Shown: piece after piece, positions 1-64,000 of the stretch
Numbering within the stretch: the first letter of the stretch is position 1
Layout: each line of letters begins with the position of its first letter
Assembly (NCBI GenBank): GCA_021373115.1
Contig: JAJFTI010000002.1
Coordinates: 25,868-89,867, forward strand
DNA length: 64,000 nucleotides
Origin: Eubacteriales bacterium
GTDB lineage: Bacteria > Bacillota > Clostridia > Christensenellales > CAG-138
Direction: 5' to 3'
Translations under genes and position numbers: made by a program
The notes under the pieces: model-generated
Database searches by the model: none
What the model was told of the DNA's origin: nothing
The model's input: only the letters and a program-made list of their open reading frames with translations

Positions 1-392
1 CTGCGTTTGTCAACGCGTTCGGGATCTATCTTTGCAAGCAGTTCTGCGACGAGATTCCGCGGGAACTGATGGAGAGCGCGAAGATAGACGGCGCGGGAAA
101 CTTCACCATCTACCGGAAGATCGTCTTGCCGCAGATCCGCCCCGCGCTTGGCGCGCTGGCAATCTTTACCTTTTTGGAGTATTGGAACGACTACCTGAAC
201 CCTCTGATCTATCTTTCCAGCACGAAAAACATGACGCTGCCGCTCGCGCTGAGCTATTTTTCCACACAGCATGCGACAAACCTTTCCGCAACGATGGCCG
301 CAGCGGCATTGATCATGGTGCCGACCGCGATCGTCTTCATCCTCTTCCAGAAGCAGTTTATCAAGGGGATCTCCATGACGGGGATGAAGTGA
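1..392 (+). CDS. Carbohydrate ABC transporter permease (MalG/CUT1-type), 3' part only; 5' end outside window
   Basis: The frame of track ORF 69..392 stays open to the window edge (..AFVNAFGIYLCKQFCDEIPRELMESAKIDGA..). The EAA-loop-like AKIDGAGNFTIYRKIVLPQIRPAL and the C-terminal FQKQFIKGISMTGMK resemble the paralogues at 5427..6275 and 29979..30821. Confidence 0.85.
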   Translation, partial: AFVNAFGIYLCKQFCDEIPRELMESAKIDGAGNFTIYRKIVLPQIRPALGALAIFTFLEYWNDYLNPLIYLSSTKNMTLPLALSYFSTQHATNLSATMAAAALIMVPTAIVFILFQKQFIKGISMTGMK

Positions 393-443
393 ACCCGGAT
401 TCGGCCGAATGGGACAAGGCGGAAAATAATAATGGGAACGTCA

Positions 444-470
444 AAGGAGCCGGTTTTTCACCGGCTCCTT
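444..470. terminator. Stem-loop between convergent genes (candidate bidirectional terminator)
   Basis: Perfect 10-bp stem AAGGAGCCGG/CCGGCTCCTT with a 7-nt loop. No clean U-tract, hence moderate confidence. Confidence 0.5.
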
Positions 471-528
471 CCGACTTTCCTGATTTGGATAAAAAGGAAT
501 GCGCAACAGAGGGAGCGCAGCCGCGCCA

Positions 529-1539
529 TCAGGCGGACTCCCGCACGACGTAGTGACAGGGAAACAGGATGCGGCGGGGCAGGGAATTGTCGCCGCCGAT
601 GCGGGAAAGCAGGATTTGACCCGCGGCTTCGCCCATCGCTTCGGTTGGAATTTCAATGGTGGTCAACGGCGGGTTTGCGTATTTTGACATCGCGATGTTC
701 GTCAGCCCGATGACGGCGACTTCCTCCGGGACGGACACGCCCATTGCGGACAATGCGCGCAGAGCCGCCATCGCCATCAGGTCGCTCGCGGCGACGAATG
801 AACGCGGAAGGCGATCCTTCCCCAAACCGGTGACAAGGCGCGAACAAAGCGCGTCGTTCCATTCGCAGTCGATCACCCAATCGTGATTCGGGTTCAGCCC
901 ACGCTCCTCAAGCGCGTTTGCATATGCGCGGTATCTGCGGCACTTGCGCATTTCCGTCTTCCCCTCCGGCCCGCCGATAAAGCCGATGTCCGTAAACCCT
1001 TTGCCTGCAAGATAGTCCACCGCCAAACGGGAAGCCTGCTCGTGGTCGAACTCGATGTTGTCGATTTCGGGATAGCCGGAGTCAATGCCGACAATGTGCC
1101 TGACCTTTGACTGCGCGTATCGGAACGTTGCTTCCCCCAGATGGGACATGACGATAAGCCCGTCCAGCGGATCGGCAAACGTGCGGATGAGCGTTTCGCT
1201 GTTCTCCAGCTCGTTCCATGTGCGGACAAACGAAATTTCCGACCTGTTTTCCGCGAGAAAACACTCGAGCCCGGATAACAGGGAGAGGTAATAGGGATCG
1301 GAATACTTACCGCCGCGCAGGTTGACAATGCAGCCGATCTTACGATACGCGGTTTCGCTTGCGGGGGGTATCCTGCGGTGATGCGAAATCGGCGCCTTGT
1401 AGTTTAAATCGGTAATCGCCTTCCAAACGCGTTCCCGCGTTTCGGTGGTCATCTTGTAGGTTGTATCGTTGTTTAGAACGCGGGAAACGGTCGCAATCGA
1501 CACGTTTGCCTGCCTGGCGACCTCTCGAATTGTGCTCAT
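529..1539 (-). CDS. LacI/GalR family transcriptional regulator
   Basis: N-terminal HTH MSTIREVARQANVSIATVSRVLNN followed by a sugar-binding-fold C-terminal part. Start moved from track 1590 to ATG 1539, which is preceded by AAAGGAAAG. Confidence 0.9.
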   Translation of the reverse strand: MSTIREVARQANVSIATVSRVLNNDTTYKMTTETRERVWKAITDLNYKAPISHHRRIPPASETAYRKIGCIVNLRGGKYSDPYYLSLLSGLECFLAENRSEISFVRTWNELENSETLIRTFADPLDGLIVMSHLGEATFRYAQSKVRHIVGIDSGYPEIDNIEFDHEQASRLAVDYLAGKGFTDIGFIGGPEGKTEMRKCRRYRAYANALEERGLNPNHDWVIDCEWNDALCSRLVTGLGKDRLPRSFVAASDLMAMAALRALSAMGVSVPEEVAVIGLTNIAMSKYANPPLTTIEIPTEAMGEAAGQILLSRIGGDNSLPRRILFPCHYVVRESA

Positions 1540-1606
1540 TTTGCTTTCCTTTGCAAAGAGTTTACGTAATTGAACGAAAAAACAGGGCAATTAACGTAAC
1601 AAAATC

Positions 1607-1670
1607 ATTATACTCGCTGTGAAAAAATCTGTCAATACCAATTGACAACGGTGCAAAACGCTGATAGAAT
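1607..1670. promoter_or_regulatory. Back-to-back divergent sigma-70-type promoters
   Basis: Plus strand: TTGACA (1642-1647), 17 nt, TAGAAT (1665-1670). Minus strand: TTGACA (complement of 1630-1635), 17 nt, TATAAT (complement of 1607-1612). The two -35 boxes form the inverted repeat TGTCAAT-acca-ATTGACA (1630-1647). Confidence 0.6.
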
Positions 1671-1750
1671 GCAACTAAACAAAAACGAAAAGCAACGTAA
1701 ATACAACGTAACATATCAATAGCTATTTTCACACGAATCGGGGAAACATC

Positions 1751-3016
1751 ATGAAATTTGCACTGATCGGCGCGGGAGAACGCGGGACCATCTACTCACA
1801 GTACGCACACGATGTCTGCGGGCACGAAATCATAGCGGTAGCCGACCGGAATCCGGTCAAGCGTGCGGCGGCGCAGGCAAGGTTTGGAATTCCGCAGGAT
1901 CGGTGCTTTGCGGAAGGGCGGGAACTGATCGAGACGATTCCTCCGGCCGATGCATTGATCATCGCCTCCCTGGATCGCGAGCACTATGCGCACACGATGG
2001 CGGCGCTGGAGCGCGGCTGGAATATACTGCTGGAAAAGCCGATCTCGCCGGACGCGCGGGAGTGCATCGCAATCCGTGACAAAGCGCAGGAAAAGGGCTG
2101 CAAGATCACCATTTGCCATGTGCTGCGCTATGCGCCGCTGTTTGTCGCGCTGAAGGAGATGATTGCGGGCGGAAAACTCGGCAAGGTGGTCGCGATCGAC
2201 CTGACCGAGAACGTTGGAAACTTCCACATGGCGCATAGCTTTGTTCGAGGAAATTTCAGAAACAGCGGCATCACAAGCCCGATGATCATGCAGAAGAGCT
2301 GCCATGACATGGATATGCTGCTCTGGCTTACGGGGAGCCACGCAAAAAGCATTTCGTCGGTGGGGAGCCTGTCCTATTTTAAGCCGTCCAATGCCCCTGC
2401 GGGCAGTGCGGAGCGCTGCCTGGACTGCTCCGTCGCGCAGAGCTGCCGGTTTGACGCCAGAAAAGCGTATATGCCCAGCATGGGGGATTGGCCCGCGAGG
2501 ATGCTTACGCCCGACCAGACAAAGGAAGGCCTGTATCAGGCTTTTCGGGAAGGGCCTTACGGCAGATGCGTCTTCCACTGCGACAACGACGTTTGCGATC
2601 ACCAGAGCACGGCGATCGAGTTTGAAAACAGCGTTACCGCTACCTTTACGCTAAGCGGCATGACGAACATCATGCACCGTACGATCCACGTGATGTGTGA
2701 GGACGGGGAGATCTTCGGAGATGACGACAAAGGCGAATTGCGCGTGGCGAACTTTCGTTCCAACCAGTCGGATCCTTTCACGGAACAGACGATTCACATT
2801 GGAACGGTGCTTGGAAACCACGGCGGCGGGGATGTCGGGCTGATGAATGACTTTATCGCGTCGCTGAAACCCGCGTACGACGGGGAATGCCGCTCATCGA
2901 TTCGAAAATCGGTCGAGAGCCACCTGATGGCATGCGCCGCCGAGGAGTCCAGAATATCCGGCAAAACCATCCACCTGGATGCGTTTGAACAAACGCTGAA
3001 AAACGCAAAAGAGTAG
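1751..3016 (+). CDS. Gfo/Idh/MocA family NAD(P)-dependent oxidoreductase
   Basis: N-terminal Rossmann start MKFALIGAGERGTIY..IIAVADRNP and EKPI motif (LLEKPISP). 421 aa with a Cys-rich stretch CLDCSVAQSC. First gene after the plus-strand promoter. Confidence 0.85.
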   Translation: MKFALIGAGERGTIYSQYAHDVCGHEIIAVADRNPVKRAAAQARFGIPQDRCFAEGRELIETIPPADALIIASLDREHYAHTMAALERGWNILLEKPISPDARECIAIRDKAQEKGCKITICHVLRYAPLFVALKEMIAGGKLGKVVAIDLTENVGNFHMAHSFVRGNFRNSGITSPMIMQKSCHDMDMLLWLTGSHAKSISSVGSLSYFKPSNAPAGSAERCLDCSVAQSCRFDARKAYMPSMGDWPARMLTPDQTKEGLYQAFREGPYGRCVFHCDNDVCDHQSTAIEFENSVTATFTLSGMTNIMHRTIHVMCEDGEIFGDDDKGELRVANFRSNQSDPFTEQTIHIGTVLGNHGGGDVGLMNDFIASLKPAYDGECRSSIRKSVESHLMACAAEESRISGKTIHLDAFEQTLKNAKE

Positions 3017-3125
3017 GTCGGATCTGAACTTCGGCGATACGATTTCGAGGAACCGGCAATACAGGAAGAGGATTTGAATTTCGGTGGAAGCACCGGGAAA
3101 AATAGGTAATTTAAGGAGGAAACAG

Positions 3126-4433
3126 ATGAAAAAGTCCATTGTGTTCATTCTTGCTGCGATGATGGTGTGCTCGTGCCTCTTCGCGGGCTGCGCCGTGCCA
3201 GGCAACACAAGCACCGATACGGCAACGCAAAGCGAACCCGCCGCGCCGGAAGCCACGGCAACGGCTCAGACCCCGGCGGAACCGGTTGAAATTCATTACG
3301 CATACTGGGCGTCGCCCATGGACGCATTCTATGCCGAATGCAAGACGGCGTTTGAAGCGAGCCATCCCAACATCAAGATCATACTTGAACCCACCGCGTG
3401 GACCGAGTATTGGACCAAGCTCGAAACCGCAACGACGGGCGGAAGCGTTGCGGACGTGTTCCACATGAACGGCGTCAACATCCTCAAGTATGCCGATGGC
3501 GGCGTATTGCTTCCCCTGAACGACTATATCGGCAATTCGAGCGTGGATTTAAACAACTACCCGAAAGCGATGAACGACATGTACAACTATAAAGGTACGC
3601 AGTTCGGCATCGCGATGGACTACGACACGATCGGGCTTTGGTATAACAAAACACTCTTTGACCAGGCCGGCATCGCCTACCCGACCAGTGATTGGACCTG
3701 GGACGATCTAACGGAGGCCGCAGCCGCAATCACCGCTCTGGGCAATGATATTTACGGCATTGCCGCGGGATTTGAGGAGCAGGCGGGATTCTATAACACC
3801 GTCTTCGCAAACGGCGGCTGGCTCGTCAATGGCGATACGTTCGGTTTTGACGATCCCAACACGCGCGCGGGCATCCAGTGCTGGGTCGATCTGATGAAGG
3901 CCGGCTACTCGCCCTCCGAGGCTTCTCTGGAAGAAAACGCAAGCTACCTGCAGTTTATGGCGGGCAAACTCGGCATGATCTTCTCCGGTGACTGGATGGC
4001 GGCATACTACAGCTCCGCGGATTCCACCGTTGCAGCCGTTTGCGACGTTGCCGAACTGCCGCTGATGAGCAACGGCGCGCGCGCCTCCGTGATCCACGGC
4101 AAGGCGAACTGCATCTCCGCCTCCTCCGCGCATCCCGATGAAGCATGGGCATGGGTCGAGTATTTGGCGGGCGCGGAAGCAAACAAGCGTCTGGGCGAGA
4201 TGGGCATCGCGATCCCGTCCTACATGGAGTATTCCTCTCTCTTCTTTGCTTCGTATCCGCAGTATAATATGAGCATATACAGCAAAGCCGCAGAGGAGTA
4301 TTCCTATACCTATCCGGCGTCCCTGGCAAGACCGGACTGGATGGATATCGTCCGGACCGAGCTTCAGAAGGCATTCAGCCTCCAAGTGACGGTGGATCAG
4401 GCATGCGACGCCATTATGGACCAACTGGGCTAA
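3126..4433 (+). CDS. Sugar ABC transporter substrate-binding lipoprotein (CUT1 type)
   Basis: AAGGAGG RBS before ATG 3126. Signal peptide plus lipobox MKKSIVFILAAMMVCSCLFAGC, a low-complexity linker, then a family-1 solute-binding-protein-like body. Track ORF start 3084 rejected. Confidence 0.9.
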   Translation: MKKSIVFILAAMMVCSCLFAGCAVPGNTSTDTATQSEPAAPEATATAQTPAEPVEIHYAYWASPMDAFYAECKTAFEASHPNIKIILEPTAWTEYWTKLETATTGGSVADVFHMNGVNILKYADGGVLLPLNDYIGNSSVDLNNYPKAMNDMYNYKGTQFGIAMDYDTIGLWYNKTLFDQAGIAYPTSDWTWDDLTEAAAAITALGNDIYGIAAGFEEQAGFYNTVFANGGWLVNGDTFGFDDPNTRAGIQCWVDLMKAGYSPSEASLEENASYLQFMAGKLGMIFSGDWMAAYYSSADSTVAAVCDVAELPLMSNGARASVIHGKANCISASSAHPDEAWAWVEYLAGAEANKRLGEMGIAIPSYMEYSSLFFASYPQYNMSIYSKAAEEYSYTYPASLARPDWMDIVRTELQKAFSLQVTVDQACDAIMDQLG

Positions 4434-4447
4434 GGAAAACCTGGTGT

Positions 4448-4478
4448 TTCGGCGGGCCGGTAATCCCGGCTCGCCGAA
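4448..4478 (+). promoter_or_regulatory. Intercistronic stem-loop just after the binding-protein gene
   Basis: TTCGGCGGGCCGG-taatc-CCGGCTCGCCGAA gives about 13 bp including one G-U pair, with no U-tract. Same position as the hairpins after the other binding-protein genes (29019, 47407). Confidence 0.5.
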
Positions 4479-4515
4479 CACGCGCACGGAATCATACAGG
4501 GGGATGAGGTTCGTC

Positions 4516-5415
4516 ATGCGAAAGAAAGGGCACAATACCCAAAAGCGGAAGGATATGGCGTGGGGTTACGGTATGATTTTACCGCTTTTTCTGGGTCTTG
4601 CGGTATTCTACTTTTACCCTGTCGTCAAAGTGATCTACGACAGTTTTTTCAATGTCGGCGCGTTTGACAAGCGAACCTTCGCGGGGCTTGAAAACTACAA
4701 GAACATGATTGCCGACGCAGCGATGTGGAAAAGCCTTGGGAATACGTTCCTGTATGTGGCGCTGATCGTCCCGTTTACGGTGATATTGGCGCTGATCCTG
4801 GCGGAGCTGCTCAATCAGAAGATGAAGGGCCGCGACGTCTTTCGCGTCATCTACTTTATTCCAACCGTTACGATGACCGTTGCCATAGCAATGATGTGGC
4901 GCTGGATCTTCAACGGAGACTTCGGGATATTAAATCACATTGTCGGCTGGTTTGGCGGCTCTTCGCACTACTGGCTCAGCGAAAAGCCCATTGCGCTCAT
5001 CTGCGTCGGCGTTGTTTCCGTCTGGATGGGCGTCGGGTTGAATATGATTATCCTCCTGGCGGGGATTCAGGGTATATCCGCTTCCTACTACGAGGCGGCG
5101 AAGATTGACGGCGCATCCCCGGTGAGAAGATTTTTTTCGATCACGGTACCGCTGATCACCCCTTCTCTCTTCTTTGTCTTAACGACAACCTTGATTTCAA
5201 CGCTCCAGATTTTTGACGTGATCTATATGATGATTGCGCCCAAGAGCACGGCGCTTGTCGATACCCAGAGCGTTGTAATGTACTTCTTCCGAAACGCGTT
5301 CGAGTATTCCAAAAAGGGATACGCGTCCGCAATTGCGGTGCTGCTGTTTGTGATCATTATGGCTATTACCGCATTGCAGATGAAACTGCAGCGTAAGTGG
5401 GTGAATTATGACTGA
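4516..5415 (+). CDS. Sugar ABC transporter permease (MalF-like)
   Basis: Six-TM permease with EAA loop YEAAKIDGASPVRRFFSITVPLITP. Start ATG 4516 (alternative 4504) follows GGGGGATGAGG. Confidence 0.85.
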   Translation: MRKKGHNTQKRKDMAWGYGMILPLFLGLAVFYFYPVVKVIYDSFFNVGAFDKRTFAGLENYKNMIADAAMWKSLGNTFLYVALIVPFTVILALILAELLNQKMKGRDVFRVIYFIPTVTMTVAIAMMWRWIFNGDFGILNHIVGWFGGSSHYWLSEKPIALICVGVVSVWMGVGLNMIILLAGIQGISASYYEAAKIDGASPVRRFFSITVPLITPSLFFVLTTTLISTLQIFDVIYMMIAPKSTALVDTQSVVMYFFRNAFEYSKKGYASAIAVLLFVIIMAITALQMKLQRKWVNYD

Positions 5416-5426
5416 GAGGAGAGCAC

Positions 5427-6275
5427 ATGTCGCACACGATGATTCAAAATAGAAAAAAGAAGATCGGCGTCTGGAAAATCGTGGTGTATACGATACTGAT
5501 TGCGGGCGGCATCCTGACGCTTGCGCCATTTCTCTGGATGCTGCTGACGTCGTTTAAAACGCAGGTTGACGCTGTCGCAATCCCGCCAACCATCTTGCCC
5601 AAGCGCTGGGTCGTCGATACCTATACGACCCTGAAGGATAAAATCCCGTTTGCAAAGATGTATTGGAACACCGTTTTAACCTCGTTTATCACGGTTGCGG
5701 GGCAGTTACTGCTTTGTTCGCTCGCAGGGTATGCCTTCGGGCGGATTAAATTTCCCGGGCGCAACTTCCTGTTTGTGCTGTGCCTTTCGGTGCTCATGGT
5801 TCCGACATCCTTCTACATTCTGCCGCAATACATCATCATCAAGAACCTTAACCTGCTCAACACGATCCATGCGATTTATCTGCCTTGCCTCTTTTCGGCC
5901 TTCGGAACCTTCCTGATGCGGCAGTTCTTCATGTCGCTGCCCAAGGAGCTTGAGGAAGCAGCCAGGATCGACGGATGCGGCCACGGAGGCATCTTTCTTC
6001 GAATCATGCTGCCGCTCGTCAAGCCCGGGCTGGTATCGCTCGGCATTCTGACGCTTCGTTTTTCCTGGAACAACCTTATGTGGCCTTTGATCGTTAATAC
6101 GTCTACAACAAAGATGACGTTGACTGCCGGACTCAGCTATCTGCAGGGGCAGTATCTTGCGGACTATCCGTCCATCATGGCGGGCGCCGTGCTTTCCATC
6201 ATTCCCCTGATCGTACTGTTTGCAGTTTTTCAAAAGCAGTTTATTGAGGGAATTGCGCTTACGGGGATCAAATAA
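5427..6275 (+). CDS. Sugar ABC transporter permease (MalG-like)
   Basis: EAA loop EEAARIDGCGHGGIFLRIMLPLVKP and C-terminal FQKQFIEGIALTGIK. GAGAGGAGAG RBS. Confidence 0.9.
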   Translation: MSHTMIQNRKKKIGVWKIVVYTILIAGGILTLAPFLWMLLTSFKTQVDAVAIPPTILPKRWVVDTYTTLKDKIPFAKMYWNTVLTSFITVAGQLLLCSLAGYAFGRIKFPGRNFLFVLCLSVLMVPTSFYILPQYIIIKNLNLLNTIHAIYLPCLFSAFGTFLMRQFFMSLPKELEEAARIDGCGHGGIFLRIMLPLVKPGLVSLGILTLRFSWNNLMWPLIVNTSTTKMTLTAGLSYLQGQYLADYPSIMAGAVLSIIPLIVLFAVFQKQFIEGIALTGIK

Positions 6276-6301
6276 AGCCCCGTCAGCCGGGAGGAAAAGG
6301 G

Positions 6302-7489
6302 ATGAAAACGATTCTTCATCATGCAAACGTTGTTTTGCTCGACCGGATTTTATATGACGGCGGCGCGGAGATAACGGATGATACAATTACGGGCGTCTTC
6401 CGGGAAGAGGACATGCCCAAAGATGCTGCCGCGGAGTATATCGACTGCGGTCTGCAGTATCTATCCCCCGGGTTTATCGACCTGCATCTGCACGGCGGCG
6501 GCGGGGCGGATTTTATGGATGGGGATGAACGGGCGGTACAAACGGTGCTTGGGGTGCATGCGCGGCACGGTACGACCTCCTTTTTGCCGACTACCCTCAG
6601 CGCCTCGCAGGAGGGTGTGATCAAAGCCCTCCGCGCAATCGAGAAGGCTCAGCTTGAGCGATCGGCGGGGCCGAAAATATTAGGCGCGCATTTGGAGGGG
6701 AACTTCATATCCATGCGCCAGAAGGGCGCGCAGGATTCCGCATATATCTACCCGCCGCTCAAAGAAAATTACGAACCGATCGTATCCTCTGTCGGCAACA
6801 TCCGCATGGTTTCCTGCGCGCCGGAGACGGAAGGGGCTTGCGCCTTCAGCGAATTGATGAGAAAACGCGGCATTGTAATGTCCGTTGCCCATTCGGATGC
6901 GAACTATGAGGAGTTCATGCGTGGATTCGAGAGCGGGTTTTCGCATGTTACGCATGTTTACAACGGCAACTCCTGGCTGCACAGCCCGTATTATTATTGC
7001 CAGATTGGCGTTTGCGAGGCGGCCTTGCTGGAAAAAGACTGCTATGTGGAGGTTATTGCGGACGGAAAGCACTTGCCCTGGCAATTATTGAAGCTGATAT
7101 ACCAAATCAAGGGCGCGGACCGCGTCAATTTGTGTACGGACGCAATGTGTGCGGCGTGCATGCCGGAAGGGGCGGGCTATAAGCTCGGCGCGCTGGACGT
7201 GATCATCGAAGACGGCGTTGCGGTGCTGAAAGACCGCAGCTCGTTTGCAGGAAGCGTCTGCACAAGCGATCATGCCGTTCGAACGATGTATCGCGAAGCG
7301 GGGGTGCCGTTACAGGATGCGGTCAAGATGATGAGCGCGACGCCCGCGCGCATCCTTGGCGAGTTTGAACGGATCGGATCAATTGCAGTCGGGAAAAAAG
7401 CGGATATGGTTCTGTTTGATGAGGAAATCAACGTTCACGATATTTGGATTGATGGCGCCCGGTATTTGCCGGGTGAGATCAAAGTGTAA
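6302..7489 (+). CDS. nagA: N-acetylglucosamine-6-phosphate deacetylase family amidohydrolase (NagA-like)
   Basis: FIDLHLHGGGGADFMDG, HLEGNFIS..QKGAQ and a downstream CTDAM block match NagA-family signatures. GGGAGG RBS. Confidence 0.8.
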   Translation: MKTILHHANVVLLDRILYDGGAEITDDTITGVFREEDMPKDAAAEYIDCGLQYLSPGFIDLHLHGGGGADFMDGDERAVQTVLGVHARHGTTSFLPTTLSASQEGVIKALRAIEKAQLERSAGPKILGAHLEGNFISMRQKGAQDSAYIYPPLKENYEPIVSSVGNIRMVSCAPETEGACAFSELMRKRGIVMSVAHSDANYEEFMRGFESGFSHVTHVYNGNSWLHSPYYYCQIGVCEAALLEKDCYVEVIADGKHLPWQLLKLIYQIKGADRVNLCTDAMCAACMPEGAGYKLGALDVIIEDGVAVLKDRSSFAGSVCTSDHAVRTMYREAGVPLQDAVKMMSATPARILGEFERIGSIAVGKKADMVLFDEEINVHDIWIDGARYLPGEIKV

Positions 7490-7629
7490 AGCCGATGGAA
7501 ACAGGAATTCGGATTGGAGCAAAACACGTCGTCTAGCGGCACCCCTGCCGGAAACGTATGCCGGCCCTAAGTCCGAAGGACGAGGGGCTGAGAGCGATTA
7601 TCCCGTCGAAAAATCAGTTTTAATGATGA

Positions 7630-7655
7630 AAGAGCTCATCGGACGATGAGCTCTT
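7630..7655. terminator. Bidirectional rho-independent terminator
   Basis: Perfect 11-bp stem AAGAGCTCATC/GATGAGCTCTT with loop GGAC, flanked by an A-run and a T-rich run. Sits between convergent genes ending at 7489 and 7711. Confidence 0.7.
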
Positions 7656-7710
7656 GTTCTATGTCGAGAATTCTCGAAGGGATACAATTTCGTAAAGCAC
7701 GGGAAGAGGT

Positions 7711-9099
7711 TCAGCGCGATTCCGCCGGAATATCCTTTTCGAAATGCCCTCCGTAGAGCGCAGCGTCGGTATTCAGCTGCGGAAAAACTTTGTACATCAG
7801 GCGGGCGAGACGCTGAATTTGCTTGATATCCTTTTTTCGAAACGGATAGCGGTACGTGCCGGAGAGGACTTCCCGGTTCAGCTTGACGAGGTCGAGCAGA
7901 CGGAAATCCTCCACGGATTTTCCCGTGTTGTTCTGCGCATACGCAAAATAGGGCATCATCTGCAGGCTCGTGATTCGCGTGACTTCGCGGCCGCCGACCT
8001 TTCCTTTCGAAATTCGGACTTTGGCGAGGTTACCGAGCAGGGAATTCATGTCGTAGGAAAGGCAGGGCATTAAATCGCCGAGAGCGTAAAGGATCAGCCC
8101 TTCCTTCTCCTCGCCGGAGAACGGGTCGGTAAAACGATACCGCTCGGCCGGTTGGATCGTATGCGCGTGGTTGCCCAGAATGAAGTCCACGCCGCATTCC
8201 TCCATGATCCGGTGCCCCATATCGATGCCGATCTGCAGAGGAAACGATTCGTATTCCATGCCCCAGTGCAGGCTGGCGACGACGATATCCGCTCCGCGTT
8301 CACGCGCCAGACGCACATGTTCATGAACCATGGAGAGATCCGTCCCTTCCCGGTTCAGGCGGATATAGTTGACCAGAAAGCTCTTTTCCGCAGGCGGCTC
8401 CTTGCCGTTGACGGCGTAGGTATACGCGAGCATCGCAATTTTCACGCCGTTGATCTCCACAAGCGGAAAATCGTCCCGCTCCTGCGCGGATTTTGCGGTG
8501 CCGACATGGCCGCAACTTTGAGAATTGAGGAAGTCGATCGTCGCAAACAGGCCGTCCTCGCCCTGGTCGAGCGCGTGGTTGTTGCCGGTGGAGAGGAAGT
8601 TCGGGCCTTTGCCGCCGTTCACGATATGCGCAAACATCTCCGGTGTGTTGTTGAGGTTTGCGGTGGTAAAGATGTTACCGAGGAACCCTGCCGGGCGGCC
8701 GGGTACGAGCGGCGTTTCCAGATTGGCAAAGCGAAGATCCGCCTCCGCGTAAAATGCTTCCACATCGCCCCAGAGGTGCTTCGTATTTTCCGGCGTAAGC
8801 AGACCGGTAGTGAGCAGATCCCCTGCGGCGCAGAGCGTCACGGCGGTCGTTTCCATAAAACCTTCGTCGGTAAAGTCCAGATTTTGTTCGGCAAAATATT
8901 CTTCAATATGTTTACCGTATTCTCCGACTTCGATTTCCCGAACAAGGTATTTATAGCCATACCAGATCTTTTCTTCCAGGTTCATGTAGGTGAAATTGTC
9001 CTCGAAAATCTGCGGATAACGGTACTTTCTGCCTTTGAAAAAGCCGACAATGCGGCAGAAGAGCTTAAAAAGCGAAACGACGAATTCCATAAGATGCAT
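7711..9099 (-). CDS. CapA/PGA_cap family metallophosphatase-like protein
   Basis: NLETPL, GNNHALDQGEDG, ASLHWGMEY and LGNHAHT blocks are typical of the CapA family. Start is ambiguous (ATG 9099 or 9090; AAAGGAG lies 3 or 12 nt upstream). Track start 9186 rejected. Confidence 0.75.
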   Translation of the reverse strand: MHLMEFVVSLFKLFCRIVGFFKGRKYRYPQIFEDNFTYMNLEEKIWYGYKYLVREIEVGEYGKHIEEYFAEQNLDFTDEGFMETTAVTLCAAGDLLTTGLLTPENTKHLWGDVEAFYAEADLRFANLETPLVPGRPAGFLGNIFTTANLNNTPEMFAHIVNGGKGPNFLSTGNNHALDQGEDGLFATIDFLNSQSCGHVGTAKSAQERDDFPLVEINGVKIAMLAYTYAVNGKEPPAEKSFLVNYIRLNREGTDLSMVHEHVRLARERGADIVVASLHWGMEYESFPLQIGIDMGHRIMEECGVDFILGNHAHTIQPAERYRFTDPFSGEEKEGLILYALGDLMPCLSYDMNSLLGNLAKVRISKGKVGGREVTRITSLQMMPYFAYAQNNTGKSVEDFRLLDLVKLNREVLSGTYRYPFRKKDIKQIQRLARLMYKVFPQLNTDAALYGGHFEKDIPAESR

Positions 9100-9219
9100 A
9101 CGCTCCTTTTGCAGTCGTGCGGCGGGAAAAAGCCGGTTTGCCGCCGGTTTGTTCGTTTCCGCGCATACACGCGAAGACCGGCGCATCCGCTTTCCGCGGG
9201 CGCGCCGGCTGAAATCGCG

Positions 9220-10362
9220 CTAGAATGTGATGTAGTCGCAGCGGATGGCGAACATGTTTTCAAACGTGTATCCGCTGAACACGAAATGGGTCACATATAC
9301 CGTTTCGCCGTCCGCGGCTTCATTCAGGCAGGCGGTCATTTTTTCCATGTCGCAGCGTCCGTCGTCCGGCATCCCGCGGTCGATCCAGCCGATGGCATAG
9401 TCGGTGCAGGCTTCGATCATCGCCATATTGACCGCCACCGGCCAGGTGGAGATGCGTCCCGTCATCCCGTAGGAAGCGACGCTCTTTTGAATCTCGCCGA
9501 TGATATAGGGAATGTCGCTGGACTTGTCTTCCGGAATCTGAATGCCCAACGCGTTTGGGAACCCGTCCAGAGGGGACTCGCCGCAGGACTGCGGGAAGAT
9601 CGCGCCGCCTTCGCAGATCGCCTTGATCAGCGGCTCCTGCATGGTGGTATTGGTTGCGTAAAAAGCGGTGTCCTTGCCGTATTTTTCGATTTCGCGGGGA
9701 ACGTCCTCCAGAATGAACTGCTGTGTGCCGGAAAATCCGGCGTCGCCCTGCGGGTCGGGAGCGGTGACGTCCACAAAGGTGATCCCCAGCTTTTCGCAAT
9801 TCGCTTTGAGCAGGTCGTGCCGCGCGGCAATGGCGACCATGCTCATATGCCGCGGAAACGAGTAGTGGATGAAGGTCTTTGCGCCGAGCTCTGCCGCCTG
9901 TGCGGGGAGCATGTTGCCTACGCCTTCGATCTCGTCGCAGGCGAGGATGACGTCCGCGACCTGAGCCTGCATGGACGGATCCTCGCCGGGGGTGGTGAAC
10001 AGCACGAGCAGGTCCGGATTGATCTCGCGCGCTTTCTTTATGGCCGCCGTCGCGCCGGTGATGGACTGGTCGAATACCAGCGCTTTGACGTCCGGATCGG
10101 AAACCAGGTTGAGCACATCGGAAATGGTGGTTTCCACTTCCTTGGCGAAGTTATCCGGGTAGGTGGCGACAACGACACGATCGCCGTATTCTTTCTTCAT
10201 GAGCATTGCGCCCTGATAGTTCTCCTCGCCCTGCGACACGGTGGAGGTGATGATTGCCACCTTCCCGGCGCCGGCGCCCGCTTGATCCTTGGCGGCGGAG
10301 CCGCAGCCGGAGAGCGAAATGAGCAGGATTGCCGCCAATAAAAAACACACCGCTTTTTTCAT
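9220..10362 (-). CDS. DUF3798-type periplasmic-binding-fold lipoprotein (putative ABC substrate-binding protein)
   Basis: MKKAVCFLLAAILLISLSGC lipobox. VAIITSTVSQGEENYQGAMLMKKEYG..ATYPDNFAKEVETTISDVLNLVSDPDVKALV resembles DUF3798 proteins as I remember them. GGGAGG RBS. Confidence 0.75.
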   Translation of the reverse strand: MKKAVCFLLAAILLISLSGCGSAAKDQAGAGAGKVAIITSTVSQGEENYQGAMLMKKEYGDRVVVATYPDNFAKEVETTISDVLNLVSDPDVKALVFDQSITGATAAIKKAREINPDLLVLFTTPGEDPSMQAQVADVILACDEIEGVGNMLPAQAAELGAKTFIHYSFPRHMSMVAIAARHDLLKANCEKLGITFVDVTAPDPQGDAGFSGTQQFILEDVPREIEKYGKDTAFYATNTTMQEPLIKAICEGGAIFPQSCGESPLDGFPNALGIQIPEDKSSDIPYIIGEIQKSVASYGMTGRISTWPVAVNMAMIEACTDYAIGWIDRGMPDDGRCDMEKMTACLNEAADGETVYVTHFVFSGYTFENMFAIRCDYITF

Positions 10363-10421
10363 TCTTTACCTCCCAACTTTTGAACAACCAAAATACACGG
10401 TTGCCGGTACAGGAACCGCAA

Positions 10422-10449
10422 GAATGAAGCAGTGCTGTGAATTACTCAA
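10422..10449. promoter_or_regulatory. Shared motif copy 1 (candidate operator) GAATGAAGCAGTG-ctgtg-AATTACTCAA
   Basis: The 13-nt and 10-nt blocks are identical to 11551..11573. Lies at about +1 to +25 of the minus-strand promoter below. Confidence 0.5.
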
Positions 10450-10453
10450 ATAG

Positions 10454-10482
10454 TATATATCACACGCGCGGAACGCTGTCAA
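10454..10482 (-). promoter_or_regulatory. Promoter of the DUF3798 gene
   Basis: On the minus strand: TTGACA (complement of 10477-10482), 17 nt, TATATA (complement of 10454-10459). Confidence 0.55.
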
Positions 10483-10504
10483 TTGCCTGCGCCGGGGAAA
10501 CTAC

Positions 10505-10533
10505 TTGTGTACCGCGTGATAATCGACTATACT
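10505..10533 (+). promoter_or_regulatory. Possible promoter of the IclR gene
   Basis: TTGTGT, 17 nt, TATACT. This would leave only a short leader before GAGGTGG and ATG 10552. Confidence 0.4.
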
Positions 10534-10551
10534 CGGTTTGAGGTGGCGGGG

Positions 10552-11328
10552 ATGACAGAAAAAAACGGCCCGACCGTAAATGCGGTCGACAGAGCGCTGG
10601 GCATTATTGAAACGCTCTATGAATCCGGCGGCGAGATGGGGATTGCGGATATCGCGCGGAAAACGGGGGAATACCAGAGCACGATCTTTCGCACACTGAT
10701 TACGCTGCAGGCGCGGGGATTTGTTTACCAGAACTCGGCAAACAGCAAATACGGGCTGGGCATGAAGCTTTTCAGCATCGGCATGGGCGTGCGGGGCGGA
10801 ATGGTGATTGTTCGAGTCGTGGAGCCATTTGCAAAGCGTCTCTGCGAGGAGATTGGCGAAACCATCAATGTTTCCGTTCGGGACGACCAGAAGACGGACG
10901 AGTATTACAGCCTCCTCGTACATCAGGAGGTCAAGAAAGGCCAAGCGCTCGGCGTCAGCCAGAACCTTGGCAGCAGCACGCTTTGCTATTATTCCGCGGT
11001 AGGGAAAGCGCTTCTTGCCTATTCGGAGGATTTAAATCCGGAGCGCGTAAGGCGCGGGGAATTTTTAAGCTTTACGGAACACTCGATTTCGGACCCGGAG
11101 ACGATGCTCAAGGAGCTGGAAACCATCCGCCGCCAGGGGTATGCGCTGGACAACGAGGAGCAGGAAAAGGGACTGTTCTGTGTAGCCTGCCCGGTTTTTG
11201 ACCGGCAGAACCGCATTCGGGCGGCCGTCAGCGTCAGCGGATACGTGGTGCGCATTCAAGAAATTGGTATCGAGAGCATTCTGCAGAAACTCCGGCCCGC
11301 CTGCAAAGAAATTGGCGTGCTGCTCTAA
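10552..11328 (+). CDS. IclR family transcriptional regulator
   Basis: N-terminal winged HTH (VNAVDRALGIIETLYESGGEMGIADIARKTGEYQSTIFRTLITL) plus an IclR effector domain. Start ATG 10552 follows GAGGTGG. Confidence 0.9.
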   Translation: MTEKNGPTVNAVDRALGIIETLYESGGEMGIADIARKTGEYQSTIFRTLITLQARGFVYQNSANSKYGLGMKLFSIGMGVRGGMVIVRVVEPFAKRLCEEIGETINVSVRDDQKTDEYYSLLVHQEVKKGQALGVSQNLGSSTLCYYSAVGKALLAYSEDLNPERVRRGEFLSFTEHSISDPETMLKELETIRRQGYALDNEEQEKGLFCVACPVFDRQNRIRAAVSVSGYVVRIQEIGIESILQKLRPACKEIGVLL

Positions 11329-11476
11329 AAAACAAAGAACGGAAAGAGCGGATACGGCGACGTATGCGCTTTTTTTATACCTGGCGGAGCCGCATCCGGC
11401 GGGTGCGGGGGAGCACGGTAAACCCCGCGAGTAATACGGAAGGTTGGAAATTCTGCAAAAAAAATGAAACAACCTG

Positions 11477-11505
11477 TTGACGCGGCTTTTCTGCGGTGGT
11501 ATATT
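11477..11505 (+). promoter_or_regulatory. Promoter of the aminotransferase operon
   Basis: TTGACG, 17 nt, TATATT, with TGg immediately upstream of the -10 (extended -10 type). Confidence 0.6.
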
Positions 11506-11519
11506 CTAGGCAATTAAAA

Positions 11520-11603
11520 CAGAACGGCATTCTGCTGAATAGAATTGCTTGAATGAAGCAGTGAATTACTCAACCTGCAAACCGCCGTTCTGGATTCCTT
11601 TTT
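11520..11603 (+). promoter_or_regulatory. Leader hairpin followed by a U-run (candidate attenuator)
   Basis: CAGAACGGC (11520-11528) pairs with GCCGTTCTG (11584-11592). Inner helix ATTCTGCT/AGCA(gt)GAAT. A TTTTT run ends at 11603. About 210 nt of leader remain before ATG 11815. Confidence 0.4.
11551..11573. promoter_or_regulatory. Shared motif copy 2 GAATGAAGCAGTGAATTACTCAA
   Basis: Identical to copy 1 except for the 5-nt insert. Lies about 40 nt downstream of the 11477 promoter, inside the leader hairpin. Confidence 0.5.
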
Positions 11604-11814
11604 GAATGAGCCATCGAACGATGGAATATTTCTTGTTCTATAAATTCGCACAATCGATTTCAGAAGGAAAAGCGACCGCGACTGCGGCAGAAAAGGCGGC
11701 CGGAAGCGGCCGGACAAACGGTTCATCACGCCGGCGCGAACGTTCCGGCATGGAGAAAACGGGTACGACTACACCGCGCGGGACAACCGGCGGGGGCAAA
11801 AGGAGCAAAGCACT

Positions 11815-13008
11815 ATGATATTGGCCGAGAGGATGCAGCGCGTGAAAGGATCGGAAATCCGGAGCGTGGGAAAGAAGATTGCCGCGCGGAATTCCGCCGA
11901 CCTGATCAAACTGTCCGCCGGAATACCGGATGAGGCGCTGTTTCCCGCAGAAGAGCTGAAAGCGGCTACGCTGCCGCTGTTTGACGAACCGCTGCTGCCA
12001 TCGCTGCAATACGGGCTGACTAAAGGCGACACGCGCCTGATCCATCTAATCGCCGAACGGATGAAACAGGCCGAGCGGATGGAAATCCCGGAGAAGAACA
12101 TTCTCATTACGACAGGCTGTCAGCAGGGCATCTCCCTCAGCAGCGTGGCGCTGCTGGACAGGGGGGACGTTGTCCTCGTTGAAAAACCAACTTATATGGA
12201 CGGTCTTAACGCGAGCATTCCCTACGAATGCCGGTTTATCGGGGTAGAAACGGATGACGACGGTATGGTGGCCGAGGCGCTGGAAACAGCGCAGCGAACA
12301 ATTCCGCGCGTCAAGATGATCTACGTGATCCCGAATTTCCAGAACCCGACCGGCAAGGCGTGGCCGCTGAAACGCCGGCGCGAGTTCATGGATGTGGTTC
12401 AAAAATTTCCGGATCTGATGGTCGTTGAGGACAACCCCTATGGCGAGCTTCGTTTCCGCGGCGAGTTCATTCCTTCGCTCAAGTCGTTTGATACGCTGGG
12501 GCAAGTGATCTATCTTGGATCGTTCTCCAAGGTGCTCAGCCCGGGGCTTCGCGTGGCATGGGTGGTTGCGCATGACGACCTGATTGAAAAACTGGAGATT
12601 CTGAAAGAGGGGTTCGACCTGCAGTCCAACCAGTTTGCGCAGTCGCAGGTGGTCAACTACCTGCTGCAGAACGACCTTACCGCGCATGTGGAGAAGCTCC
12701 GCGCGGCATATAAGGAAAAGTGCGACACCATGCTGCGGGAGATCAAGCGCACATTCCCGCCGGAGGCGAAGGTGATCGAACCCGACGGCGGCATGTTCAT
12801 CTGGGTGAGTCTGCCGGAGTATATTAACACGAGCGATATGCTCGCGGAGGCGCTGGACGCGGGCGTTTCGTACATTCCGGGCATCTCATTTTTTGCCGAC
12901 GGACGGGGAACCAACGGCCTGCGGCTGAATTTCACTTCAAACTCCTGCGAGCGGATCAAGCTGGGGATAGAACGTCTCGCGGGCGTTGTAAAGAAAAACA
13001 TCCGCTGA
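11815..13008 (+). CDS. PLP-dependent aminotransferase (class I/II fold, 2-aminoadipate/aromatic aminotransferase-like)
   Basis: NFQNPTG, EDNPYGELRF and the PLP-lysine block SFSKVLSPGLRVAWVV. AAAGGAG RBS. Confidence 0.9.
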   Translation: MILAERMQRVKGSEIRSVGKKIAARNSADLIKLSAGIPDEALFPAEELKAATLPLFDEPLLPSLQYGLTKGDTRLIHLIAERMKQAERMEIPEKNILITTGCQQGISLSSVALLDRGDVVLVEKPTYMDGLNASIPYECRFIGVETDDDGMVAEALETAQRTIPRVKMIYVIPNFQNPTGKAWPLKRRREFMDVVQKFPDLMVVEDNPYGELRFRGEFIPSLKSFDTLGQVIYLGSFSKVLSPGLRVAWVVAHDDLIEKLEILKEGFDLQSNQFAQSQVVNYLLQNDLTAHVEKLRAAYKEKCDTMLREIKRTFPPEAKVIEPDGGMFIWVSLPEYINTSDMLAEALDAGVSYIPGISFFADGRGTNGLRLNFTSNSCERIKLGIERLAGVVKKNIR

Positions 13009-13075
13009 GCGAGCATTGGCAAGGTTCACGGACGGAACAGAACAGACGCAACGGAAAGGCCGGGTATTCAGAACG

Positions 13076-14242
13076 ATGAAAGAACGCATCAAGACGACCA
13101 TCCAGGCGATGGCTCCGGAGCTGACCGAGCTGGCCAAATGGATTTACGCCCATCCGGAAATTGCGAACGAAGAGTTTGAATCTTCGAAGAAAGTAATGGA
13201 ATTTCTGGCGCGCGCGGGGTTTGTGATTACGCCGGATTTTGCGGGACTGCCGACGGCGTTCAAGGCCGTTTGCAAGAACGGGGATGGCCCGAAGGTTGCC
13301 ATCATGGCGGAGTACGACGCGCTGCCCGGCCTCGGCCATGGCTGCGGGCATCATCTGATCGCCGCGATGGGCGCGGGCGCGGGCGTCACGCTGGCAAGCG
13401 CGCTGGGTGACAGGGCGGGGGAGATCGCCGTATTCGGTACGCCGGCGGAGGAGACGGGGGACGGGAAGTCCGCCCTTGCCAAAGCGGGCGCGTTTGACGA
13501 CTACGATATCGGAATCATCATGCATCCCTGCTCGATTCACTATACGTCGCCGGTCATACTCGCCATCAGCGCGTATGAGTTTACGTTTGCCGGCCGGGCG
13601 AGCCACGCGGGCGCGCGGCCGTACGAGGGCGTTAACGCGCTGGACGCGGTGGCGCTGATGTACAATGCGGTGGGCTTGATGCGCCAGCAGCTGAGGGACG
13701 GCACTCGCGTTGCGGGTATCGTTGTAAACGGCGGGGACGTGACCAACGTAATTCCGGGGCGCTGTACCGTCCGCTACGAAGTGCGTACAAAAAAGCTCGA
13801 GTATTTCCATACCGTCGTCGACCGCCTGGTGAACTGCGCCAAAGGCGCCGCGCTCGCAACCGGCTGCACGGTGGAACACACCCAGTGCGAACCGCTCTGC
13901 ATGCCGCTGGAAGAAAGCCCGCTGCTCGCGGCGGAGTATCAAAAATTGCTTGGCGAATACGGCTTGTTTGAGGAAGGCGAGGATGTTATCGGTTCAACGG
14001 ACATGGGCGACGTGAGCCGGATTATTCCGTCGCTGCATCCTTTTTTCAAGGTATCCACCAACTTCGAACTGCCGCATACGGAGGAATTCCTGCGCGCGGT
14101 CAACGAGCCCTATGCGTATACGCAGATGCTGCTCGGCACGGAACTTCTCGCAAGGCTCGGCCTCACCGTGTTCGAGGACGAACCACTGCTGAAAAAACTC
14201 CGCGCGGAGAAAACACAGAAGGCGGCGCAGAATAAAGCGTAG
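13076..14242 (+). CDS. M20 family metallohydrolase (amidohydrolase/dipeptidase, PM20D2/AbgB-like)
   Basis: N-terminus ..LTELAKWIYAHPEIANEEFESS.., GHGCGHHLIAA and GTPAEE blocks. ATG 13076 chosen over TTG 13016. Confidence 0.85.
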   Translation: MKERIKTTIQAMAPELTELAKWIYAHPEIANEEFESSKKVMEFLARAGFVITPDFAGLPTAFKAVCKNGDGPKVAIMAEYDALPGLGHGCGHHLIAAMGAGAGVTLASALGDRAGEIAVFGTPAEETGDGKSALAKAGAFDDYDIGIIMHPCSIHYTSPVILAISAYEFTFAGRASHAGARPYEGVNALDAVALMYNAVGLMRQQLRDGTRVAGIVVNGGDVTNVIPGRCTVRYEVRTKKLEYFHTVVDRLVNCAKGAALATGCTVEHTQCEPLCMPLEESPLLAAEYQKLLGEYGLFEEGEDVIGSTDMGDVSRIIPSLHPFFKVSTNFELPHTEEFLRAVNEPYAYTQMLLGTELLARLGLTVFEDEPLLKKLRAEKTQKAAQNKA

Positions 14243-14359
14243 GCCGTATCCGCGTTCTTTTGCAGCAAAGACAGCTGCTATTATTCAAACAATCCAAGTC
14301 GCAGAAAAAACCGCGCGGCGGAAAAAAGAAAAGTGAAATTGGGAAGATAGGTGTATTCC

Positions 14360-15658
14360 ATGGAAAAAATCGGGAAAAAGGTTGGCAAACTGTCCATTTT
14401 TCTCTCGCTGGCGAGCGTGAGCATGGTTTTTGCCGTCATGTACAGCATTCCGTACGTCAAGTCCGTGTTCTACGACGGCATGCTGGCAATCACCGGCGTG
14501 AGCAATGCCGAACTCGGTGTTCTGATGACGATTTACGGCCTTGGCGAAGTGTTCACGCCCGGTATCGGCGGTATCCTAGCCAGCAAGTACGACCATAAAA
14601 TCATCATTCTGATCTCCTCGATCGGCACGGCGGTCGCCTGTGCATTGATGGCGCTGTTTCCGTCGTTTGCTATGGCGCTCGTCGTTTGGACCATTCTGGT
14701 CTTTTCGACGCTGTTCATGGTCTGGGGAACACTCTTTAAGGCGATCCGCCTGATCGTTTCGGACGAGGAACAGGGCAAGATATCCGGCTATTTCGGCGGG
14801 TTCATCGGCGTTTGCTATCTGGTTGTCAACGGGCTTTGCCTCGTGATTTACAGCATGGTCGGCGGGGAAAACGCGATTCTCGGCATGAAGGGCGTGTTCT
14901 ACGCGCTGGCGGCCATGATGGTGCTGTTCTCGGTTCTTTGCTACTTTGCGCTCAAGAGGACCGGTGTCAACAATCCAACCGCCGTGGAAGAAATGAAAAA
15001 AGACACCGAGACGAAACTCTCGTTCTGGAATGAACTCAAGGCCGTTATGAAGTATCCCGGCGTGTGGTACTTTGGCGGTACGCTCTTCTGCGTATATTCC
15101 ACCAACATTGCCATTCAGTACTTTACGCCGTATTTCACCAGCGTTCTGCAGGCGGCGGCGGTGTTCAGCGGCGTGATCGCCATTGTCCGCTCCTACGGCA
15201 TGCGTCTACTCGGCTCCCCGACCGGCGGATTCCTGGCGGGCAAGCTCAAATCGGTATCCAACGCGATTATCATTGCGTTTATCGGAACGGGGCTGAGCAT
15301 CCTCGCGGTGCTGCTGCTGCCGGATAACTTCACCTCCATCGGCATTCTCATTGCGCTGGTGCTGCTCGCGTCCTTCTTCAACAATGTTGGGAATGGAATT
15401 GAGTATGCAATTCCAACGGAAGGCCGCGTCCCGGTTAAATACCACGCGGCGGCCATCGGCTTTGGCAGCGCTCTCGGTTTTGCGCCGGACCTGTTTGAGC
15501 ATGTGCTCTTCGGCCACTGGATCGATAAGTTCGGCGCGGACGGCTACACCTACATCTTCATCTATGGCGTAGCGGCCGCGGTTGCCGGAATTGCGCTTTT
15601 GATCAAGTACAACGCGGACAAGAGACGCCTTGCTGCGGCTGCGTCGAGCGCGGCCTAA
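14360..15658 (+). CDS. MFS transporter
   Basis: About 12 predicted hydrophobic helices arranged 6+6 around a charged central loop (..KRTGVNNPTAVEEMKKDTETK..). ATG 14360 preferred over GTG 14351. Confidence 0.75.
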   Translation: MEKIGKKVGKLSIFLSLASVSMVFAVMYSIPYVKSVFYDGMLAITGVSNAELGVLMTIYGLGEVFTPGIGGILASKYDHKIIILISSIGTAVACALMALFPSFAMALVVWTILVFSTLFMVWGTLFKAIRLIVSDEEQGKISGYFGGFIGVCYLVVNGLCLVIYSMVGGENAILGMKGVFYALAAMMVLFSVLCYFALKRTGVNNPTAVEEMKKDTETKLSFWNELKAVMKYPGVWYFGGTLFCVYSTNIAIQYFTPYFTSVLQAAAVFSGVIAIVRSYGMRLLGSPTGGFLAGKLKSVSNAIIIAFIGTGLSILAVLLLPDNFTSIGILIALVLLASFFNNVGNGIEYAIPTEGRVPVKYHAAAIGFGSALGFAPDLFEHVLFGHWIDKFGADGYTYIFIYGVAAAVAGIALLIKYNADKRRLAAAASSAA

Positions 15659-15680
15659 ACAAGCGATGCAATCGGAGACA

Positions 15681-15878
15681 ATGGAAAAGGTCAAGGTAAA
15701 CGAAGAACGCTGCAAGGGCTGTTACCTTTGCATTGCCAGCTGCAGGAAAGGCGCGATCCGTCTCTCCGGCAGAACGAACAAAAGGGGAATCGTAACCGTA
15801 GCGGTGGATCAGGCGCTCTGCGTCCAGTGCGGCGTCTGCTACACCATGTGCCCGGATCTCGTATTCGAGATTCTCTGA
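15681..15878 (+). CDS. 2-oxoacid:ferredoxin oxidoreductase delta subunit (2x[4Fe-4S] ferredoxin)
   Basis: Two cluster motifs, CKGCYLCIASC and CVQCGVCYTMCP, in 65 aa. GGAG before ATG 15681. Confidence 0.8.
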   Translation: MEKVKVNEERCKGCYLCIASCRKGAIRLSGRTNKRGIVTVAVDQALCVQCGVCYTMCPDLVFEIL

Positions 15879-16030
15879 GGGCTGAATCCAATTCACACAT
15901 CCATCATTTACCGCGCAGGGGACGGTGAAACCGTTCCGGGGCTTTGATTTCGGAGCGGGCGGCGCCGTTTCCTGCGCGATTTTTCTGCCTTTTCGTCGAG
16001 AACAAACGCCCGGTAACGGAGGTTATATCA

Positions 16031-17107
16031 ATGGAAACAATGCTGTTAAAAGGAAATGAGGCACTTGCCGAAGGCGCGGTGCGCGGCGGCTGCCGGTTCT
16101 ATGCCGGATACCCGATCACGCCGCAATCCGAAATACTGGAGTATATGAGCTGGCGGCAAAACGAAGTGGGCGGCTCGTTTATTCAGGGTGAATCGGAAAT
16201 TGCGAGCGTGAATATGGTGTTTGCGGCAACCGCGCTCGGCGCGCGCGCGCTGACTTCGTCCTCCGGGCCCGGCTTTTCGCTCAAACAGGAGGGAATCGCC
16301 TATTGGGTCTCCGCCGGAATGCCTGCGGTCGTTGCCTGTGTTTCGCGCTATGGCATTGGCGACGGGTTCATCGGCCCCGGCCAGGACAACTACTGGCAGG
16401 CCGTCAAGGGCGGCGGGAACGGGGACTATCACCTGCTTGTTCTCGCGCCGAACAGCGTCCAGGAAAACATGGACATGGCCTACGAATCCTTCGAGCTGGC
16501 CGAAAAATATATGCATCCCGTACTGATCCTATCGGATGCGACGATCGGGCAGATGCTTGAACCCTGTACGGCTCCGCCCATGAAGGAGTACGACAAGGAC
16601 AAGGCGCCCTGGGCGCTGAAAGGTACGCCGATCGGTCAAAAAAACAAGGTCATTACGGACATGACCTATAACCAGGATATCGACGAGTGGAACCGGGACT
16701 ATATCCGCAAGATGCGCCTCATTATGGAAACCGAACAGCGCTGGGAGGAGATCTCCGTTCCGGATGCGGACGTCGTATTCGTTGCCTATGGCATTTCTTC
16801 GCGGATTGCCGAAGGTGCGGTGCGCCTTGGCCGCGAACGCGGGCTGAAACTCGGGCTGATTCGGCCGATTACGCTCTGGCCGTTCCCGAGAAAGGCGTTT
16901 GCGCGGCTGTCGGATTCCGTCAAAGGACTTGTTACCGTTGAGCTGAACATGATGGGGCAGATGCGCGAGGACGTGATACTGGCCAGCCACTGGCGCTGCC
17001 CGGCCTACTCGGTGACCACGGCGCAGCGGATACCGGAAGTGGAGCAGCTCGTCTGCTTTGCCGAGAGTGTTCTGAATGGCAGCGCGGTTGAAGAGGAGGT
17101 GTTTTAA
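16031..17107 (+). CDS. 2-oxoacid:ferredoxin oxidoreductase alpha subunit (KorA/VorB-like)
   Basis: LLKGNEALAEGAVRGGCRFYAGYPITPQSEI is the typical N-terminus of alpha subunits. GGAGG RBS before ATG 16031. Confidence 0.85.
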   Translation: METMLLKGNEALAEGAVRGGCRFYAGYPITPQSEILEYMSWRQNEVGGSFIQGESEIASVNMVFAATALGARALTSSSGPGFSLKQEGIAYWVSAGMPAVVACVSRYGIGDGFIGPGQDNYWQAVKGGGNGDYHLLVLAPNSVQENMDMAYESFELAEKYMHPVLILSDATIGQMLEPCTAPPMKEYDKDKAPWALKGTPIGQKNKVITDMTYNQDIDEWNRDYIRKMRLIMETEQRWEEISVPDADVVFVAYGISSRIAEGAVRLGRERGLKLGLIRPITLWPFPRKAFARLSDSVKGLVTVELNMMGQMREDVILASHWRCPAYSVTTAQRIPEVEQLVCFAESVLNGSAVEEEVF

Positions 17108-17109
17108 CA

Positions 17110-17832
17110 ATGGCGAAATCGGCACCCTCGATCATGAAATGCGAAAACATGTTCTGCGCAGGCTGCGGGCATTCGCTGTTTGATCGCCTGCTTGGCGAAG
17201 TGCTTACCGAAATGGATATTGTTGGCGAAAGCATCAGCTGTTCGGATATTGGCTGTAACCATATGTATCAATACTCCATGGCGGTTGATACGGTCGTCCC
17301 CCCCCACGGCAAGATGGGCGCGGCGATGGCGGCTATGAAGAAAGTGCGGCCGGACAAGTATATTTTTTCCATTGCGGGGGACGGCGGCGCCTACGCTATT
17401 GGCCTTGGAGAAACGCTCTCCGCCGCCACACGAAACGACAACGTGACTTTTTTTGTGATGAACAACACGGTCTATGCCATGACCGGCGGGCAGATGGCGC
17501 CGACAACCATGCCGGGGCAATACTCCTCCTCCAGCATAAAAGGCCGCACCGCGGAGGAGCACGGGCGGACGTTCGACGTCGTCAAGCTCATGCAGAACCT
17601 CGAGATCGCCTACCTCGCGCGCTGTACGGTGACGAATGCCGCCGAGATGGCGAAGACCAAACGCTGCATTAAAAAAGCGCTGGAAAAACAACGCGACGGC
17701 AAGGGCTTTTCACTGGTCGAGGTGCTTGTGCCCTGCCCGACCAACTGGGGACTGACCCCGCCGGAGGCTATGCGGCACATTGAGAATGATCTCGTGCCGT
17801 ACCTGCCGCTCGGCGAGTATATCGACCGTTAA
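17110..17832 (+). CDS. 2-oxoacid:ferredoxin oxidoreductase beta subunit (TPP-binding)
   Basis: CAGCGH cluster/TPP region and the GDGG..NN..Y.MTGGQ TPP motif (IAGDGGAYAIG...VMNNTVYAMTGGQ). Starts 2 nt after the alpha stop. Confidence 0.85.
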   Translation: MAKSAPSIMKCENMFCAGCGHSLFDRLLGEVLTEMDIVGESISCSDIGCNHMYQYSMAVDTVVPPHGKMGAAMAAMKKVRPDKYIFSIAGDGGAYAIGLGETLSAATRNDNVTFFVMNNTVYAMTGGQMAPTTMPGQYSSSSIKGRTAEEHGRTFDVVKLMQNLEIAYLARCTVTNAAEMAKTKRCIKKALEKQRDGKGFSLVEVLVPCPTNWGLTPPEAMRHIENDLVPYLPLGEYIDR

Positions 17833-17852
17833 CCGGGGAACGGAGAAAGAGA

Positions 17853-18392
17853 ATGCTGAACGAAATCATTTGCACGGGCTTTGGCGGGCAAGGCGTTTTA
17901 ACCGCAGGCAAGATTATTGTGTACGCTGCCTACAAAAAAGGGCTGAAGGTGACCTGGTTTCCTTCCTATGGGAATGAAATGCGCGGCGGCAGCGCAAACT
18001 GCAACGTCGTGCTCAGCGACCAGCGCATCGCTAGCCCGTATGTGAACCATCCGGACACGCTGATTGAGCTGAACTGCCCGGCGGTGGACCGCTTTGAACC
18101 GGCGATGAAACCCGGCGGGTACTTCTTTATTAATTCCTCGCTTCTAGATCCCGCGCGGGAGTTCCGCGGGGATATCACCGTTATTCGTACGCCGGTGACC
18201 GAGATTGCCCAGAACTTGAAAAATGAACATGCGGCAAATATCTGCATGCTGGGGCAGTGGGTCCGGGTTCTGGAGCAGTTCTCCAAAGACGAATTTTTAC
18301 GCTGCATGGGCGAGTACTTCGACCAGCTCGGCAAGGGAAAGTATAACGCGAGAAACGCCGAGGCGTTTGAAGCGGGGTACGCCTTCGTATAA
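17853..18392 (+). CDS. 2-oxoacid:ferredoxin oxidoreductase gamma subunit
   Basis: GFGGQGVLTAGKII..YGNEMRGG is the hallmark of gamma subunits. Confidence 0.85.
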   Translation: MLNEIICTGFGGQGVLTAGKIIVYAAYKKGLKVTWFPSYGNEMRGGSANCNVVLSDQRIASPYVNHPDTLIELNCPAVDRFEPAMKPGGYFFINSSLLDPAREFRGDITVIRTPVTEIAQNLKNEHAANICMLGQWVRVLEQFSKDEFLRCMGEYFDQLGKGKYNARNAEAFEAGYAFV

Positions 18393-18406
18393 GGAGGGAT
18401 CAAGGC

Positions 18407-20515
18407 ATGGACTTAAAGAAACTTCTAAAGCCCTCGAAAATCGCCATAGTCGGCGCGAGCGAAAAGGAAAACCTGGGCGGGTTTACCGTGCGTATGATGC
18501 TGGCCCACGCGGGCGGCCGCATCGACGACGTATACTTTGTCAATCCCGGACGGGAGAGCATATTCGGCCGCGCCTGCTACCCGTCGCTTTCCGCGCTGCC
18601 GGAACGAATCGACCTCGCCATCCTCGCGACTGCCAAGGCGACCGTCGAATCGCTGGTGGAGGAAGCCGCCCAAATGGGCGCGGGCGGCGTTGTGGTGTAC
18701 GCAAGCGGATATGGCGAGACCGGAAAGCCGGAGGATAAGCAGGCGGAGGAGTCGCTCAAGGCTCTTTGCCGAAGGCTGAATCTTGCGCTCATGGGGCCGA
18801 ACTGTGCGGGATTTCTCAATCTGGTGGACAAGGTTCCCGCCATGGGGTTTCTCACCACCGTTCACGAGAGGGTGGGCAGGGTAGGCCTTGTTTCCCAGAG
18901 CGGCATGATCTGCACGCTTCTTTCGGACAGCGGGAAAGCGGATTTTTCTTATGTAATCTCCTGCGGCAACAGTAAAATTGTCGAAGTGGTGGACTACATC
19001 GACTTTCTTGTGGACGATGCGGACACCGGCGTGATTGCCGCCTATATTGAGGGAGTTTCCAATCCGGCGAAGTTCCTGGCTACCCTGAAAAAGGCCGCTA
19101 TGAAGCAAAAACCGGTAATTCTGCTCAAGATCGGCCGTTCCGAGGCGGGCAGCCGTTCCGCGGCCTCCCATACGGGCAGTCTTTCCGGTTCGGACGCGGC
19201 ATTCGACGCAATCTTTCAAAAGTACGGCGTGATCCGCGTGGACGACCTGGAGGATTTGATCGGCATGAGCAGCATCCTCTCCACGCTGTCCGTCCTGCCA
19301 AAGGGCGGCAGGGTCGTTTCCCTCAACGGCTCCGGCGGAGAGAACGGGGTTTCCTGCGACGTAGGCCACCTGTACGGAATAAACTTTCCGCCGTTTACCG
19401 AAAGTACGGCGGAGAAGCTCCGGTCGATTCTGCCGGACTATGCCTCCATCCATAACCCGCTGGATACGACCGCGATGATCTGCTACGATACGGCGGTCTT
19501 TGCCGACGCGGCGGAAACCATCATCAACGACCCGAATTTCGACCTCGCGCTGGTAGGGCTGACCATCGTTGGCGAGCTGACCGACCTTTGCGTCAAGCAC
19601 ATGTCGGAAGGGTTGGTCAAACTCGTCCGGGAGAAGCGAATCGACAAACCCGTTCTCGTTGTTCCCGCGGTGGAAGCGGGGCGCATGCCGGAGTATGTGA
19701 ACATGCTCAAAGACGCGGGAATCCCCGTGACAGCGCCGTGTTTCTATGCGTATAAACACGTGAAGAAGCTGCTCGATTATTGCGCCTGGCGCGCGTTTCT
19801 GCCGGAGATCACGCTGGAGGATGCGGTTGTATCGCGCCCGGGCGGCTTGAAGCGCTGCGCGCTGAGCGAGCATAAATCAAAGGAGATGCTGCGCTCCTTC
19901 GGTGTGAGCGTACCGCAGGAAACGATCGCCTGCAGTGCCTGCGAGGCCGCCGATGCGGCGCGGCGGATCGGCTTTCCGGTGGTCATGAAGATTGAGTCGG
20001 ACGATATTCTGCATAAGTCCGACATGGGCGGTGTCGTGCTGAACATTACGAGCGAGTTTGAGGCGGAGGAAGCCTTCCGCCGCATTATGGAAAACGCCGC
20101 GATCAACCGCCCGGATGCTCGCATCAACGGCGTTCTGGTGCAGAAAATGCTGCCGGGCGGACTGGAAGCGATCATCGGCGTGAACCGGGACGAGCTTTTT
20201 GGTCCCATGGTGCTTCTGGGCCTCGGCGGGGTGAATACGGAACTGCTCCGGGATGTCGCGCTGTATCCCGCGCCGTTTGGCAAGGCGGAAGCGCTGCGCA
20301 TGATTGGCTCTCTCAAGCTGGCGCGGCTGTTCAGCGGCTTTCGGGGAAGCGCGGCGCTGGACGTGGATGCGCTCGCGGAGCTGCTTGCAGGCATCAGCCG
20401 TTTTGCATGTGAAAACCGCGTTCATTTGGCGGAACTGGATTTGAACCCTGTTTTCGTTTATGAAGAAGGATGTGGCGTGGCGATTGCGGATGCGCTGATC
20501 GTGCTGGAAGAGTAG
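18407..20515 (+). CDS. ADP-forming acyl-CoA synthetase (fused alpha/beta, acetate--CoA ligase (ADP-forming) family)
   Basis: 702 aa. N-terminal CoA-binding start PSKIAIVGASEKENLGGF, phosphohistidine-loop-like SAASHTGSLSG, and a C-terminal ATP-grasp part (..FPVVMKIESDDILHKSDMGGV..). Confidence 0.85.
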   Translation: MDLKKLLKPSKIAIVGASEKENLGGFTVRMMLAHAGGRIDDVYFVNPGRESIFGRACYPSLSALPERIDLAILATAKATVESLVEEAAQMGAGGVVVYASGYGETGKPEDKQAEESLKALCRRLNLALMGPNCAGFLNLVDKVPAMGFLTTVHERVGRVGLVSQSGMICTLLSDSGKADFSYVISCGNSKIVEVVDYIDFLVDDADTGVIAAYIEGVSNPAKFLATLKKAAMKQKPVILLKIGRSEAGSRSAASHTGSLSGSDAAFDAIFQKYGVIRVDDLEDLIGMSSILSTLSVLPKGGRVVSLNGSGGENGVSCDVGHLYGINFPPFTESTAEKLRSILPDYASIHNPLDTTAMICYDTAVFADAAETIINDPNFDLALVGLTIVGELTDLCVKHMSEGLVKLVREKRIDKPVLVVPAVEAGRMPEYVNMLKDAGIPVTAPCFYAYKHVKKLLDYCAWRAFLPEITLEDAVVSRPGGLKRCALSEHKSKEMLRSFGVSVPQETIACSACEAADAARRIGFPVVMKIESDDILHKSDMGGVVLNITSEFEAEEAFRRIMENAAINRPDARINGVLVQKMLPGGLEAIIGVNRDELFGPMVLLGLGGVNTELLRDVALYPAPFGKAEALRMIGSLKLARLFSGFRGSAALDVDALAELLAGISRFACENRVHLAELDLNPVFVYEEGCGVAIADALIVLEE

Positions 20516-20881
20516 GCGCGGCGCTTGCGTTTTAAATAGCGGCGCGGATATTCCATGCTGCCGCCGCAGTAAACCGCGCGCCGGACGGCTTCGCAGGTTG
20601 CGCGCTGCACGGCGCGCGGCGGCGGAGCCGGTTCTGTTGCGGTGCGCGCGTTCGGGAGTACTTCGCCGCTGCGCGGAAATGGAATCCGGCGAAATCCGGA
20701 AGAAAGCGGCGGTTCCGCCCGCTGTTTTCCACAGGATGCGAATTCCGGAATTCCGAAAATGAAATGCCTTTCTATTATGGTGAGAATCCGCTATACTAAT
20801 AGCCAACCATTGGAAAACCGCGGATTTTTTCGTGTATGGTTTGAAAAGAAAAGAAAATCCGACCGCAGATGAGGCGATGAT

Positions 20882-22480
20882 TTGGAAAGCGAACAGCCTA
20901 GGTTAAGCCTACGGCACATCTCAAAATCGTACTCCGGCAACCGCGTACTCAGCGACGTTTCGCTGGATGTGCGCGCGGGGGAAATTCACGCGCTGCTCGG
21001 CGAGAACGGCGCGGGGAAATCCACGCTCATGAAAATCCTCATGGGCATGGACGAGATTCGCCAGAGCGGCGGATTCGAAGGCGAGATTTTACTGGACGGT
21101 GAACCGGTGCAGATCGATTCGCCCAAGCGTGCTCACGAGCTGGGCGTATGCATGGTGCATCAGGAACTGATGCTCGTAAACGGCTTTACGGTGGCGGAGA
21201 ATATTCGCGTTGGCCGGGAACCCGTAAAGCGGATCGGCCGCGGGGAACGGGACGCCGCCTGCCTGCCCATCGATTTTTCACGTCTGCGCGAACAAGCCAA
21301 AACCGCGCTGGAGCGGCTGCACGTCGAGCTGGACGGGGATATGCCGATTGCCGAATTGCCGGTAACCCAGATGCAGTTCGTGGAGATTGCACGAGAGGTT
21401 GACCGGCCGGGAATCCGGCTGCTGATACTGGACGAACCGACCGCCGTGCTCAACGACGAGGAAGCCGAATGCCTGCTCGATAGAATGGCGCGCCTCAAGC
21501 AATCGGGACTGAGCATTCTGTTTATTACACACCGCCTTGGAGAGGTGCTGCGCTGCTGCGACCGCATTACGGTTCTGCGGGACGGCGCGGTGGCAGGGCG
21601 CGCCGAGAGCGGGAAAACGAGCGCGGCGGCAATTGCGGAAATGATGATTGGCAAGCGCCTCCTGGCCATTCACACTTCGGAGCGTATTTCGTTTGGCGAA
21701 CCGACGGAGGAGCCCGTTTTACAGCTGAACGGATTCTGGGCGGATCTGCCGGGCGAGCGTGTGGAGCGGCTGGATCTGGAGGTGCGCCGGGGCGAGATTC
21801 TCGGGCTCGGCGGCCTTTCCGGGCAGGGCAAGATCGGATTTGCCAACGGCCTGATGGGCCTCTGCCCGTCCGGCGGCGTTGTCATTCTGGACGGACGGGA
21901 GCTTTCACTTGGGGATGCGGGGAGCGTGCTGCGAGCGGGATTTGGGTTCGTTTCCGAAGACCGCAGGCGCGTTGGCCTTCTTTCCGGCAGCTCGATCGAG
22001 GAAAACATTGCTATCCCCGCCATGCTCAACTTCGGCCGGTTCCTCCGCCGCGTCGGCCCGGTTCAAATGATCGACCGCCGCGCCATGCGGGCAAACGCGC
22101 TGGAATTCATCCATGCGCTCGATATTCGCTGCACCGGGCCGGATCAGCCGGCCGGGATGCTTTCCGGCGGCAATCAGCAGAAGGTCTGCGTCGCGCAGGC
22201 ACTCACGCTCCGCCCGCGTATTCTGCTTGTCAGCGAACCCACGCGCGGCATCGATATCGGCGCAAAGCATTTGCTGCTCAACGTTCTGCTCCGGCTGAAC
22301 CGCGAGCAGGGGATTACCATCGTGTTTACTTCTTCCGAGCTGCAGGAACTTCGCTCCGTCTGCGACCGGATCGCAATTATCTCGCGCGGAAGGGTGGCGG
22401 GTATTCTGCCGCCGGACGCGCCGGAAGCGGAGTTCGGGCTGATGATGAGCGGGCTGGACGTAAAAAGGAGCGGTGTATGA
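20882..22480 (+). CDS. ABC transporter ATP-binding protein, duplicated NBD (CUT2/ribose type)
   Basis: Walker A GENGAGKST, signature LSGGNQQK and a second degenerate NBD. TTG start 20882, 7 nt after GAGG. Confidence 0.9.
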   Translation: MESEQPRLSLRHISKSYSGNRVLSDVSLDVRAGEIHALLGENGAGKSTLMKILMGMDEIRQSGGFEGEILLDGEPVQIDSPKRAHELGVCMVHQELMLVNGFTVAENIRVGREPVKRIGRGERDAACLPIDFSRLREQAKTALERLHVELDGDMPIAELPVTQMQFVEIAREVDRPGIRLLILDEPTAVLNDEEAECLLDRMARLKQSGLSILFITHRLGEVLRCCDRITVLRDGAVAGRAESGKTSAAAIAEMMIGKRLLAIHTSERISFGEPTEEPVLQLNGFWADLPGERVERLDLEVRRGEILGLGGLSGQGKIGFANGLMGLCPSGGVVILDGRELSLGDAGSVLRAGFGFVSEDRRRVGLLSGSSIEENIAIPAMLNFGRFLRRVGPVQMIDRRAMRANALEFIHALDIRCTGPDQPAGMLSGGNQQKVCVAQALTLRPRILLVSEPTRGIDIGAKHLLLNVLLRLNREQGITIVFTSSELQELRSVCDRIAIISRGRVAGILPPDAPEAEFGLMMSGLDVKRSGV

Positions 22481-23514
22481 AACAATCGCTGATTGCGCGC
22501 GTGGGTCTGCCAAGGATCATCATCTTCGCGTTTCTGCTGCTCCTGCTCGCGCTGTGCGTTCTGACGAAGCAGGATCTCGGTGCGATTACGGGGGATGTGA
22601 TCGTCCGCTTCGGTATGAACGGCATCCTTGCGCTGTCGATGTTCCCCTCCATCCTTTGCGGCGCAGGTCTGAACTTCGGCGTGCCCATCGGGGTAATCGC
22701 GGGGCTCGTTGGCGGCCTTCTGAGCGTTGAATTCGGCATGACCGGGTTTGGCGGGGTTGCCGCGGCGTGCCTGTTTTCCGTACCGATTGCGGTCGCGTTC
22801 GGGTATCTTTACGGGAAACTTCTTAATACCGTGAAAGGCAACGAAATCGTGGTTGGCAACTATATCAGCTACGCGGCGGTTTCGCTCATGTGCATTTTCT
22901 GGCTGCTTATGCCGTTTACGAACCCGGCCATCACCTGGCCGATCCGCGGCACCGGCGTGCGCACGACCGTTACGCTGGAAGGGTTTTACGACGGTCTGCT
23001 CAACGACACGCTTTCGTTTACCGTGCTGGGGGTCAAGATTCCAACGCTGTTGCTGGCGGCTTTTGCGCTCGCCTGCGTTTTGATTTGGCTTTTTTCACGC
23101 AGTAAAACCGGTCTTTTGATGAAAGCGGCGGGCGAAAATCCAATGTACGCTGCCGCTGCGGGCATCTCCGTGGACGCTATGCGTTTAAAGGGGATAATTC
23201 TCTCCACCTTGCTTGCCGCGGTCGGAATCGTGATCTATTCCCAATCCTACGGGTTTTATCAGCTTTACAACGCGCCGCTCAATATGGCGTTTGCGCCCGT
23301 CGCGGCGGTGCTTCTCGGAGGAGCGACCACGCGGACGGTGAAAATACGCCACGTGATCATCGGCACGTTCCTGTTTCAGGCGATCATCACGGTGGCCATG
23401 CCCGTTGCCAACCAGCTTGCGCCGGACGGCGGGCTTGCGGAGGTTGCGCGGATTATTGTTTCCAACGGAATCATTCTCTACGCGCTGATGCAGAGCGGAG
23501 GTGAGCGCAAGTGA
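22477..23514 (+). CDS. ABC transporter permease
   Basis: Polytopic membrane protein. Its start overlaps the ATPase stop (ATGA). Belongs with the 20882 ATPase. Confidence 0.8.
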   Translation: MKQSLIARVGLPRIIIFAFLLLLLALCVLTKQDLGAITGDVIVRFGMNGILALSMFPSILCGAGLNFGVPIGVIAGLVGGLLSVEFGMTGFGGVAAACLFSVPIAVAFGYLYGKLLNTVKGNEIVVGNYISYAAVSLMCIFWLLMPFTNPAITWPIRGTGVRTTVTLEGFYDGLLNDTLSFTVLGVKIPTLLLAAFALACVLIWLFSRSKTGLLMKAAGENPMYAAAAGISVDAMRLKGIILSTLLAAVGIVIYSQSYGFYQLYNAPLNMAFAPVAAVLLGGATTRTVKIRHVIIGTFLFQAIITVAMPVANQLAPDGGLAEVARIIVSNGIILYALMQSGGERK

Positions 23515-24755
23515 CGAAGTGGAAACGTACGCTCAAAAAAAACGCCGTGCCGCTCTTGTTCATCAGCCTCTCGGCGTTCGCGTTTCTCTATTCGGGCGCG
23601 TCCGGCCCGGTTGTGGTTTCAGATGTCGTCTCCCGTTTTGCGCGGAACGCGATTCTGGTGCTCTCGCTGATCTTTCCCGTGCTGGCGGGTATGGGACTGA
23701 ATTTCGGCATTGCCATTGGAGCAATGGCGGGCCAGATTGCGCTGTTTTTCGTGATGCTGGCGGGAATCACCGGTACGAACGGGCTTTTGGCGGCTGCGCT
23801 GCTTTGCGTACCGCTGGCGGTCGTTTTCGGGTGGCTTTCCTCGCTCGTGCTAAACCGCACGAAAGGACAGGAGATGATCACGTCCATGCTGCTGGCCTTC
23901 TTTGCGTCGGGCGTGTACCAGTTCTTCTTTTTGTATCTGCTGGGCGGCGTAATACCCGTAAACAACCCGGATTTTCTGATGGGCAGCGGAATCGGCGTAC
24001 GGAGCAACCTGGATATGACCGGCATGCAGTACGCACTGGACGATCTGCTGAAAACAGACGTATTCACTTGCCTGCTCGCCACCGCGGCGGGATTCGGCGT
24101 CTGGCTCGTGTATCAGGCTGTGAAGCACAAAAAACAGCCGCTGTATCTGGCGCTGCTTTTCGCACTGGACGCGGCGCTTCTCGCCCTAGGCGTACTCGGC
24201 AAGTTTGGCGGCCTCTGGCCGCAGTATCGCGTGATGGTACAGATTCCGGTGGCAACGCTGCTTGTTGTCGCGTTGGTGGGTTTCGTGATACGATACTTTT
24301 TTTCCACTCGCATGGGGCAGCGTATGCGCGCGGTCGGCAACGACACGACCGCGTCCAGCGCGGTTGGCATCGACGTAAACCGCGTTCGCACGCAGGCAAT
24401 GATTCTCTCCACCCTTGTTGCGGCGCTTGGGCAGATCGTTTACCTGCAAAACATTGGCACCATTGCGGTTTACAGCGCGCATGAGAACGTTGGCATGTTC
24501 TCCGCCGCGGCTCTGCTGGTTGGCGGTGCTTCCGTCTCCGGCGCGACGGTGCCGCAGGCGCTGCTGGGGACGCTGCTGTTCCACCTGCTGTTTAACATTC
24601 TGCCAATTGCCGGACAGAAGCTCTTTGGCAGTCCGGAGATCGGCGAATATTTCCGCGTGTTCATTGCGTACGGCATCATTGCGGTCACGCTTTCGCTCTA
24701 CGCATGGAAAATAACGGCAAAGAGGAACGCGACCCGGGAGAAGAAGCGCAACTAA
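23511..24755 (+). CDS. ABC transporter permease
   Basis: Polytopic membrane protein. GTG 23511 overlaps the previous stop (GTGA) and is preceded by GGAGGTG. The +1-frame ORF 23501..24484 is rejected. Confidence 0.8.
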   Translation: MTKWKRTLKKNAVPLLFISLSAFAFLYSGASGPVVVSDVVSRFARNAILVLSLIFPVLAGMGLNFGIAIGAMAGQIALFFVMLAGITGTNGLLAAALLCVPLAVVFGWLSSLVLNRTKGQEMITSMLLAFFASGVYQFFFLYLLGGVIPVNNPDFLMGSGIGVRSNLDMTGMQYALDDLLKTDVFTCLLATAAGFGVWLVYQAVKHKKQPLYLALLFALDAALLALGVLGKFGGLWPQYRVMVQIPVATLLVVALVGFVIRYFFSTRMGQRMRAVGNDTTASSAVGIDVNRVRTQAMILSTLVAALGQIVYLQNIGTIAVYSAHENVGMFSAAALLVGGASVSGATVPQALLGTLLFHLLFNILPIAGQKLFGSPEIGEYFRVFIAYGIIAVTLSLYAWKITAKRNATREKKRN

Positions 24756-24984
24756 GCGGCGATTGACATGTTGAGAGAAAGCCGGATCAAGGAAAGCCAG
24801 GCTGAAAGCAGCGTATTTGCCAAAAGTCTAAAACGGAGAGCCCGTCTGACGATGGACTCTTTTTTTGACGGAACCTCCACGAAGGGATACGATCGCGCGA
24901 AACATGCGGGGGATGCTGCGGGTTATGAAGTGTGTGCAAAACGGACGGAAAAACTCCACGCCTCCTCTTCGGCAGTTTCAGATG

Positions 24985-25012
24985 TTGACAAAAGCGGCAG
25001 GAGTTTTATAAT
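24985..25012 (+). promoter_or_regulatory. Near-consensus sigma-70 promoter
   Basis: TTGACA (24985-24990), 16 nt, TATAAT (25007-25012). Confidence 0.65.
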
Positions 25013-25017
25013 ACAGA

Positions 25018-25031
25018 TGTTAACGTTAACA
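25018..25031. promoter_or_regulatory. LacI-type operator, perfect palindrome TGTTAACGTTAACA
   Basis: 14-bp perfect dyad with a central CG, 6 nt after the -10 box and 40 nt before the LacI-family gene start. Confidence 0.65.
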
Positions 25032-25071
25032 AGGCGTCCGAATCTGATACGGAAAGAGTGTTCTGCCAAGC

Positions 25072-26112
25072 ATGAAAACGATAAAGAAAGCCGCAAGTAT
25101 CGAGGATGTCGCCCGTTTAGCCGGGGTTTCTGTTATGACGGTCTCCCGCGTAATGAACCGGAGCGTTCATGTCAGCACGATCACGAAAGAAAAAGTTGAG
25201 AATGCGGTAAAGACACTAAACTACCGCCCGAATATGGTCGCAAAGAGCCTTGTGACACAGCGTACGCATATCGTTGCTTATATAACAAACAACATGACGG
25301 ATCTTTTCCACACGGAGGTTGGAAGAGGAATTGAAGAGATCTGTTATAAACGCAATTACATTGTGATCATTTGCGATGCAAACAGCACGCCGCGGCAGAA
25401 AGAATATATCAACATGCTTCTCGACCGGAAGGTTGACGGGGCTATTTTTCATCATACGAACATCAGCAAAGAAGAAATTGAACGTTTAAACGCCGCCGGA
25501 ATACAATGCGTTTTAATCGATAATGAAAACGATTGGGACAACGCTGGCATTGTCAATACGGATAATTTTAACGGCGGATACATGGCAGCGGAGCATCTGA
25601 TCCGGGCGGGACACAGCCGCATAGCTTGCATACACGGAAGGCTCTCAAACGGCGATCCGGATGGAACGAATATCGATGTGGTTCGCACATGGCGGGAACG
25701 CACATCGGGTTTTCTTGCCGGACTGTCCGCCTGCGGGATAAAGCCGGAACGATTGATCGAAAGCGACAGCCGGATGAAGAATGCTCTGCTTACGGCGAAT
25801 CGATTTCTGGACGATATACTCAAAATGCGGCAGCCACCCACGGCGGTGTATTGCGAAAACGATGTGATTGCCCTCAGCGTACTGAGCGAAGCGCTGGAAA
25901 AAAACGTACCTGTGCCGGATCGTCTGGCCATTGTGGGGCATGACGGCATCGAAACGAGCATATCCCTATATCCCCGCGTAACAACGGTCGTCCTGCCGCA
26001 CTATGAGACCGGCATGAAAGCGGCGGATATGCTGATTGATCTTATCGAAAATAAACATGAAATAAACAAGATTGTCCTGAACCCGAAGCTGTTTGTTGGA
26101 AGTACAACCTAA
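25072..26112 (+). CDS. LacI/GalR family transcriptional regulator
   Basis: HTH ASIEDVARLAGVSVMTVSRVMN followed by a sugar-binding-fold domain. Confidence 0.9.
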   Translation: MKTIKKAASIEDVARLAGVSVMTVSRVMNRSVHVSTITKEKVENAVKTLNYRPNMVAKSLVTQRTHIVAYITNNMTDLFHTEVGRGIEEICYKRNYIVIICDANSTPRQKEYINMLLDRKVDGAIFHHTNISKEEIERLNAAGIQCVLIDNENDWDNAGIVNTDNFNGGYMAAEHLIRAGHSRIACIHGRLSNGDPDGTNIDVVRTWRERTSGFLAGLSACGIKPERLIESDSRMKNALLTANRFLDDILKMRQPPTAVYCENDVIALSVLSEALEKNVPVPDRLAIVGHDGIETSISLYPRVTTVVLPHYETGMKAADMLIDLIENKHEINKIVLNPKLFVGSTT

Positions 26113-26133
26113 TGCAGAATACGGAGGAACGCT

Positions 26134-27306
26134 ATGAGACCTATCATATCGGATCAGGAATTTCAAGATCGCGTACAAAAAACGCAGCAGCGGATGCAGG
26201 AAACAGGAATTGATCTATTGCTGGCCTATGGAAACGAAGTTGAGCCACAGTTCCCGCGGTATTATTCCGACTATTGGCCTTCCTTTGAGAGCGCGGGCGT
26301 TCTCATTGCACAGGAAGGCGATCCCGTACTGCTCATTGGACCGGAAAGCATGACCTATGCAGCCGACCGAAGCCGGATTCGGGAGATCCGGCGCTTATCC
26401 TGCTTTCGTGAATCCTCCAACCCGGAATATCCGGGCCACGTGATGGATCGTTTTCGAGACGCAGCGAGGGACTTGATGAACGGGAAACCGTTGAAAAGGC
26501 TTGCGATCGCAGGCTATCAACTGATTCCGCATTTCACCTACGAGGAAATAACACAGAGTCTGGATGACAACGGCCCGTATGAGGTGATCCAGGGCGACGA
26601 TCTTGTCGTGAGCCTGCGAATGATCAAATCGCCCGCGGAAATCGAATGCATGCGGTATGCGGGCAATATAACCGCCAGAACATTCGATCATGTAATTCAA
26701 AACATTCGTCCGGGAATGACCGAATCCCAGGTGAGAGGGCTCGCTCTTGGCAGAATGCATCAACTGGGTGCGGAAAACGAAGCATACCCCACCTGGGTAT
26801 TGGCGGGAGAAGGGGGAAATCAAGCCATCAGCCGGGCGCGGCAGAAGGCGATCGGTGAGAACGAGATGGTACACCTGCAGTTTGGCGCACGGTATGAGGG
26901 CTATGCATCCACGATTGGCCGGCCGGTTATCTTTGGTAAACCGGAGGAGTGGATGCTTGACGCAATCCGCGCCGGCTACGAAGGCTACGAAGCAGTTGCG
27001 GCCGAGCTTTACGCGGGGAATAACGCCGGCAATGTTGCGAATGCATTTTACAACACAATGAAAGCAAACGGTCATCTGGACTGGCTGCTTTATGGCCCGT
27101 GCCATGGAACCGGGCTGATGGAAGGGGAACCGCCCTGGATTGAAAAGAACTCCGATTTTACGCTGAAAGAGAATATGACATTCTGCATATGCCTTTTCAT
27201 GGGAAACCGGAAAGGGTATGGTTTTCGTATCGAGGATAGTTTTCGGGTAGGCAAAGACAAGCCGGAAAGCCTCACAGACTATCCAAAGGAGATATTGTTG
27301 CTGTAG
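26134..27306 (+). CDS. M24-fold (creatinase/prolidase-like) protein with apparently degenerate metal site
   Basis: Creatinase-N-like N-terminal half and a pita-bread C-terminal half (..YEGYASTIGRPV.., ..CHGTGLMEGEPP.., ..FRIEDSF..). See finding on ligand substitutions. Confidence 0.8.
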   Translation: MRPIISDQEFQDRVQKTQQRMQETGIDLLLAYGNEVEPQFPRYYSDYWPSFESAGVLIAQEGDPVLLIGPESMTYAADRSRIREIRRLSCFRESSNPEYPGHVMDRFRDAARDLMNGKPLKRLAIAGYQLIPHFTYEEITQSLDDNGPYEVIQGDDLVVSLRMIKSPAEIECMRYAGNITARTFDHVIQNIRPGMTESQVRGLALGRMHQLGAENEAYPTWVLAGEGGNQAISRARQKAIGENEMVHLQFGARYEGYASTIGRPVIFGKPEEWMLDAIRAGYEGYEAVAAELYAGNNAGNVANAFYNTMKANGHLDWLLYGPCHGTGLMEGEPPWIEKNSDFTLKENMTFCICLFMGNRKGYGFRIEDSFRVGKDKPESLTDYPKEILLL

Positions 27307-27431
27307 CGGCGGCAGTGCGGCGAGGGCGCGTTCCCGATAGGAAACGGAAGGATACGAAGTGCAGGTGGCAAGCAATACACCTGGCTTTTGCCGGATTGAC
27401 AGAAAAACAACTCGGAAATAAAGCGCTTGAA

Positions 27432-27481
27432 CATGGTATTTTCCGAGATATATAAAATTAACGGGAAATACCATGTTTTTA
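27432..27481 (+). terminator. Hairpin plus T-run between the M24 gene and the binding-protein gene
   Basis: CATGGTATTTTCCG / CGGGAAATACCATG (14 bp, one mismatch) with a 16-nt AT-rich loop, followed by TTTTTAT. The loop contains a possible -10 (TATATA) after TTGAAC. Confidence 0.45.
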
Positions 27482-27614
27482 TGGGGTTCCACCAATGAAA
27501 AGAAACCGGGTTCGCGCTATGATAATGGAGCAGGACAGGTTCAGGACACAACAACAAACAGCAAATCCGGTTACGCAATTCTCTTGCAGGTATGGAAAAA
27601 ATTAGGAGGTAAAC

Positions 27615-28982
27615 ATGAAACGGAATAAACTGGCATCCACTCTTCTTGTTTTTCTGGCGCTGGCAATGTGCGCGGGTTGCGCCGTTACCAACAACGGCGC
27701 GGCTACGCCAAACGCAGCATCCGCAGAGCAGCCGGCAGAAGCGGCGGCATCCGCAGTGCCGGCCGATGGAGAGAAGGTTACGCTGCGGGTTGCGTCGCTC
27801 GCCGGCGTGACGACGGACATGTTCAAGCTGGCGAAGGAAGCATTTATTGCCGAACATCCAAATGTAGATATCGAGATCGTTGAATTCGACTCGAGCACCT
27901 ACATGGAAAAAGGGCCTCAGGTATTTGGCGCTGCGGAGAACAATTTTGATGTGGCCTGGTATTACCGGGCGTTCTCCTGGCAGGATATGTGTGACGCGGG
28001 ATACTTTCTCCCTCTGGATGACCTGTACACGAGCGAGGACTGGTTCAGCGCACTTGGTACACCCGTAACCGATCTGTATAAGAACGCCGACGGTCATTAC
28101 TATTCGGTTTGTGAGAGCGTTGTATGGATCGACAACATGTACTATAACAAAGACCTGATGGAGAAATTCGGCTGGTCCGTGCCGACAACATGGGATGAGT
28201 TCGTTGCTTTCTCGGAAGCCGCCCAAAAAGAAGGTCTGATCCCTCTTGCGCAAGCTGGAGGTTCCGGCGCGCAGGAATGGCTGATGGATATCCTGCTGAC
28301 TAGGATGTTTACACCGGAGGAATACCAACTGGCATGCGACCCGACGCAGACGACCCTGCGTTATGACTCCGAACAATGGATCAACGCCTGGAAGGCCGCA
28401 AAAGAGATGCAGGATTCCGGCATGATCGAGCAGGGAGCAAGCGGCGTTAACACGACGGACGCACAGGCTTTGTTCCTGTCGGGCAAAGCGGTAATGATTG
28501 CCGATGGCAGCTGGGCCGGGAATGTACTCCAAAGCACGCTGGATGGCGACGTAAACGGAGGGTTCAAGGTTGGCTATGCGATGATCCCCGCTTACAACGA
28601 TAGCATCGTACCGAAGATTCCCAACTATCCTTGCAACTGCGTAATGGTGCTTTCCACCACCAAGCAGCCCGATCTGGCCAAGAGTTTTGTACAGCTGATC
28701 ATGAGCAAGAGCCAGCAGGAAGCACTGGCGAAGGCCGCCATCAACAATCCCGCCAGAACCGATGTTTCCGCGGAAAGCGTTTCCGCCCTCGGCGAACTGA
28801 CGGTCAGCATGTATCAGGACATGGTTAAGTATGGCGTGGTGCCTATGTGGAGCGTGCTCATGCCGCAGGAGATGCTGGACGCCATGAACACCGCCTGCGA
28901 CGGTGTGCTGACCGGTGTGATGACGCCGGACGAAGCGGGCGCATATATGCAGAAGAAATACGAAGAAGTATTAGCAAACTAA
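27615..28982 (+). CDS. Sugar ABC transporter substrate-binding lipoprotein (CUT1 type)
   Basis: AGGAGG RBS, signal peptide and lipobox LALAMCAGC, Ala/Pro-rich linker, family-1 SBP-like body. Confidence 0.9.
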   Translation: MKRNKLASTLLVFLALAMCAGCAVTNNGAATPNAASAEQPAEAAASAVPADGEKVTLRVASLAGVTTDMFKLAKEAFIAEHPNVDIEIVEFDSSTYMEKGPQVFGAAENNFDVAWYYRAFSWQDMCDAGYFLPLDDLYTSEDWFSALGTPVTDLYKNADGHYYSVCESVVWIDNMYYNKDLMEKFGWSVPTTWDEFVAFSEAAQKEGLIPLAQAGGSGAQEWLMDILLTRMFTPEEYQLACDPTQTTLRYDSEQWINAWKAAKEMQDSGMIEQGASGVNTTDAQALFLSGKAVMIADGSWAGNVLQSTLDGDVNGGFKVGYAMIPAYNDSIVPKIPNYPCNCVMVLSTTKQPDLAKSFVQLIMSKSQQEALAKAAINNPARTDVSAESVSALGELTVSMYQDMVKYGVVPMWSVLMPQEMLDAMNTACDGVLTGVMTPDEAGAYMQKKYEEVLAN

Positions 28983-29018
28983 CGGTTTACACGTTCGATT
29001 GAAGCAAAGCAGCCGCAT

Positions 29019-29050
29019 ATTGCGGGAAGATCCATTCATCTTCCCGCAAT
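29019..29050 (+). promoter_or_regulatory. Intercistronic stem-loop after the binding-protein gene
   Basis: Perfect 13-bp stem ATTGCGGGAAGAT/ATCTTCCCGCAAT with a 6-nt loop and no U-tract. Confidence 0.55.
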
Positions 29051-29071
29051 CGGCTTGCGATGGGAGGATGC

Positions 29072-29968
29072 ATGGTAGTTAAGCGAAAGAGACTCCTGCA
29101 GGAATGGGGCATAGGATATGCCTTTGTGCTGCCGGCCGTGGCGCTGGTGGGCGTTTTCCTCGTCTATCCGTTGATTCGTTCAATCTATTTAAGCTTTTTT
29201 AGCTGGAATGGCATCTCTGCACCGAAGTTTATCGGGCTTGTAAACTATGTAAAATTGTTTCATGGCAAAGAAATCTGGAACGCATTCCTTCATACGATAC
29301 TATATACGGTGTGTTCCGTAACGGGAACCGTGTTGATCGGCCTGCTGATTGCGCTTGCAATCGAGCGCCGAATCCGCGGGTGGAGATTCTATAAATTTGC
29401 CTTGTATATTTCCGTTATGCTGCCGGTTACGGTGGTAGCCGTTCTTTTTGCGAAATTTTTCGAGCCGAATTACGGCCTGTTTAATGCGCTACTGCGCTCG
29501 ATAGGTCTGGAACGTTTCACGCAAAACTGGCTGGGAGACCCGAAAACGGCGCTTGGCAGCATTATAGCCGTAAGCGTGTGGCAATATAGCGGGTTCACCA
29601 TGCTGCTGCTTCTGGCCGCTATGGAAAGCATCGATCCGGCGGTTCACGAGGCGGCAACGATCGATGGAATTAACGAGCGACAAAGGATTTTCTACATTAC
29701 ATTACCCTGTATTAAACGGCCTTTGTTTGTGGTTGTTATGCTGCAGATTATCTTCTCGTTTAAAACCTTTGACATATTCTGGATTATGACCGGCGGCGGT
29801 CCCGCGCTGAAGACGGAAGTACTCACCACCATGCTTTATCGGACGGCTTTCAGCTATGGCAAGTACGGATTGGCTTCCGCCATTTCGGTTGTAATGATCC
29901 TGATTATTTCGCTTATTTCGCTGTATTACCTTAAAAAATCAAAACTTGGTGAACAGGTTGTAGAGTAG
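29072..29968 (+). CDS. Sugar ABC transporter permease (MalF-like)
   Basis: EAA loop HEAATIDGINERQRIFYITLPCIKRP. ATG 29072 follows GGGAGG (ATG 29060 possible). Confidence 0.85.
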   Translation: MVVKRKRLLQEWGIGYAFVLPAVALVGVFLVYPLIRSIYLSFFSWNGISAPKFIGLVNYVKLFHGKEIWNAFLHTILYTVCSVTGTVLIGLLIALAIERRIRGWRFYKFALYISVMLPVTVVAVLFAKFFEPNYGLFNALLRSIGLERFTQNWLGDPKTALGSIIAVSVWQYSGFTMLLLLAAMESIDPAVHEAATIDGINERQRIFYITLPCIKRPLFVVVMLQIIFSFKTFDIFWIMTGGGPALKTEVLTTMLYRTAFSYGKYGLASAISVVMILIISLISLYYLKKSKLGEQVVE

Positions 29969-29978
29969 GAGCATTTTG

Positions 29979-30821
29979 ATGAAAGAGAAATTGAGAATCT
30001 CTAGAGTGCTCATCCAGCTTCTATTGGTCATCTGGTCGCTGGTTCAGCTGTACCCCGTGATCGTTATGTTCATGGCGTCCTTGAAAACGGATTCCCAGAT
30101 TACGCTGGATTTATTCGGGCTGCCAAAGCCGATCGACCTCCAGAATTTTCCGGAGGTCTGGTTTGGCAAGGACATCGGTTTAACCTTGGGCACGCCCGTT
30201 CTCAACAGCGTGGTCATTACCGCGCTGACGCTGCTGCTGTTGTGCTTTGGGGCGGCACTTTGCGGATATGCCTTGTCCAGGTTCCGGTTTCCGGGGAATA
30301 AGGTGGTTTACTATTTACTGGTGAGCCTTATCGCTATTCCCATGCAGGCGCTGATTCTTCCAATCTATCTGTTTGCCAAAGATCTCGGGGCGCTGAATAG
30401 CATTTGGTTTGTAATTCCAATGCTGGCGGCCTTCCAGATACCCTTTTCCGTGATCATAATGAAAACCAATTTTGAGTCTTTGCCGCATGTGGTGGAGGAA
30501 GCGGCCTATATCGACGGATGCAGCAAATTCAAGACGTTCTGGCATATTGTTATGCCGATGTCCAGGGGATCGATTGCAACGATCATCATTGTCAACCTTG
30601 TGTCGATATGGGGTGAATTCATGTTCTCCTCAACGATATTAATGCTGCCCAATGTAAGGACGCTGCCAACGGCGGTAAGCCTGTTTACCACAAACATGTA
30701 TAATTCCACCTTGGGACCGTTGTTTGCGGGACTGTCCATAGCGAGCTTCCCTTTGATCATCGTCTACTTTATCTTTCAGAAGCAGATTGTAAAAGGCATG
30801 GCCGTAGGATCCGTCAAATAG
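29979..30821 (+). CDS. Sugar ABC transporter permease (MalG-like)
   Basis: EAA loop EEAAYIDGCSKFKTFWHIVMPMSRG and C-terminal FQKQIVKGMAVGSVK. AGGAG lies 7 nt before ATG 29979. Confidence 0.9.
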   Translation: MKEKLRISRVLIQLLLVIWSLVQLYPVIVMFMASLKTDSQITLDLFGLPKPIDLQNFPEVWFGKDIGLTLGTPVLNSVVITALTLLLLCFGAALCGYALSRFRFPGNKVVYYLLVSLIAIPMQALILPIYLFAKDLGALNSIWFVIPMLAAFQIPFSVIIMKTNFESLPHVVEEAAYIDGCSKFKTFWHIVMPMSRGSIATIIIVNLVSIWGEFMFSSTILMLPNVRTLPTAVSLFTTNMYNSTLGPLFAGLSIASFPLIIVYFIFQKQIVKGMAVGSVK

Positions 30822-30940
30822 TTAACGCATATGCCAAAACGCGGTCGGCCTCACAACAGGCCTGTTATCGCATGCCACAGCACCAGGACGAGGCATGGGT
30901 ACCTCGCCAATTCGAATAGGGAAGCGAAGGGATTACTTTC

Positions 30941-31978
30941 ATGGCAATTCAAACCGTACTCGGCAAAGTTAATAAAAACGAATTGGGGATTATAATGCCC
31001 CATGAGCATATTTTTATCGATCTCACCGCCTTTTATACGGAGCGGGTTATTCCGGGCTGCAGCAATCCGGGCGGGGAAAAGGTTACCATAAGGAACCTTG
31101 GCATTCTTTCCCGGGATCCTTATGCGCTGCGGGACGATCTTGTGATTGACGATTTTAATGCGCAGTGTGACGAGCTGATAGAGTTAAGAAATGCGGGCTG
31201 CTCAACAATCGTTGATGCATCCAGCATCGGCCTGGGACGGGATCCCAGAATGCTGAAAAGTATTGCGCAAGCAACCGGACTCAACGTTGTTATGGGTTCG
31301 GGATACTATGTGGACGCAACGCACAGCGACGCGTTGCGAGAAATGACGGTGGAACAAATCGCGGGGAACATTCTTCGGGATATCCGGGATGGCGCGGACG
31401 GCACAAACATCAAACCCGGCGTAATCGGGGAGATTGGCATCAGCGAGGATTTTACCCCGTCGGAGAAACGCGTGCTCCGGGCAGCGGGCATTGCGCAGAG
31501 GGAAACGGGCCTCGGCATTCTGCTGCATATCAATCCTTGGACGACATTCGGACTGGAAGCGGTGGACATTCTGTTTTCAGAAGGTGTGGCTCCGGACCGG
31601 ATTGCCGTTTGCCACTCCGATGTGGAGAACCGAATCGACTACATGGAATCGCTGCTTCAAAAAGGCGTGTATGTGGAGTTTGATAATTTTGGGAAAGAGT
31701 ATTACGTAGCAAAGTCGTCGCGACACAAAGGATACGGGACTTTCGTTCACGATACGGACCGGGTGGATTTGCTTGCGAAATTGCTATCGAAGGGATATGA
31801 GAAACAACTGCTGTTGAGCTGCGATGTATGCTTGAAAATTCTCCTGCATCGATACGGCGGGTGGGGATATGATCATGTGCTGACCAACATTATACCCATG
31901 CTGAAGGAAGAAGGCGTCCTGGAAAGCACAATTGAACAGATGATACGCTGGAATCCGGCGGATTTTCTCGAACGATAA
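30941..31978 (+). CDS. Phosphotriesterase-homology protein (Php/PTER family amidohydrolase-fold hydrolase)
   Basis: MPHEHIFIDL (HxH), GVIGEIG (bridging Glu as in E. coli Php), LLHINPW, VCHSD and LLLSCDV give a complete binuclear-site pattern by eye. Confidence 0.85.
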   Translation: MAIQTVLGKVNKNELGIIMPHEHIFIDLTAFYTERVIPGCSNPGGEKVTIRNLGILSRDPYALRDDLVIDDFNAQCDELIELRNAGCSTIVDASSIGLGRDPRMLKSIAQATGLNVVMGSGYYVDATHSDALREMTVEQIAGNILRDIRDGADGTNIKPGVIGEIGISEDFTPSEKRVLRAAGIAQRETGLGILLHINPWTTFGLEAVDILFSEGVAPDRIAVCHSDVENRIDYMESLLQKGVYVEFDNFGKEYYVAKSSRHKGYGTFVHDTDRVDLLAKLLSKGYEKQLLLSCDVCLKILLHRYGGWGYDHVLTNIIPMLKEEGVLESTIEQMIRWNPADFLER

Positions 31979-32005
31979 AAAACAAGGACAGGGGAGTTGC
32001 TCTAT

Positions 32006-32806
32006 ATGAAAACCATTCGGGATTGTTTCTGGCTTTGGGGCCAGACGGAAGGAACCCACCATGCCACGGGGAATAAATTTTGTCTGCCCGGTAAAAATTG
32101 CATGACACCCATCGAGGGGTGTGAATACTACGATATTCCCAATATATGCCGGGTTGTTTCAACCGGCCTGCCCGTTCCACCGTTCGATCAGGAAGCCGCG
32201 AAACTGGATGGGTTGGATCAGGTGGTTTGGTCAATACAGGGCTGCCTGGATTCCGCGCGATATCAGAATGGCACGCTCGACGACCTTGAAGAAGTGCTTC
32301 GAATTGCCGGGCTGCACCCAAACGTTATAGGCGGTGTGATGGACGACTTTTTGAATCGCCGTGACAGTTTTCCGCCGGAACGCCTGCAGCGGATCCGAGA
32401 CAGCCTGCACTGTCGCTTGAACAGGGCGCTGCAGCTCTGGCTTGTCGTGTATACGCATGAACTGTCAACGGAGATCAAACCGTATCTGGACCTTGCAGAC
32501 ACCTTAACGACTTGGACCTGGTGGGCAAAGGATTTACCTTTACTTGAGGAGAATTACGCGAAAATCAGAAGTCTTTGCGGAATGGATAAGCCGATCTACG
32601 CGGGCTGTTATATGTGGGATTACGGCGGATGCGCTCCGATTTCGAGGGATAGCATGCTGATACAGCTGGAAACTTATCGAGGATGGCTCCGGGAAAAGAA
32701 GATTGAAGGGATTATCCTCTGCTCCAACTGCATTGCGGATTTGGGACTTGAGGCGGCGGACGTGACGAAGGAATGGCTGAAACAACACGGTAATGAACAG
32801 GTTTAG
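32006..32806 (+). CDS. Hypothetical cytoplasmic protein, no family recognised
   Basis: Last gene of the operon. GGGGAG lies 9 nt before ATG 32006. Composition is host-like and no family motif was recognised. Confidence 0.6.
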   Translation: MKTIRDCFWLWGQTEGTHHATGNKFCLPGKNCMTPIEGCEYYDIPNICRVVSTGLPVPPFDQEAAKLDGLDQVVWSIQGCLDSARYQNGTLDDLEEVLRIAGLHPNVIGGVMDDFLNRRDSFPPERLQRIRDSLHCRLNRALQLWLVVYTHELSTEIKPYLDLADTLTTWTWWAKDLPLLEENYAKIRSLCGMDKPIYAGCYMWDYGGCAPISRDSMLIQLETYRGWLREKKIEGIILCSNCIADLGLEAADVTKEWLKQHGNEQV

Positions 32807-32828
32807 AGGAATGTGATTCTATAAAAAG

Positions 32829-32851
32829 CGGCCGGGTTTTACGCCCGGCCG
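32829..32851. terminator. Bidirectional rho-independent terminator
   Basis: CGGCCGGG/CCCGGCCG stem flanked by AAAAA upstream and TTTG..TTTTTTT downstream, between convergent genes. Confidence 0.7.
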
Positions 32852-32857
32852 TTTGCA

Positions 32858-33799
32858 TCAGGTTTTTTTCTCGTCATACAGGATCGTTTCGTTGCTTGCC
32901 CGCTTTCGATACTCGCCAGGCAAAAGATTCATGCTCTTTTTAAATACGGTGTAGAAAAATTTAACGTCGTCAAAGCCGCAGGCGGAGGAAATATCGGCAA
33001 CGGTTCGGTTGGTTGTGGATAGCAGGTGGCAAGCATGCTCAACACGAACCTTTTGAATCATGGAAGTAACGGTCATACCGGTTACGTCGTGGAAGAGCCG
33101 GCTGAAATAGTCCTGACACAGATAAACGCGATTTGCTAAATTCTGCACGGATATGCGCTTATCAAAATTATCCCGAATATATTCCAGGGCAAAACTAATC
33201 GCTTTGTCATTTCGTGAAATCTCCGCCTTTTTTGAACTGGAATCGGTTTTCCGGAAAATTGTGATAATCAGTTCCATCAGGTATGCTCGGATAATCTCCA
33301 GATATCCTTTTTCCTTGCCCCGGTGCTCCAGATAAATCTTGTTAAACAGTTCGCCAAATTTATTATACGAATTTCCGGAAACGCTGAGATCCGGAGTGAA
33401 CTGATTCTTTTCGTGAAACAGCGAATAGAACAGAAAGGAGGAATTCAGCGCTTCCAGCGTATCGCTTCCGGTGATGGACTGGTCGAGAAAATCCGGCGTA
33501 AACATTAAGTCGTAAGCGACAAAGGGCTCGCTGGCGCGGTCGTCGGAAAAAAACGCGTGGGGCGTGTCGAAATTAATGATGAACAGGTCGCCTTTTTTTG
33601 CGGGATAGCGCTTATCGAGTACCACGTGGGTGGCGGTTCCGGAAATAATATAGACCATTTCGATAAAAAGGTGCTTGTGTATAACGCCGATATAGTCCGG
33701 GAATTCATTGGACATATGGATATATACTTTTTCATTTGGACGAAAAAAATCATCCCGGGTAAATACGCAGATGGAATCTGCGTTTCCGGTATTCTTCAT
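32858..33799 (-). CDS. AraC family transcriptional regulator (cupin sensor + AraC HTH)
   Basis: C-terminal double-HTH region (..ISVQNLANRVYLCQDYFSRLFHDVTGMTVTSMIQKVRVEHACHLL..DISSACGFDDVKFFYTVFKK..). AAGGAG lies 6 nt before ATG 33799. Confidence 0.9.
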   Translation of the reverse strand: MKNTGNADSICVFTRDDFFRPNEKVYIHMSNEFPDYIGVIHKHLFIEMVYIISGTATHVVLDKRYPAKKGDLFIINFDTPHAFFSDDRASEPFVAYDLMFTPDFLDQSITGSDTLEALNSSFLFYSLFHEKNQFTPDLSVSGNSYNKFGELFNKIYLEHRGKEKGYLEIIRAYLMELIITIFRKTDSSSKKAEISRNDKAISFALEYIRDNFDKRISVQNLANRVYLCQDYFSRLFHDVTGMTVTSMIQKVRVEHACHLLSTTNRTVADISSACGFDDVKFFYTVFKKSMNLLPGEYRKRASNETILYDEKKT

Positions 33800-34220
33800 A
33801 ATGATCTCCTTGAATTGTAGTGGCAAGACAGTTTCAACTCATTATATACTAGACTGCGTAAAATAAAAATAGGAAGAAAAATCGCACGGGAATCCCAAGT
33901 GCGAATTTAAGGCTTCGGTATGTATTTGAGTGCCGCAACCGTTGGATTGCGTGTTTCTGAGGATAAAACCAGATAAAGACTTTACAATGTAAAACTCTTT
34001 GACACAATATATGAAACGCAAGTGTTGACACAGTATTCGATCAAATACTACAATCTAATGTAACCGCAACCGAGACTTGTCGGGTGGTCAGCCGCTCTTT
34101 AAACCGTGGTTCCGATCACTGTAAAAAAGATTGATTTACAAATATTACTTTTATATTATAAACTGGGGAAAGATCACAAAGTGTGATACTATACCTGAAA
34201 AGAACATTAGGAGCCGATAA

Positions 34221-35798
34221 ATGTCAAGAGCAGAGAAGAGAGACGGTATTGTTCGGATTCTGTTATTAGTACTAGCTTTTTTAATCACACTCACGTTCTT
34301 TTACCTTGTTGTTGCGGGGGTGCTGACAACGTGCCGACTGGATCCAAACGCATATGTCAATGAAAATATCCTCTTTGAAAAGAATTCATTCGTGCTAAAC
34401 CTGCTTGCGATCCTGCTTCTTCTTGCGGTTTCCACTCTGGTCATAAAGAACATCGTTAATCGATTGAATGATCGGAAGGTTTTCATTTGGTCCTCAATTT
34501 TTCTGATTCTCACGGCTTCATTGAGCATATTATGGGTTGCTGCTGTACAATCAATTCCTGCAACGGATTCGGAGTCGGTGATAAATGCTGCGACTTTCGC
34601 TGCTAAAAACGATTACACATTTTTATCTATGTCATCTCAATATTTCCATATGGTACCCCATCAATTAGGGATGGTTTTTCTGTACGAAGGGTTGATTCGA
34701 ATATTTGGGTAATATGCATATGGCGCGATGCTGGGGCTGAACATCATTGCGCTGGTGATGGGATATGCAGCAATAATACTCATTGCAAGAACGGTGTACC
34801 GAGACAACCGTATTACGCTTGTAACGGCGATCCTTTTGGCGTTGTTTGCACAAGCGATTTTCTTCACCAGCTTTATTTATAGTAATATATTCGCTTTTGC
34901 ATGCATTTCCTGGGCGTGCCTGTTTTTAATTCGATGGATCAATCATGATGGAATTATTCCTATCATCTGGATTGTCTTGCTTTGCGCGGTTGCAGTATTG
35001 GTTAAGCCAAATAGCTGGATTGCAATAATTGCCATCAGTATCATTCTCTTCTTTAGCATGCTGCGTCAACCTAAAATTGCGAAGGTAATCTGTATCATTG
35101 GGTGCTCCGTTTTGTTGAGCGGGGGAGTTCAACGTCAATACGAATTGCGCTCGGGGATTTCAATTGGTACGGGAACACCAAAAACCGCATGGCTCGTTAT
35201 GGGCTTGACCGAATCTCCGCCGGATGCCCCAGGTTGGTTCAATGGTTATGCACATAGTGTATTGCAAGACAACGGAATGGACATTGAGCAAGCTGGCAGA
35301 GTGATTCGAAACGATTTGGATAAAAGATTTAAGGAACTGGAAAACGATCCAGCAAAAGCTTTGTCTTTTTTCCATCGGAAAGTTTTGAGCCAATGGAATG
35401 AGCCCTCTTTTGAAAGCGTCTGGGTCAGCAAGGTGAAGGCGCACAAAACTGCGACTCCTTGGTTTGTTAATAGTATTTACAATAGTACCGGCGGCAAAAT
35501 AATGGATGCTTATTTTGAGCAGTATGTCCAATTGATCTATGTTGCGTTCGTTCTTGGTTCTCTTTTTCATATTATACGTTCTCATAAAAAGGAAACTCGC
35601 TTTGTAAACGAGCAAGCGGACAACACGGTCGAATATGACGAAATAGCATTGCTGTTGCCATTGATTGTTTTTGGCGGGGTTGCTTATCATCTGCTATTCG
35701 AAGCAAAATCGCAATACGCCCTGCTGTATATTCCATGGCTGATTCCATCTGCAGCATCTGGTCTCGTAAGGTTTTCGGATTTACTTCACCGGAAGTAA
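34221..35798 (+). pseudogene. Polytopic membrane protein, GT-C (ArnT/PMT/GtrII-like) glycosyltransferase candidate, split by one in-frame TAA
   Basis: Track ORFs 34221..34712 and 34728..35798 are in the same frame, separated only by TAA 34710-34712 (..IRIFG*YAYGAMLGLNII..). Together they give a roughly 520-aa multi-TM protein. AGGAG RBS before 34221. Confidence 0.55.
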
Positions 35799-35964
35799 CC
35801 GACCCAAGTGGCTTTTTATGGGATGCGTGAAATCGAAATAACATAATTTCAGTTAAGATATATTTTGCTTATGGAGAATCTATCTAGAGCAGAGCATAAA
35901 AAAAGGGATGCCGCAACGAAGGATTTCACTGAACCTGTAAAGTAGAGTAGAGAAAAAATCTAAC

Positions 35965-36002
35965 AAAGCCCTGATCCGAGTGAAATTGGACAGGGCTTTT
36001 TT
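35965..36002. terminator. Rho-independent terminator
   Basis: AAAGCCCTG/CAGGGCTTT stem with a 17-nt loop, followed by TTTTTT. Confidence 0.6.
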
Positions 36003-36168
36003 AATGGAGTGCAGCAGCAGGCAGTTTTGGCTGAAAAGGGAATATATTGATCAAGAATAACAAGAAGGACGTTGGTATCGAGCGGGGCGGATTCATGGCT
36101 GCAACAGCCGACTACAAGACCGATAACATTCAATCCGTGCGATTTGTGCCTGATAACGATTCGAAAAA

Positions 36169-36906
36169 TCAGATATCGAGACGATATCCTTGGAACATAT
36201 GCTCCGAAACAAGCTTGGTGCCGACGCTAAAGGAAGCGCTTACAGCGCCTAAGGCTTCTGCGGGATTTTTGTCTTCGATTGCCTGAACCAAACGTTCCAG
36301 ATATCCCAAGCATTCGGTGCGGTCCATGTTGGTATAGTAGCATTCGTTTACCTGGGAAAGAATATTGATAAACGAGTAGAAAATCAACGGAGTAATAACG
36401 TTGCAGGACGCCACGCATACCGTGTGATGCAACTCAAAGTCGATGGCCGCCATGGCGCGTGGATCGGTTTCCAGCTTTAACTGATTCAGAAGGCTCTTCA
36501 ATGCCTCCACATCGTCATCCGAACGATTCAAGGCGGCCTGTTCGGCGGCTTCCTTTTCGATCATCGTACGCATATCCGTCAGGGACCGAAACATCGTCGG
36601 GTTGAGATGGCCGCCGTTATAGTTGATGATAGACAACAGCGTATCCAGCTTGCCGATTCGTTTATAATCCGCAACAAAAGTACCCTTTCGCGGAACGACA
36701 CATAAAAAGCCTTTGGCTTCCATATCGGCTAATCCGCCGTTCACGATTGCGCGGCTGACCTTCATCTTTTTTGAAAGCTCACGTTCGGTGGGCAACTTTT
36801 CGCCTACGGACAGCTTTCCCGAGATGATGAGCGCTTCAATTTCTTTGACAAACAGTTCTCTTACCCTCGGAACATGCAATTCTGAGAGCTCTTCTTCGAT
36901 CCTCAT
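36169..36906 (-). CDS. GntR family transcriptional regulator (FadR/FCD subfamily)
   Basis: Winged HTH ..GKLSVGEKLPTERELSKKMKVSRAIVNGGLADMEAKGFL.. plus an all-helical FCD-like C-terminal domain. GGAGG RBS. Confidence 0.9.
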   Translation of the reverse strand: MRIEEELSELHVPRVRELFVKEIEALIISGKLSVGEKLPTERELSKKMKVSRAIVNGGLADMEAKGFLCVVPRKGTFVADYKRIGKLDTLLSIINYNGGHLNPTMFRSLTDMRTMIEKEAAEQAALNRSDDDVEALKSLLNQLKLETDPRAMAAIDFELHHTVCVASCNVITPLIFYSFINILSQVNECYYTNMDRTECLGYLERLVQAIEDKNPAEALGAVSASFSVGTKLVSEHMFQGYRLDI

Positions 36907-37000
36907 AATATAGTGCCTCCGCCTCGATTAACAGCGCGAATGGAATATCCTTTCATTATTTTAGCATGAATAATCGTCGAAACGCAACAGACCGTGGACA

Positions 37001-37012
37001 GTGGTATACCAC
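37001..37012. promoter_or_regulatory. Candidate GntR operator 1, perfect palindrome GTGGTATACCAC
   Basis: 12-bp perfect dyad of the GT-N-AC type expected for FadR-like GntR regulators. Sits just upstream of the putative gntR promoter (TTGCGT, 18 nt, TAAAAT on the minus strand, 36958-36987). Confidence 0.6.
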
Positions 37013-37082
37013 GGAGCAACACGCTGTTCGAGTAATCGTACTAATACCTGCAATATAAAGAAAAAGGGCAAAAAAATCTTTT

Positions 37083-37092
37083 TGGTATACCA
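37083..37092. promoter_or_regulatory. Candidate GntR operator 2, TGGTATACCA
   Basis: Second exact copy of the 10-bp core (TGGTATACCAC shared), 22 nt upstream of the -35 box of the plus-strand operon. Confidence 0.55.
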
Positions 37093-37113
37093 CAAACCAT
37101 GAGCATTTTTTTG

Positions 37114-37142
37114 TTGACAACATGTGACCGGCATTGTAAGAT
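37114..37142 (+). promoter_or_regulatory. Promoter of the methyltransferase operon
   Basis: TTGACA, 17 nt, TAAGAT. Leaves a leader of about 240 nt before ATG 37391. Confidence 0.5.
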
Positions 37143-37390
37143 GATACCGATTCGAGAAAACACTCACAATCGGACATCAATCAAGTTCTCACACGAAGTT
37201 CTCGTTCAAAGCCACGCCAATAATATTTGCCAAAATACACGGATTACACTGCGTTCAAAACTAATACGGATTCCTTTGCGAAACAATGCTTAAAGACGCT
37301 TCAGCGAAACGCTGAGAGGCAAGGTCTGGTCGAAACCATTTGGGATAAAGGCTACAGCCCTGCTTGATAACGATATTTGGAGGATTATGT

Positions 37391-38740
37391 ATGACGGGAA
37401 AGGAACTGGTCATAGCCGCGTTTCAGCATGCCGATACCCCGAGGGCGCCCTGGGTGCCGTTTGCGGGGATCCATGCCGGCAAACTGAAAGGGTATAACGC
37501 ACAGGAGCTTTTGACCGATGGAGAAAAGCTGGTCGAGTCCCTGCGGGAAGTGCATCGGCTGTATGTGCCCGACGGCATGCCGATTGTGTTTGACCTGCAG
37601 TTGGAAGCCGAGATTCTTGGCTGCGATCTCATGTGGTCCGAAAACAACCCGCCTTCCGTGACCAGCCACCCGCTGGCAAATCAGGACGAAATGCCGGATA
37701 AATTCGTCGAGAAAACGGACGGGCGCGTGCCTTTGATTCTGGACGCCTGCCGGAAAATGAAAGCAGAATTCGGAGACAAAACGGCTTTATACGGATTATT
37801 CTGCGGGCCGTTCACGCTGGCGTCCCACCTCGCGGGCACCAGGCTGTTCAAGGACATGAAGAAAAATCCGGAATACGTTCACAAAATCATGGATTACTGC
37901 ACGAAGAACGCGCTTCGGATGATCGACTATTACGCAGAGACCGGAATGGATATCGTCGCGCCGGTTGATCCGCTGGTAAGCCAGATCAGCCCCAAAGCAT
38001 TCGAGGAATATTTAGCGGGACCATATTCGGAATTATTCAAGCATATCCGCGAAAAGGGATTACATTCCAGCTTCTTTGTCTGCGGCAACGCGCTGCCCAA
38101 TATTGAGAACATGTGCAAGACCAATCCGGACGGGATTTCGATTGACGAGAACATACCGATGGCGACGGCAAAAGAAATCACCGACCGCTACAATCTGGCG
38201 ATCGGCGGCAATATTCCGCTGACCACCACGATGCTTTTCGGCAATCAGCAGGACAACATGAAGTTTGTGGTGGATATGGTTGGCAGCGTTGCGCGCAAAA
38301 ACCTGATCGTTTCGCCCGGCTGCGACATGCCGTATGATGTGCCGCTGGAGAATGTCATTGCGGTGGCGGAAGCGGTGCGGGACATCGATAAATACCGCGA
38401 ACTGCTGAAGAATTACGAGAGCGCCGGAGTTGGAGCCGATGTGGAACTGCCGGACTATGCGAACGCGGTTCGGCCGTATGTGGAGGCCTATACCCTGGAC
38501 AGCGCCAGCTGCGCTGCCTGTACCTATATGTGGGCCGTCGTGAACGACGCCAAGGATCACTTCGGAGACAGAATCGAAATTGCGGAGTATAAGTATACAA
38601 CCAAGGACGGCATTGCGCGCAGCAAAAAGTTGGGGGTTGCGAATCTGCCCAGCGTTTATATCAACGGAGAGCTGGCCTATGCGTCCGTCATCCCCAACCA
38701 GGAAGAATTCTTCAGGAAAATTGAAAGCTACATAAAATAG
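37391..38740 (+). CDS. URO-D/MtaA-MtbA family methyltransferase fused to a C-terminal thioredoxin-like (CxxC) domain
   Basis: The N-terminal ~360 aa resemble uroporphyrinogen-decarboxylase-family corrinoid methyltransferases (..PWVPFAGIHAGKL.., ..FFVCGNA.., ..VSPGCDMPYDVP..). The C-terminal ~90 aa carry CAAC and ..LPSVYINGELAYASVIPNQEEF... GGAGG lies 7 nt before ATG 37391. Confidence 0.75.
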   Translation: MTGKELVIAAFQHADTPRAPWVPFAGIHAGKLKGYNAQELLTDGEKLVESLREVHRLYVPDGMPIVFDLQLEAEILGCDLMWSENNPPSVTSHPLANQDEMPDKFVEKTDGRVPLILDACRKMKAEFGDKTALYGLFCGPFTLASHLAGTRLFKDMKKNPEYVHKIMDYCTKNALRMIDYYAETGMDIVAPVDPLVSQISPKAFEEYLAGPYSELFKHIREKGLHSSFFVCGNALPNIENMCKTNPDGISIDENIPMATAKEITDRYNLAIGGNIPLTTTMLFGNQQDNMKFVVDMVGSVARKNLIVSPGCDMPYDVPLENVIAVAEAVRDIDKYRELLKNYESAGVGADVELPDYANAVRPYVEAYTLDSASCAACTYMWAVVNDAKDHFGDRIEIAEYKYTTKDGIARSKKLGVANLPSVYINGELAYASVIPNQEEFFRKIESYIK

Positions 38741-38821
38741 CGGATTCATCCAACGTACAAAAGATAACTTTTCGAAATGAATCAGGCAGGGGCCTATAAT
38801 AACTTAAGGAGCGAAAATGGT

Positions 38822-39520
38822 ATGGCGAAAGAAGAAATCCTGAAACGAATTGCGAAACTCGTTGCGGAAGGCGACGAGGAGGAAGCAGTTCAAGCGGTCA
38901 AGGAAGGCTTTGCCGCAGGGCTGGATCCCCTTGTGATCCTGAACGAAGGCGCGGCCAAGGGCATGGACATCGTTAGCGAGCAGTATTCTGCCGGTGAAGC
39001 TTATTTACCGGAACTGGTACTCTCGGGAGACACGATGAGCGCGGTGATCGAAGTGATTTTTGCAAACATGAGCAAGGAACAGGCGGCGGCCTCCAAACAG
39101 GGTGTAATCGTCATTGGCCAGGCAAAGGGCGACGTGCATGATATCGGCAAAAACGTTGTCGCAGCACTGCTGTCGGTCAACGGCTTTGAAGTACACGATT
39201 TGGGAATTGACGTGACAGTGAAGTCTTTCTATGACAAAGCGCAGGAAGTTGGGGCGGATATTGTTGCCATTTCCACACTTTTAACGACGTCTTTGCCGTA
39301 CCTGGAGGATACCGCGCGGTATCTGACGGATACCAATACGCGGAATAAATATCAGCTTATCGTCGGCGGCGGCCCCGTCACGCCGGAATTCGCGAAAAAG
39401 ATTGGTGCGGACGGCTGGGCACGCAACGCGTTTGACTGTGTTGAACTGTGCCGGAAGCTGGTTGCGAAGGGAAATCCCGGCGCGGGCTCCACGATGATCG
39501 TAGATTCCGAAGCGGTTTAA
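38822..39520 (+). CDS. Cobalamin-binding corrinoid protein (methyltransferase cognate)
   Basis: Helical cap domain (..YSAGEAYLPELVLSGDTM..) and B12-binding domain with DxHxxG (GDVHDIGKN), AISTLLTTS and IVGGGPVT. Confidence 0.9.
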   Translation: MAKEEILKRIAKLVAEGDEEEAVQAVKEGFAAGLDPLVILNEGAAKGMDIVSEQYSAGEAYLPELVLSGDTMSAVIEVIFANMSKEQAAASKQGVIVIGQAKGDVHDIGKNVVAALLSVNGFEVHDLGIDVTVKSFYDKAQEVGADIVAISTLLTTSLPYLEDTARYLTDTNTRNKYQLIVGGGPVTPEFAKKIGADGWARNAFDCVELCRKLVAKGNPGAGSTMIVDSEAV

Positions 39521-39531
39521 GGAGAGAGACA

Positions 39532-40977
39532 ATGTATAACTATAAAGTACAAAGATTGCTCAACAACCTGGATAAGGCCTACATCGGGCCGGTTCTGCCC
39601 ATGAAGGAATGGGACACAAAGATCATACCCCAAACCATTAAAGCCATCCTGAAAAAGCATGGACTGATGGGAACGCTGGATATGGAGAACCCCATCAACT
39701 GCGATGACGATCTGGCGGATGCGTTCTTCAAGGCCGGCTGGGAACTGGCGCTTGAGCTGGGCATGTACTGCGAAGATACGGAGCGCGTCATCAAGATTAC
39801 CGAAGACGAATTGCTGGAGTGCATCCGGGACTATCAAGCGGTCAATATCCTTGGCGAAGGACAGGATCAGGTCATCATGAAGCCGCGCCGTCCGGAAGAT
39901 CCCTATCAGCCGCTCGTTGCGGCGAGTCTGGGAATCGTATGCTCGGAAGAAAACTATCTCCCCTTGGTGCAGGGGATCGTCAAGTATCCAAAGCTGGTGG
40001 ACGTCCTGCACGGACCGACGCTGGCAACGGTATTCGGACGGACGTTCCGCTCGGGCACGCCGTACGAAACACTGATGGGAAACTATGAGTCGCACCTGAA
40101 GAAGGAAGCGCTGTGGCGCGCGGGTCGTCCCGGAATGGCCTGCACGGGCGTTGCGGGCGCGGTTACGGAATACGGCCATTTGGGCGGCGCGCCGGAGCTG
40201 GCGGGACGCGGAAACGTTACGATGTCCCTTTGCCCGGTTGAGCTCAAGTGCACGTTCTCCAACTTCCATCGAATCATGCAGGGCCTGAACTACGGGCATA
40301 AGCTGCGTGTTGGCGCGTTCTCCTATATTGGCGGTTATGCGGGTCCTGCGGAAGGCGCGGCGCTTGCCTGCGTTGCAAACGACCTTCTGATTCCGACGAT
40401 TCTGCAGAGCGACTATACGAGCTCCTATGTGTATGACATTCAGCTCTTTGGCAACTGCGGCCGCAAGGCTGTTTGGGCCAACAGCGTTTCGATTCAGGCC
40501 ATCAGCCGGAATACGGGATTCATGCGCAACAAGATCGTAAACGAGACGGGTGGTCCGTGCACGGAGATGTTCATGTACGAAGCGGCGGTGGGACTGATGA
40601 ACCACAGCGTATCCGGCGCAAGCAAAACGACGCAGCCGCGCAGCGCGGGCGGACGGTATACGGATTACATTACGCCGGTCGAGTGCTGGTGGAGCGGCGA
40701 TGTGTTCAAGTCCTGTGCCGGTATGACACGCAAGGACGCGAACGAGATCGCGAAAAAGATACTGCCGAAGTACGAAGAGAAACTCGGCGCACCTGACAAA
40801 GGCCTGCCCATCAGCGAATGCTTTGACCTTGTGAAGCAGCAGCCGAAGGACAACTACATTGAGCTGTTCAACCGCGTGCGCAATGAACTCATCGACCTCG
40901 GCATGCCGCTGGATAAGGCTTTTGGCGAAACCTACATGGGAAAAGTCTCCAACGGACGCAGGACGATCGTTCTGTAA
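39532..40977 (+). CDS. Monomethylamine methyltransferase (MtmB) family homologue lacking pyrrolysine
   Basis: By-eye alignment to remembered M. barkeri MtmB: KAGWELALELGMYCEDTERVIKITEDEL, AGRPGM, GGYAGP, GGPCTEMFMYEAA and the C-terminal ECFDL..LIDLGMPL. ORF is uninterrupted with no in-frame TAG. AAGGAG lies 7 nt before ATG 39532. Confidence 0.75.
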   Translation: MYNYKVQRLLNNLDKAYIGPVLPMKEWDTKIIPQTIKAILKKHGLMGTLDMENPINCDDDLADAFFKAGWELALELGMYCEDTERVIKITEDELLECIRDYQAVNILGEGQDQVIMKPRRPEDPYQPLVAASLGIVCSEENYLPLVQGIVKYPKLVDVLHGPTLATVFGRTFRSGTPYETLMGNYESHLKKEALWRAGRPGMACTGVAGAVTEYGHLGGAPELAGRGNVTMSLCPVELKCTFSNFHRIMQGLNYGHKLRVGAFSYIGGYAGPAEGAALACVANDLLIPTILQSDYTSSYVYDIQLFGNCGRKAVWANSVSIQAISRNTGFMRNKIVNETGGPCTEMFMYEAAVGLMNHSVSGASKTTQPRSAGGRYTDYITPVECWWSGDVFKSCAGMTRKDANEIAKKILPKYEEKLGAPDKGLPISECFDLVKQQPKDNYIELFNRVRNELIDLGMPLDKAFGETYMGKVSNGRRTIVL

Positions 40978-41010
40978 AAACCGCTCACCGAGTCTTGAAA
41001 ACAAAACAGA

Positions 41011-41038
41011 GCAGCCGGGACCGTATGGTCCCGGCTGC
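41011..41038 (+). promoter_or_regulatory. Strong intercistronic stem-loop
   Basis: Perfect 12-bp GC-rich stem GCAGCCGGGACC/GGTCCCGGCTGC with loop GTAT and no U-tract. Confidence 0.6.
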
Positions 41039-41068
41039 CAGCCCGGATAAAACGGAAAGCGCAGCAAA

Positions 41069-42208
41069 ATGGAGCAGGCAGCCCCCATCCGGCTCTACCT
41101 GATTAACGGGTTCTTAGGGTCCGGGAAAACTACATTTATGCGAGCATTGATCGATTCGTTCCAAGGCACGCGCTTGGGTGTGCTGGTGAACGAATTTGGA
41201 AGCATTGGGATCGATGGCACGCTGGTTCAAAAAGAAGGCATCCGTTTGGTTGAAGTCAATCGCGGGTCCATCTTTTGTGCCTGCATTAAAGACGGGTTTA
41301 TTCGTACGCTGAAGGCGTTTTCGCAGCAGCCGATTGACACGCTTCTCATCGAGAGTTCGGGAATGGCCGATCCGGCCGGTATGGCGAAGATTCTGGAAGG
41401 GCTGGCAAGCCATCTCGACCGGAAATTCCAATACGCAGGCAGCATATGCCTTGTGGACTGCACCAGCTTTGCGGATTATGCGGATATTCTGATGCCGCTC
41501 CAGAATCAAGTTGCCAGCGCAGATTTCATCATCGTCAACAAGCTGGACCTTGTGAACGCGGAACAACTGGAAGAGGTTCACAAACTCATACGCCATTTCA
41601 ATTCGGATGCGCCCGTTTACGACACGGCATATGCGCAAGTCCCCCAGTCTGTTCTGCAAAACGACCTGAGAAACCGCGGGTATATCGGGGAAGGGACAAA
41701 TGCGCCGTATAACCGTCCGAACACATACACCCTGCTGTCGGACGCGAAATTGACCGAGGAGCAGCTGCGCCGGTTTTGCGAACTGCTTTCGGGAAAAGTT
41801 TTCCGGTATAAAGGGTTTTTACGCAGCACCGAAAAGGGATTTTGGCATGTGGAGGGAGTAGGAGAACACTACTCGATCGAACCGGCATCGTTCCGCGACG
41901 GCGTACCCCCGCAGAACGGCCGTATTGTATGCATTGCATTTGACAACAGCCGCATTGCTGCGGAGGTGGAATCGGCATGGTCTGCATCCGTTCCGGAATA
42001 CGCGCAGAAGAAAACAACCCTGGAACAAGCGGCACCGATGGTTAAAAAACCCGGTATAACCGCTTCCGTAAAGCTGCGCACCAATGCTGTTCCACAAAGA
42101 AACGCTTGCCCGCCACGTCTGAGGGCGCCTCGTGACGAATCACGGACAGCGGCCTGCGGCGGTTCCGGCCATGACCGCGCAATGGACAAAGACGAAAAAC
42201 CAGGCTGA
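41069..42208 (+). CDS. CobW/COG0523 (G3E family) GTPase metallochaperone-like protein
   Basis: P-loop GFLGSGKTT, ESSGMADP, VNKLD and a CobW_C-like domain (..KGFLRSTEKGFWHVEGVGEHYSIEP..). Ends in an unusual tail of about 65 aa. Confidence 0.8.
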   Translation: MEQAAPIRLYLINGFLGSGKTTFMRALIDSFQGTRLGVLVNEFGSIGIDGTLVQKEGIRLVEVNRGSIFCACIKDGFIRTLKAFSQQPIDTLLIESSGMADPAGMAKILEGLASHLDRKFQYAGSICLVDCTSFADYADILMPLQNQVASADFIIVNKLDLVNAEQLEEVHKLIRHFNSDAPVYDTAYAQVPQSVLQNDLRNRGYIGEGTNAPYNRPNTYTLLSDAKLTEEQLRRFCELLSGKVFRYKGFLRSTEKGFWHVEGVGEHYSIEPASFRDGVPPQNGRIVCIAFDNSRIAAEVESAWSASVPEYAQKKTTLEQAAPMVKKPGITASVKLRTNAVPQRNACPPRLRAPRDESRTAACGGSGHDRAMDKDEKPG

Positions 42209-42517
42209 GACGGCATCCGTGCGGAACCAAGCTGCTTTGCGAAACACGCAAGGTGCGCAATTCGGGTTCCGTGCCCCGCCGGACAAAGCGTTTTGATAAA
42301 GCGATATCGGTATAGTTACGAATGTATAAAGGAAGATCGCTCCACAGGATCGCTCGTTGTAACCTGAAAATTGAATAGTATGCCGGGGTTCAATCTCCGG
42401 TTTCCCCAAAATGCTATGACTCTGAAGCGCCTGATGGGGAAGGCGCCCCTCGAATTTGGTAACACGACGTAGAGACCCAGCGAGATGGTATTTACGGAGG
42501 CAGGAGGAAGCATCATA

Positions 42518-44080
42518 ATGACACAGCCAATTCTCGAAATGCGAGGCATTACCAAACGGTTCCCGGGCGTGGTCGCGAACGATCACGTGGATCTTACGCT
42601 CTATCCTGGCGAAATTCACGCGCTTCTTGGCGAAAACGGCGCCGGGAAAAGCACGCTGATGAATGTGCTCACCGGCATTTATGCGCCGAACGAGGGACAT
42701 ATTCGTTTTAAGGGTCAACCGGTCGATTTAAAAAGCCCGAAAAGCGCGGTTGATCTGGGCATCGGAATGGTGCACCAGCACTTCAAACTGATAGAACCGC
42801 TTACCGTGGCGGAAAACGTATTTCTGTACTCTGGGCGTTGCAAAGCGATGCTCAACACCAGAGACATGAATCAATGCATCAAAGAATGCTCTGAAAACCT
42901 AAATCTAAAAGTAGACCCCAACGCAAAAATATGGCAGCTTTCCGTGGGCGAACAGCAGCGCGTTGAAATTATCAAGCTTCTGTTCTGCGGCGCTGAGCTG
43001 ATGATTCTGGACGAGCCTACCGCTGTGCTCACCCCGCAGGAAACGGTGGAACTTTTCAAAACCCTGCGCAAAATGGCGGATCAGGGCAAATCCGTTCTAT
43101 TCATCACCCATAAACTTTATGAGGTGATGACGTTCGCAGACCGCATCACCGTATTACGCAACGGACGCTCCGTCGATCATATGCTGACCAAAGATACAAC
43201 ACGCCAGAAACTCACCAATCTGATGGTGGGCAGGGACGTGTTAAAAGTCGTGCCGGAACGTGACACGGCCAAGAGCACGCGGGAAGTGTTGCGGCTGGAA
43301 AATATCTGTGCCATGTGCGACAAGGGCGTGCCCGCACTTAACGGCCTCAGCCTGACCATCTACGGAGGCGAAATACTGGGAATCGCGGGCGTAGCCGGCA
43401 ACGGGCAGCGCGAGCTGTCCGAGGTAATCGCCGGGTTGCGCCGCGTTACCGGCGGAAAGATGTTTTTAAACGGGAAAGAGGTAACAAACCTATCTTCCCG
43501 GGACAGCATCAAGAAGGGGATCGCCTTCGTGCCGGAAGACCGTATGGGAATGGGCCTGGTAGCCAACCTTGATATGGTAGACAATGCCATGCTGCGTGAT
43601 TATGACGTGCCGCCCATCAATCGAAAAGGCATCCTGAATAAAAAAGAAGCAATTCGCCGCACGGAATCATTTGTGAAGGCGCACGATATTAAAAACGCAG
43701 GCATCAAAAAACCCGTACGTCTGATGTCCGGCGGCAACTTGCAGAAGCTGCTCATCGCGCGGGAAATCCATGGCAATCCCGACGTGGTGGTTGCGGCCTA
43801 TCCGGTGCATGGGTTGGATATTGGCGCAACCGAGACGATCCATAAAGTGCTCATGGAGCAGCGCGCGCGGGGAGCGGCCATACTGCTGATTTCCGAGGAT
43901 CTGGAGGAGCTGTTCGAACTTTCCGACCGGGTTGCGGCGCTCTATGAAGGCGAGGTTATGGGCATTATACCCATTGAGAAGGTTACCGAGGAAATGTACA
44001 CGCGGGTAGGCAGCTTGATGCTCGGCGACAGGGAAGAAAGCGCTGCCAAAGAACAAACGGGAGGTATGGCGGAGGCATGA
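42518..44080 (+). CDS. ABC transporter ATP-binding protein, duplicated NBD (BMP/nucleoside-type system)
   Basis: Walker A GENGAGKST, signatures LSVGEQQR and MSGGNLQK. GGAGGAAG RBS before ATG 42518. Confidence 0.9.
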   Translation: MTQPILEMRGITKRFPGVVANDHVDLTLYPGEIHALLGENGAGKSTLMNVLTGIYAPNEGHIRFKGQPVDLKSPKSAVDLGIGMVHQHFKLIEPLTVAENVFLYSGRCKAMLNTRDMNQCIKECSENLNLKVDPNAKIWQLSVGEQQRVEIIKLLFCGAELMILDEPTAVLTPQETVELFKTLRKMADQGKSVLFITHKLYEVMTFADRITVLRNGRSVDHMLTKDTTRQKLTNLMVGRDVLKVVPERDTAKSTREVLRLENICAMCDKGVPALNGLSLTIYGGEILGIAGVAGNGQRELSEVIAGLRRVTGGKMFLNGKEVTNLSSRDSIKKGIAFVPEDRMGMGLVANLDMVDNAMLRDYDVPPINRKGILNKKEAIRRTESFVKAHDIKNAGIKKPVRLMSGGNLQKLLIAREIHGNPDVVVAAYPVHGLDIGATETIHKVLMEQRARGAAILLISEDLEELFELSDRVAALYEGEVMGIIPIEKVTEEMYTRVGSLMLGDREESAAKEQTGGMAEA

Positions 44081-45168
44081 AAATCCGATTTGAAAAACGT
44101 GAAAAACTACACCCGGTTTGGAAATTGCTCAACCCTGTAATATGCATCGTTCTGGCGCTTCTGGCCTGTTCGTTTCTGGTGATCGCAATTGGCAAGGATC
44201 CTGTTGCGGCATACGGCAAGCTATTCAGCGGCGGGTTCGGGTCCGCAAAGAAGCTGTCTGAAAGCATACTGCAGGCCATCCCGCTTATGTTCTGCGCGCT
44301 GGGCGTTTCCATTTCGTTTAAAATGTCGATCAACAACATCGGCGCGGAAGGGCAATACGTGATGGGGGCGATGGCGGCCACAGGCGTGGCGCTGTTCTGT
44401 CCCTGGATTCCGCATGCGCTGGTGATACCGGCAATGATCATAGCCGGGTTTGCTGCGGGCGCCTTGTGGGCCATGCTGGCGGTGATTCCAAAAGCGTTCT
44501 GGAATGTGAACGAAACCATCATTACGCTGATGTTCAACTATGTGGCGCTGCTGTTTGTGGACTTTCTCCTCTTTGGCGCCTGGCGGGATACATCGTTGAA
44601 CCTGAACTATTCGCCGGCTTATCCGGAATACGCCATGTTGCCCAAGGTATTTGGAACGCGCATCAATTCGGCCATCTATATCGCAATTATTGCAGCCGTC
44701 TGTATTTATCTATTCTTCGATAAAACAACCCGCGGTTACCAGATCCGCGTGATCGGATCCTCGGTGCGAGCGGCGAGTTATGCGGGCATGAATATTCGGA
44801 CGAATATCCTCATCGTCATGCTGTTCTCAGGCGGCCTCGCAGGGCTTGCGGGCGTGGCGCAAGCCAGCGGCGCGGTCGGCAGGTTGCAGCAAAACTTTGC
44901 CAACGGCACCGGTTATACGGCCATAATTGTTGCTTACTTATCCAAGTTCAATCCCTTTACGGTACTGATCGTCTCAATTCTGTTCAGCGGTCTTTCCTAT
45001 GGCAGCGTAGCCACGCAGCTGGTCGGCGTACCGGACCAAGTGGGCGTGGTGATTCAGGGCGCCATTCTGATTTTTGTGCTCGGTGGCGAGATATTCTCGC
45101 GTAATCGGCTGATTATTACACGGAGAGAGAAAGAAACAGCTCTCGCGAAGAAAGGAGCGACCAAATAA
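44077..45168 (+). CDS. ABC transporter permease
   Basis: Polytopic. Its start overlaps the ATPase stop (ATGA). Confidence 0.85.
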   Translation: MKIRFEKREKLHPVWKLLNPVICIVLALLACSFLVIAIGKDPVAAYGKLFSGGFGSAKKLSESILQAIPLMFCALGVSISFKMSINNIGAEGQYVMGAMAATGVALFCPWIPHALVIPAMIIAGFAAGALWAMLAVIPKAFWNVNETIITLMFNYVALLFVDFLLFGAWRDTSLNLNYSPAYPEYAMLPKVFGTRINSAIYIAIIAAVCIYLFFDKTTRGYQIRVIGSSVRAASYAGMNIRTNILIVMLFSGGLAGLAGVAQASGAVGRLQQNFANGTGYTAIIVAYLSKFNPFTVLIVSILFSGLSYGSVATQLVGVPDQVGVVIQGAILIFVLGGEIFSRNRLIITRREKETALAKKGATK

Positions 45169-46100
45169 TGGATTGGATCGTATCCGTTGTTGCGGCGACG
45201 ATTGGGTATGCCGCTCCGGTTCTTTACGCCAGCCTTGGTGAAATCATTTCGGAGCGCGCGGGCGTCCTGAATCTGGGTCTTGAAGGCGTTATGCTCATTG
45301 GCGCCGTCACGGGCTATATTACAGCAGTAGAGAGCGGATCTTTGGCGCTGGCCATTTTGGCGACGATGTTGGCCGGGATGCTAACAGGTCTGGTATACGC
45401 CGTTCTGACCGTTACTCTGCAGACCAATCAGGTGGTCAGCGGACTGGCGCTGGTGACCGTTGGCACCGGTCTGTCGGGATTCTTTGGCAAACCCTATACG
45501 GCGGTAACCGGTTTGGAAGGGTTTAAGAATCTCGCGATCCCCGGCTTATCCCAGATACCGGTATTGGGGCCGATGCTTTTTAAGCAGAACGTAATGGTTT
45601 ATGCCCTCTATATTTTAGTGCCTTTGATCTACGTGTTTCTCTACAAAACACGTCCGGGGCTGAAGCTCAGGGCGCTGGGTGAAAACCCTGGCGCGCTGGA
45701 TGCCGCAGGGATGAACGTATTCGGCATGCGCTACTTATATGTCATTCTGGGGAATGCGATTGTTGCGCTCGGCGGCGCGTATTTCACGCTGGCGTACATC
45801 CCGGGCTGGCAGGATTCGATTACGGCCGGCAAAGGATGGATCGCCGCGGCGTTGGTGATCTTCTCCTCCTGGAATCCGGCAATGGCCACGGTTGGCGCGC
45901 TGATCTTTGGCGGCGTAGAGGTGCTGGGGCTGCGGCTGCAGGTGTTGTTTCCCAACATCGGCATTCCGACCTACTTCATCAGCATGCTGCCCTATGTGGC
46001 TACGGTTCTTGTGCTGATCCTCTCAACCGGCAGCTTCCGTAAGCACCGTAAGCCCGGACCGGCCGCGCTGGGAGCCTTTTACGACCGCGAGGCGCGCTGA
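45168..46100 (+). CDS. ABC transporter permease
   Basis: Polytopic. Its ATG overlaps the previous TAA (TAATG). Confidence 0.85.
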   Translation: MDWIVSVVAATIGYAAPVLYASLGEIISERAGVLNLGLEGVMLIGAVTGYITAVESGSLALAILATMLAGMLTGLVYAVLTVTLQTNQVVSGLALVTVGTGLSGFFGKPYTAVTGLEGFKNLAIPGLSQIPVLGPMLFKQNVMVYALYILVPLIYVFLYKTRPGLKLRALGENPGALDAAGMNVFGMRYLYVILGNAIVALGGAYFTLAYIPGWQDSITAGKGWIAAALVIFSSWNPAMATVGALIFGGVEVLGLRLQVLFPNIGIPTYFISMLPYVATVLVLILSTGSFRKHRKPGPAALGAFYDREAR

Positions 46101-46172
46101 GACCCGTCACTACCATGCTATTTCATTTGCGGGAAATCCGTAATAAAAAAACGAAAGAAAGCGAGAAAAAAA

Positions 46173-47378
46173 ATGAAGGTTACCAAAAAGCTCATCGGTC
46201 TACTCCTTGTATTGGCCCTCGCTCTGTCAGCGCTTACCGGCTGCGCGCAAACTAGCGCTCCGGTCGCTGCCGACACTTCCTCGGACAGCGCAGCTTCCGA
46301 CACTGCAGCGGCCGAACCCACCGAGGCTGCCGAAGCTGCCGAAGCAACCGAAGCAGCGGGAATTCCCTTATCCGAAATCAAGGTCGGCGTTGTTCTCAAC
46401 ACCATGAAGGAAGACGGCGGCTGGAGCCAGTCCCACAACGCTTCCTTCCTGGCCGCCAAAGAGCAACTGGGTCTTACGGACGATCAGATGATCATCATCG
46501 ACAACGTCCCGGATACCGGCAACGACTGCGCCAATACCATTGAGATGCTGATTGGCGAAGGCTGCAACATGATCTTTGGCACGTCTTCCGGTTTGACGGA
46601 CGCGATCCATGCCGAAGCGAAGCTGCATCCGGACGTTTATTTCCATCAGTTCGAAGGCGTACCCGCTGACAACTGCGCCAGCTACTCCGTACGCGATTGG
46701 GAAACCATGTTCCTCCTCGGCTATGCGGGCGCCAAGCTCTCGAACGGCGACAAGCTGGGCTTCATGGCCGCGCAGCCGCAGGCTTCCGTGGTCCGCGCAG
46801 TGAACGCGTATGCCCTGGGCGCCAAGTATGCCAACCCGAACGCAACCGTTCAGGTTGTTTGGGCCAACAGCTGGTATGATCCCGCCAAGGAAAAAGAGGG
46901 CGCGACCTCCATGCTTGCGAGCGGCATCAACGTACTGGGCTATCACGGCTCCACAACGGCGGTAGCCGAGGCTTGCACCGATGCGGGCGCCTTCATGTCC
47001 GGCTTCCATATCGATATGCACGATTACGCGCCGACGGCCGTCTATTCTTCCCATATGTGGAACTGGACTCCGCTGTATGTTGAATTCATCAATCGTGCGG
47101 TGGCAGGCACCTGGACCGGCGAAATGCTCTATATGGGTATTGACAGCGGCTGCGCCCAGCTGGCTCCCTGGAATACCGACATCGTCTCTGCGGACCTCAT
47201 CGCCGAACTGAATGGCGTACAGGCCAAGCTGGAATCCGGTGAAATCCAGGTCTTCGGTGGCCCGCTGTCGGACAACACCGGCAAGGAAGTGCTTGCTGCC
47301 GGCGCCGAATTCACCAACGATCAGCTGATTGGCATGATGTTCCTCGTGGATAACGTGATTGGACAGCTGCCCAGCTAA
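46173..47378 (+). CDS. BMP family (PnrA/Med-like) ABC substrate-binding lipoprotein
   Basis: Lipobox LSALTGC and an Ala/Glu/Thr-rich linker with the near-repeat AEPTEAAEAAEATEAA. Then IKVGVVLNTMKEDGGWSQSHN.., typical of basic-membrane-protein family binding proteins. Confidence 0.85.
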   Translation: MKVTKKLIGLLLVLALALSALTGCAQTSAPVAADTSSDSAASDTAAAEPTEAAEAAEATEAAGIPLSEIKVGVVLNTMKEDGGWSQSHNASFLAAKEQLGLTDDQMIIIDNVPDTGNDCANTIEMLIGEGCNMIFGTSSGLTDAIHAEAKLHPDVYFHQFEGVPADNCASYSVRDWETMFLLGYAGAKLSNGDKLGFMAAQPQASVVRAVNAYALGAKYANPNATVQVVWANSWYDPAKEKEGATSMLASGINVLGYHGSTTAVAEACTDAGAFMSGFHIDMHDYAPTAVYSSHMWNWTPLYVEFINRAVAGTWTGEMLYMGIDSGCAQLAPWNTDIVSADLIAELNGVQAKLESGEIQVFGGPLSDNTGKEVLAAGAEFTNDQLIGMMFLVDNVIGQLPS

Positions 47379-47406
47379 AAGAACGGTTTCATAATCGAGC
47401 AGAAGA

Positions 47407-47438
47407 AAGGGAATGCTCGCAAAAGCGAGCATTCCCTT
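47407..47438 (+). promoter_or_regulatory. Intercistronic stem-loop after the binding-protein gene
   Basis: 14-bp perfect stem AAGGGAATGCTCGC/GCGAGCATTCCCTT with loop AAAA, immediately before the GAAGGAGG RBS of the next gene. Confidence 0.6.
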
Positions 47439-47460
47439 CCATGAAGGAGGAAAAACTGAT

Positions 47461-48870
47461 ATGATGAAAATACTCATTAAGAATGCCAAGGCGATTGTGA
47501 CTTGCAACGATTCCGACCAGGTGCTGTTCGATTCGGATATCCTTCTTAACGGAAAGGAGATCGAGGCGATCGGCCATGATCTCAGCGCCGACGGCGCAAA
47601 GGTGATTGATGCCCATAAAATGTTTGTGTATCCGGGGCTGATCAATACACATCATCACTTTTTACAGGCATTTACCCGCAGCATTCCGCAGCTGCAGCAG
47701 GCCACCCTGTTCGACTGGCTGATCTTCATGTATGAAGTTTGGACGTTGGTCGATCCGGAACATGTTTATTACAGTAGCCTGGTGGGCATGAGCGAATTGG
47801 TTAAGTATGGCTGCACAACGGCGTTTGACCACCACTTCTGCTTTCCGCAGGGAGTCGATAAAGTACTGATCGATCGCCAGATGACAGCGGCGGAACAGGT
47901 TGGCATCCGCTACCATGCAGGCCGCAGCTGTTTCACGCTTACCCACAAGGATGGCGGACTGCCACCGGATGTTCTGGGCGAAACCGTAGATGAATTCATC
48001 AAGGATTGCGACCGCCTGATCGATACTTACCATGAATACGACCGCTTTGGCATGAAGCGGGTGGTGGTTGCTCCGTGTTCGCCATTCTCCGTGACGGATG
48101 ATACGATTACCGAGGCCGTCAAACTGGCAAGAAGCAAAAAAGTGCGCATGCATTCGCACTTGGCGGAAGCGCCGGACGAAACCGTTTACATGCGGGACAG
48201 GCACAACATGACCTCGCTCGAGTGGGCGCAGAAACTGGGGTTTATTGGGCCGGATATCTGGTATGCCCACGGTATCTGCTTCAGCGATGACGAAGTAAGG
48301 ATTTTAGGAGAAACCCAAACCGGCGTTGCCCACTGCCCGGTTTCCAATATGAAGACCTGCGCAGGGTTCATGAAACTGCCGCTCATGAAGAAATACGACG
48401 TGCCCGTTGGACTGGCGGTGGATGGTTACGGCGCACAGGACGGCTCCAACCTGCTTGGTGAAATCCGCATGGCATACCTCATGCATCGAATGAACGCCAA
48501 CCACCAGGAAGCGCCCTCCGGCTACGAATGCCTGAAACTGGCAACACGCGGCAGCGCGCGGGTGCTGGGGCGCGATGATGTTGGCTCCCTGGAAGTCGGC
48601 AAGGCAGCGGATCTGTTTATGATTGATGTGGATCGTCTGGAATACGCAGGCGGGTTGCTGGATCCCGGCGCTTTCCCGGCCGTGGTTGGATATAACCGGC
48701 CTGTCGAAATGACGATTATTAACGGCAAGATCGTTTGGGAAAACGGCGTACTGCACGGAATAGACGAGGAAGCCGTTAAAGCGAAGGCAAATGAAATTGC
48801 GAAGCGTGTCTACAGCAGCGGCGTATATGCCCGCGAGACGGCACGCATGGATAAAAAATACGCGAAATGA
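47461..48870 (+). CDS. Amidohydrolase-superfamily deaminase (COG0402; 8-oxoguanine/guanine/chlorohydrolase-like), paralogue 1
   Basis: PGLINTHHHFLQAFTR (HxH), HSHLAE, WYAHGI and GLAVDG blocks. Confidence 0.85.
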   Translation: MMKILIKNAKAIVTCNDSDQVLFDSDILLNGKEIEAIGHDLSADGAKVIDAHKMFVYPGLINTHHHFLQAFTRSIPQLQQATLFDWLIFMYEVWTLVDPEHVYYSSLVGMSELVKYGCTTAFDHHFCFPQGVDKVLIDRQMTAAEQVGIRYHAGRSCFTLTHKDGGLPPDVLGETVDEFIKDCDRLIDTYHEYDRFGMKRVVVAPCSPFSVTDDTITEAVKLARSKKVRMHSHLAEAPDETVYMRDRHNMTSLEWAQKLGFIGPDIWYAHGICFSDDEVRILGETQTGVAHCPVSNMKTCAGFMKLPLMKKYDVPVGLAVDGYGAQDGSNLLGEIRMAYLMHRMNANHQEAPSGYECLKLATRGSARVLGRDDVGSLEVGKAADLFMIDVDRLEYAGGLLDPGAFPAVVGYNRPVEMTIINGKIVWENGVLHGIDEEAVKAKANEIAKRVYSSGVYARETARMDKKYAK

Positions 48871-48948
48871 ATAACGGTAGGGTGGGGATTTATATCCCCG
48901 CCCTGCTCTGATAAAGCAGATAACAGTATACCCTTTGAGGTGGTATGA

Positions 48949-51225
48949 ATGAAAAAATATAACGTAGTCGGCAAGAGCGTACCCCGTATTGACGCTTGGG
49001 CGAAAGCGACCGGCGCGGCGAAATATGTCGGCGACATGCAGCGACCGGACATGCTTCACGCGAAAATACTGCACAGTCCGCTGGCGCATGCCTGGATCAG
49101 GCGCATCGACGTAAGCCGTGCTGCCGCCCTGCCCGGAGTGCGCGCGGTGATTACATATATGGATGTACCGCAGATCCCCTTTACCACTTGCGGGCATCCT
49201 TATCCGTTTGATACGCCGAAGGACAGTCTGATTCTATCCCGGCATCTTCGCTATGTTGGCGATCCTGTGGCTGCGGTTGCGGCGGATACGCAGGAGATCG
49301 CTTTGGATGCGCTGGAATTGATCGAGGTGGAATACGAGGAACTGCCCGCCTATTTTACGATTGACGCGGCATTGGCGGAAGGCGCGGTGGAACTGCACGA
49401 GGGGCTGAAGAATCTGGCGGGCGAAAGCGAGTTCGAAATAGGAGACGTAGAAGGCGCCATGGCGCAGGCCGACTTCATTATTGAGGATACCGTCGAGACG
49501 CCCATTGTGACCCATAGCCCCATTGAGCCGCATGTTTCTCTCGTTGAACTGGACGAGCAGGGGCGGCTGGTGTGCTATTTCTCCACGCAGGTTCCCAGCA
49601 TCATGCGCGAGCGTTTAGCGTATGCCCTCGGCATGCGGATGGGGCAGATCCGGGTTGTCAAGGGTCACGTTGGCGGTGGTTTCGGCGGCAAACAGGAGCC
49701 GATTTTTGAACCCATTAACGCTGTCCTTACCATGAAAACCGGGAAACCCGTGCGATTGGAACTCACGCGTGAAGAGTGCCTTGCCTGCACGCGCACGCGG
49801 CATTCCGCACGAATTCATATGCGCACCGGCTTGACGCGGGACGGGAAAATGCTGGCCCGTATCATGGACATTGACCAGAACACCGGCGCTTATTCTTCCC
49901 ACGGGCATAACGTGGTATTTGCGATTGCGATGGCTTTTGCTACGTTGTATCCAACGCCGAACCTGCGATTCCACGGCAGAAGCGTTTATACCAATATTCC
50001 AATTGCCGGTGCCATGCGCGCGTACGGCTGTCCCCAGTATGCCTTTGCCATGGAATCCCATGTGGAGCATATGGCTCGCGAACTGGGGATCGATTCCCTG
50101 GAGTTCCGGCGAAAAAACAGTTATCATTTGGGAGACCCAATCAATTTTCCGCATGTTTCCGTGAGCACCTGCGGCCTGCAGGATGCGATTGATCAATGCG
50201 AAGAGGCGATCGGCTATCAGGCTTTCCTCAAGGAGCCGCGAAGCGACGGAACGAGCAAGCGCGGCATCGGTACGGCGCTGTTCAGCTATGGTCAGAGCTG
50301 CTATCCGCACAGCGTGGAGCTTTCCGGCGCGCGCGTGCGCGTAAACGAGGACGCGACCGCCACGCTCTACATCGGCTGCGCGGAGATCGGGCAGGGTACG
50401 GATACGGTTATGCTGCAGATTGCGGCGGAGGCCTCGGGAATCCCGCTTGCAGACATAAACCTTGTGGCGGTAGACACCGATTCCTGTCCCTTTGATCCGG
50501 GCGCGTATGCCTCCCGTCAAACGTATGTGGCGGGGCATGCGGTGAAAAAAGCGGCCGCGGCATGCAAGGAACAAATCCTGCGCTATGCGGTCAACAAACT
50601 TTCGGTGAACTACGAGCGGCTGGATGCGGCGGACGGCTGGATCATCGACCGCGATACGGATCAACGCATGGTTTCCCTGAAGGAAATCACCATGCAAATG
50701 TATTACGACTGCCATACGCCGGTGACGATTTGCCAGGAAGAATCATTCGCGCCCACGGACAATATGCTGACATTCGGCGTTTCCATGGCCATTGTGAAGG
50801 TGGATACGGCCACCGGAAAAGTCGAGGTGGAGAAACTGGTTACCGCGATAGACTCCGGGCGCATTATCAACCCGCAGCTCGCAATGGGGCAGCTCAACGG
50901 CGGCAATATCATGAGCCTGGGATATGGCCTTTCCGAGCAGCTCTTAATCGATCCGAAAAGCGGCCGCGTCCTGAACGACAACCTGCTCGATTATAAGGTG
51001 CCAACGTTTGCGGACGTACCGCCGATTGAGGGATACTTTATCGAAACCGACGAGCCTTCCAGTGCCTACGGAAATAAGTCTCTGGGTGAGCCGCCGAACA
51101 TAGCTCCGGCAGTGGCGGTGCGCAATGCCGTTCTGGACGCTACGGGCGTAGCCATAAACCAGGGCCCCTTAACTCCGGAACGGGTGTATCTTGCGCTGAA
51201 GGCTGCAAAAGAGCAGGAGGTATGA
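48949..51225 (+). CDS. Xanthine dehydrogenase family molybdopterin-binding large subunit
   Basis: 758 aa. N-terminal a/b-hammerhead part (VGKSVPRIDAWAKATGAAKYVGD), GGGFGGK, and the C-terminal active-site region GNKSLGEPP. Confidence 0.9.
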   Translation: MKKYNVVGKSVPRIDAWAKATGAAKYVGDMQRPDMLHAKILHSPLAHAWIRRIDVSRAAALPGVRAVITYMDVPQIPFTTCGHPYPFDTPKDSLILSRHLRYVGDPVAAVAADTQEIALDALELIEVEYEELPAYFTIDAALAEGAVELHEGLKNLAGESEFEIGDVEGAMAQADFIIEDTVETPIVTHSPIEPHVSLVELDEQGRLVCYFSTQVPSIMRERLAYALGMRMGQIRVVKGHVGGGFGGKQEPIFEPINAVLTMKTGKPVRLELTREECLACTRTRHSARIHMRTGLTRDGKMLARIMDIDQNTGAYSSHGHNVVFAIAMAFATLYPTPNLRFHGRSVYTNIPIAGAMRAYGCPQYAFAMESHVEHMARELGIDSLEFRRKNSYHLGDPINFPHVSVSTCGLQDAIDQCEEAIGYQAFLKEPRSDGTSKRGIGTALFSYGQSCYPHSVELSGARVRVNEDATATLYIGCAEIGQGTDTVMLQIAAEASGIPLADINLVAVDTDSCPFDPGAYASRQTYVAGHAVKKAAAACKEQILRYAVNKLSVNYERLDAADGWIIDRDTDQRMVSLKEITMQMYYDCHTPVTICQEESFAPTDNMLTFGVSMAIVKVDTATGKVEVEKLVTAIDSGRIINPQLAMGQLNGGNIMSLGYGLSEQLLIDPKSGRVLNDNLLDYKVPTFADVPPIEGYFIETDEPSSAYGNKSLGEPPNIAPAVAVRNAVLDATGVAINQGPLTPERVYLALKAAKEQEV

Positions 51226-51226
51226 C

Positions 51227-52102
51227 ATGTATTTCGTAAAGAAATTATACCTGCCGGAAACGCTGCCCGAAGCGTTGAAGATACTCAAAGAGCATCCGGA
51301 AACGACAATTCTTGCCGGCGGAACGGATGTATTGGTGAAAATGCGTCATAAGCGCATGCGGGACGTAACGTTGCTCTCCTTGGCCAAACTGCCGCTGTCC
51401 GGCGTTGAGGACAAGGGGGATGAGATCGTCATTGGCCCGGGAACCACCTTTACCGCACTCGCCGAGAACCCGATCATGCAAACCCGGCTTCCAATGCTGT
51501 GTACGGCTGCACGATCGATGGGCGGGCCGCAGATTCAGAACGTCGCTACCATTGGTGGCAACGTCTGCAACGGCGCTACATCGGCGGACAGCGCGCCGTC
51601 GCTGTTCGCTCTGGATGCGGTGCTTACGCTTACCAGCGCGGGCGGAGACCGCCGCGTACCAATTCGTGAATTCTATACCGGCCCGGGCCGGGTAAAGCTG
51701 GAAAGCGGAGAGATGCTCACGGCCATCCATATCCCCGCAGGAGAGCAGGCGCGCTGGGGTGGGGTCTATATCAAGTTTTCCACACGCAAGGCTATGGACA
51801 TCGCAATTTTGGGCAGCGCCGCGGTTTGCGAACTCGGCGAAGACGGACGCGTAATAAAGGCTGCCATCGCCATGGGCGTTGCCGCGCCTACGCCGGTGCG
51901 CTGCACGGACGCGGAGGCGCTGCTTACCGGTAAAACACCGACGGCGGAGCTGCTGCAGGAGGCAGGACGGCTTGCGTTAACAGCCTGCAGCCCCAGAAGC
52001 TCCTGGCGCGCGACAAAAGAATACCGGGAGGCGCTGATTCAGGAACTGTCCGTTCGGGCGTTTCAGGAAGCCTATCGCCTGGCAGGAGGGAAAGCGCTAT
52101 GA
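51227..52102 (+). CDS. Xanthine dehydrogenase family FAD-binding medium subunit
   Basis: AGGTDVLV.. and IGGNVCNGATSADS motifs of CoxM/XdhB-type FAD subunits. Starts 2 nt after the large subunit. Confidence 0.85.
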   Translation: MYFVKKLYLPETLPEALKILKEHPETTILAGGTDVLVKMRHKRMRDVTLLSLAKLPLSGVEDKGDEIVIGPGTTFTALAENPIMQTRLPMLCTAARSMGGPQIQNVATIGGNVCNGATSADSAPSLFALDAVLTLTSAGGDRRVPIREFYTGPGRVKLESGEMLTAIHIPAGEQARWGGVYIKFSTRKAMDIAILGSAAVCELGEDGRVIKAAIAMGVAAPTPVRCTDAEALLTGKTPTAELLQEAGRLALTACSPRSSWRATKEYREALIQELSVRAFQEAYRLAGGKAL

Positions 52103-52569
52103 TTGAAATCAAATGTACCGTTAACGGCAAGCCGACGCAGGTGCGCATAGAGGAAGGGGAAACGCTGCTCGATATGATTCGGGAACGCCTTGGCCTCACC
52201 GGAACCAAGCGCGGCTGCGAGGTTGGAGAATGCGGCGCATGCACCGTTTTACTGGACGGCGTGCCCACGGACTCCTGCCTGATGCTGGCGGCGCTGGCGG
52301 ACGGAAAGGATATCCTGACCATAGAAGGGATATCCAGCGGCAGGGAACTCTCCGTCATGCAGCAGGCGTTTGTGGACGAAGGCGCAATCCAGTGCGGTTA
52401 TTGCACGCCTGGAATGATACTGACCGCCCACGCCTTGCTGAAGAAGAATAAAAACCCCACGGCGGAGGACATCAAACGGGAACTGGCGGGGAATATGTGC
52501 CGCTGCGCCGCCTATAATCAGATCATCAACGCCGTGCAGAAAGCCGCCCGGGAAGAAAACAAAGACTGA
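52099..52569 (+). CDS. Xanthine dehydrogenase family [2Fe-2S] small subunit
   Basis: GCEVGECGACTV and CGYCTPG..NMCRC motifs. Overlaps the previous stop. Confidence 0.9.
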   Translation: MIEIKCTVNGKPTQVRIEEGETLLDMIRERLGLTGTKRGCEVGECGACTVLLDGVPTDSCLMLAALADGKDILTIEGISSGRELSVMQQAFVDEGAIQCGYCTPGMILTAHALLKKNKNPTAEDIKRELAGNMCRCAAYNQIINAVQKAAREENKD

Positions 52570-52595
52570 GCAACCTTTAAAAGGAAAAGAACGAT

Positions 52596-53963
52596 ATGCA
52601 AAAAATACTGATTCAAAATGCCGACGCGATCATCACCTGCGATAAAAACGACCGTCTGCTCAAGGGCTGCGACATCCGGATAGAGGATAACCGGATTGCC
52701 GCCATCGGGCAAAACCTGCCCGCGGAGGGTGCGGAGATCATTGACGGAAGAGGCCGTTTCGTATATCCGGGACTTGTTAACACCCATCACCACCTGCTGC
52801 AGGCGTTCAGCCGCAACATTCCGGCTATCCAGAGTTCGGAGCTGTTCGACTGGCTGCTGTATCTATACAACGTATGGTGCAACGTGAATCCGGATTATAT
52901 TTACTACAGTTCCATGGTAGCCATGGGCGAATTCGTCAAATTTGGCGGCACCACGATGTTCGACCATCACTTCGCGTTTCCCAGAAGCTCGAAAAAAGAG
53001 ATCATCGACCGTGAGTTCGACGCGGCGGCGGAGCTGGGAGTCCGGTTCCACGCAGGCCGCAGTTCCTTTACGCGGGGCAAATCCAAGGGCGGGTTGCCGC
53101 CGGAGGAGCTCATCGAGACCACGGAAGAAACGCTTGTGGACAGCGAACGTCTGATCGACAAATATCATGATCCCAGGGAGTTCTCCATGCGGCAGGTGGC
53201 GGTTGCGCCCTGCTCGCCTTTCTCGGTGGATACCGACGTGATGGTGGAATCCGTCAAGCTGGCGCGCCGGCGCGGCGTACGGCTGCATACGCATCTGGCT
53301 GAAACCATGGACGAAGAGCGTTACTGTCTGGAAGTCTACGGCAGGCGCCCGCTTGATTGGGCGGAGGACTGCGGCTTTATCGGTTCGGATGTATGGTATG
53401 CGCATGGCATCCACTTTACGGACGAGGAAGTGGCTCGCCTGGCAAAGACAAAAACCGGCGTGTCCCACAACCCCGTTTCCAATATGAAGCTCTCCAGCGG
53501 CGTTTGCAAGGTACCGCTCATGCTGGAATTGGGCGTTCCGGTGGGGTTGGCGGTGGATGGCTGCGGCAGCAACGATGCCTCGAACCTGCTCAATGAAATC
53601 CGTATTGCCTATTTGCTGCACCGGCTGAATTCCGGCAACAAAGCACCCACGGGCTACGGCATCCTGAAGCTGGCGACTTGCGGCAGCGCGGAACTGCTGG
53701 GCCGCAGCGACATCGGCAGCCTGGAAGTTGGCAAAGCCGCGGACTTGTTCATGATCAACGTGGATCTTCTGGACTGCGTCGGCGCGGTGATGGATCCCAT
53801 GTCGTTTCTCGGTACCGTCGGCTATACGCGGCCGGTGGAACTTACAATGGTCAACGGCAAGGTCGTGTGGAAAGACGGCCGCCTGCAGGGAATCGACGAG
53901 GACAAGATCAAGGTGGCGGCAAGGGCAGAGGTGAAAAAGGTCTACGATAAAATTGAGGGCTGA
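52596..53963 (+). CDS. Amidohydrolase-superfamily deaminase (COG0402), paralogue 2
   Basis: Collinear with 47461..48870 over its whole length (PGLVNTHHHLLQAFSR, HTHLAE, WYAHGIHF, GLAVDG). By eye roughly half the residues are identical. Confidence 0.85.
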   Translation: MQKILIQNADAIITCDKNDRLLKGCDIRIEDNRIAAIGQNLPAEGAEIIDGRGRFVYPGLVNTHHHLLQAFSRNIPAIQSSELFDWLLYLYNVWCNVNPDYIYYSSMVAMGEFVKFGGTTMFDHHFAFPRSSKKEIIDREFDAAAELGVRFHAGRSSFTRGKSKGGLPPEELIETTEETLVDSERLIDKYHDPREFSMRQVAVAPCSPFSVDTDVMVESVKLARRRGVRLHTHLAETMDEERYCLEVYGRRPLDWAEDCGFIGSDVWYAHGIHFTDEEVARLAKTKTGVSHNPVSNMKLSSGVCKVPLMLELGVPVGLAVDGCGSNDASNLLNEIRIAYLLHRLNSGNKAPTGYGILKLATCGSAELLGRSDIGSLEVGKAADLFMINVDLLDCVGAVMDPMSFLGTVGYTRPVELTMVNGKVVWKDGRLQGIDEDKIKVAARAEVKKVYDKIEG

Positions 53964-53994
53964 AGCGGGGAATCCGATAAGGAGTCGATCTAAG

Positions 53995-54366
53995 ATGCGG
54001 CATTTTTCATACGCTGCGGCCTTTATCGCGCCGTTTGGCGTTTATACCGACGACTTGATCCGAACGACCGCGCGCAGTTTCCGCGAAGGGCTGGACGGGC
54101 AGGCGAATGCCTTTGCGAATTTGGAATTTCGTGCCGAATCGGAGGAAGGCGTGGCGCTGCTGCGCTGCGACGGCTCGGACGGGGTTTTGAAGGTGGAGCA
54201 GGAGGTCGGCCTCTACAGCCTGCATGGCACGATACGCGTCAGCATGGAAGCAGAGTCGCCCGACCGCGCCAAGGCGGCTCTGGTGCGCGCTTTCGAGCAG
54301 GTAACTGCGGAAAAGGGCGCTACCATTCTGGAGCAATCGTTCGGAATGGATGACACGAAGAAATAA
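53995..54366 (+). CDS. Hypothetical small protein (123 aa)
   Basis: AAGGAG lies 10 nt before ATG 53995. Host-like composition, no recognised motif. Coding status inferred only from context. Confidence 0.45.
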   Translation: MRHFSYAAAFIAPFGVYTDDLIRTTARSFREGLDGQANAFANLEFRAESEEGVALLRCDGSDGVLKVEQEVGLYSLHGTIRVSMEAESPDRAKAALVRAFEQVTAEKGATILEQSFGMDDTKK

Positions 54367-54488
54367 AGCGCGCAACCGAACAAATTATATCCCATGCAGA
54401 CGGGCGGCCCTGAAGGATCCCGCTGATGAATGGACACCTTCCATAGCACTTTTCTTACAGGGCGGCTTTCGATCCGGGGGGCGAAACA

Positions 54489-56057
54489 ATGCAAGTGATA
54501 ACGGTATATGAAAATGGTACAGCCCGCCAAATCGAAGGAACAATCGGTGAGTCGCTGCACCGCGCGCTCCTGGCAGAAGGAGGGGAGGTGGATTCGCCTT
54601 GCGGCGGGAACCAGAAATGCGGGAAATGTGTTGTAAAAGCCGAGGGTGCGTTGTCCGAAATGAACAGCGAGGAGCGCCGCTTGCTCGGCAGCCGCGCGGA
54701 TTCGTTTCGGCTTGCCTGCTTCGCCACTGTACTTGGGGATTGCAGCGTTACGATCCTGCCGAAGGCGGCGTTGAAGGTCGTTACGGATTATCAGCCGTGC
54801 GACGCGGGGGGAGAAACCGTTTATTCCGAAGGCTTTGGCGCGGCAATCGATATTGGAACAACCACGATTGCCGCATACCTGTTTTCCCCGCAGACGAAAG
54901 AACCGCTGGCCTCTGCCGGCGAGTATAATCATCAGCAAAAGTACGGTGCGGACGTGATCACACGGATTGCTTATTCCAAAGAGCACGGCGTCGGCGTTCT
55001 ATGCGATACGATTCTTCATCAGCTTTCCGATATGCTCAAGGGTCTCTGCCGGGAGGCCGGCGTTTCTGCGCAAGAGCTCAGAACGCTGGTCATCACCGGA
55101 AATACGACGATGCTGCACTTCTATGCGGGGCTATATGCTTATCCAATCGCGATTGCGCCGTATACGCCCGCGAGTCTGTTCGGCGACTGGTATCCATCGT
55201 TGATCCCCGAATTTGAGCATGCTTCGATTTATTTACCACCGTGTATTTCCGCTTATGTAGGCGCCGATATTACATGCGGCGCTTTAGCGAGCAATCTGGC
55301 GGAGCGTGGCGGAAATTGGATGCTGATCGACGTTGGCACAAACGGAGAAATGATGCTGAAAGCCCGGGATATGCTCGCCTGCTGTTCCACGGCGGCGGGG
55401 CCGGCTTTTGAAGGCGCGGGCATCTCCTGCGGCAGCGGCGCGGTTCCGGGTGCAATCGACAAGGTGACGCTCTGCGAGGATAAGGTTCTGTATTCGACGA
55501 TTGGCGGCGGGGCGGCGAAAACGCTGTGCGGTTCCGGCTTGATTGACGCCGCAGCTATATACTTGAATCTGGAAGCGATCAATCGAAACGGAAAGCTGAA
55601 GGAAGGGAAGAGCCTGAACATAGGCGATTCGCGCGTTACGCTGACGCAAATGGACATCCGACAGCTCCAGCTGGCCAAGAGCGCCATACGTGCCGGAATT
55701 GATACGCTGCTGCACGAATGCGGCATTGAATATGAGCATTTGGACGGAATTCTGCTATGCGGCGGATTTGGCAGTTATCTCAATCCCTGCTCCGCCGGAA
55801 CAATCGGCCTGATTCCGCAGGAATGGGTCGCGAAAACCAGCGCGATCGGCAATGCGGCCGGACAAGGCGCCGCGATGATTCTGCAAAGCAAAACCGCTCT
55901 TAAAAAGGCACACCAAATCGCCGAAAAAGCCGTAACGGTGGAATTATCGACAAACAGATTCTTTTTGGACCGATTTATGGAACGGATGGCGTTTGGGGAA
56001 GAGATCCTTTCGCCGGGGCGCCGCGCTTCGAAAACGGCGCCAGATCGAAACGGATAA
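54489..56057 (+). CDS. Corrinoid reductive activase (RACo/RamA-like; [2Fe-2S] ferredoxin + ASKHA/DUF4445 ATPase)
   Basis: N-terminal plant-type ferredoxin motif PCGGNQKCGKCVV...LAC. ASKHA-like phosphate motifs AAIDIGTTTIAAYL and LIDVGTNGEM. Architecture matches COG3894 activators. Confidence 0.8.
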   Translation: MQVITVYENGTARQIEGTIGESLHRALLAEGGEVDSPCGGNQKCGKCVVKAEGALSEMNSEERRLLGSRADSFRLACFATVLGDCSVTILPKAALKVVTDYQPCDAGGETVYSEGFGAAIDIGTTTIAAYLFSPQTKEPLASAGEYNHQQKYGADVITRIAYSKEHGVGVLCDTILHQLSDMLKGLCREAGVSAQELRTLVITGNTTMLHFYAGLYAYPIAIAPYTPASLFGDWYPSLIPEFEHASIYLPPCISAYVGADITCGALASNLAERGGNWMLIDVGTNGEMMLKARDMLACCSTAAGPAFEGAGISCGSGAVPGAIDKVTLCEDKVLYSTIGGGAAKTLCGSGLIDAAAIYLNLEAINRNGKLKEGKSLNIGDSRVTLTQMDIRQLQLAKSAIRAGIDTLLHECGIEYEHLDGILLCGGFGSYLNPCSAGTIGLIPQEWVAKTSAIGNAAGQGAAMILQSKTALKKAHQIAEKAVTVELSTNRFFLDRFMERMAFGEEILSPGRRASKTAPDRNG

Positions 56058-56147
56058 CGTTGCCATGCTCAGCCGATTCAGCTTGTCAAAGAGGGCCTAT
56101 ACCGTCCGGCAGTGTGCCGCGTCAGAAGGATACCGGAAGAAGGAAAT

Positions 56148-56780
56148 ATGAGCGAAGTTGTAGTTGCATGCTCCATGCTGGAGAACGAAATCAATCATAT
56201 CCTTCAAGCTGAAAATCTGCATTACGAGATACATTGGGTGGAGCGCGGCCTGCATCAGTCGCCGGAACTGCTCAACCGGGAACTGCAGAAAATTATCGGC
56301 TCGCTCGAAAAAAACTTCGATACGATCCTGCTCTGCTACGGCCTTTGCGGAAACGCGCTGCGCAATCTTCATTCGACAAGCGCCCGTATCGTCGCGATGC
56401 GCGTGGACGACTGTATCCAGATGCTGCTCAAGGGCGGCGAGAAGGACTGCCGCTGCGTCTATTTGACCGCCGGGTGGATCGACTCGGATAAATCGCTGGA
56501 AAACGAGCGCGCCGCCTTTGCGGCAAAGCACGGCGAAGCAAAATGCCGCCGCGTTTACAAGACCATCTTTAAGGAATACAGGGGGTTAAAACTGCTGGAT
56601 ACCGGCGCATACGATGTGGAACGATATCGGGAGCGGACAAAATCGCTCGCCGATACGTTGGAGCTGGAATACGGCGAGCAGACCGGGTCTGCCGAAGTGC
56701 TGCGCAAACTGCTCATACACGACTGGGACAAGGATATCGTTATCGCCGAGCCTGGTGAACCGTTGCGGTTCGATGGGTAA
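56148..56780 (+). CDS. DUF1638 domain protein
   Basis: VVACSMLENEI.., ..HQSPELLNRELQKII.. and ILLCYGLCGNAL fit my recollection of DUF1638, a family usually found next to corrinoid methyltransferase genes. Confidence 0.7.
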   Translation: MSEVVVACSMLENEINHILQAENLHYEIHWVERGLHQSPELLNRELQKIIGSLEKNFDTILLCYGLCGNALRNLHSTSARIVAMRVDDCIQMLLKGGEKDCRCVYLTAGWIDSDKSLENERAAFAAKHGEAKCRRVYKTIFKEYRGLKLLDTGAYDVERYRERTKSLADTLELEYGEQTGSAEVLRKLLIHDWDKDIVIAEPGEPLRFDG

Positions 56781-57140
56781 GGTACGGGATATCAACCGTT
56801 TTGATACCAGCTGAGGTTATCCCAAAATCGGACTCCAAGAATGTTTGGGCATCATTGATCTTTTCCGTTTGAAACGAACGGATGCTTTAAGGTCCGGATT
56901 GCTGTTTGCGCCGAAAGGTCTCTTCCGGATTTTTAAGTGAAAAATTAAAACTCCGATTGCTTAAAAACCCGGATCGTCCGGGCTGTTGTATATAAAAAAG
57001 GACTCGCGAAACGTATTATTTCGTGTAAATTCAGCTGGCGAAAACGACTAAAGCAGATAGAATGATATGGTGATCGGAAGGGGTTCTATTCCGGGTACGA
57101 TAGCCCAACAAGCATATTATGGTATCGTTTAAAATTTCCT

Positions 57141-57167
57141 TTGACGCAATCAATAAAGTGATATATT
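57141..57167 (+). promoter_or_regulatory. Possible extended -10 promoter of an orphan transcript
   Basis: TTGACG, 15 nt, TGaTATATT. The spacer is short, but a TGn extended -10 is present. Confidence 0.35.
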
Positions 57168-57448
57168 GTGAATGTATCATCCTTATTTAGATCAGTAATA
57201 GTTTGTCAACGGATGCCAAATTCTTAAAATAGCTGCCGTTGGATGAGCAAGGGTCGTTATTGGTGCTGCGGTTGGTGCGCTGCGTCGTGTTTTACTGTGG
57301 GAAAGACTAGTTAAAGAGTCCTCAATACTGAGAAGTTTGATACGCTGCCCGAAGCGCAAGCGGTGAGACAATGAGGATTACAAAGTTACAAAAATCAGGT
57401 TGTGTTCGAACCTCATTCGGCGGTCGTTCCTAGACCGTGGTTTCCATT

Positions 57449-57470
57449 GCAACCCAACAGGGTTGCTTTT
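57449..57470 (+). terminator. Rho-independent terminator with no annotated gene upstream
   Basis: GCAACCC-aaca-GGGTTGC followed by TTTTCTGATATTTTTT. Confidence 0.7.
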
Positions 57471-57555
57471 CTGATATTTTTTCCGGGTTATCAAACAGAG
57501 GCAATCATAAAAAACATACAAGAAGATAACTTCAACCATAATGGAGGTTATCCAC

Positions 57556-59181
57556 ATGAGAAAACCGGCTTGGTCAATTCTGATTGTCTTTCTTTCGATT
57601 CTCTTAACTGGCTGTTATCATACAACAGATAGTGACATTCTGTCTGAAACACCTGCGATTTCTACAACTCCGAAACGGATAGCTGTGCCATCGAATTCGC
57701 CTTCACCGACGCCGGCGGTTAAGCGAGATATCGAGGGCACTTTTCGCGTTTGGATGAGTTTAAACCATCCGGGTGAATTGCTGGATACAACCACATGGAA
57801 ATATGTATACGAAAATGTGGATACCCTCCAAATCCGTATCTATGACCTGAACGAAACCGACTCGGATGATCTGTTCGACTTTGCTGCATTACTCAACAGC
57901 TCCGGCATACGGCTTTCGATCGAGTGCGAAGGCCTTGATTATACGATCTGTGAGAATTACAAGGGTGATCCGGAATCGATCGGCAGACTCAGCGCAATGC
58001 AGGAAGTTGCTCAACTGGAAAGGCTGAGGAAGGCGGGATATAAGCCGGATTATGTTATGTTTGATCATCCTGTCACGCGAGCGGTATTCCCTTACGAAGA
58101 TTTTAAGCAAATGCCACAAGTTACCTATGCGGAAGCGGCAGAAGCGCTGGAATATTGCATGAAATGCTGGCGGGAAACATATCCGGATATACAGTTCTTT
58201 TATTGTCCTAACTTTCCTAACCATGGATGGAAAGGAGGATTCGCGTACTGGTATTTGCACGATGAATACGGACGCGGTGATTTCTATGAGGAATTGCAGG
58301 CGGTATTGCAGGTAACTCGGGAAGGAGGAGTGGAATTTGAAGGGCTGATTTGCGATAACCCGTACGATTACATAACTGGCAAGATGAACAGCAATCAAAA
58401 GAATATTTCAAAGGGTATCAATTGGTTTGAACGCGTTATGGATCTGGAACAAGAGGTCAGGAACGCAGGGCTTCAATTCGCGCTGATTTATAATTCCGAT
58501 CAGCCTGGGATGAAAGGCCCGGCAGGTTCGTACTATCTTGACACACTCAAGTTTATCAACGAATATGCGGAAGAAGGAGGCGTTACGGATTTCGCTGTCA
58601 TAGAATCCTGGTATCCGTACCCCGCCGCCTGGGTGCCTGAAGACGCGCCTTATACGATGACCAATCTGACAAGAGATGTTATTCGTCAGCTTAAATACGA
58701 TCAGATTGCGGACTTGGAAAATGTCGACATGTCCGTCGGCGCGGTGCCCCGTGACACCATGCGTACAGACCAGTGGCAATTTGACAGCCGCGTGGAAGGT
58801 TGGATTGAGCAGAATGATATAACCGAAATGCGCTGTGAGAAGGGCACGCTGTACATCAACTGTACCGGAAGCGATCCCTACCTTTTTTCAGCGCCGGATC
58901 TGCATATTCCGGCTGATCAATACAGCAGGCTACTCATCAGGATCAAATATTCGGATTCTCTGACAGGGCTCCAGGTCTTCTTCGGACCAAATGGTCCGCC
59001 CGATTTCTCTGCGGATAGATGTTATACCGTTTCAGATGATTTCTCAGCGGGAGAATATGCCGACATCATGATAGATCTTAGTTCCCACCCATTATGGAAG
59101 GGCGATATTGGCAGGCTGCGCATCGACCCTGCCAGCCAGCCATGCGACGTTTGGATAGACAGTATCATATTAGAACCATGA
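57556..59181 (+). CDS. Hypothetical lipoprotein (541 aa)
   Basis: GGAGG lies 8 nt before ATG 57556. Signal peptide and lipobox MRKPAWSILIVFLSILLTGC, Ser/Pro/Thr linker. The C-terminal ~130 aa look like a beta-sandwich accessory module (..LRIDPASQPCDVWIDSIILEP). Confidence 0.7.
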   Translation: MRKPAWSILIVFLSILLTGCYHTTDSDILSETPAISTTPKRIAVPSNSPSPTPAVKRDIEGTFRVWMSLNHPGELLDTTTWKYVYENVDTLQIRIYDLNETDSDDLFDFAALLNSSGIRLSIECEGLDYTICENYKGDPESIGRLSAMQEVAQLERLRKAGYKPDYVMFDHPVTRAVFPYEDFKQMPQVTYAEAAEALEYCMKCWRETYPDIQFFYCPNFPNHGWKGGFAYWYLHDEYGRGDFYEELQAVLQVTREGGVEFEGLICDNPYDYITGKMNSNQKNISKGINWFERVMDLEQEVRNAGLQFALIYNSDQPGMKGPAGSYYLDTLKFINEYAEEGGVTDFAVIESWYPYPAAWVPEDAPYTMTNLTRDVIRQLKYDQIADLENVDMSVGAVPRDTMRTDQWQFDSRVEGWIEQNDITEMRCEKGTLYINCTGSDPYLFSAPDLHIPADQYSRLLIRIKYSDSLTGLQVFFGPNGPPDFSADRCYTVSDDFSAGEYADIMIDLSSHPLWKGDIGRLRIDPASQPCDVWIDSIILEP

Positions 59182-59240
59182 ATACTAGGTCGCCAAGATT
59201 ACGGATGGTGTATGCAGGATGACGGACGGGACTAATTTAG

Positions 59241-59351
59241 CAGTACATCCGAAGCGGCGAGCTGCTTTACTCTGACGGCACAAGCACTACTTTCTCAGTT
59301 TCCGAGGACACGCTTACTATGAATGACGGCACAATCTTCAGACGCGACTAG
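59241..59351 (+). pseudogene. Possible 3' remnant of a gene (36 codons, no start)
   Basis: The open frame QYIRSGELLYSDGTSTTFSVSEDTLTMNDGTIFRRD* follows a TAG. It reads like the beta-strand-rich C-terminus of a small secreted protein and has no RBS or start. Confidence 0.3.
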
Positions 59352-59535
59352 AAACTGGCCGAACAGTATACTTGTCTTCCGATTGAATTGCATGATGGCG
59401 GGCGATGCCATCAATTAGGGCTGTGTAACATTCTGAAATATGGGGGATTTTATTGATTTTTTGATACTGGCTAAATTACACTTATAAATGGTTGGATATT
59501 TTATCACAATGGTTTTGACACAAAGGAGTAAACAT

Positions 59536-60396
59536 ATGAAACTCATCAAACGCGTTATCGTTTTGCTTTTTTCGATGATTTTAGCAGTTACTTCTTTTTC
59601 CTGCGCACAAAACAAAACCGTTGCGCTCGCCGCTACGCCGGAACCGACGTTCACGACAGCGCCGACCACCGCACCGACGGCGACGCCGAGCCCGTCGCCG
59701 ACTGCAACGCCGTTTTTCAGCGTGGAACGAACCGATGAGCTTAATCAACAGTTCCAGGATTTTTTGAATAAGGAAGGTGAATTTACTGCGAAAAAAATTT
59801 CATCAATGATGTTTCGAATAGCAAATGAAAAGGATAAAAAAACGATGACTTTAGGTCTTATTAGTAATGCATTAAAATTCGAGGGTTATTTTTTTGATTA
59901 TTTTGAAAAAGATGATAATTTAATTTTATTAATAGGGTTTGATGGAAAAGATGGTAGTCGATTCGTGACACCACTGCAAATTCCATTATATTTTTACGAA
60001 GGTGAACCAAAAGCTCGTTTTGCTTTTATTAAACATTATGTAGAAACTGCTTATGATGAGGGTGTCGCTACAATAACTAGTGAAAATATTCGTGATGTAT
60101 ATACCCAATTAAATAACTTAAAAGGTAAATGCATTGCTTTTGATCCTACAATAAAAACTTTTCCCGTTTCAGATGAATATCCTGATGTGGATAAGACTTA
60201 CTTAAAAGAATATAACTCAAAAGTTGGTTTGCAACAGAAATTAATTCTATCTTTAAATATTAATGGATTAAACCCGAATTATGATTTTGAGAGTGTTCCA
60301 GATAATAGAGATATTCTAGCGGTAGAAAATATTAATGATATCAACAATATTGATATATCAAATGTACCTTTGATTAAGAATATTTATTTTGAATAA
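59536..60396 (+). CDS. Hypothetical lipoprotein with compositionally chimeric gene
   Basis: AAGGAG lies 7 nt before ATG 59536. Signal peptide and lipobox LAVTSFSC, GC-rich Pro/Thr/Ala linker, then a very AT-rich domain of about 200 aa with no family recognised. Confidence 0.65.
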   Translation: MKLIKRVIVLLFSMILAVTSFSCAQNKTVALAATPEPTFTTAPTTAPTATPSPSPTATPFFSVERTDELNQQFQDFLNKEGEFTAKKISSMMFRIANEKDKKTMTLGLISNALKFEGYFFDYFEKDDNLILLIGFDGKDGSRFVTPLQIPLYFYEGEPKARFAFIKHYVETAYDEGVATITSENIRDVYTQLNNLKGKCIAFDPTIKTFPVSDEYPDVDKTYLKEYNSKVGLQQKLILSLNINGLNPNYDFESVPDNRDILAVENINDINNIDISNVPLIKNIYFE

Positions 60397-60811
60397 TATA
60401 GCGGTCAATACTCTGAAATGCTGCCCCTAGGGGTTCCAATTTTTGAGCGCAAAATCGTTCAAAATAGTTGTAAGAACTGCAAGAGAGCTACATAATCCCT
60501 TCGGAAAAAATACCTACCCCCAAACGCTCAAATTTGAGCGCTTTTCACATTTCTGAGCATAGAAAAATCCTACCGAAACCGTATCTGCTTCGGTGGGATT
60601 AGTTGAGTTAACCCTTACGAAGTGATACAATCGCGCAAATCAAAGAGGGTGGGTGCAAAAAAACGAGCATGTTTTATAACAAGTAAATTATGCTCAGATT
60701 AGCGTTCTGCTGGCGAACCGGCTGCATCCATGCTATGAATGCGTGTTGATTGATTATGTGATGATAAGCAGGGAACTCCTGCCGAGAAGAACTGCTCCTT
60801 GCATTCTATCA

Positions 60812-62218
60812 TCATATGGAATGCTGATGATTCGGGAGCGCCAGCGTAAACGTACTGCCTTCGTCAACTGTGCTCTTAACGCTGATTTCGCCGCCGTGCG
60901 CTTTTGCAATGGCTTGCGCGATAGCAAGCCCGATTCCACTGCCCCCGGTGTCGCGATTCCGAGAGGGGTCAGCGCGATAGAACCGTTCAAAGATGAACGG
61001 CAAATCTTCCGGCGCGATGCCGCAGCCGGTATCCCGAACGGAGAGAATCGCCTGATTTCCTTCGGTTTTCGATTCCAGCGATATACTCCCGCCCTTCGGA
61101 GTGAATTTCAGCGCGTTGAACAGAAGGTTCATAATTACCTGGCCGATCTTGTCCCGATCGGCAAACACAGTCGTTTTTTCGCCTGAAACGGTAAGCGAAA
61201 CGCCTTTTTTTTGCGCATCGCTTTCGCAGTTTTGCGCGGTCTGCGCGGCGAGCTGACGCAGATCGAACAAAACGCAGTTCAGCGCGAGCGTATCCGACTC
61301 ATAACGCGCGAGCGTACCAAGTTCGTCAACGAGCTTGGTCAGGCGTAAAATCTCTTCGCGACAGCTCGAGAGGTGCTCCTCGCTGGGTGTCCAAACGCCG
61401 TCCAGCATCGCCTCAACCGTGCTTTGCAGCGTAGTCAGCGGCGTGCGCAGTTCGTGCGCGACGTCCGCGGTGAGCCGCTTCCGCAGGCTCTCCTGCTCCT
61501 CCAGGGAAGCGGCGAGGCTGTTGACGGAGTGGGAGAGCGCGGTGAGTTCCGCTGTGTTTTCCTTTGGCGAGAGCCGTTCGCGATAGTCCCCGGTGGCGAT
61601 TTTACCCGTAGCGGAGATGACGTCCGTAATCGGCTTAGCAAGCCTGCGCGCAAGAAAAGTACCAACGAGTATACAAGCCGCCAGGGAGATTGCCCCCGCG
61701 ATGAGCAGCAGGCGGTTAAGCGCGCTTAAAAACTGCAGGTCGGTATCGCTGAAGTAATATGGCCCATAGTAGCCTACGGTGACGGTGCCGACGGCCGTTC
61801 CGTCAACGACGGCGGGGAAGCTCTGCTCTTCATATCCGCCCTGAAAGTTGGCATGATAGGACTGCATGTTCTGCGCCATGTTTTCAAGAATGCGCAAACA
61901 CATGCCGTTGTTATGCACCTGCGCGTCCCAGAGCACCGTGCCCGACGCATCCGCAACGCGCAAAATGAGCCCGTCGGTGAGCAGGCTCATGCCCGTCTCA
62001 TCCAAGCTGGAAACATTCCATCTCTCGCCGGAACGGACATAGAGATCCGTTACCTGCTCAACGGTGTTGGATATCGTTTGATTCAGCCGCGCCGTGGCGT
62101 AGTTTTCAAACTGCCTGCCTAAAAAGACGTTGGCAAACAAGCCGACGAGCGCGAGCGAAAACAGCGCGACCATCAGAAAAGAAAGCGTCAGTTTAATCCG
62201 TAAAGAGATTGGTTTCAT
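60812..62218 (-). CDS. Sensor histidine kinase (TM-sensor-TM-HAMP-HisKA-HATPase)
   Basis: H-box LTADVAHELRTPLT, N-box LLFNALKFTP, G-boxes VRDTGCGI and GGSGIGLAIA. Its start overlaps the stop of the response regulator gene. Confidence 0.9.
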   Translation of the reverse strand: MKPISLRIKLTLSFLMVALFSLALVGLFANVFLGRQFENYATARLNQTISNTVEQVTDLYVRSGERWNVSSLDETGMSLLTDGLILRVADASGTVLWDAQVHNNGMCLRILENMAQNMQSYHANFQGGYEEQSFPAVVDGTAVGTVTVGYYGPYYFSDTDLQFLSALNRLLLIAGAISLAACILVGTFLARRLAKPITDVISATGKIATGDYRERLSPKENTAELTALSHSVNSLAASLEEQESLRKRLTADVAHELRTPLTTLQSTVEAMLDGVWTPSEEHLSSCREEILRLTKLVDELGTLARYESDTLALNCVLFDLRQLAAQTAQNCESDAQKKGVSLTVSGEKTTVFADRDKIGQVIMNLLFNALKFTPKGGSISLESKTEGNQAILSVRDTGCGIAPEDLPFIFERFYRADPSRNRDTGGSGIGLAIAQAIAKAHGGEISVKSTVDEGSTFTLALPNHQHSI

Positions 62219-62910
62219 TGCTTTCCTCCACCAAAGCGGTAACCTACGCCATACACGGTAACAAGAAAGCGCGGCCGTTTTGCATCCGGCTCTATCTTTT
62301 GCCGGAGGTTCTTGATATGCGTATCGATCACGCGGTCGTACCCTTCGTAATCGTCCCGTAAAGCGAGGCTGATCAGTTCGTCCCGCGTGTAGGTGCGGTT
62401 CGGGTGCGTGGCCAGCGCGAGCAGCAGGCTGTATTCGCTGGGCGTGAGCGTTACGGCTTCGCCGTCGCGATAGACCGTCCGCGTATTGGCATTGATTACA
62501 AGCTGCCCGTCGTCGAAGCGCAGTTCGGCAGGCTGTTGGGACGCCGTACGGCGGAGCACGGCGTGTACGCGCGCAACCACCTGCCGCGGGCTGAAGGGTT
62601 TGGTCACGTAATCGTCCGCGCCGATGGCAAGCCCGCCAAGGATCGAGGCTTCTTCGGCTTTCGCCGTGAGCATGATAATTGGCGTTTCTCCGCGCGCGCG
62701 GATTTCGCGGCAGACCTCCTCGCCGGAACGCTTTGGCAGCATGAGGTCGAGCAGCACGAGTACGGGGGAGAGCGATGCATACAGGCGCAGCGCCTCCTCG
62801 CCGTCTTGCGCGCAGGCAACGGAAAATCCCTCCCGTTCGAGATAGGACTTCAGCACCTCCGCAATTTTCAGTTCGTCTTCCACGACGAGGATTGTTTCTT
62901 TACCTGCCAT
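62215..62910 (-). CDS. OmpR/PhoB family response regulator
   Basis: Receiver domain (ILVVEDE..LVLLDLMLP) plus a winged-helix output (..FLVTVYGVGYRF). Confidence 0.9.
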   Translation of the reverse strand: MAGKETILVVEDELKIAEVLKSYLEREGFSVACAQDGEEALRLYASLSPVLVLLDLMLPKRSGEEVCREIRARGETPIIMLTAKAEEASILGGLAIGADDYVTKPFSPRQVVARVHAVLRRTASQQPAELRFDDGQLVINANTRTVYRDGEAVTLTPSEYSLLLALATHPNRTYTRDELISLALRDDYEGYDRVIDTHIKNLRQKIEPDAKRPRFLVTVYGVGYRFGGGKQ

Positions 62911-62983
62911 ACGACTCCTGCTTGGCTATGCGGGTTGAGCGCAGCTTCAACTTCAGCATACGCTCAAAACCCGCGTTTGACAA

Positions 62984-63640
62984 TTATGATTCGAGGGAAT
63001 ACGGCTTGAGCAGCACGTCAAAGTCCTTGCCCGCGTCGTCCTGCATAGTCTTGAAGACCCAGCCTTCTACGTTTTGCACATCGACGCCGAGATCCGCAAG
63101 CGGTTTGGCCGCAATGACGAAGACGATGTCCTTGTCGTTTACCGTCTCGTCCTTTGCCCATTCAAACTTACCCGCGGGCAGTTGAATGCCGTAATGGTCC
63201 AGCGCGGCGTGATAACTCAAAACGGAGCGGTCTGCTTTTGCGCTTTCGAACAGCGCATCGGTGATCGAGGTTTTCCCGCCCGTGCCGGCACCGAAGTCGG
63301 CGACGAGATAAAGCGAATCGGCATCTGTACGGTAACCCGCGCCGAGCCTGGCGGGATCAAGACCCGCATCCAGGAATGGCTGGAGCGGGGTTTGCAGCAC
63401 AAGGTCTTCCGTGCCGGTGAGGCTGTAATCGCTGCTGACTTTCAACGTGGTTACTCCGTCAACGGATAGATAGAAGTAGTGGTCGTTTGCCGTATGATCC
63501 GTTACGACTGTCGGGAACTTCTCAATGATCGTATTCAGCGACGCGGGGCTGTATTTGAGGATGACGTCGGCAGCCGCGCAGCCCGTGAGCAGCGCCGCGG
63601 CCAGCGCGAGAGCGAGTATGACGAAAATAAGCTTTTTCAT
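62984..63640 (-). CDS. Hypothetical lipoprotein (218 aa)
   Basis: MKKLIFVILALALAAALLTGC lipobox. AGGAAAGGA RBS. No family recognised. Confidence 0.7.
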   Translation of the reverse strand: MKKLIFVILALALAAALLTGCAAADVILKYSPASLNTIIEKFPTVVTDHTANDHYFYLSVDGVTTLKVSSDYSLTGTEDLVLQTPLQPFLDAGLDPARLGAGYRTDADSLYLVADFGAGTGGKTSITDALFESAKADRSVLSYHAALDHYGIQLPAGKFEWAKDETVNDKDIVFVIAAKPLADLGVDVQNVEGWVFKTMQDDAGKDFDVLLKPYSLES

Positions 63641-63663
63641 ATGATAATATTCCTTTCCTGGAC

Positions 63664-64000
63664 TTAGTCCTTGAACCGAAACCGCTTCAGGCGCAGAGCG
63701 TTGGAAACGACCGAAACCGAGCTCAGCGCCATGGCCGCGCCCGCAAACACAGGCGTGAGCAGCGGACCGCCGAAGGCGTAGAACACGCCTGCGGCAAACG
63801 GAATGCCGACGATGTTATACGCAAACGCCCAGAAGAGGTTTTGGCGGATGTTGCGGATGGTCGCGCGCGAGAGCGCCACCGCCGCGCCGACGGCGGAGAG
63901 GTCGCCGCGCATGAGCACTACGTCCGCGGATTCAACCGCGACGTCCGTGCCCGTACCGATGGCCATACCGACGTCCGCCTGTACGAGTGCGGGCGCGTCG
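63664..64000 (-). CDS. Heavy-metal-translocating P-type ATPase (P1B), 3' part only; 5' end outside window
   Basis: [19 protein letters not shown] (hinge GTGTD), ..[18 protein letters not shown].. and C-terminal [17 protein letters not shown] are typical CopA/ZntA-type endings. The frame is open to the window edge. Confidence 0.85.

What the first reader, a model, noticed from the sequence alone, without database searches (positions are those of the whole stretch)
39532..40977. MtmB-family methyltransferase without pyrrolysine
Uninterrupted 481-codon ORF. Several blocks align by eye with M. barkeri MtmB as I remember it: KAGWELALELGMYCEDTERVIKITEDEL vs KAGFEMLLECGIYCTDTHRIVKYTEDEI; AGRPGM; GGYAGP vs GGYAGG; GGPCTEMFMYEAA vs AGPCTEMCLLEAS; ECFDL..LIDLGMPL vs ECYDV..LEDLGLVF. 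In MtmB the amber-encoded pyrrolysine (residue 202) follows GRPGMGV. Here the equivalent stretch is GRPGMACTGVAG (nt 40123-40158), with sense codons (about Cys204/Thr205) and no in-frame TAG. Non-Pyl relatives of the trimethylamine enzyme MttB are known to demethylate quaternary amines such as glycine betaine, carnitine and proline betaine. I am not aware of a characterised non-Pyl MtmB-family member, so the substrate is unknown.
Basis: partly seen in the sequence, partly recalled or inferred. Interest (0 to 1): 0.8.

Follow-up and report, generated by a model that had tools for sequence, protein, structure and literature searches.

The report
Pyrrolysine-free MtmB homologue in purine-catabolism cluster
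The gene is a real pyrrolysine-free relative of the methanogen methylamine methyltransferase MtmB, and it and its relatives in many anaerobes sit inside purine uptake and breakdown gene clusters, which suggests an untested oxygen-independent way of removing methyl groups from methylated purines.

Summary
Bases 39532-40977 (+) are an uninterrupted 481-codon gene. It matches Pfam MtmB over its full length (237 bits). Its model has the M. barkeri MtmB fold (TM 0.89-0.93). The pyrrolysine-202 position is Thr205 (ACG), in a motif kept in the closest homologues, so it is not a miscalled TAG.

The novelty claim is out of date. Non-Pyl MtmBs have long been recognised, and one, MtqB (tetramethylammonium/choline), was characterised in March 2026. 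The window protein is not close to that part of the family: it shares 27% identity with Pyl-MtmB and 22-28% with its nearest non-Pyl relatives.

The context is the new element. A same-strand cluster (37391-56780) holds corrinoid methyl-transfer parts: an MtaA-like enzyme, corrinoid protein, the MtmB-like enzyme, CobW, RACo activase and DUF1638. These bracket a purine-base-type ABC importer, two 8-oxoguanine-deaminase-like amidohydrolases and XdhABC. Purine-type neighbours occur in 29/31 close and 25/27 distant homologue loci across phyla. They occur in 0/3 Pyl-proximal control loci. No paper found reports this link.

Best reading (about 0.5): it is the substrate-specific methyltransferase of an anaerobic N-methylpurine demethylation system. 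The exact substrate and the methyl acceptor are unknown.

The parts
36169..36906 (-). Divergently transcribed GntR/FCD (FadR-type) transcriptional regulator, the likely regulator of the cluster
   Evidence: Pfam GntR 2.1e-14, FCD 1.7e-13, FadR_C 3.1e-10
37001..37093 (.). Two palindromic GntR/FadR-type operator-like sites, GTGGTATACCAC (37001-37012) and TTGGTATACCAC (37082-37093). They lie just upstream of a promoter-like TTGACA-17-TAAGAT at 37114-37142.
   Evidence: Four matches counting both strands, found only here in the 64 kb; 0 of 100 shuffles reach 4 matches. The promoter scan gives the best-scoring + strand site at 37114. Function as an operator is inferred.
37391..38740 (+). MtaA/CmuA-like UroD-family methyltransferase fused to a C-terminal thioredoxin-like domain with a CAAC (CxxC) motif. 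It is the only candidate for the methyl-corrinoid:acceptor methyltransferase (MT2) in the window.
   Evidence: Pfam URO-D 4.8e-54. NCBIfam TIGR01463 mtaA_cmuA 148 bits (below its cut-off of 235). NF047660 HUIPC Trx-like domain at residues 381-456. Sequence. No pterin-binding or MtrH-type MT2 in the window. The ORF opens at TTG 37364; the ATG at 37391 follows a GGAGG.
38777..39520 (+). Cognate corrinoid (B12-binding) protein carrying the DxHxxG motif (DVHDIG)
   Evidence: Pfam B12-binding 1.6e-23 and B12-binding_2 4.8e-17. NCBIfam pyl_corrinoid and MtgC-like hits, all below cut-off. A corrinoid protein gene lies in the locus with the MtmB homologue in 61 of 63 loci, usually directly adjacent.
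39532..40977 (+). The finding itself: a non-pyrrolysine MtmB-family protein, predicted to be the substrate:corrinoid methyltransferase (MT1)
   Evidence: Pfam MtmB 237 bits over the full length. PDB 1L2Q E 8.5e-47. AlphaFold model pLDDT 94.5; Foldseek 1L2Q TM 0.89/0.93, rmsd 1.8 A.
40144..40146 (+). Codon ACG (Thr205), which aligns with pyrrolysine 202 of M. barkeri MtmB
   Evidence: Position 202 as the Pyl site comes from PMC11467909.
41010..41039 (+). GC-rich 13-bp-stem hairpin between the MtmB-like gene and cobW, with no T-tract on the + strand. It could be an mRNA-processing or stability element; its function is unknown.
41069..42208 (+). CobW/G3E-family GTPase (metallochaperone type)
   Evidence: Pfam cobW 1.3e-41, CobW_C 6.6e-07. 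The order UROD-CobW-CoP-MtmB recurs in L013, L019, L030, L031 and L034, and CobW-UROD-CoP-MtmB in L027.
42485..47378 (+). Bmp/PnrA-type ABC importer: ATPase 42485-44080, permeases 44077-45168 and 45168-46100, substrate-binding lipoprotein 46173-47378
   Evidence: Pfam. The closest solved structures to the binding protein are the guanine-binding AtzT 6PI5 (E 5.6e-54) and the adenine-bound 3S99 (PMC6834077). The aromatic sandwich and Ser97 are kept. Three hydrogen-bonding residues of AtzT are changed: Glu165 to Ser, Asn218 to His, Asn220 to Ser (my mapping onto the paper's numbering).
47413..48870 (+). Amidohydrolase AH1, 8-oxoguanine-deaminase-like (cog0402 group)
   Evidence: NCBIfam NF006055 480 bits, cut-off 532; Pfam Amidohydro_1
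48949..52569 (+). Xanthine dehydrogenase XdhA (48949-51225), FAD subunit XdhB (51227-52102) and 2Fe-2S subunit XdhC (52099-52569)
   Evidence: NCBIfam NF043082 XdhA 886 bits, above its cut-off of 780. Pfam FAD_binding_5/CO_deh_flav_C and Fer2/Fer2_2.
52596..53963 (+). Amidohydrolase AH2, a paralogue of AH1, 8-oxoguanine-deaminase-like. Its relatives include AtzB, an N-alkylaminohydrolase.
   Evidence: NCBIfam NF006055 523.5 bits, cut-off 532. PDB 3HPA E 7e-116; 7WW2 '8-oxoguanine deaminase / hydroxydechloroatrazine ethylaminohydrolase' E 1e-114.
54489..56057 (+). RACo/RamA-type ATP-dependent reductive activase of corrinoid proteins
   Evidence: Pfam RACo_C_ter 2.5e-65 and Raco_middle 3.4e-41. 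NCBIfam AcsV-like 320 bits and RamA-like 132 bits.
56112..56780 (+). DUF1638 protein of unknown function, which recurs next to corrinoid methyltransferase genes in the related loci
   Evidence: Pfam DUF1638 4e-36. Present in 9/31 close and 7/27 distant loci.

Best explanation
The gene encodes the substrate-specific methyltransferase (MT1) of a corrinoid-dependent demethylation system. Most likely it takes a methyl group from an N-methylated purine, or a closely related N-heterocyclic nucleobase, rather than from methylamine.

Proposed sequence of events:
1. The Bmp-type ABC importer, whose binding protein belongs to the purine-base-binding subfamily, brings the methylated base into the cell.
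2. The MtmB-like TIM-barrel enzyme positions the N-methyl group for attack by the Co(I) form of the adjacent corrinoid protein. This gives methyl-Co(III) and the demethylated purine.
3. The MtaA-like UroD enzyme passes the methyl group to an acceptor. In this organism that is probably a thiol. In relatives that carry a MeTr- or MtrH-type gene instead, it is tetrahydrofolate.
4. The RACo activase restores Co(I) after accidental oxidation. CobW probably loads a metal.
5. The two 8-oxoguanine-deaminase-like amidohydrolases and XdhABC deaminate and oxidise the purine ring into the xanthine/urate pool for fermentation.
6. A divergent GntR regulator with two palindromic operator-like sites controls the cluster.

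What is shown: family membership, the fold, absence of Pyl, the identity of the neighbouring genes, and the conservation of the gene association. What is inferred: the substrate class, the order of the steps, the role of the UroD enzyme as MT2, and the acceptor.
For: (1) The protein is a full-length MtmB-family member with the MtmB fold. Scaffold residues are kept across Pyl-proximal and non-Pyl members: R119, E139, D157, E179, R199, K239, the GGxxGxxE motif and E350.
(2) All parts of a three-component corrinoid system lie on one strand: MT1, corrinoid protein with DxHxxG, an MtaA-like enzyme, RACo, CobW and DUF1638. They physically bracket the purine genes: the corrinoid genes are at 37391-42208 and 54489-56780, and the purine genes at 42485-53963.
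(3) XdhA scores above NCBIfam's equivalog cut-off. Both amidohydrolases score close to the 8-oxoguanine deaminase cut-off. The binding protein's nearest solved relatives bind guanine (KD 110 nM) and adenine. It keeps the aromatic sandwich but changes three hydrogen-bonding residues, as would be expected for a modified purine.
(4) The association is conserved. Among loci of at least 9 kb, 29/31 with an MtmB homologue of 66% identity or more, and 25/27 with 36-49% identity, carry XDH subunits, cog0402/cog1001 amidohydrolases, Bmp ABC, PucR or NCS1/NCS2 nucleobase permeases within 10 kb. The lineages include Oscillospiraceae, Lachnospiraceae, Peptococcaceae, Spirochaetota, Coriobacteriales, Anaerolineales, Verrucomicrobiota and archaea.
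(5) Control: three non-Pyl relatives close to Pyl-MtmB lie in archaeal pyl/methylamine loci with no purine-type neighbours under the same pipeline. In the window itself, purine-type genes occur only in this cluster.
(6) Many loci hold 2-5 MtmB paralogues from different subclades, with different residues at the Pyl-equivalent position. This fits several methyl positions or several substrates.
(7) By analogy, characterised non-Pyl MttB and MtmB members use substrates other than the simple methylamine, chiefly cationic N-methyl compounds (PMC13044021).
Against: There are no experimental data for this clade, so everything about the substrate rests on gene neighbourhood. XDH-family and amidohydrolase hits are family-level, and other N-heterocycles are not excluded. 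Neutral N-methylpurines are chemically poor methyl donors unless protonated or cationic.

The amidohydrolases belong to a group that includes N-alkylaminohydrolases such as AtzB. They could therefore release methylamine from exocyclic N-methylpurines, which would make methylamine the real substrate.

The MT2 is not conserved across loci. It is a UroD-type enzyme in some, MeTr or MtrH in others, and absent within 10 kb in the closest relative L010. The UroD enzyme could instead be a second MT1.

In Formimonas, a non-Pyl MtmB-superfamily protein was the most induced protein on dichloromethane (PMC9768040), a condition with no obvious link to purines. I could not establish whether that protein is the homologue found here.
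Confidence: 0.5

Rival explanations
1. It is still a monomethylamine:corrinoid methyltransferase that works without pyrrolysine. On this view, the neighbouring AtzB/8-oxoguanine-deaminase-type amidohydrolases hydrolyse exocyclic N-methylaminopurines (N6-methyladenine, N2-methylguanine) to hypoxanthine or xanthine plus methylamine, and the MtmB homologue then harvests the methyl group of that methylamine.
For: AH1 and AH2 are closest to a group that contains hydroxyatrazine N-ethylaminohydrolase, which releases an alkylamine from a heteroaromatic ring. Adenine-deaminase-type (cog1001) enzymes are adjacent in Formimonas and in L009, L040 and L041; from my own recollection, not checked here, that group includes an N6-methyladenine deaminase. 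MtqB shows a small amount of monomethylamine demethylation (PMC13044021). The family name and the conserved scaffold also fit.
Against: The residue that activates methylamine in MtmB (Pyl202) is Thr here. From my recollection only, three acidic residues lining the Pyl site (E205, E229, E259) align to Ala208, Cys234 and Gly261. No ammonium/methylamine transporter lies in these loci, unlike the Pyl-type control loci. Two to five divergent paralogues per locus are hard to explain with one small common substrate.
Confidence: 0.13
2. It demethylates a methylated N-heterocycle or amine that is not a purine. Candidates include N-methylnicotinate or N-methylnicotinamide, a methylated pyrimidine or pterin, or an s-triazine-like compound. 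The molybdenum hydroxylase and the amidohydrolases would then process that ring.
For: Xanthine-dehydrogenase-family enzymes also hydroxylate nicotinate, pterins and other heterocycles. The cog0402 amidohydrolases include isoxanthopterin and triazine hydrolases. The binding protein has altered hydrogen-bonding residues compared with guanine-binding AtzT, and AtzT itself accepts hydroxyatrazine and ammeline.
Against: XdhA passes the XdhA equivalog cut-off. PucR purine-catabolism regulators, NCS2 xanthine/uracil permeases, NCS1 purine/cytosine permeases and adenine deaminases recur in related loci. The binding protein's nearest solved relatives are purine-base binders.
Confidence: 0.2
3. It is an orthologue of MtqB and demethylates choline or tetramethylammonium. 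The purine genes would be neighbours by coincidence.
For: MtqB is the only characterised non-Pyl MtmB (PMC13044021). Quaternary amines are the established substrates of non-Pyl MttB relatives.
Against: The paper places the MtqB clade next to the Pyl-MtmBs. The window protein shares only 27% identity with MbMtmB1 and 22-28% with the full-length non-Pyl proteins nearest to it, and it sits in a distant radiation. A purine context in 54 of 58 loci across phyla, against 0 of 3 controls, is not coincidence. No choline or betaine (BCCT-type) transporter was seen in the loci listed with Pfam annotation. I did not have the MtqB sequence, so orthology was not tested directly.
Confidence: 0.04

Closest known systems
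MtqB of Methanococcoides methylutens Q3c/NaT1 (tetramethylammonium/choline:corrinoid methyltransferase), the only characterised non-Pyl MtmB homologue (PMC13044021)
   Same: Both are MtmB-family (PF05369) proteins with no pyrrolysine. Both are paired with an adjacent cognate corrinoid protein and act as the first component of a three-component methyl-transfer system.
   Different: MtqB is archaeal and methanogenic, feeds methyl groups to coenzyme M through MtbA, and branches near the Pyl-MtmBs. The window protein is bacterial (nearest relatives are Oscillospiraceae MAGs) and shares 22-28% identity with the Pyl-proximal group. It lies in a purine uptake, deamination and oxidation cluster.
Pyrrolysine-containing monomethylamine methyltransferase MtmB (M. 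barkeri MtmB1, PDB 1L2Q/1NTH)
   Same: Same fold (TM 0.89-0.93, rmsd 1.8 A), collinear over the whole length, with shared motifs RPGM, GGYAG and GPCTEM.
   Different: 27% identity. Pyl202 is replaced by Thr205. There is no in-frame UAG, no tRNA gene of any kind in the window (so no tRNA-Pyl gene), no adjacent pyl genes and no ammonium transporter. Pyl-type loci look quite different.
Non-Pyl MttB-superfamily quaternary-amine methyltransferases (MtgB glycine betaine, MtcB carnitine, MtpB proline betaine, MtyB gamma-butyrobetaine)
   Same: The same evolutionary theme: a Pyl-enzyme family whose Pyl-free members use other N-methyl donors with a cognate corrinoid protein, an MT2 and an activase.
   Different: A different protein family (PF06253), with only a distant structural match (TM about 0.5). 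Their substrates are aliphatic quaternary amines, and their loci carry betaine-type transporters rather than purine genes.
Type 1 mlp gene clusters (MtaA-like Mlp proteins, corrinoid protein and Ram/RACE; Kountz and Balskus, PMC10418091)
   Same: Bacterial MtaA-like UroD methyltransferases with a corrinoid protein and an activase, but no tetrahydrofolate methyltransferase. A sulfur or selenium acceptor has been proposed. The window's UroD enzyme carries a Trx-like domain related to a selenoprotein family.
   Different: The paper does not mention MtmB, CobW or GntR. Those clusters have several Mlp proteins and no MtmB-type MT1 or purine genes.
Aerobic methylxanthine N-demethylases NdmABCDE of Pseudomonas putida CBB5 (from my own knowledge, not checked here)
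   Same: If the hypothesis holds, the same net chemistry: removal of N-methyl groups from purines ahead of xanthine oxidation.
   Different: Those are Rieske non-haem iron oxygenases that need O2 and release formaldehyde. This would be an O2-independent corrinoid methyl transfer that conserves the methyl group.

Membership tests
MtmB family (Pfam PF05369) | Full-length match to the family profile above the curated cut-off | tested here: met
   237.4 bits against a cut-off of 25; residues 11-458 on profile positions 5-450 of 450
MtmB family (Pfam PF05369) | TIM-barrel fold of M. barkeri MtmB | tested here: met
   AlphaFold2 model pLDDT 94.5, pTM 0.93. Foldseek top hits 1L2Q, 1NTH and 1TV2: TM 0.89/0.93, rmsd 1.8 A over 454 columns.
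MtmB family (Pfam PF05369) | Encoded next to a cognate B12-binding corrinoid protein | tested here: met
   The corrinoid protein gene ends 11 nt upstream. A corrinoid protein is present in 61 of 63 related loci.
Pyl-dependent monomethylamine methyltransferase (MtmB in the strict sense) | In-frame UAG decoded as pyrrolysine at the position equivalent to residue 202 | tested here: not met
   Thr205 (ACG) at that column, no internal stop codon, and the motif is conserved in homologues
Pyl-dependent monomethylamine methyltransferase (MtmB in the strict sense) | pylTSBCD present in the genome | not testable with these tools
   ARAGORN found no tRNA gene of any kind in the 64-kb window. pyl genes were not specifically searched for, because the region 1-14350 and some other ORFs were not scanned against family libraries, and the rest of the genome is not available. 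The question does not bear on this gene, which has no UAG.
Pyl-dependent monomethylamine methyltransferase (MtmB in the strict sense) | Methylates its corrinoid protein with monomethylamine | not testable with these tools
   This needs an enzyme assay. NCBIfam has no model that matches the protein (0 families).
MtqB (tetramethylammonium/choline methyltransferase) clade | Groups phylogenetically with Methanococcoides MtqB, next to the Pyl-MtmBs | tested here: inconclusive
   I could not obtain the MtqB sequence. The window protein shares only 22-28% identity with full-length non-Pyl proteins nearest to MbMtmB1 and lies in a distant radiation. The paper places MtqB near the Pyl-MtmBs.
MtqB (tetramethylammonium/choline methyltransferase) clade | Genomic setting of methylotrophic methanogenesis (MtbA, CoM pathway) | tested here: not met
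   The context is bacterial, with purine catabolism genes
[quoted passage not shown] | MT1, corrinoid protein with DxHxxG, a second methyltransferase and an ATP-dependent reductive activase encoded together | tested here: met
   MtmB-like MT1; corrinoid protein with DVHDIG; MtaA/CmuA-like UroD enzyme; RACo. The assignment of the UroD enzyme as MT2 is inferred.
Purine catabolic gene cluster (XdhABC type) | Xanthine dehydrogenase Mo, FAD and 2Fe-2S subunits with purine deaminase-type amidohydrolases and a purine transporter | tested here: met
   XdhA 886 bits against a cut-off of 780. AH1 and AH2 score 480 and 523.5 against a cut-off of 532, so they are near but below the 8-oxoguanine deaminase equivalog threshold. 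The binding protein is closest to guanine- and adenine-binding structures.

The most novel reading that the evidence does not exclude
Most of the Pyl-free MtmB radiation, including this gene, would be N-methylpurine (methylated nucleobase):corrinoid methyltransferases. That would be a previously unrecognised, oxygen-independent pathway by which anaerobes in guts, sediments and digesters strip methyl groups from compounds such as 7-methylguanine, N6-methyladenine or methylxanthines (caffeine, theobromine). The methyl group would go into C1 or thiol metabolism and the ring into xanthine dehydrogenase-based purine fermentation. Different paralogues would be specialised for different methyl positions.
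Probability: 0.4. Interest if true: 0.8.

Novelty: new variant of a known kind. Interest (0 to 1): 0.6.

Why it matters
The function of Pyl-free MtmB homologues has been open for years, and only one clade (MtqB) has been assigned, in 2026. The family holds at least 447 clusters at 50% identity at E <= 1e-10, mostly full-length and therefore Pyl-free.

A gene-neighbourhood signal that is consistent across phyla now points a large part of that family to methylated purines. This turns an open question into a short list of enzyme assays.

If confirmed, it would add a new substrate class to corrinoid-dependent methylotrophy. It would provide an anaerobic counterpart to the oxygenase route of methylxanthine demethylation. 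It would also identify a route for recycling methylated nucleobases from nucleic-acid turnover and from diet in gut and sediment communities. Database annotation of these proteins as 'monomethylamine:corrinoid methyltransferase' would then be misleading for methane-cycle and trimethylamine/methylamine gene inventories.

Tried and rejected
- **Miscalled TAG or readthrough:** rejected. The codon is ACG, the motif is conserved in independent homologues, and the gene has no internal stop.
- **Another protein family:** rejected by Pfam, the PDB sequence search and the fold search.
- **NCBIfam:** no model matches the protein.
- **Rfam:** a scan of the whole window found nothing, so there is no cobalamin or purine riboswitch.
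- **ARAGORN:** no tRNA genes.
- **mlp gene-cluster paper:** it looked relevant from the search, but it does not mention MtmB, CobW or GntR.
- **Formimonas protein:** I tried to link the dichloromethane-induced Formimonas non-Pyl MtmB (Ga0180325_111810) to the homologue P0052 through the paper's supplements. The held files contain none of the locus tags.
- **MtqB sequence:** I could not obtain it. The paper text gives only identities, and I did not open its supplementary files. Direct comparison was replaced by comparison with the full-length non-Pyl proteins nearest to MbMtmB1.
- **Literature:** searches for MtmB with xanthine dehydrogenase, MtmB with purine, corrinoid protein with methylguanine, methyladenine or caffeine, and xanthine dehydrogenase with corrinoid protein found no report of the association. 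The one caffeine paper attributes N-demethylation to Methanosarcina, without any enzyme.
- **Pocket inspection:** the structure tool returns no coordinates, so the pocket around Thr205 could not be inspected or docked.
- **Background rate:** I did not measure how often purine genes occur in random genomic windows of these genomes. The only controls are three Pyl-proximal loci and the remainder of the window.
Full report
**1. The observation**

Bases 39532-40977 (+) form an uninterrupted ORF of 481 codons ending in TAA. An AGGAGA ribosome-binding site precedes the ATG, and the upstream corrinoid-protein gene ends 11 nt before it. The protein matches Pfam PF05369 (MtmB) over its whole length: 237 bits, E 3.7e-70, cut-off 25. 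An AlphaFold2 model built on a 72-sequence alignment has mean pLDDT 94.5. Foldseek retrieves the three MtmB crystal structures first (TM 0.89/0.93, rmsd 1.8 A). MttB and MtgB follow far behind, at TM about 0.5.

Pyrrolysine 202 is the amber-encoded site (PMC11467909). It aligns with Thr205, codon ACG at 40144-40146, preceded by Cys204 (TGC). Both codons differ from TAG at two positions. The motif GRPGMACTGVAGAVTE recurs nearly unchanged in the roughly 40 closest homologues from independent assemblies. The sense codon is therefore real.

**2. What was already known**

Kashyap et al. (Front Microbiol, March 2026, PMC13044021) showed that MtqB of Methanococcoides methylutens Q3c is a non-Pyl MtmB homologue. 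MtqB is the tetramethylammonium/choline methyltransferase. [quoted passage not shown] Their tree of 1,061 sequences leaves most non-Pyl members without a function. A non-Pyl MtmB-superfamily protein was also the most strongly induced protein in dichloromethane-grown 'Ca. Formimonas warabiya' (PMC9768040). The bare finding is thus a member of a recognised but almost uncharacterised group.

**3. Position in the family**

The protein has many database relatives: 456 hits in the word-indexed search, and 823, 447 and 167 clusters at 50% identity at E <= 1e-3, 1e-10 and 1e-30 in the exhaustive search. Most are full-length and so have no amber codon. Sources name them generically 'monomethylamine:corrinoid methyltransferase'.

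The nearest genomes are MAGs of Bacillota and Oscillospiraceae, with an Oscillibacter sp. at 93% and the best match at 95%. Close relatives of 70-90% identity occur in Sporobacter, Hungateiclostridiaceae, Lachnospiraceae, Coriobacteriales, Peptococcaceae, Treponema/Spirochaetaceae and Formimonas.

A search with M. barkeri MtmB1 returns true Pyl enzymes as C-terminal fragments of about 245 residues, cut at the amber codon. It also returns a set of full-length proteins 38-57% identical to MtmB1. These share only 22-28% identity with the window protein, which is itself 27% identical to MtmB1. In a neighbour-joining tree the window protein sits in a shallow 'MACTGVA' clade. That clade lies inside a large non-Pyl radiation remote from the Pyl enzymes and their nearest non-Pyl relatives. 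The 2026 paper places MtqB next to the Pyl-MtmBs, so orthology with MtqB is unlikely. I could not obtain the MtqB sequence to test this directly.

**4. The surroundings**

The gene lies in a same-strand cluster from about 37391 to 56780. In order:
- an MtaA/CmuA-like UroD-family methyltransferase fused to a thioredoxin-like domain with a CAAC motif;
- the corrinoid protein, with the DVHDIG motif;
- the MtmB-like gene;
- a CobW GTPase;
- a Bmp/PnrA-type ABC importer;
- an 8-oxoguanine-deaminase-like amidohydrolase, 480 bits against a cut-off of 532;
- XdhA (886 bits, above the equivalog cut-off of 780), XdhB and XdhC;
- a second 8-oxoguanine-deaminase-like amidohydrolase, 523.5 bits;
- a RACo/RamA-type corrinoid reductive activase, then DUF1638.

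A GntR/FCD regulator is transcribed divergently. The intergenic region holds two palindromes, GTGGTATACCAC and TTGGTATACCAC, found nowhere else in the window. They lie just upstream of the best promoter-like site. The corrinoid methyl-transfer genes therefore bracket the purine uptake, deamination and oxidation genes.

The binding protein's closest solved relatives are AtzT and the adenine-bound 3S99. AtzT co-purifies with guanine (KD 110 nM). When I map AtzT's ligand contacts onto the alignment, the stacking aromatics (Tyr45 to Trp, Trp194 to Trp) and Ser97 are kept. Glu165, Asn218 and Asn220 become Ser, His and Ser. This is what one would expect for a planar purine-like ligand that is not plain guanine.

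**5. The association is conserved**

I fetched 75 genomic loci encoding relatives. I then searched their six-frame ORFs with the window's neighbouring proteins and with six Formimonas neighbours.

Among loci of at least 9 kb, 29 of 31 with a homologue of 66% identity or more have at least one purine-type neighbour within 10 kb. The breakdown is XDH subunits 65%, cog0402/cog1001 amidohydrolases 65%, Bmp ABC 52%, PucR 32% and NCS1/NCS2 nucleobase permeases 19%. So do 25 of 27 loci with homologues of 36-49% identity, from Anaerolineales, Verrucomicrobiota, Kiritimatiellae, Marispirochaeta, Acidimicrobiia, Methanomethylicia and Nitrosopumilales. A representative at 31% identity again sits next to a Bmp ABC system. 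Pfam annotation of individual loci agrees. Formimonas has two corrinoid-protein/MtmB pairs, flanked by purine/cytosine permeases, adenine deaminase, PucR, a xanthine/uracil permease and MtrH- and MeTr-type methyltransferases.

As controls, three full-length non-Pyl relatives close to Pyl-MtmB lie in archaeal loci. Those loci carry split Pyl-MtmB/MtbB genes, PylS- and PylC-like genes and ammonium transporters, and they give no purine-type hit under the same pipeline. In the window itself, purine-type genes occur only in this cluster.

Twenty-two of the 58 loci hold two to five MtmB paralogues, from different subclades and with different residues at the Pyl-equivalent position.

Ten literature searches found no report that links MtmB homologues or corrinoid proteins to xanthine dehydrogenase, purines, methylguanine, methyladenine or caffeine.

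**6. Most likely mechanism**

It is shown that the protein is an MtmB-fold enzyme with the family's conserved scaffold (R119, E139, D157, E179, R199, K239, GGxxGxxE, E350). It is also shown that it lies next to a cognate corrinoid protein, with an activase and a second methyltransferase in the same cluster.

It is inferred that it is the MT1 that transfers an N-methyl group from an imported methylated purine (or related heterocycle) to Co(I). It is further inferred that the MtaA-like enzyme unloads the methyl group. The acceptor would be a thiol here and tetrahydrofolate in relatives with MeTr or MtrH. The demethylated ring would then be deaminated and oxidised by the amidohydrolases and XdhABC. 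The order could be the reverse, with ring processing before demethylation.

Chemically, cationic N-methylpurines such as 7-methylguanine or its nucleoside and 1- or 3-methyladenine resemble the quaternary amines used by other Pyl-free relatives. This argument comes from general chemistry, not from a test. I put this explanation at about 0.5.

**7. Rivals**

(a) The AtzB-related amidohydrolases release methylamine from exocyclic N-methylpurines, and the enzyme is a Pyl-independent methylamine methyltransferase (about 0.13). The lost Pyl, the absence of ammonium transporters and the multiplicity of paralogues count against this.

(b) The substrate is another methylated N-heterocycle (about 0.2). 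The XdhA equivalog score and the PucR, NCS and adenine deaminase neighbours count against this.

(c) The protein is an MtqB-like choline/tetramethylammonium enzyme (about 0.04). Its distance from that part of the family and its context count against this.

The Formimonas proteomic result (induction on dichloromethane) is not explained by any of these. I could not connect it to a specific homologue.

**8. Verdict**

The new element is the conserved embedding of this clade, and of much of the non-Pyl MtmB radiation, in purine catabolic clusters. I found no report of this link in the literature held here. It yields a directly testable substrate hypothesis. I rate the finding a new variant of a known kind, with interest 0.6.

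Noticed in passing
window 37001-37012 and 37082-37093: Two palindromic FadR/GntR-type operator-like sequences (GTGGTATACCAC, TTGGTATACCAC) lie between the divergent GntR gene and the UroD gene. They occur nowhere else in the 64 kb, and 0 of 100 shuffles reach the observed count.
   Followed up: partly
window 38500-38740 (C-terminus of the protein encoded at 37391-38740): The MtaA-like UroD methyltransferase carries a fused thioredoxin-like domain of about 80 residues. It matches the 'HUIPC motif thioredoxin-like (seleno)protein' family, with S-C-A-A-C in place of H-U-I-P-C. This hints at a thiol or selenol redox step or methyl acceptor.
   Followed up: partly
window 41010-41039: A strong 13-bp GC-rich hairpin lies between the MtmB-like gene and cobW, with no T-tract on the coding strand. 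Its function is unknown.
   Followed up: no
L061, L064, L065, L066, L071 (Anaerolineales MAGs), whole loci: Four to six MtmB paralogues from several subclades are interleaved with one or two sets of xanthine-dehydrogenase-family subunits and one to three amidohydrolases. These look like dedicated multi-demethylation islands.
   Followed up: partly
L004 (Ca. Formimonas warabiya CP017634.1, 1857153-1878553): Two corrinoid-protein/MtmB pairs, one followed by an MtrH-like gene and one by a MeTr-like gene. They are flanked by adenine deaminase, PucR, NCS1 and NCS2 permeases and a non-Pyl MttB gene. Formimonas is a candidate for experiments because it is maintained in enrichment culture.
   Followed up: partly
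L086 and L087 (archaeal contigs): Full-length non-Pyl MtmB relatives, 43-47% identical to MbMtmB1, sit beside split (amber-containing) MtmB genes, PylS- or PylC-like genes and ammonium transporters. Pyl and non-Pyl paralogues therefore coexist in one locus.
   Followed up: no
P0062 / L009 10001-11413: This homologue (61% identity) has a garbled stretch exactly at the Pyl-equivalent motif (RRTPGNGQHRSGRRRYP). It is probably a local frameshift error in that assembly.
   Followed up: no
window 53953-54366 and 57541-60396: A 137-codon ORF between the second amidohydrolase and RACo, and two ORFs of 546 and 302 codons downstream of the cluster, match no Pfam or NCBIfam family.
   Followed up: no
window 15944-20515: A three-subunit 2-oxoacid:ferredoxin oxidoreductase is followed by an ADP-forming acyl-CoA synthetase, a typical fermentative energy-conservation module unrelated to the finding.
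   Followed up: no
window protein residues 208, 234, 261: Three acidic residues of M. barkeri MtmB (E205, E229, E259) align to Ala208, Cys234 and Gly261. I recall, without having verified it, that these residues line the pyrrolysine site. If so, the anionic methylammonium pocket has been lost.
   Followed up: partly
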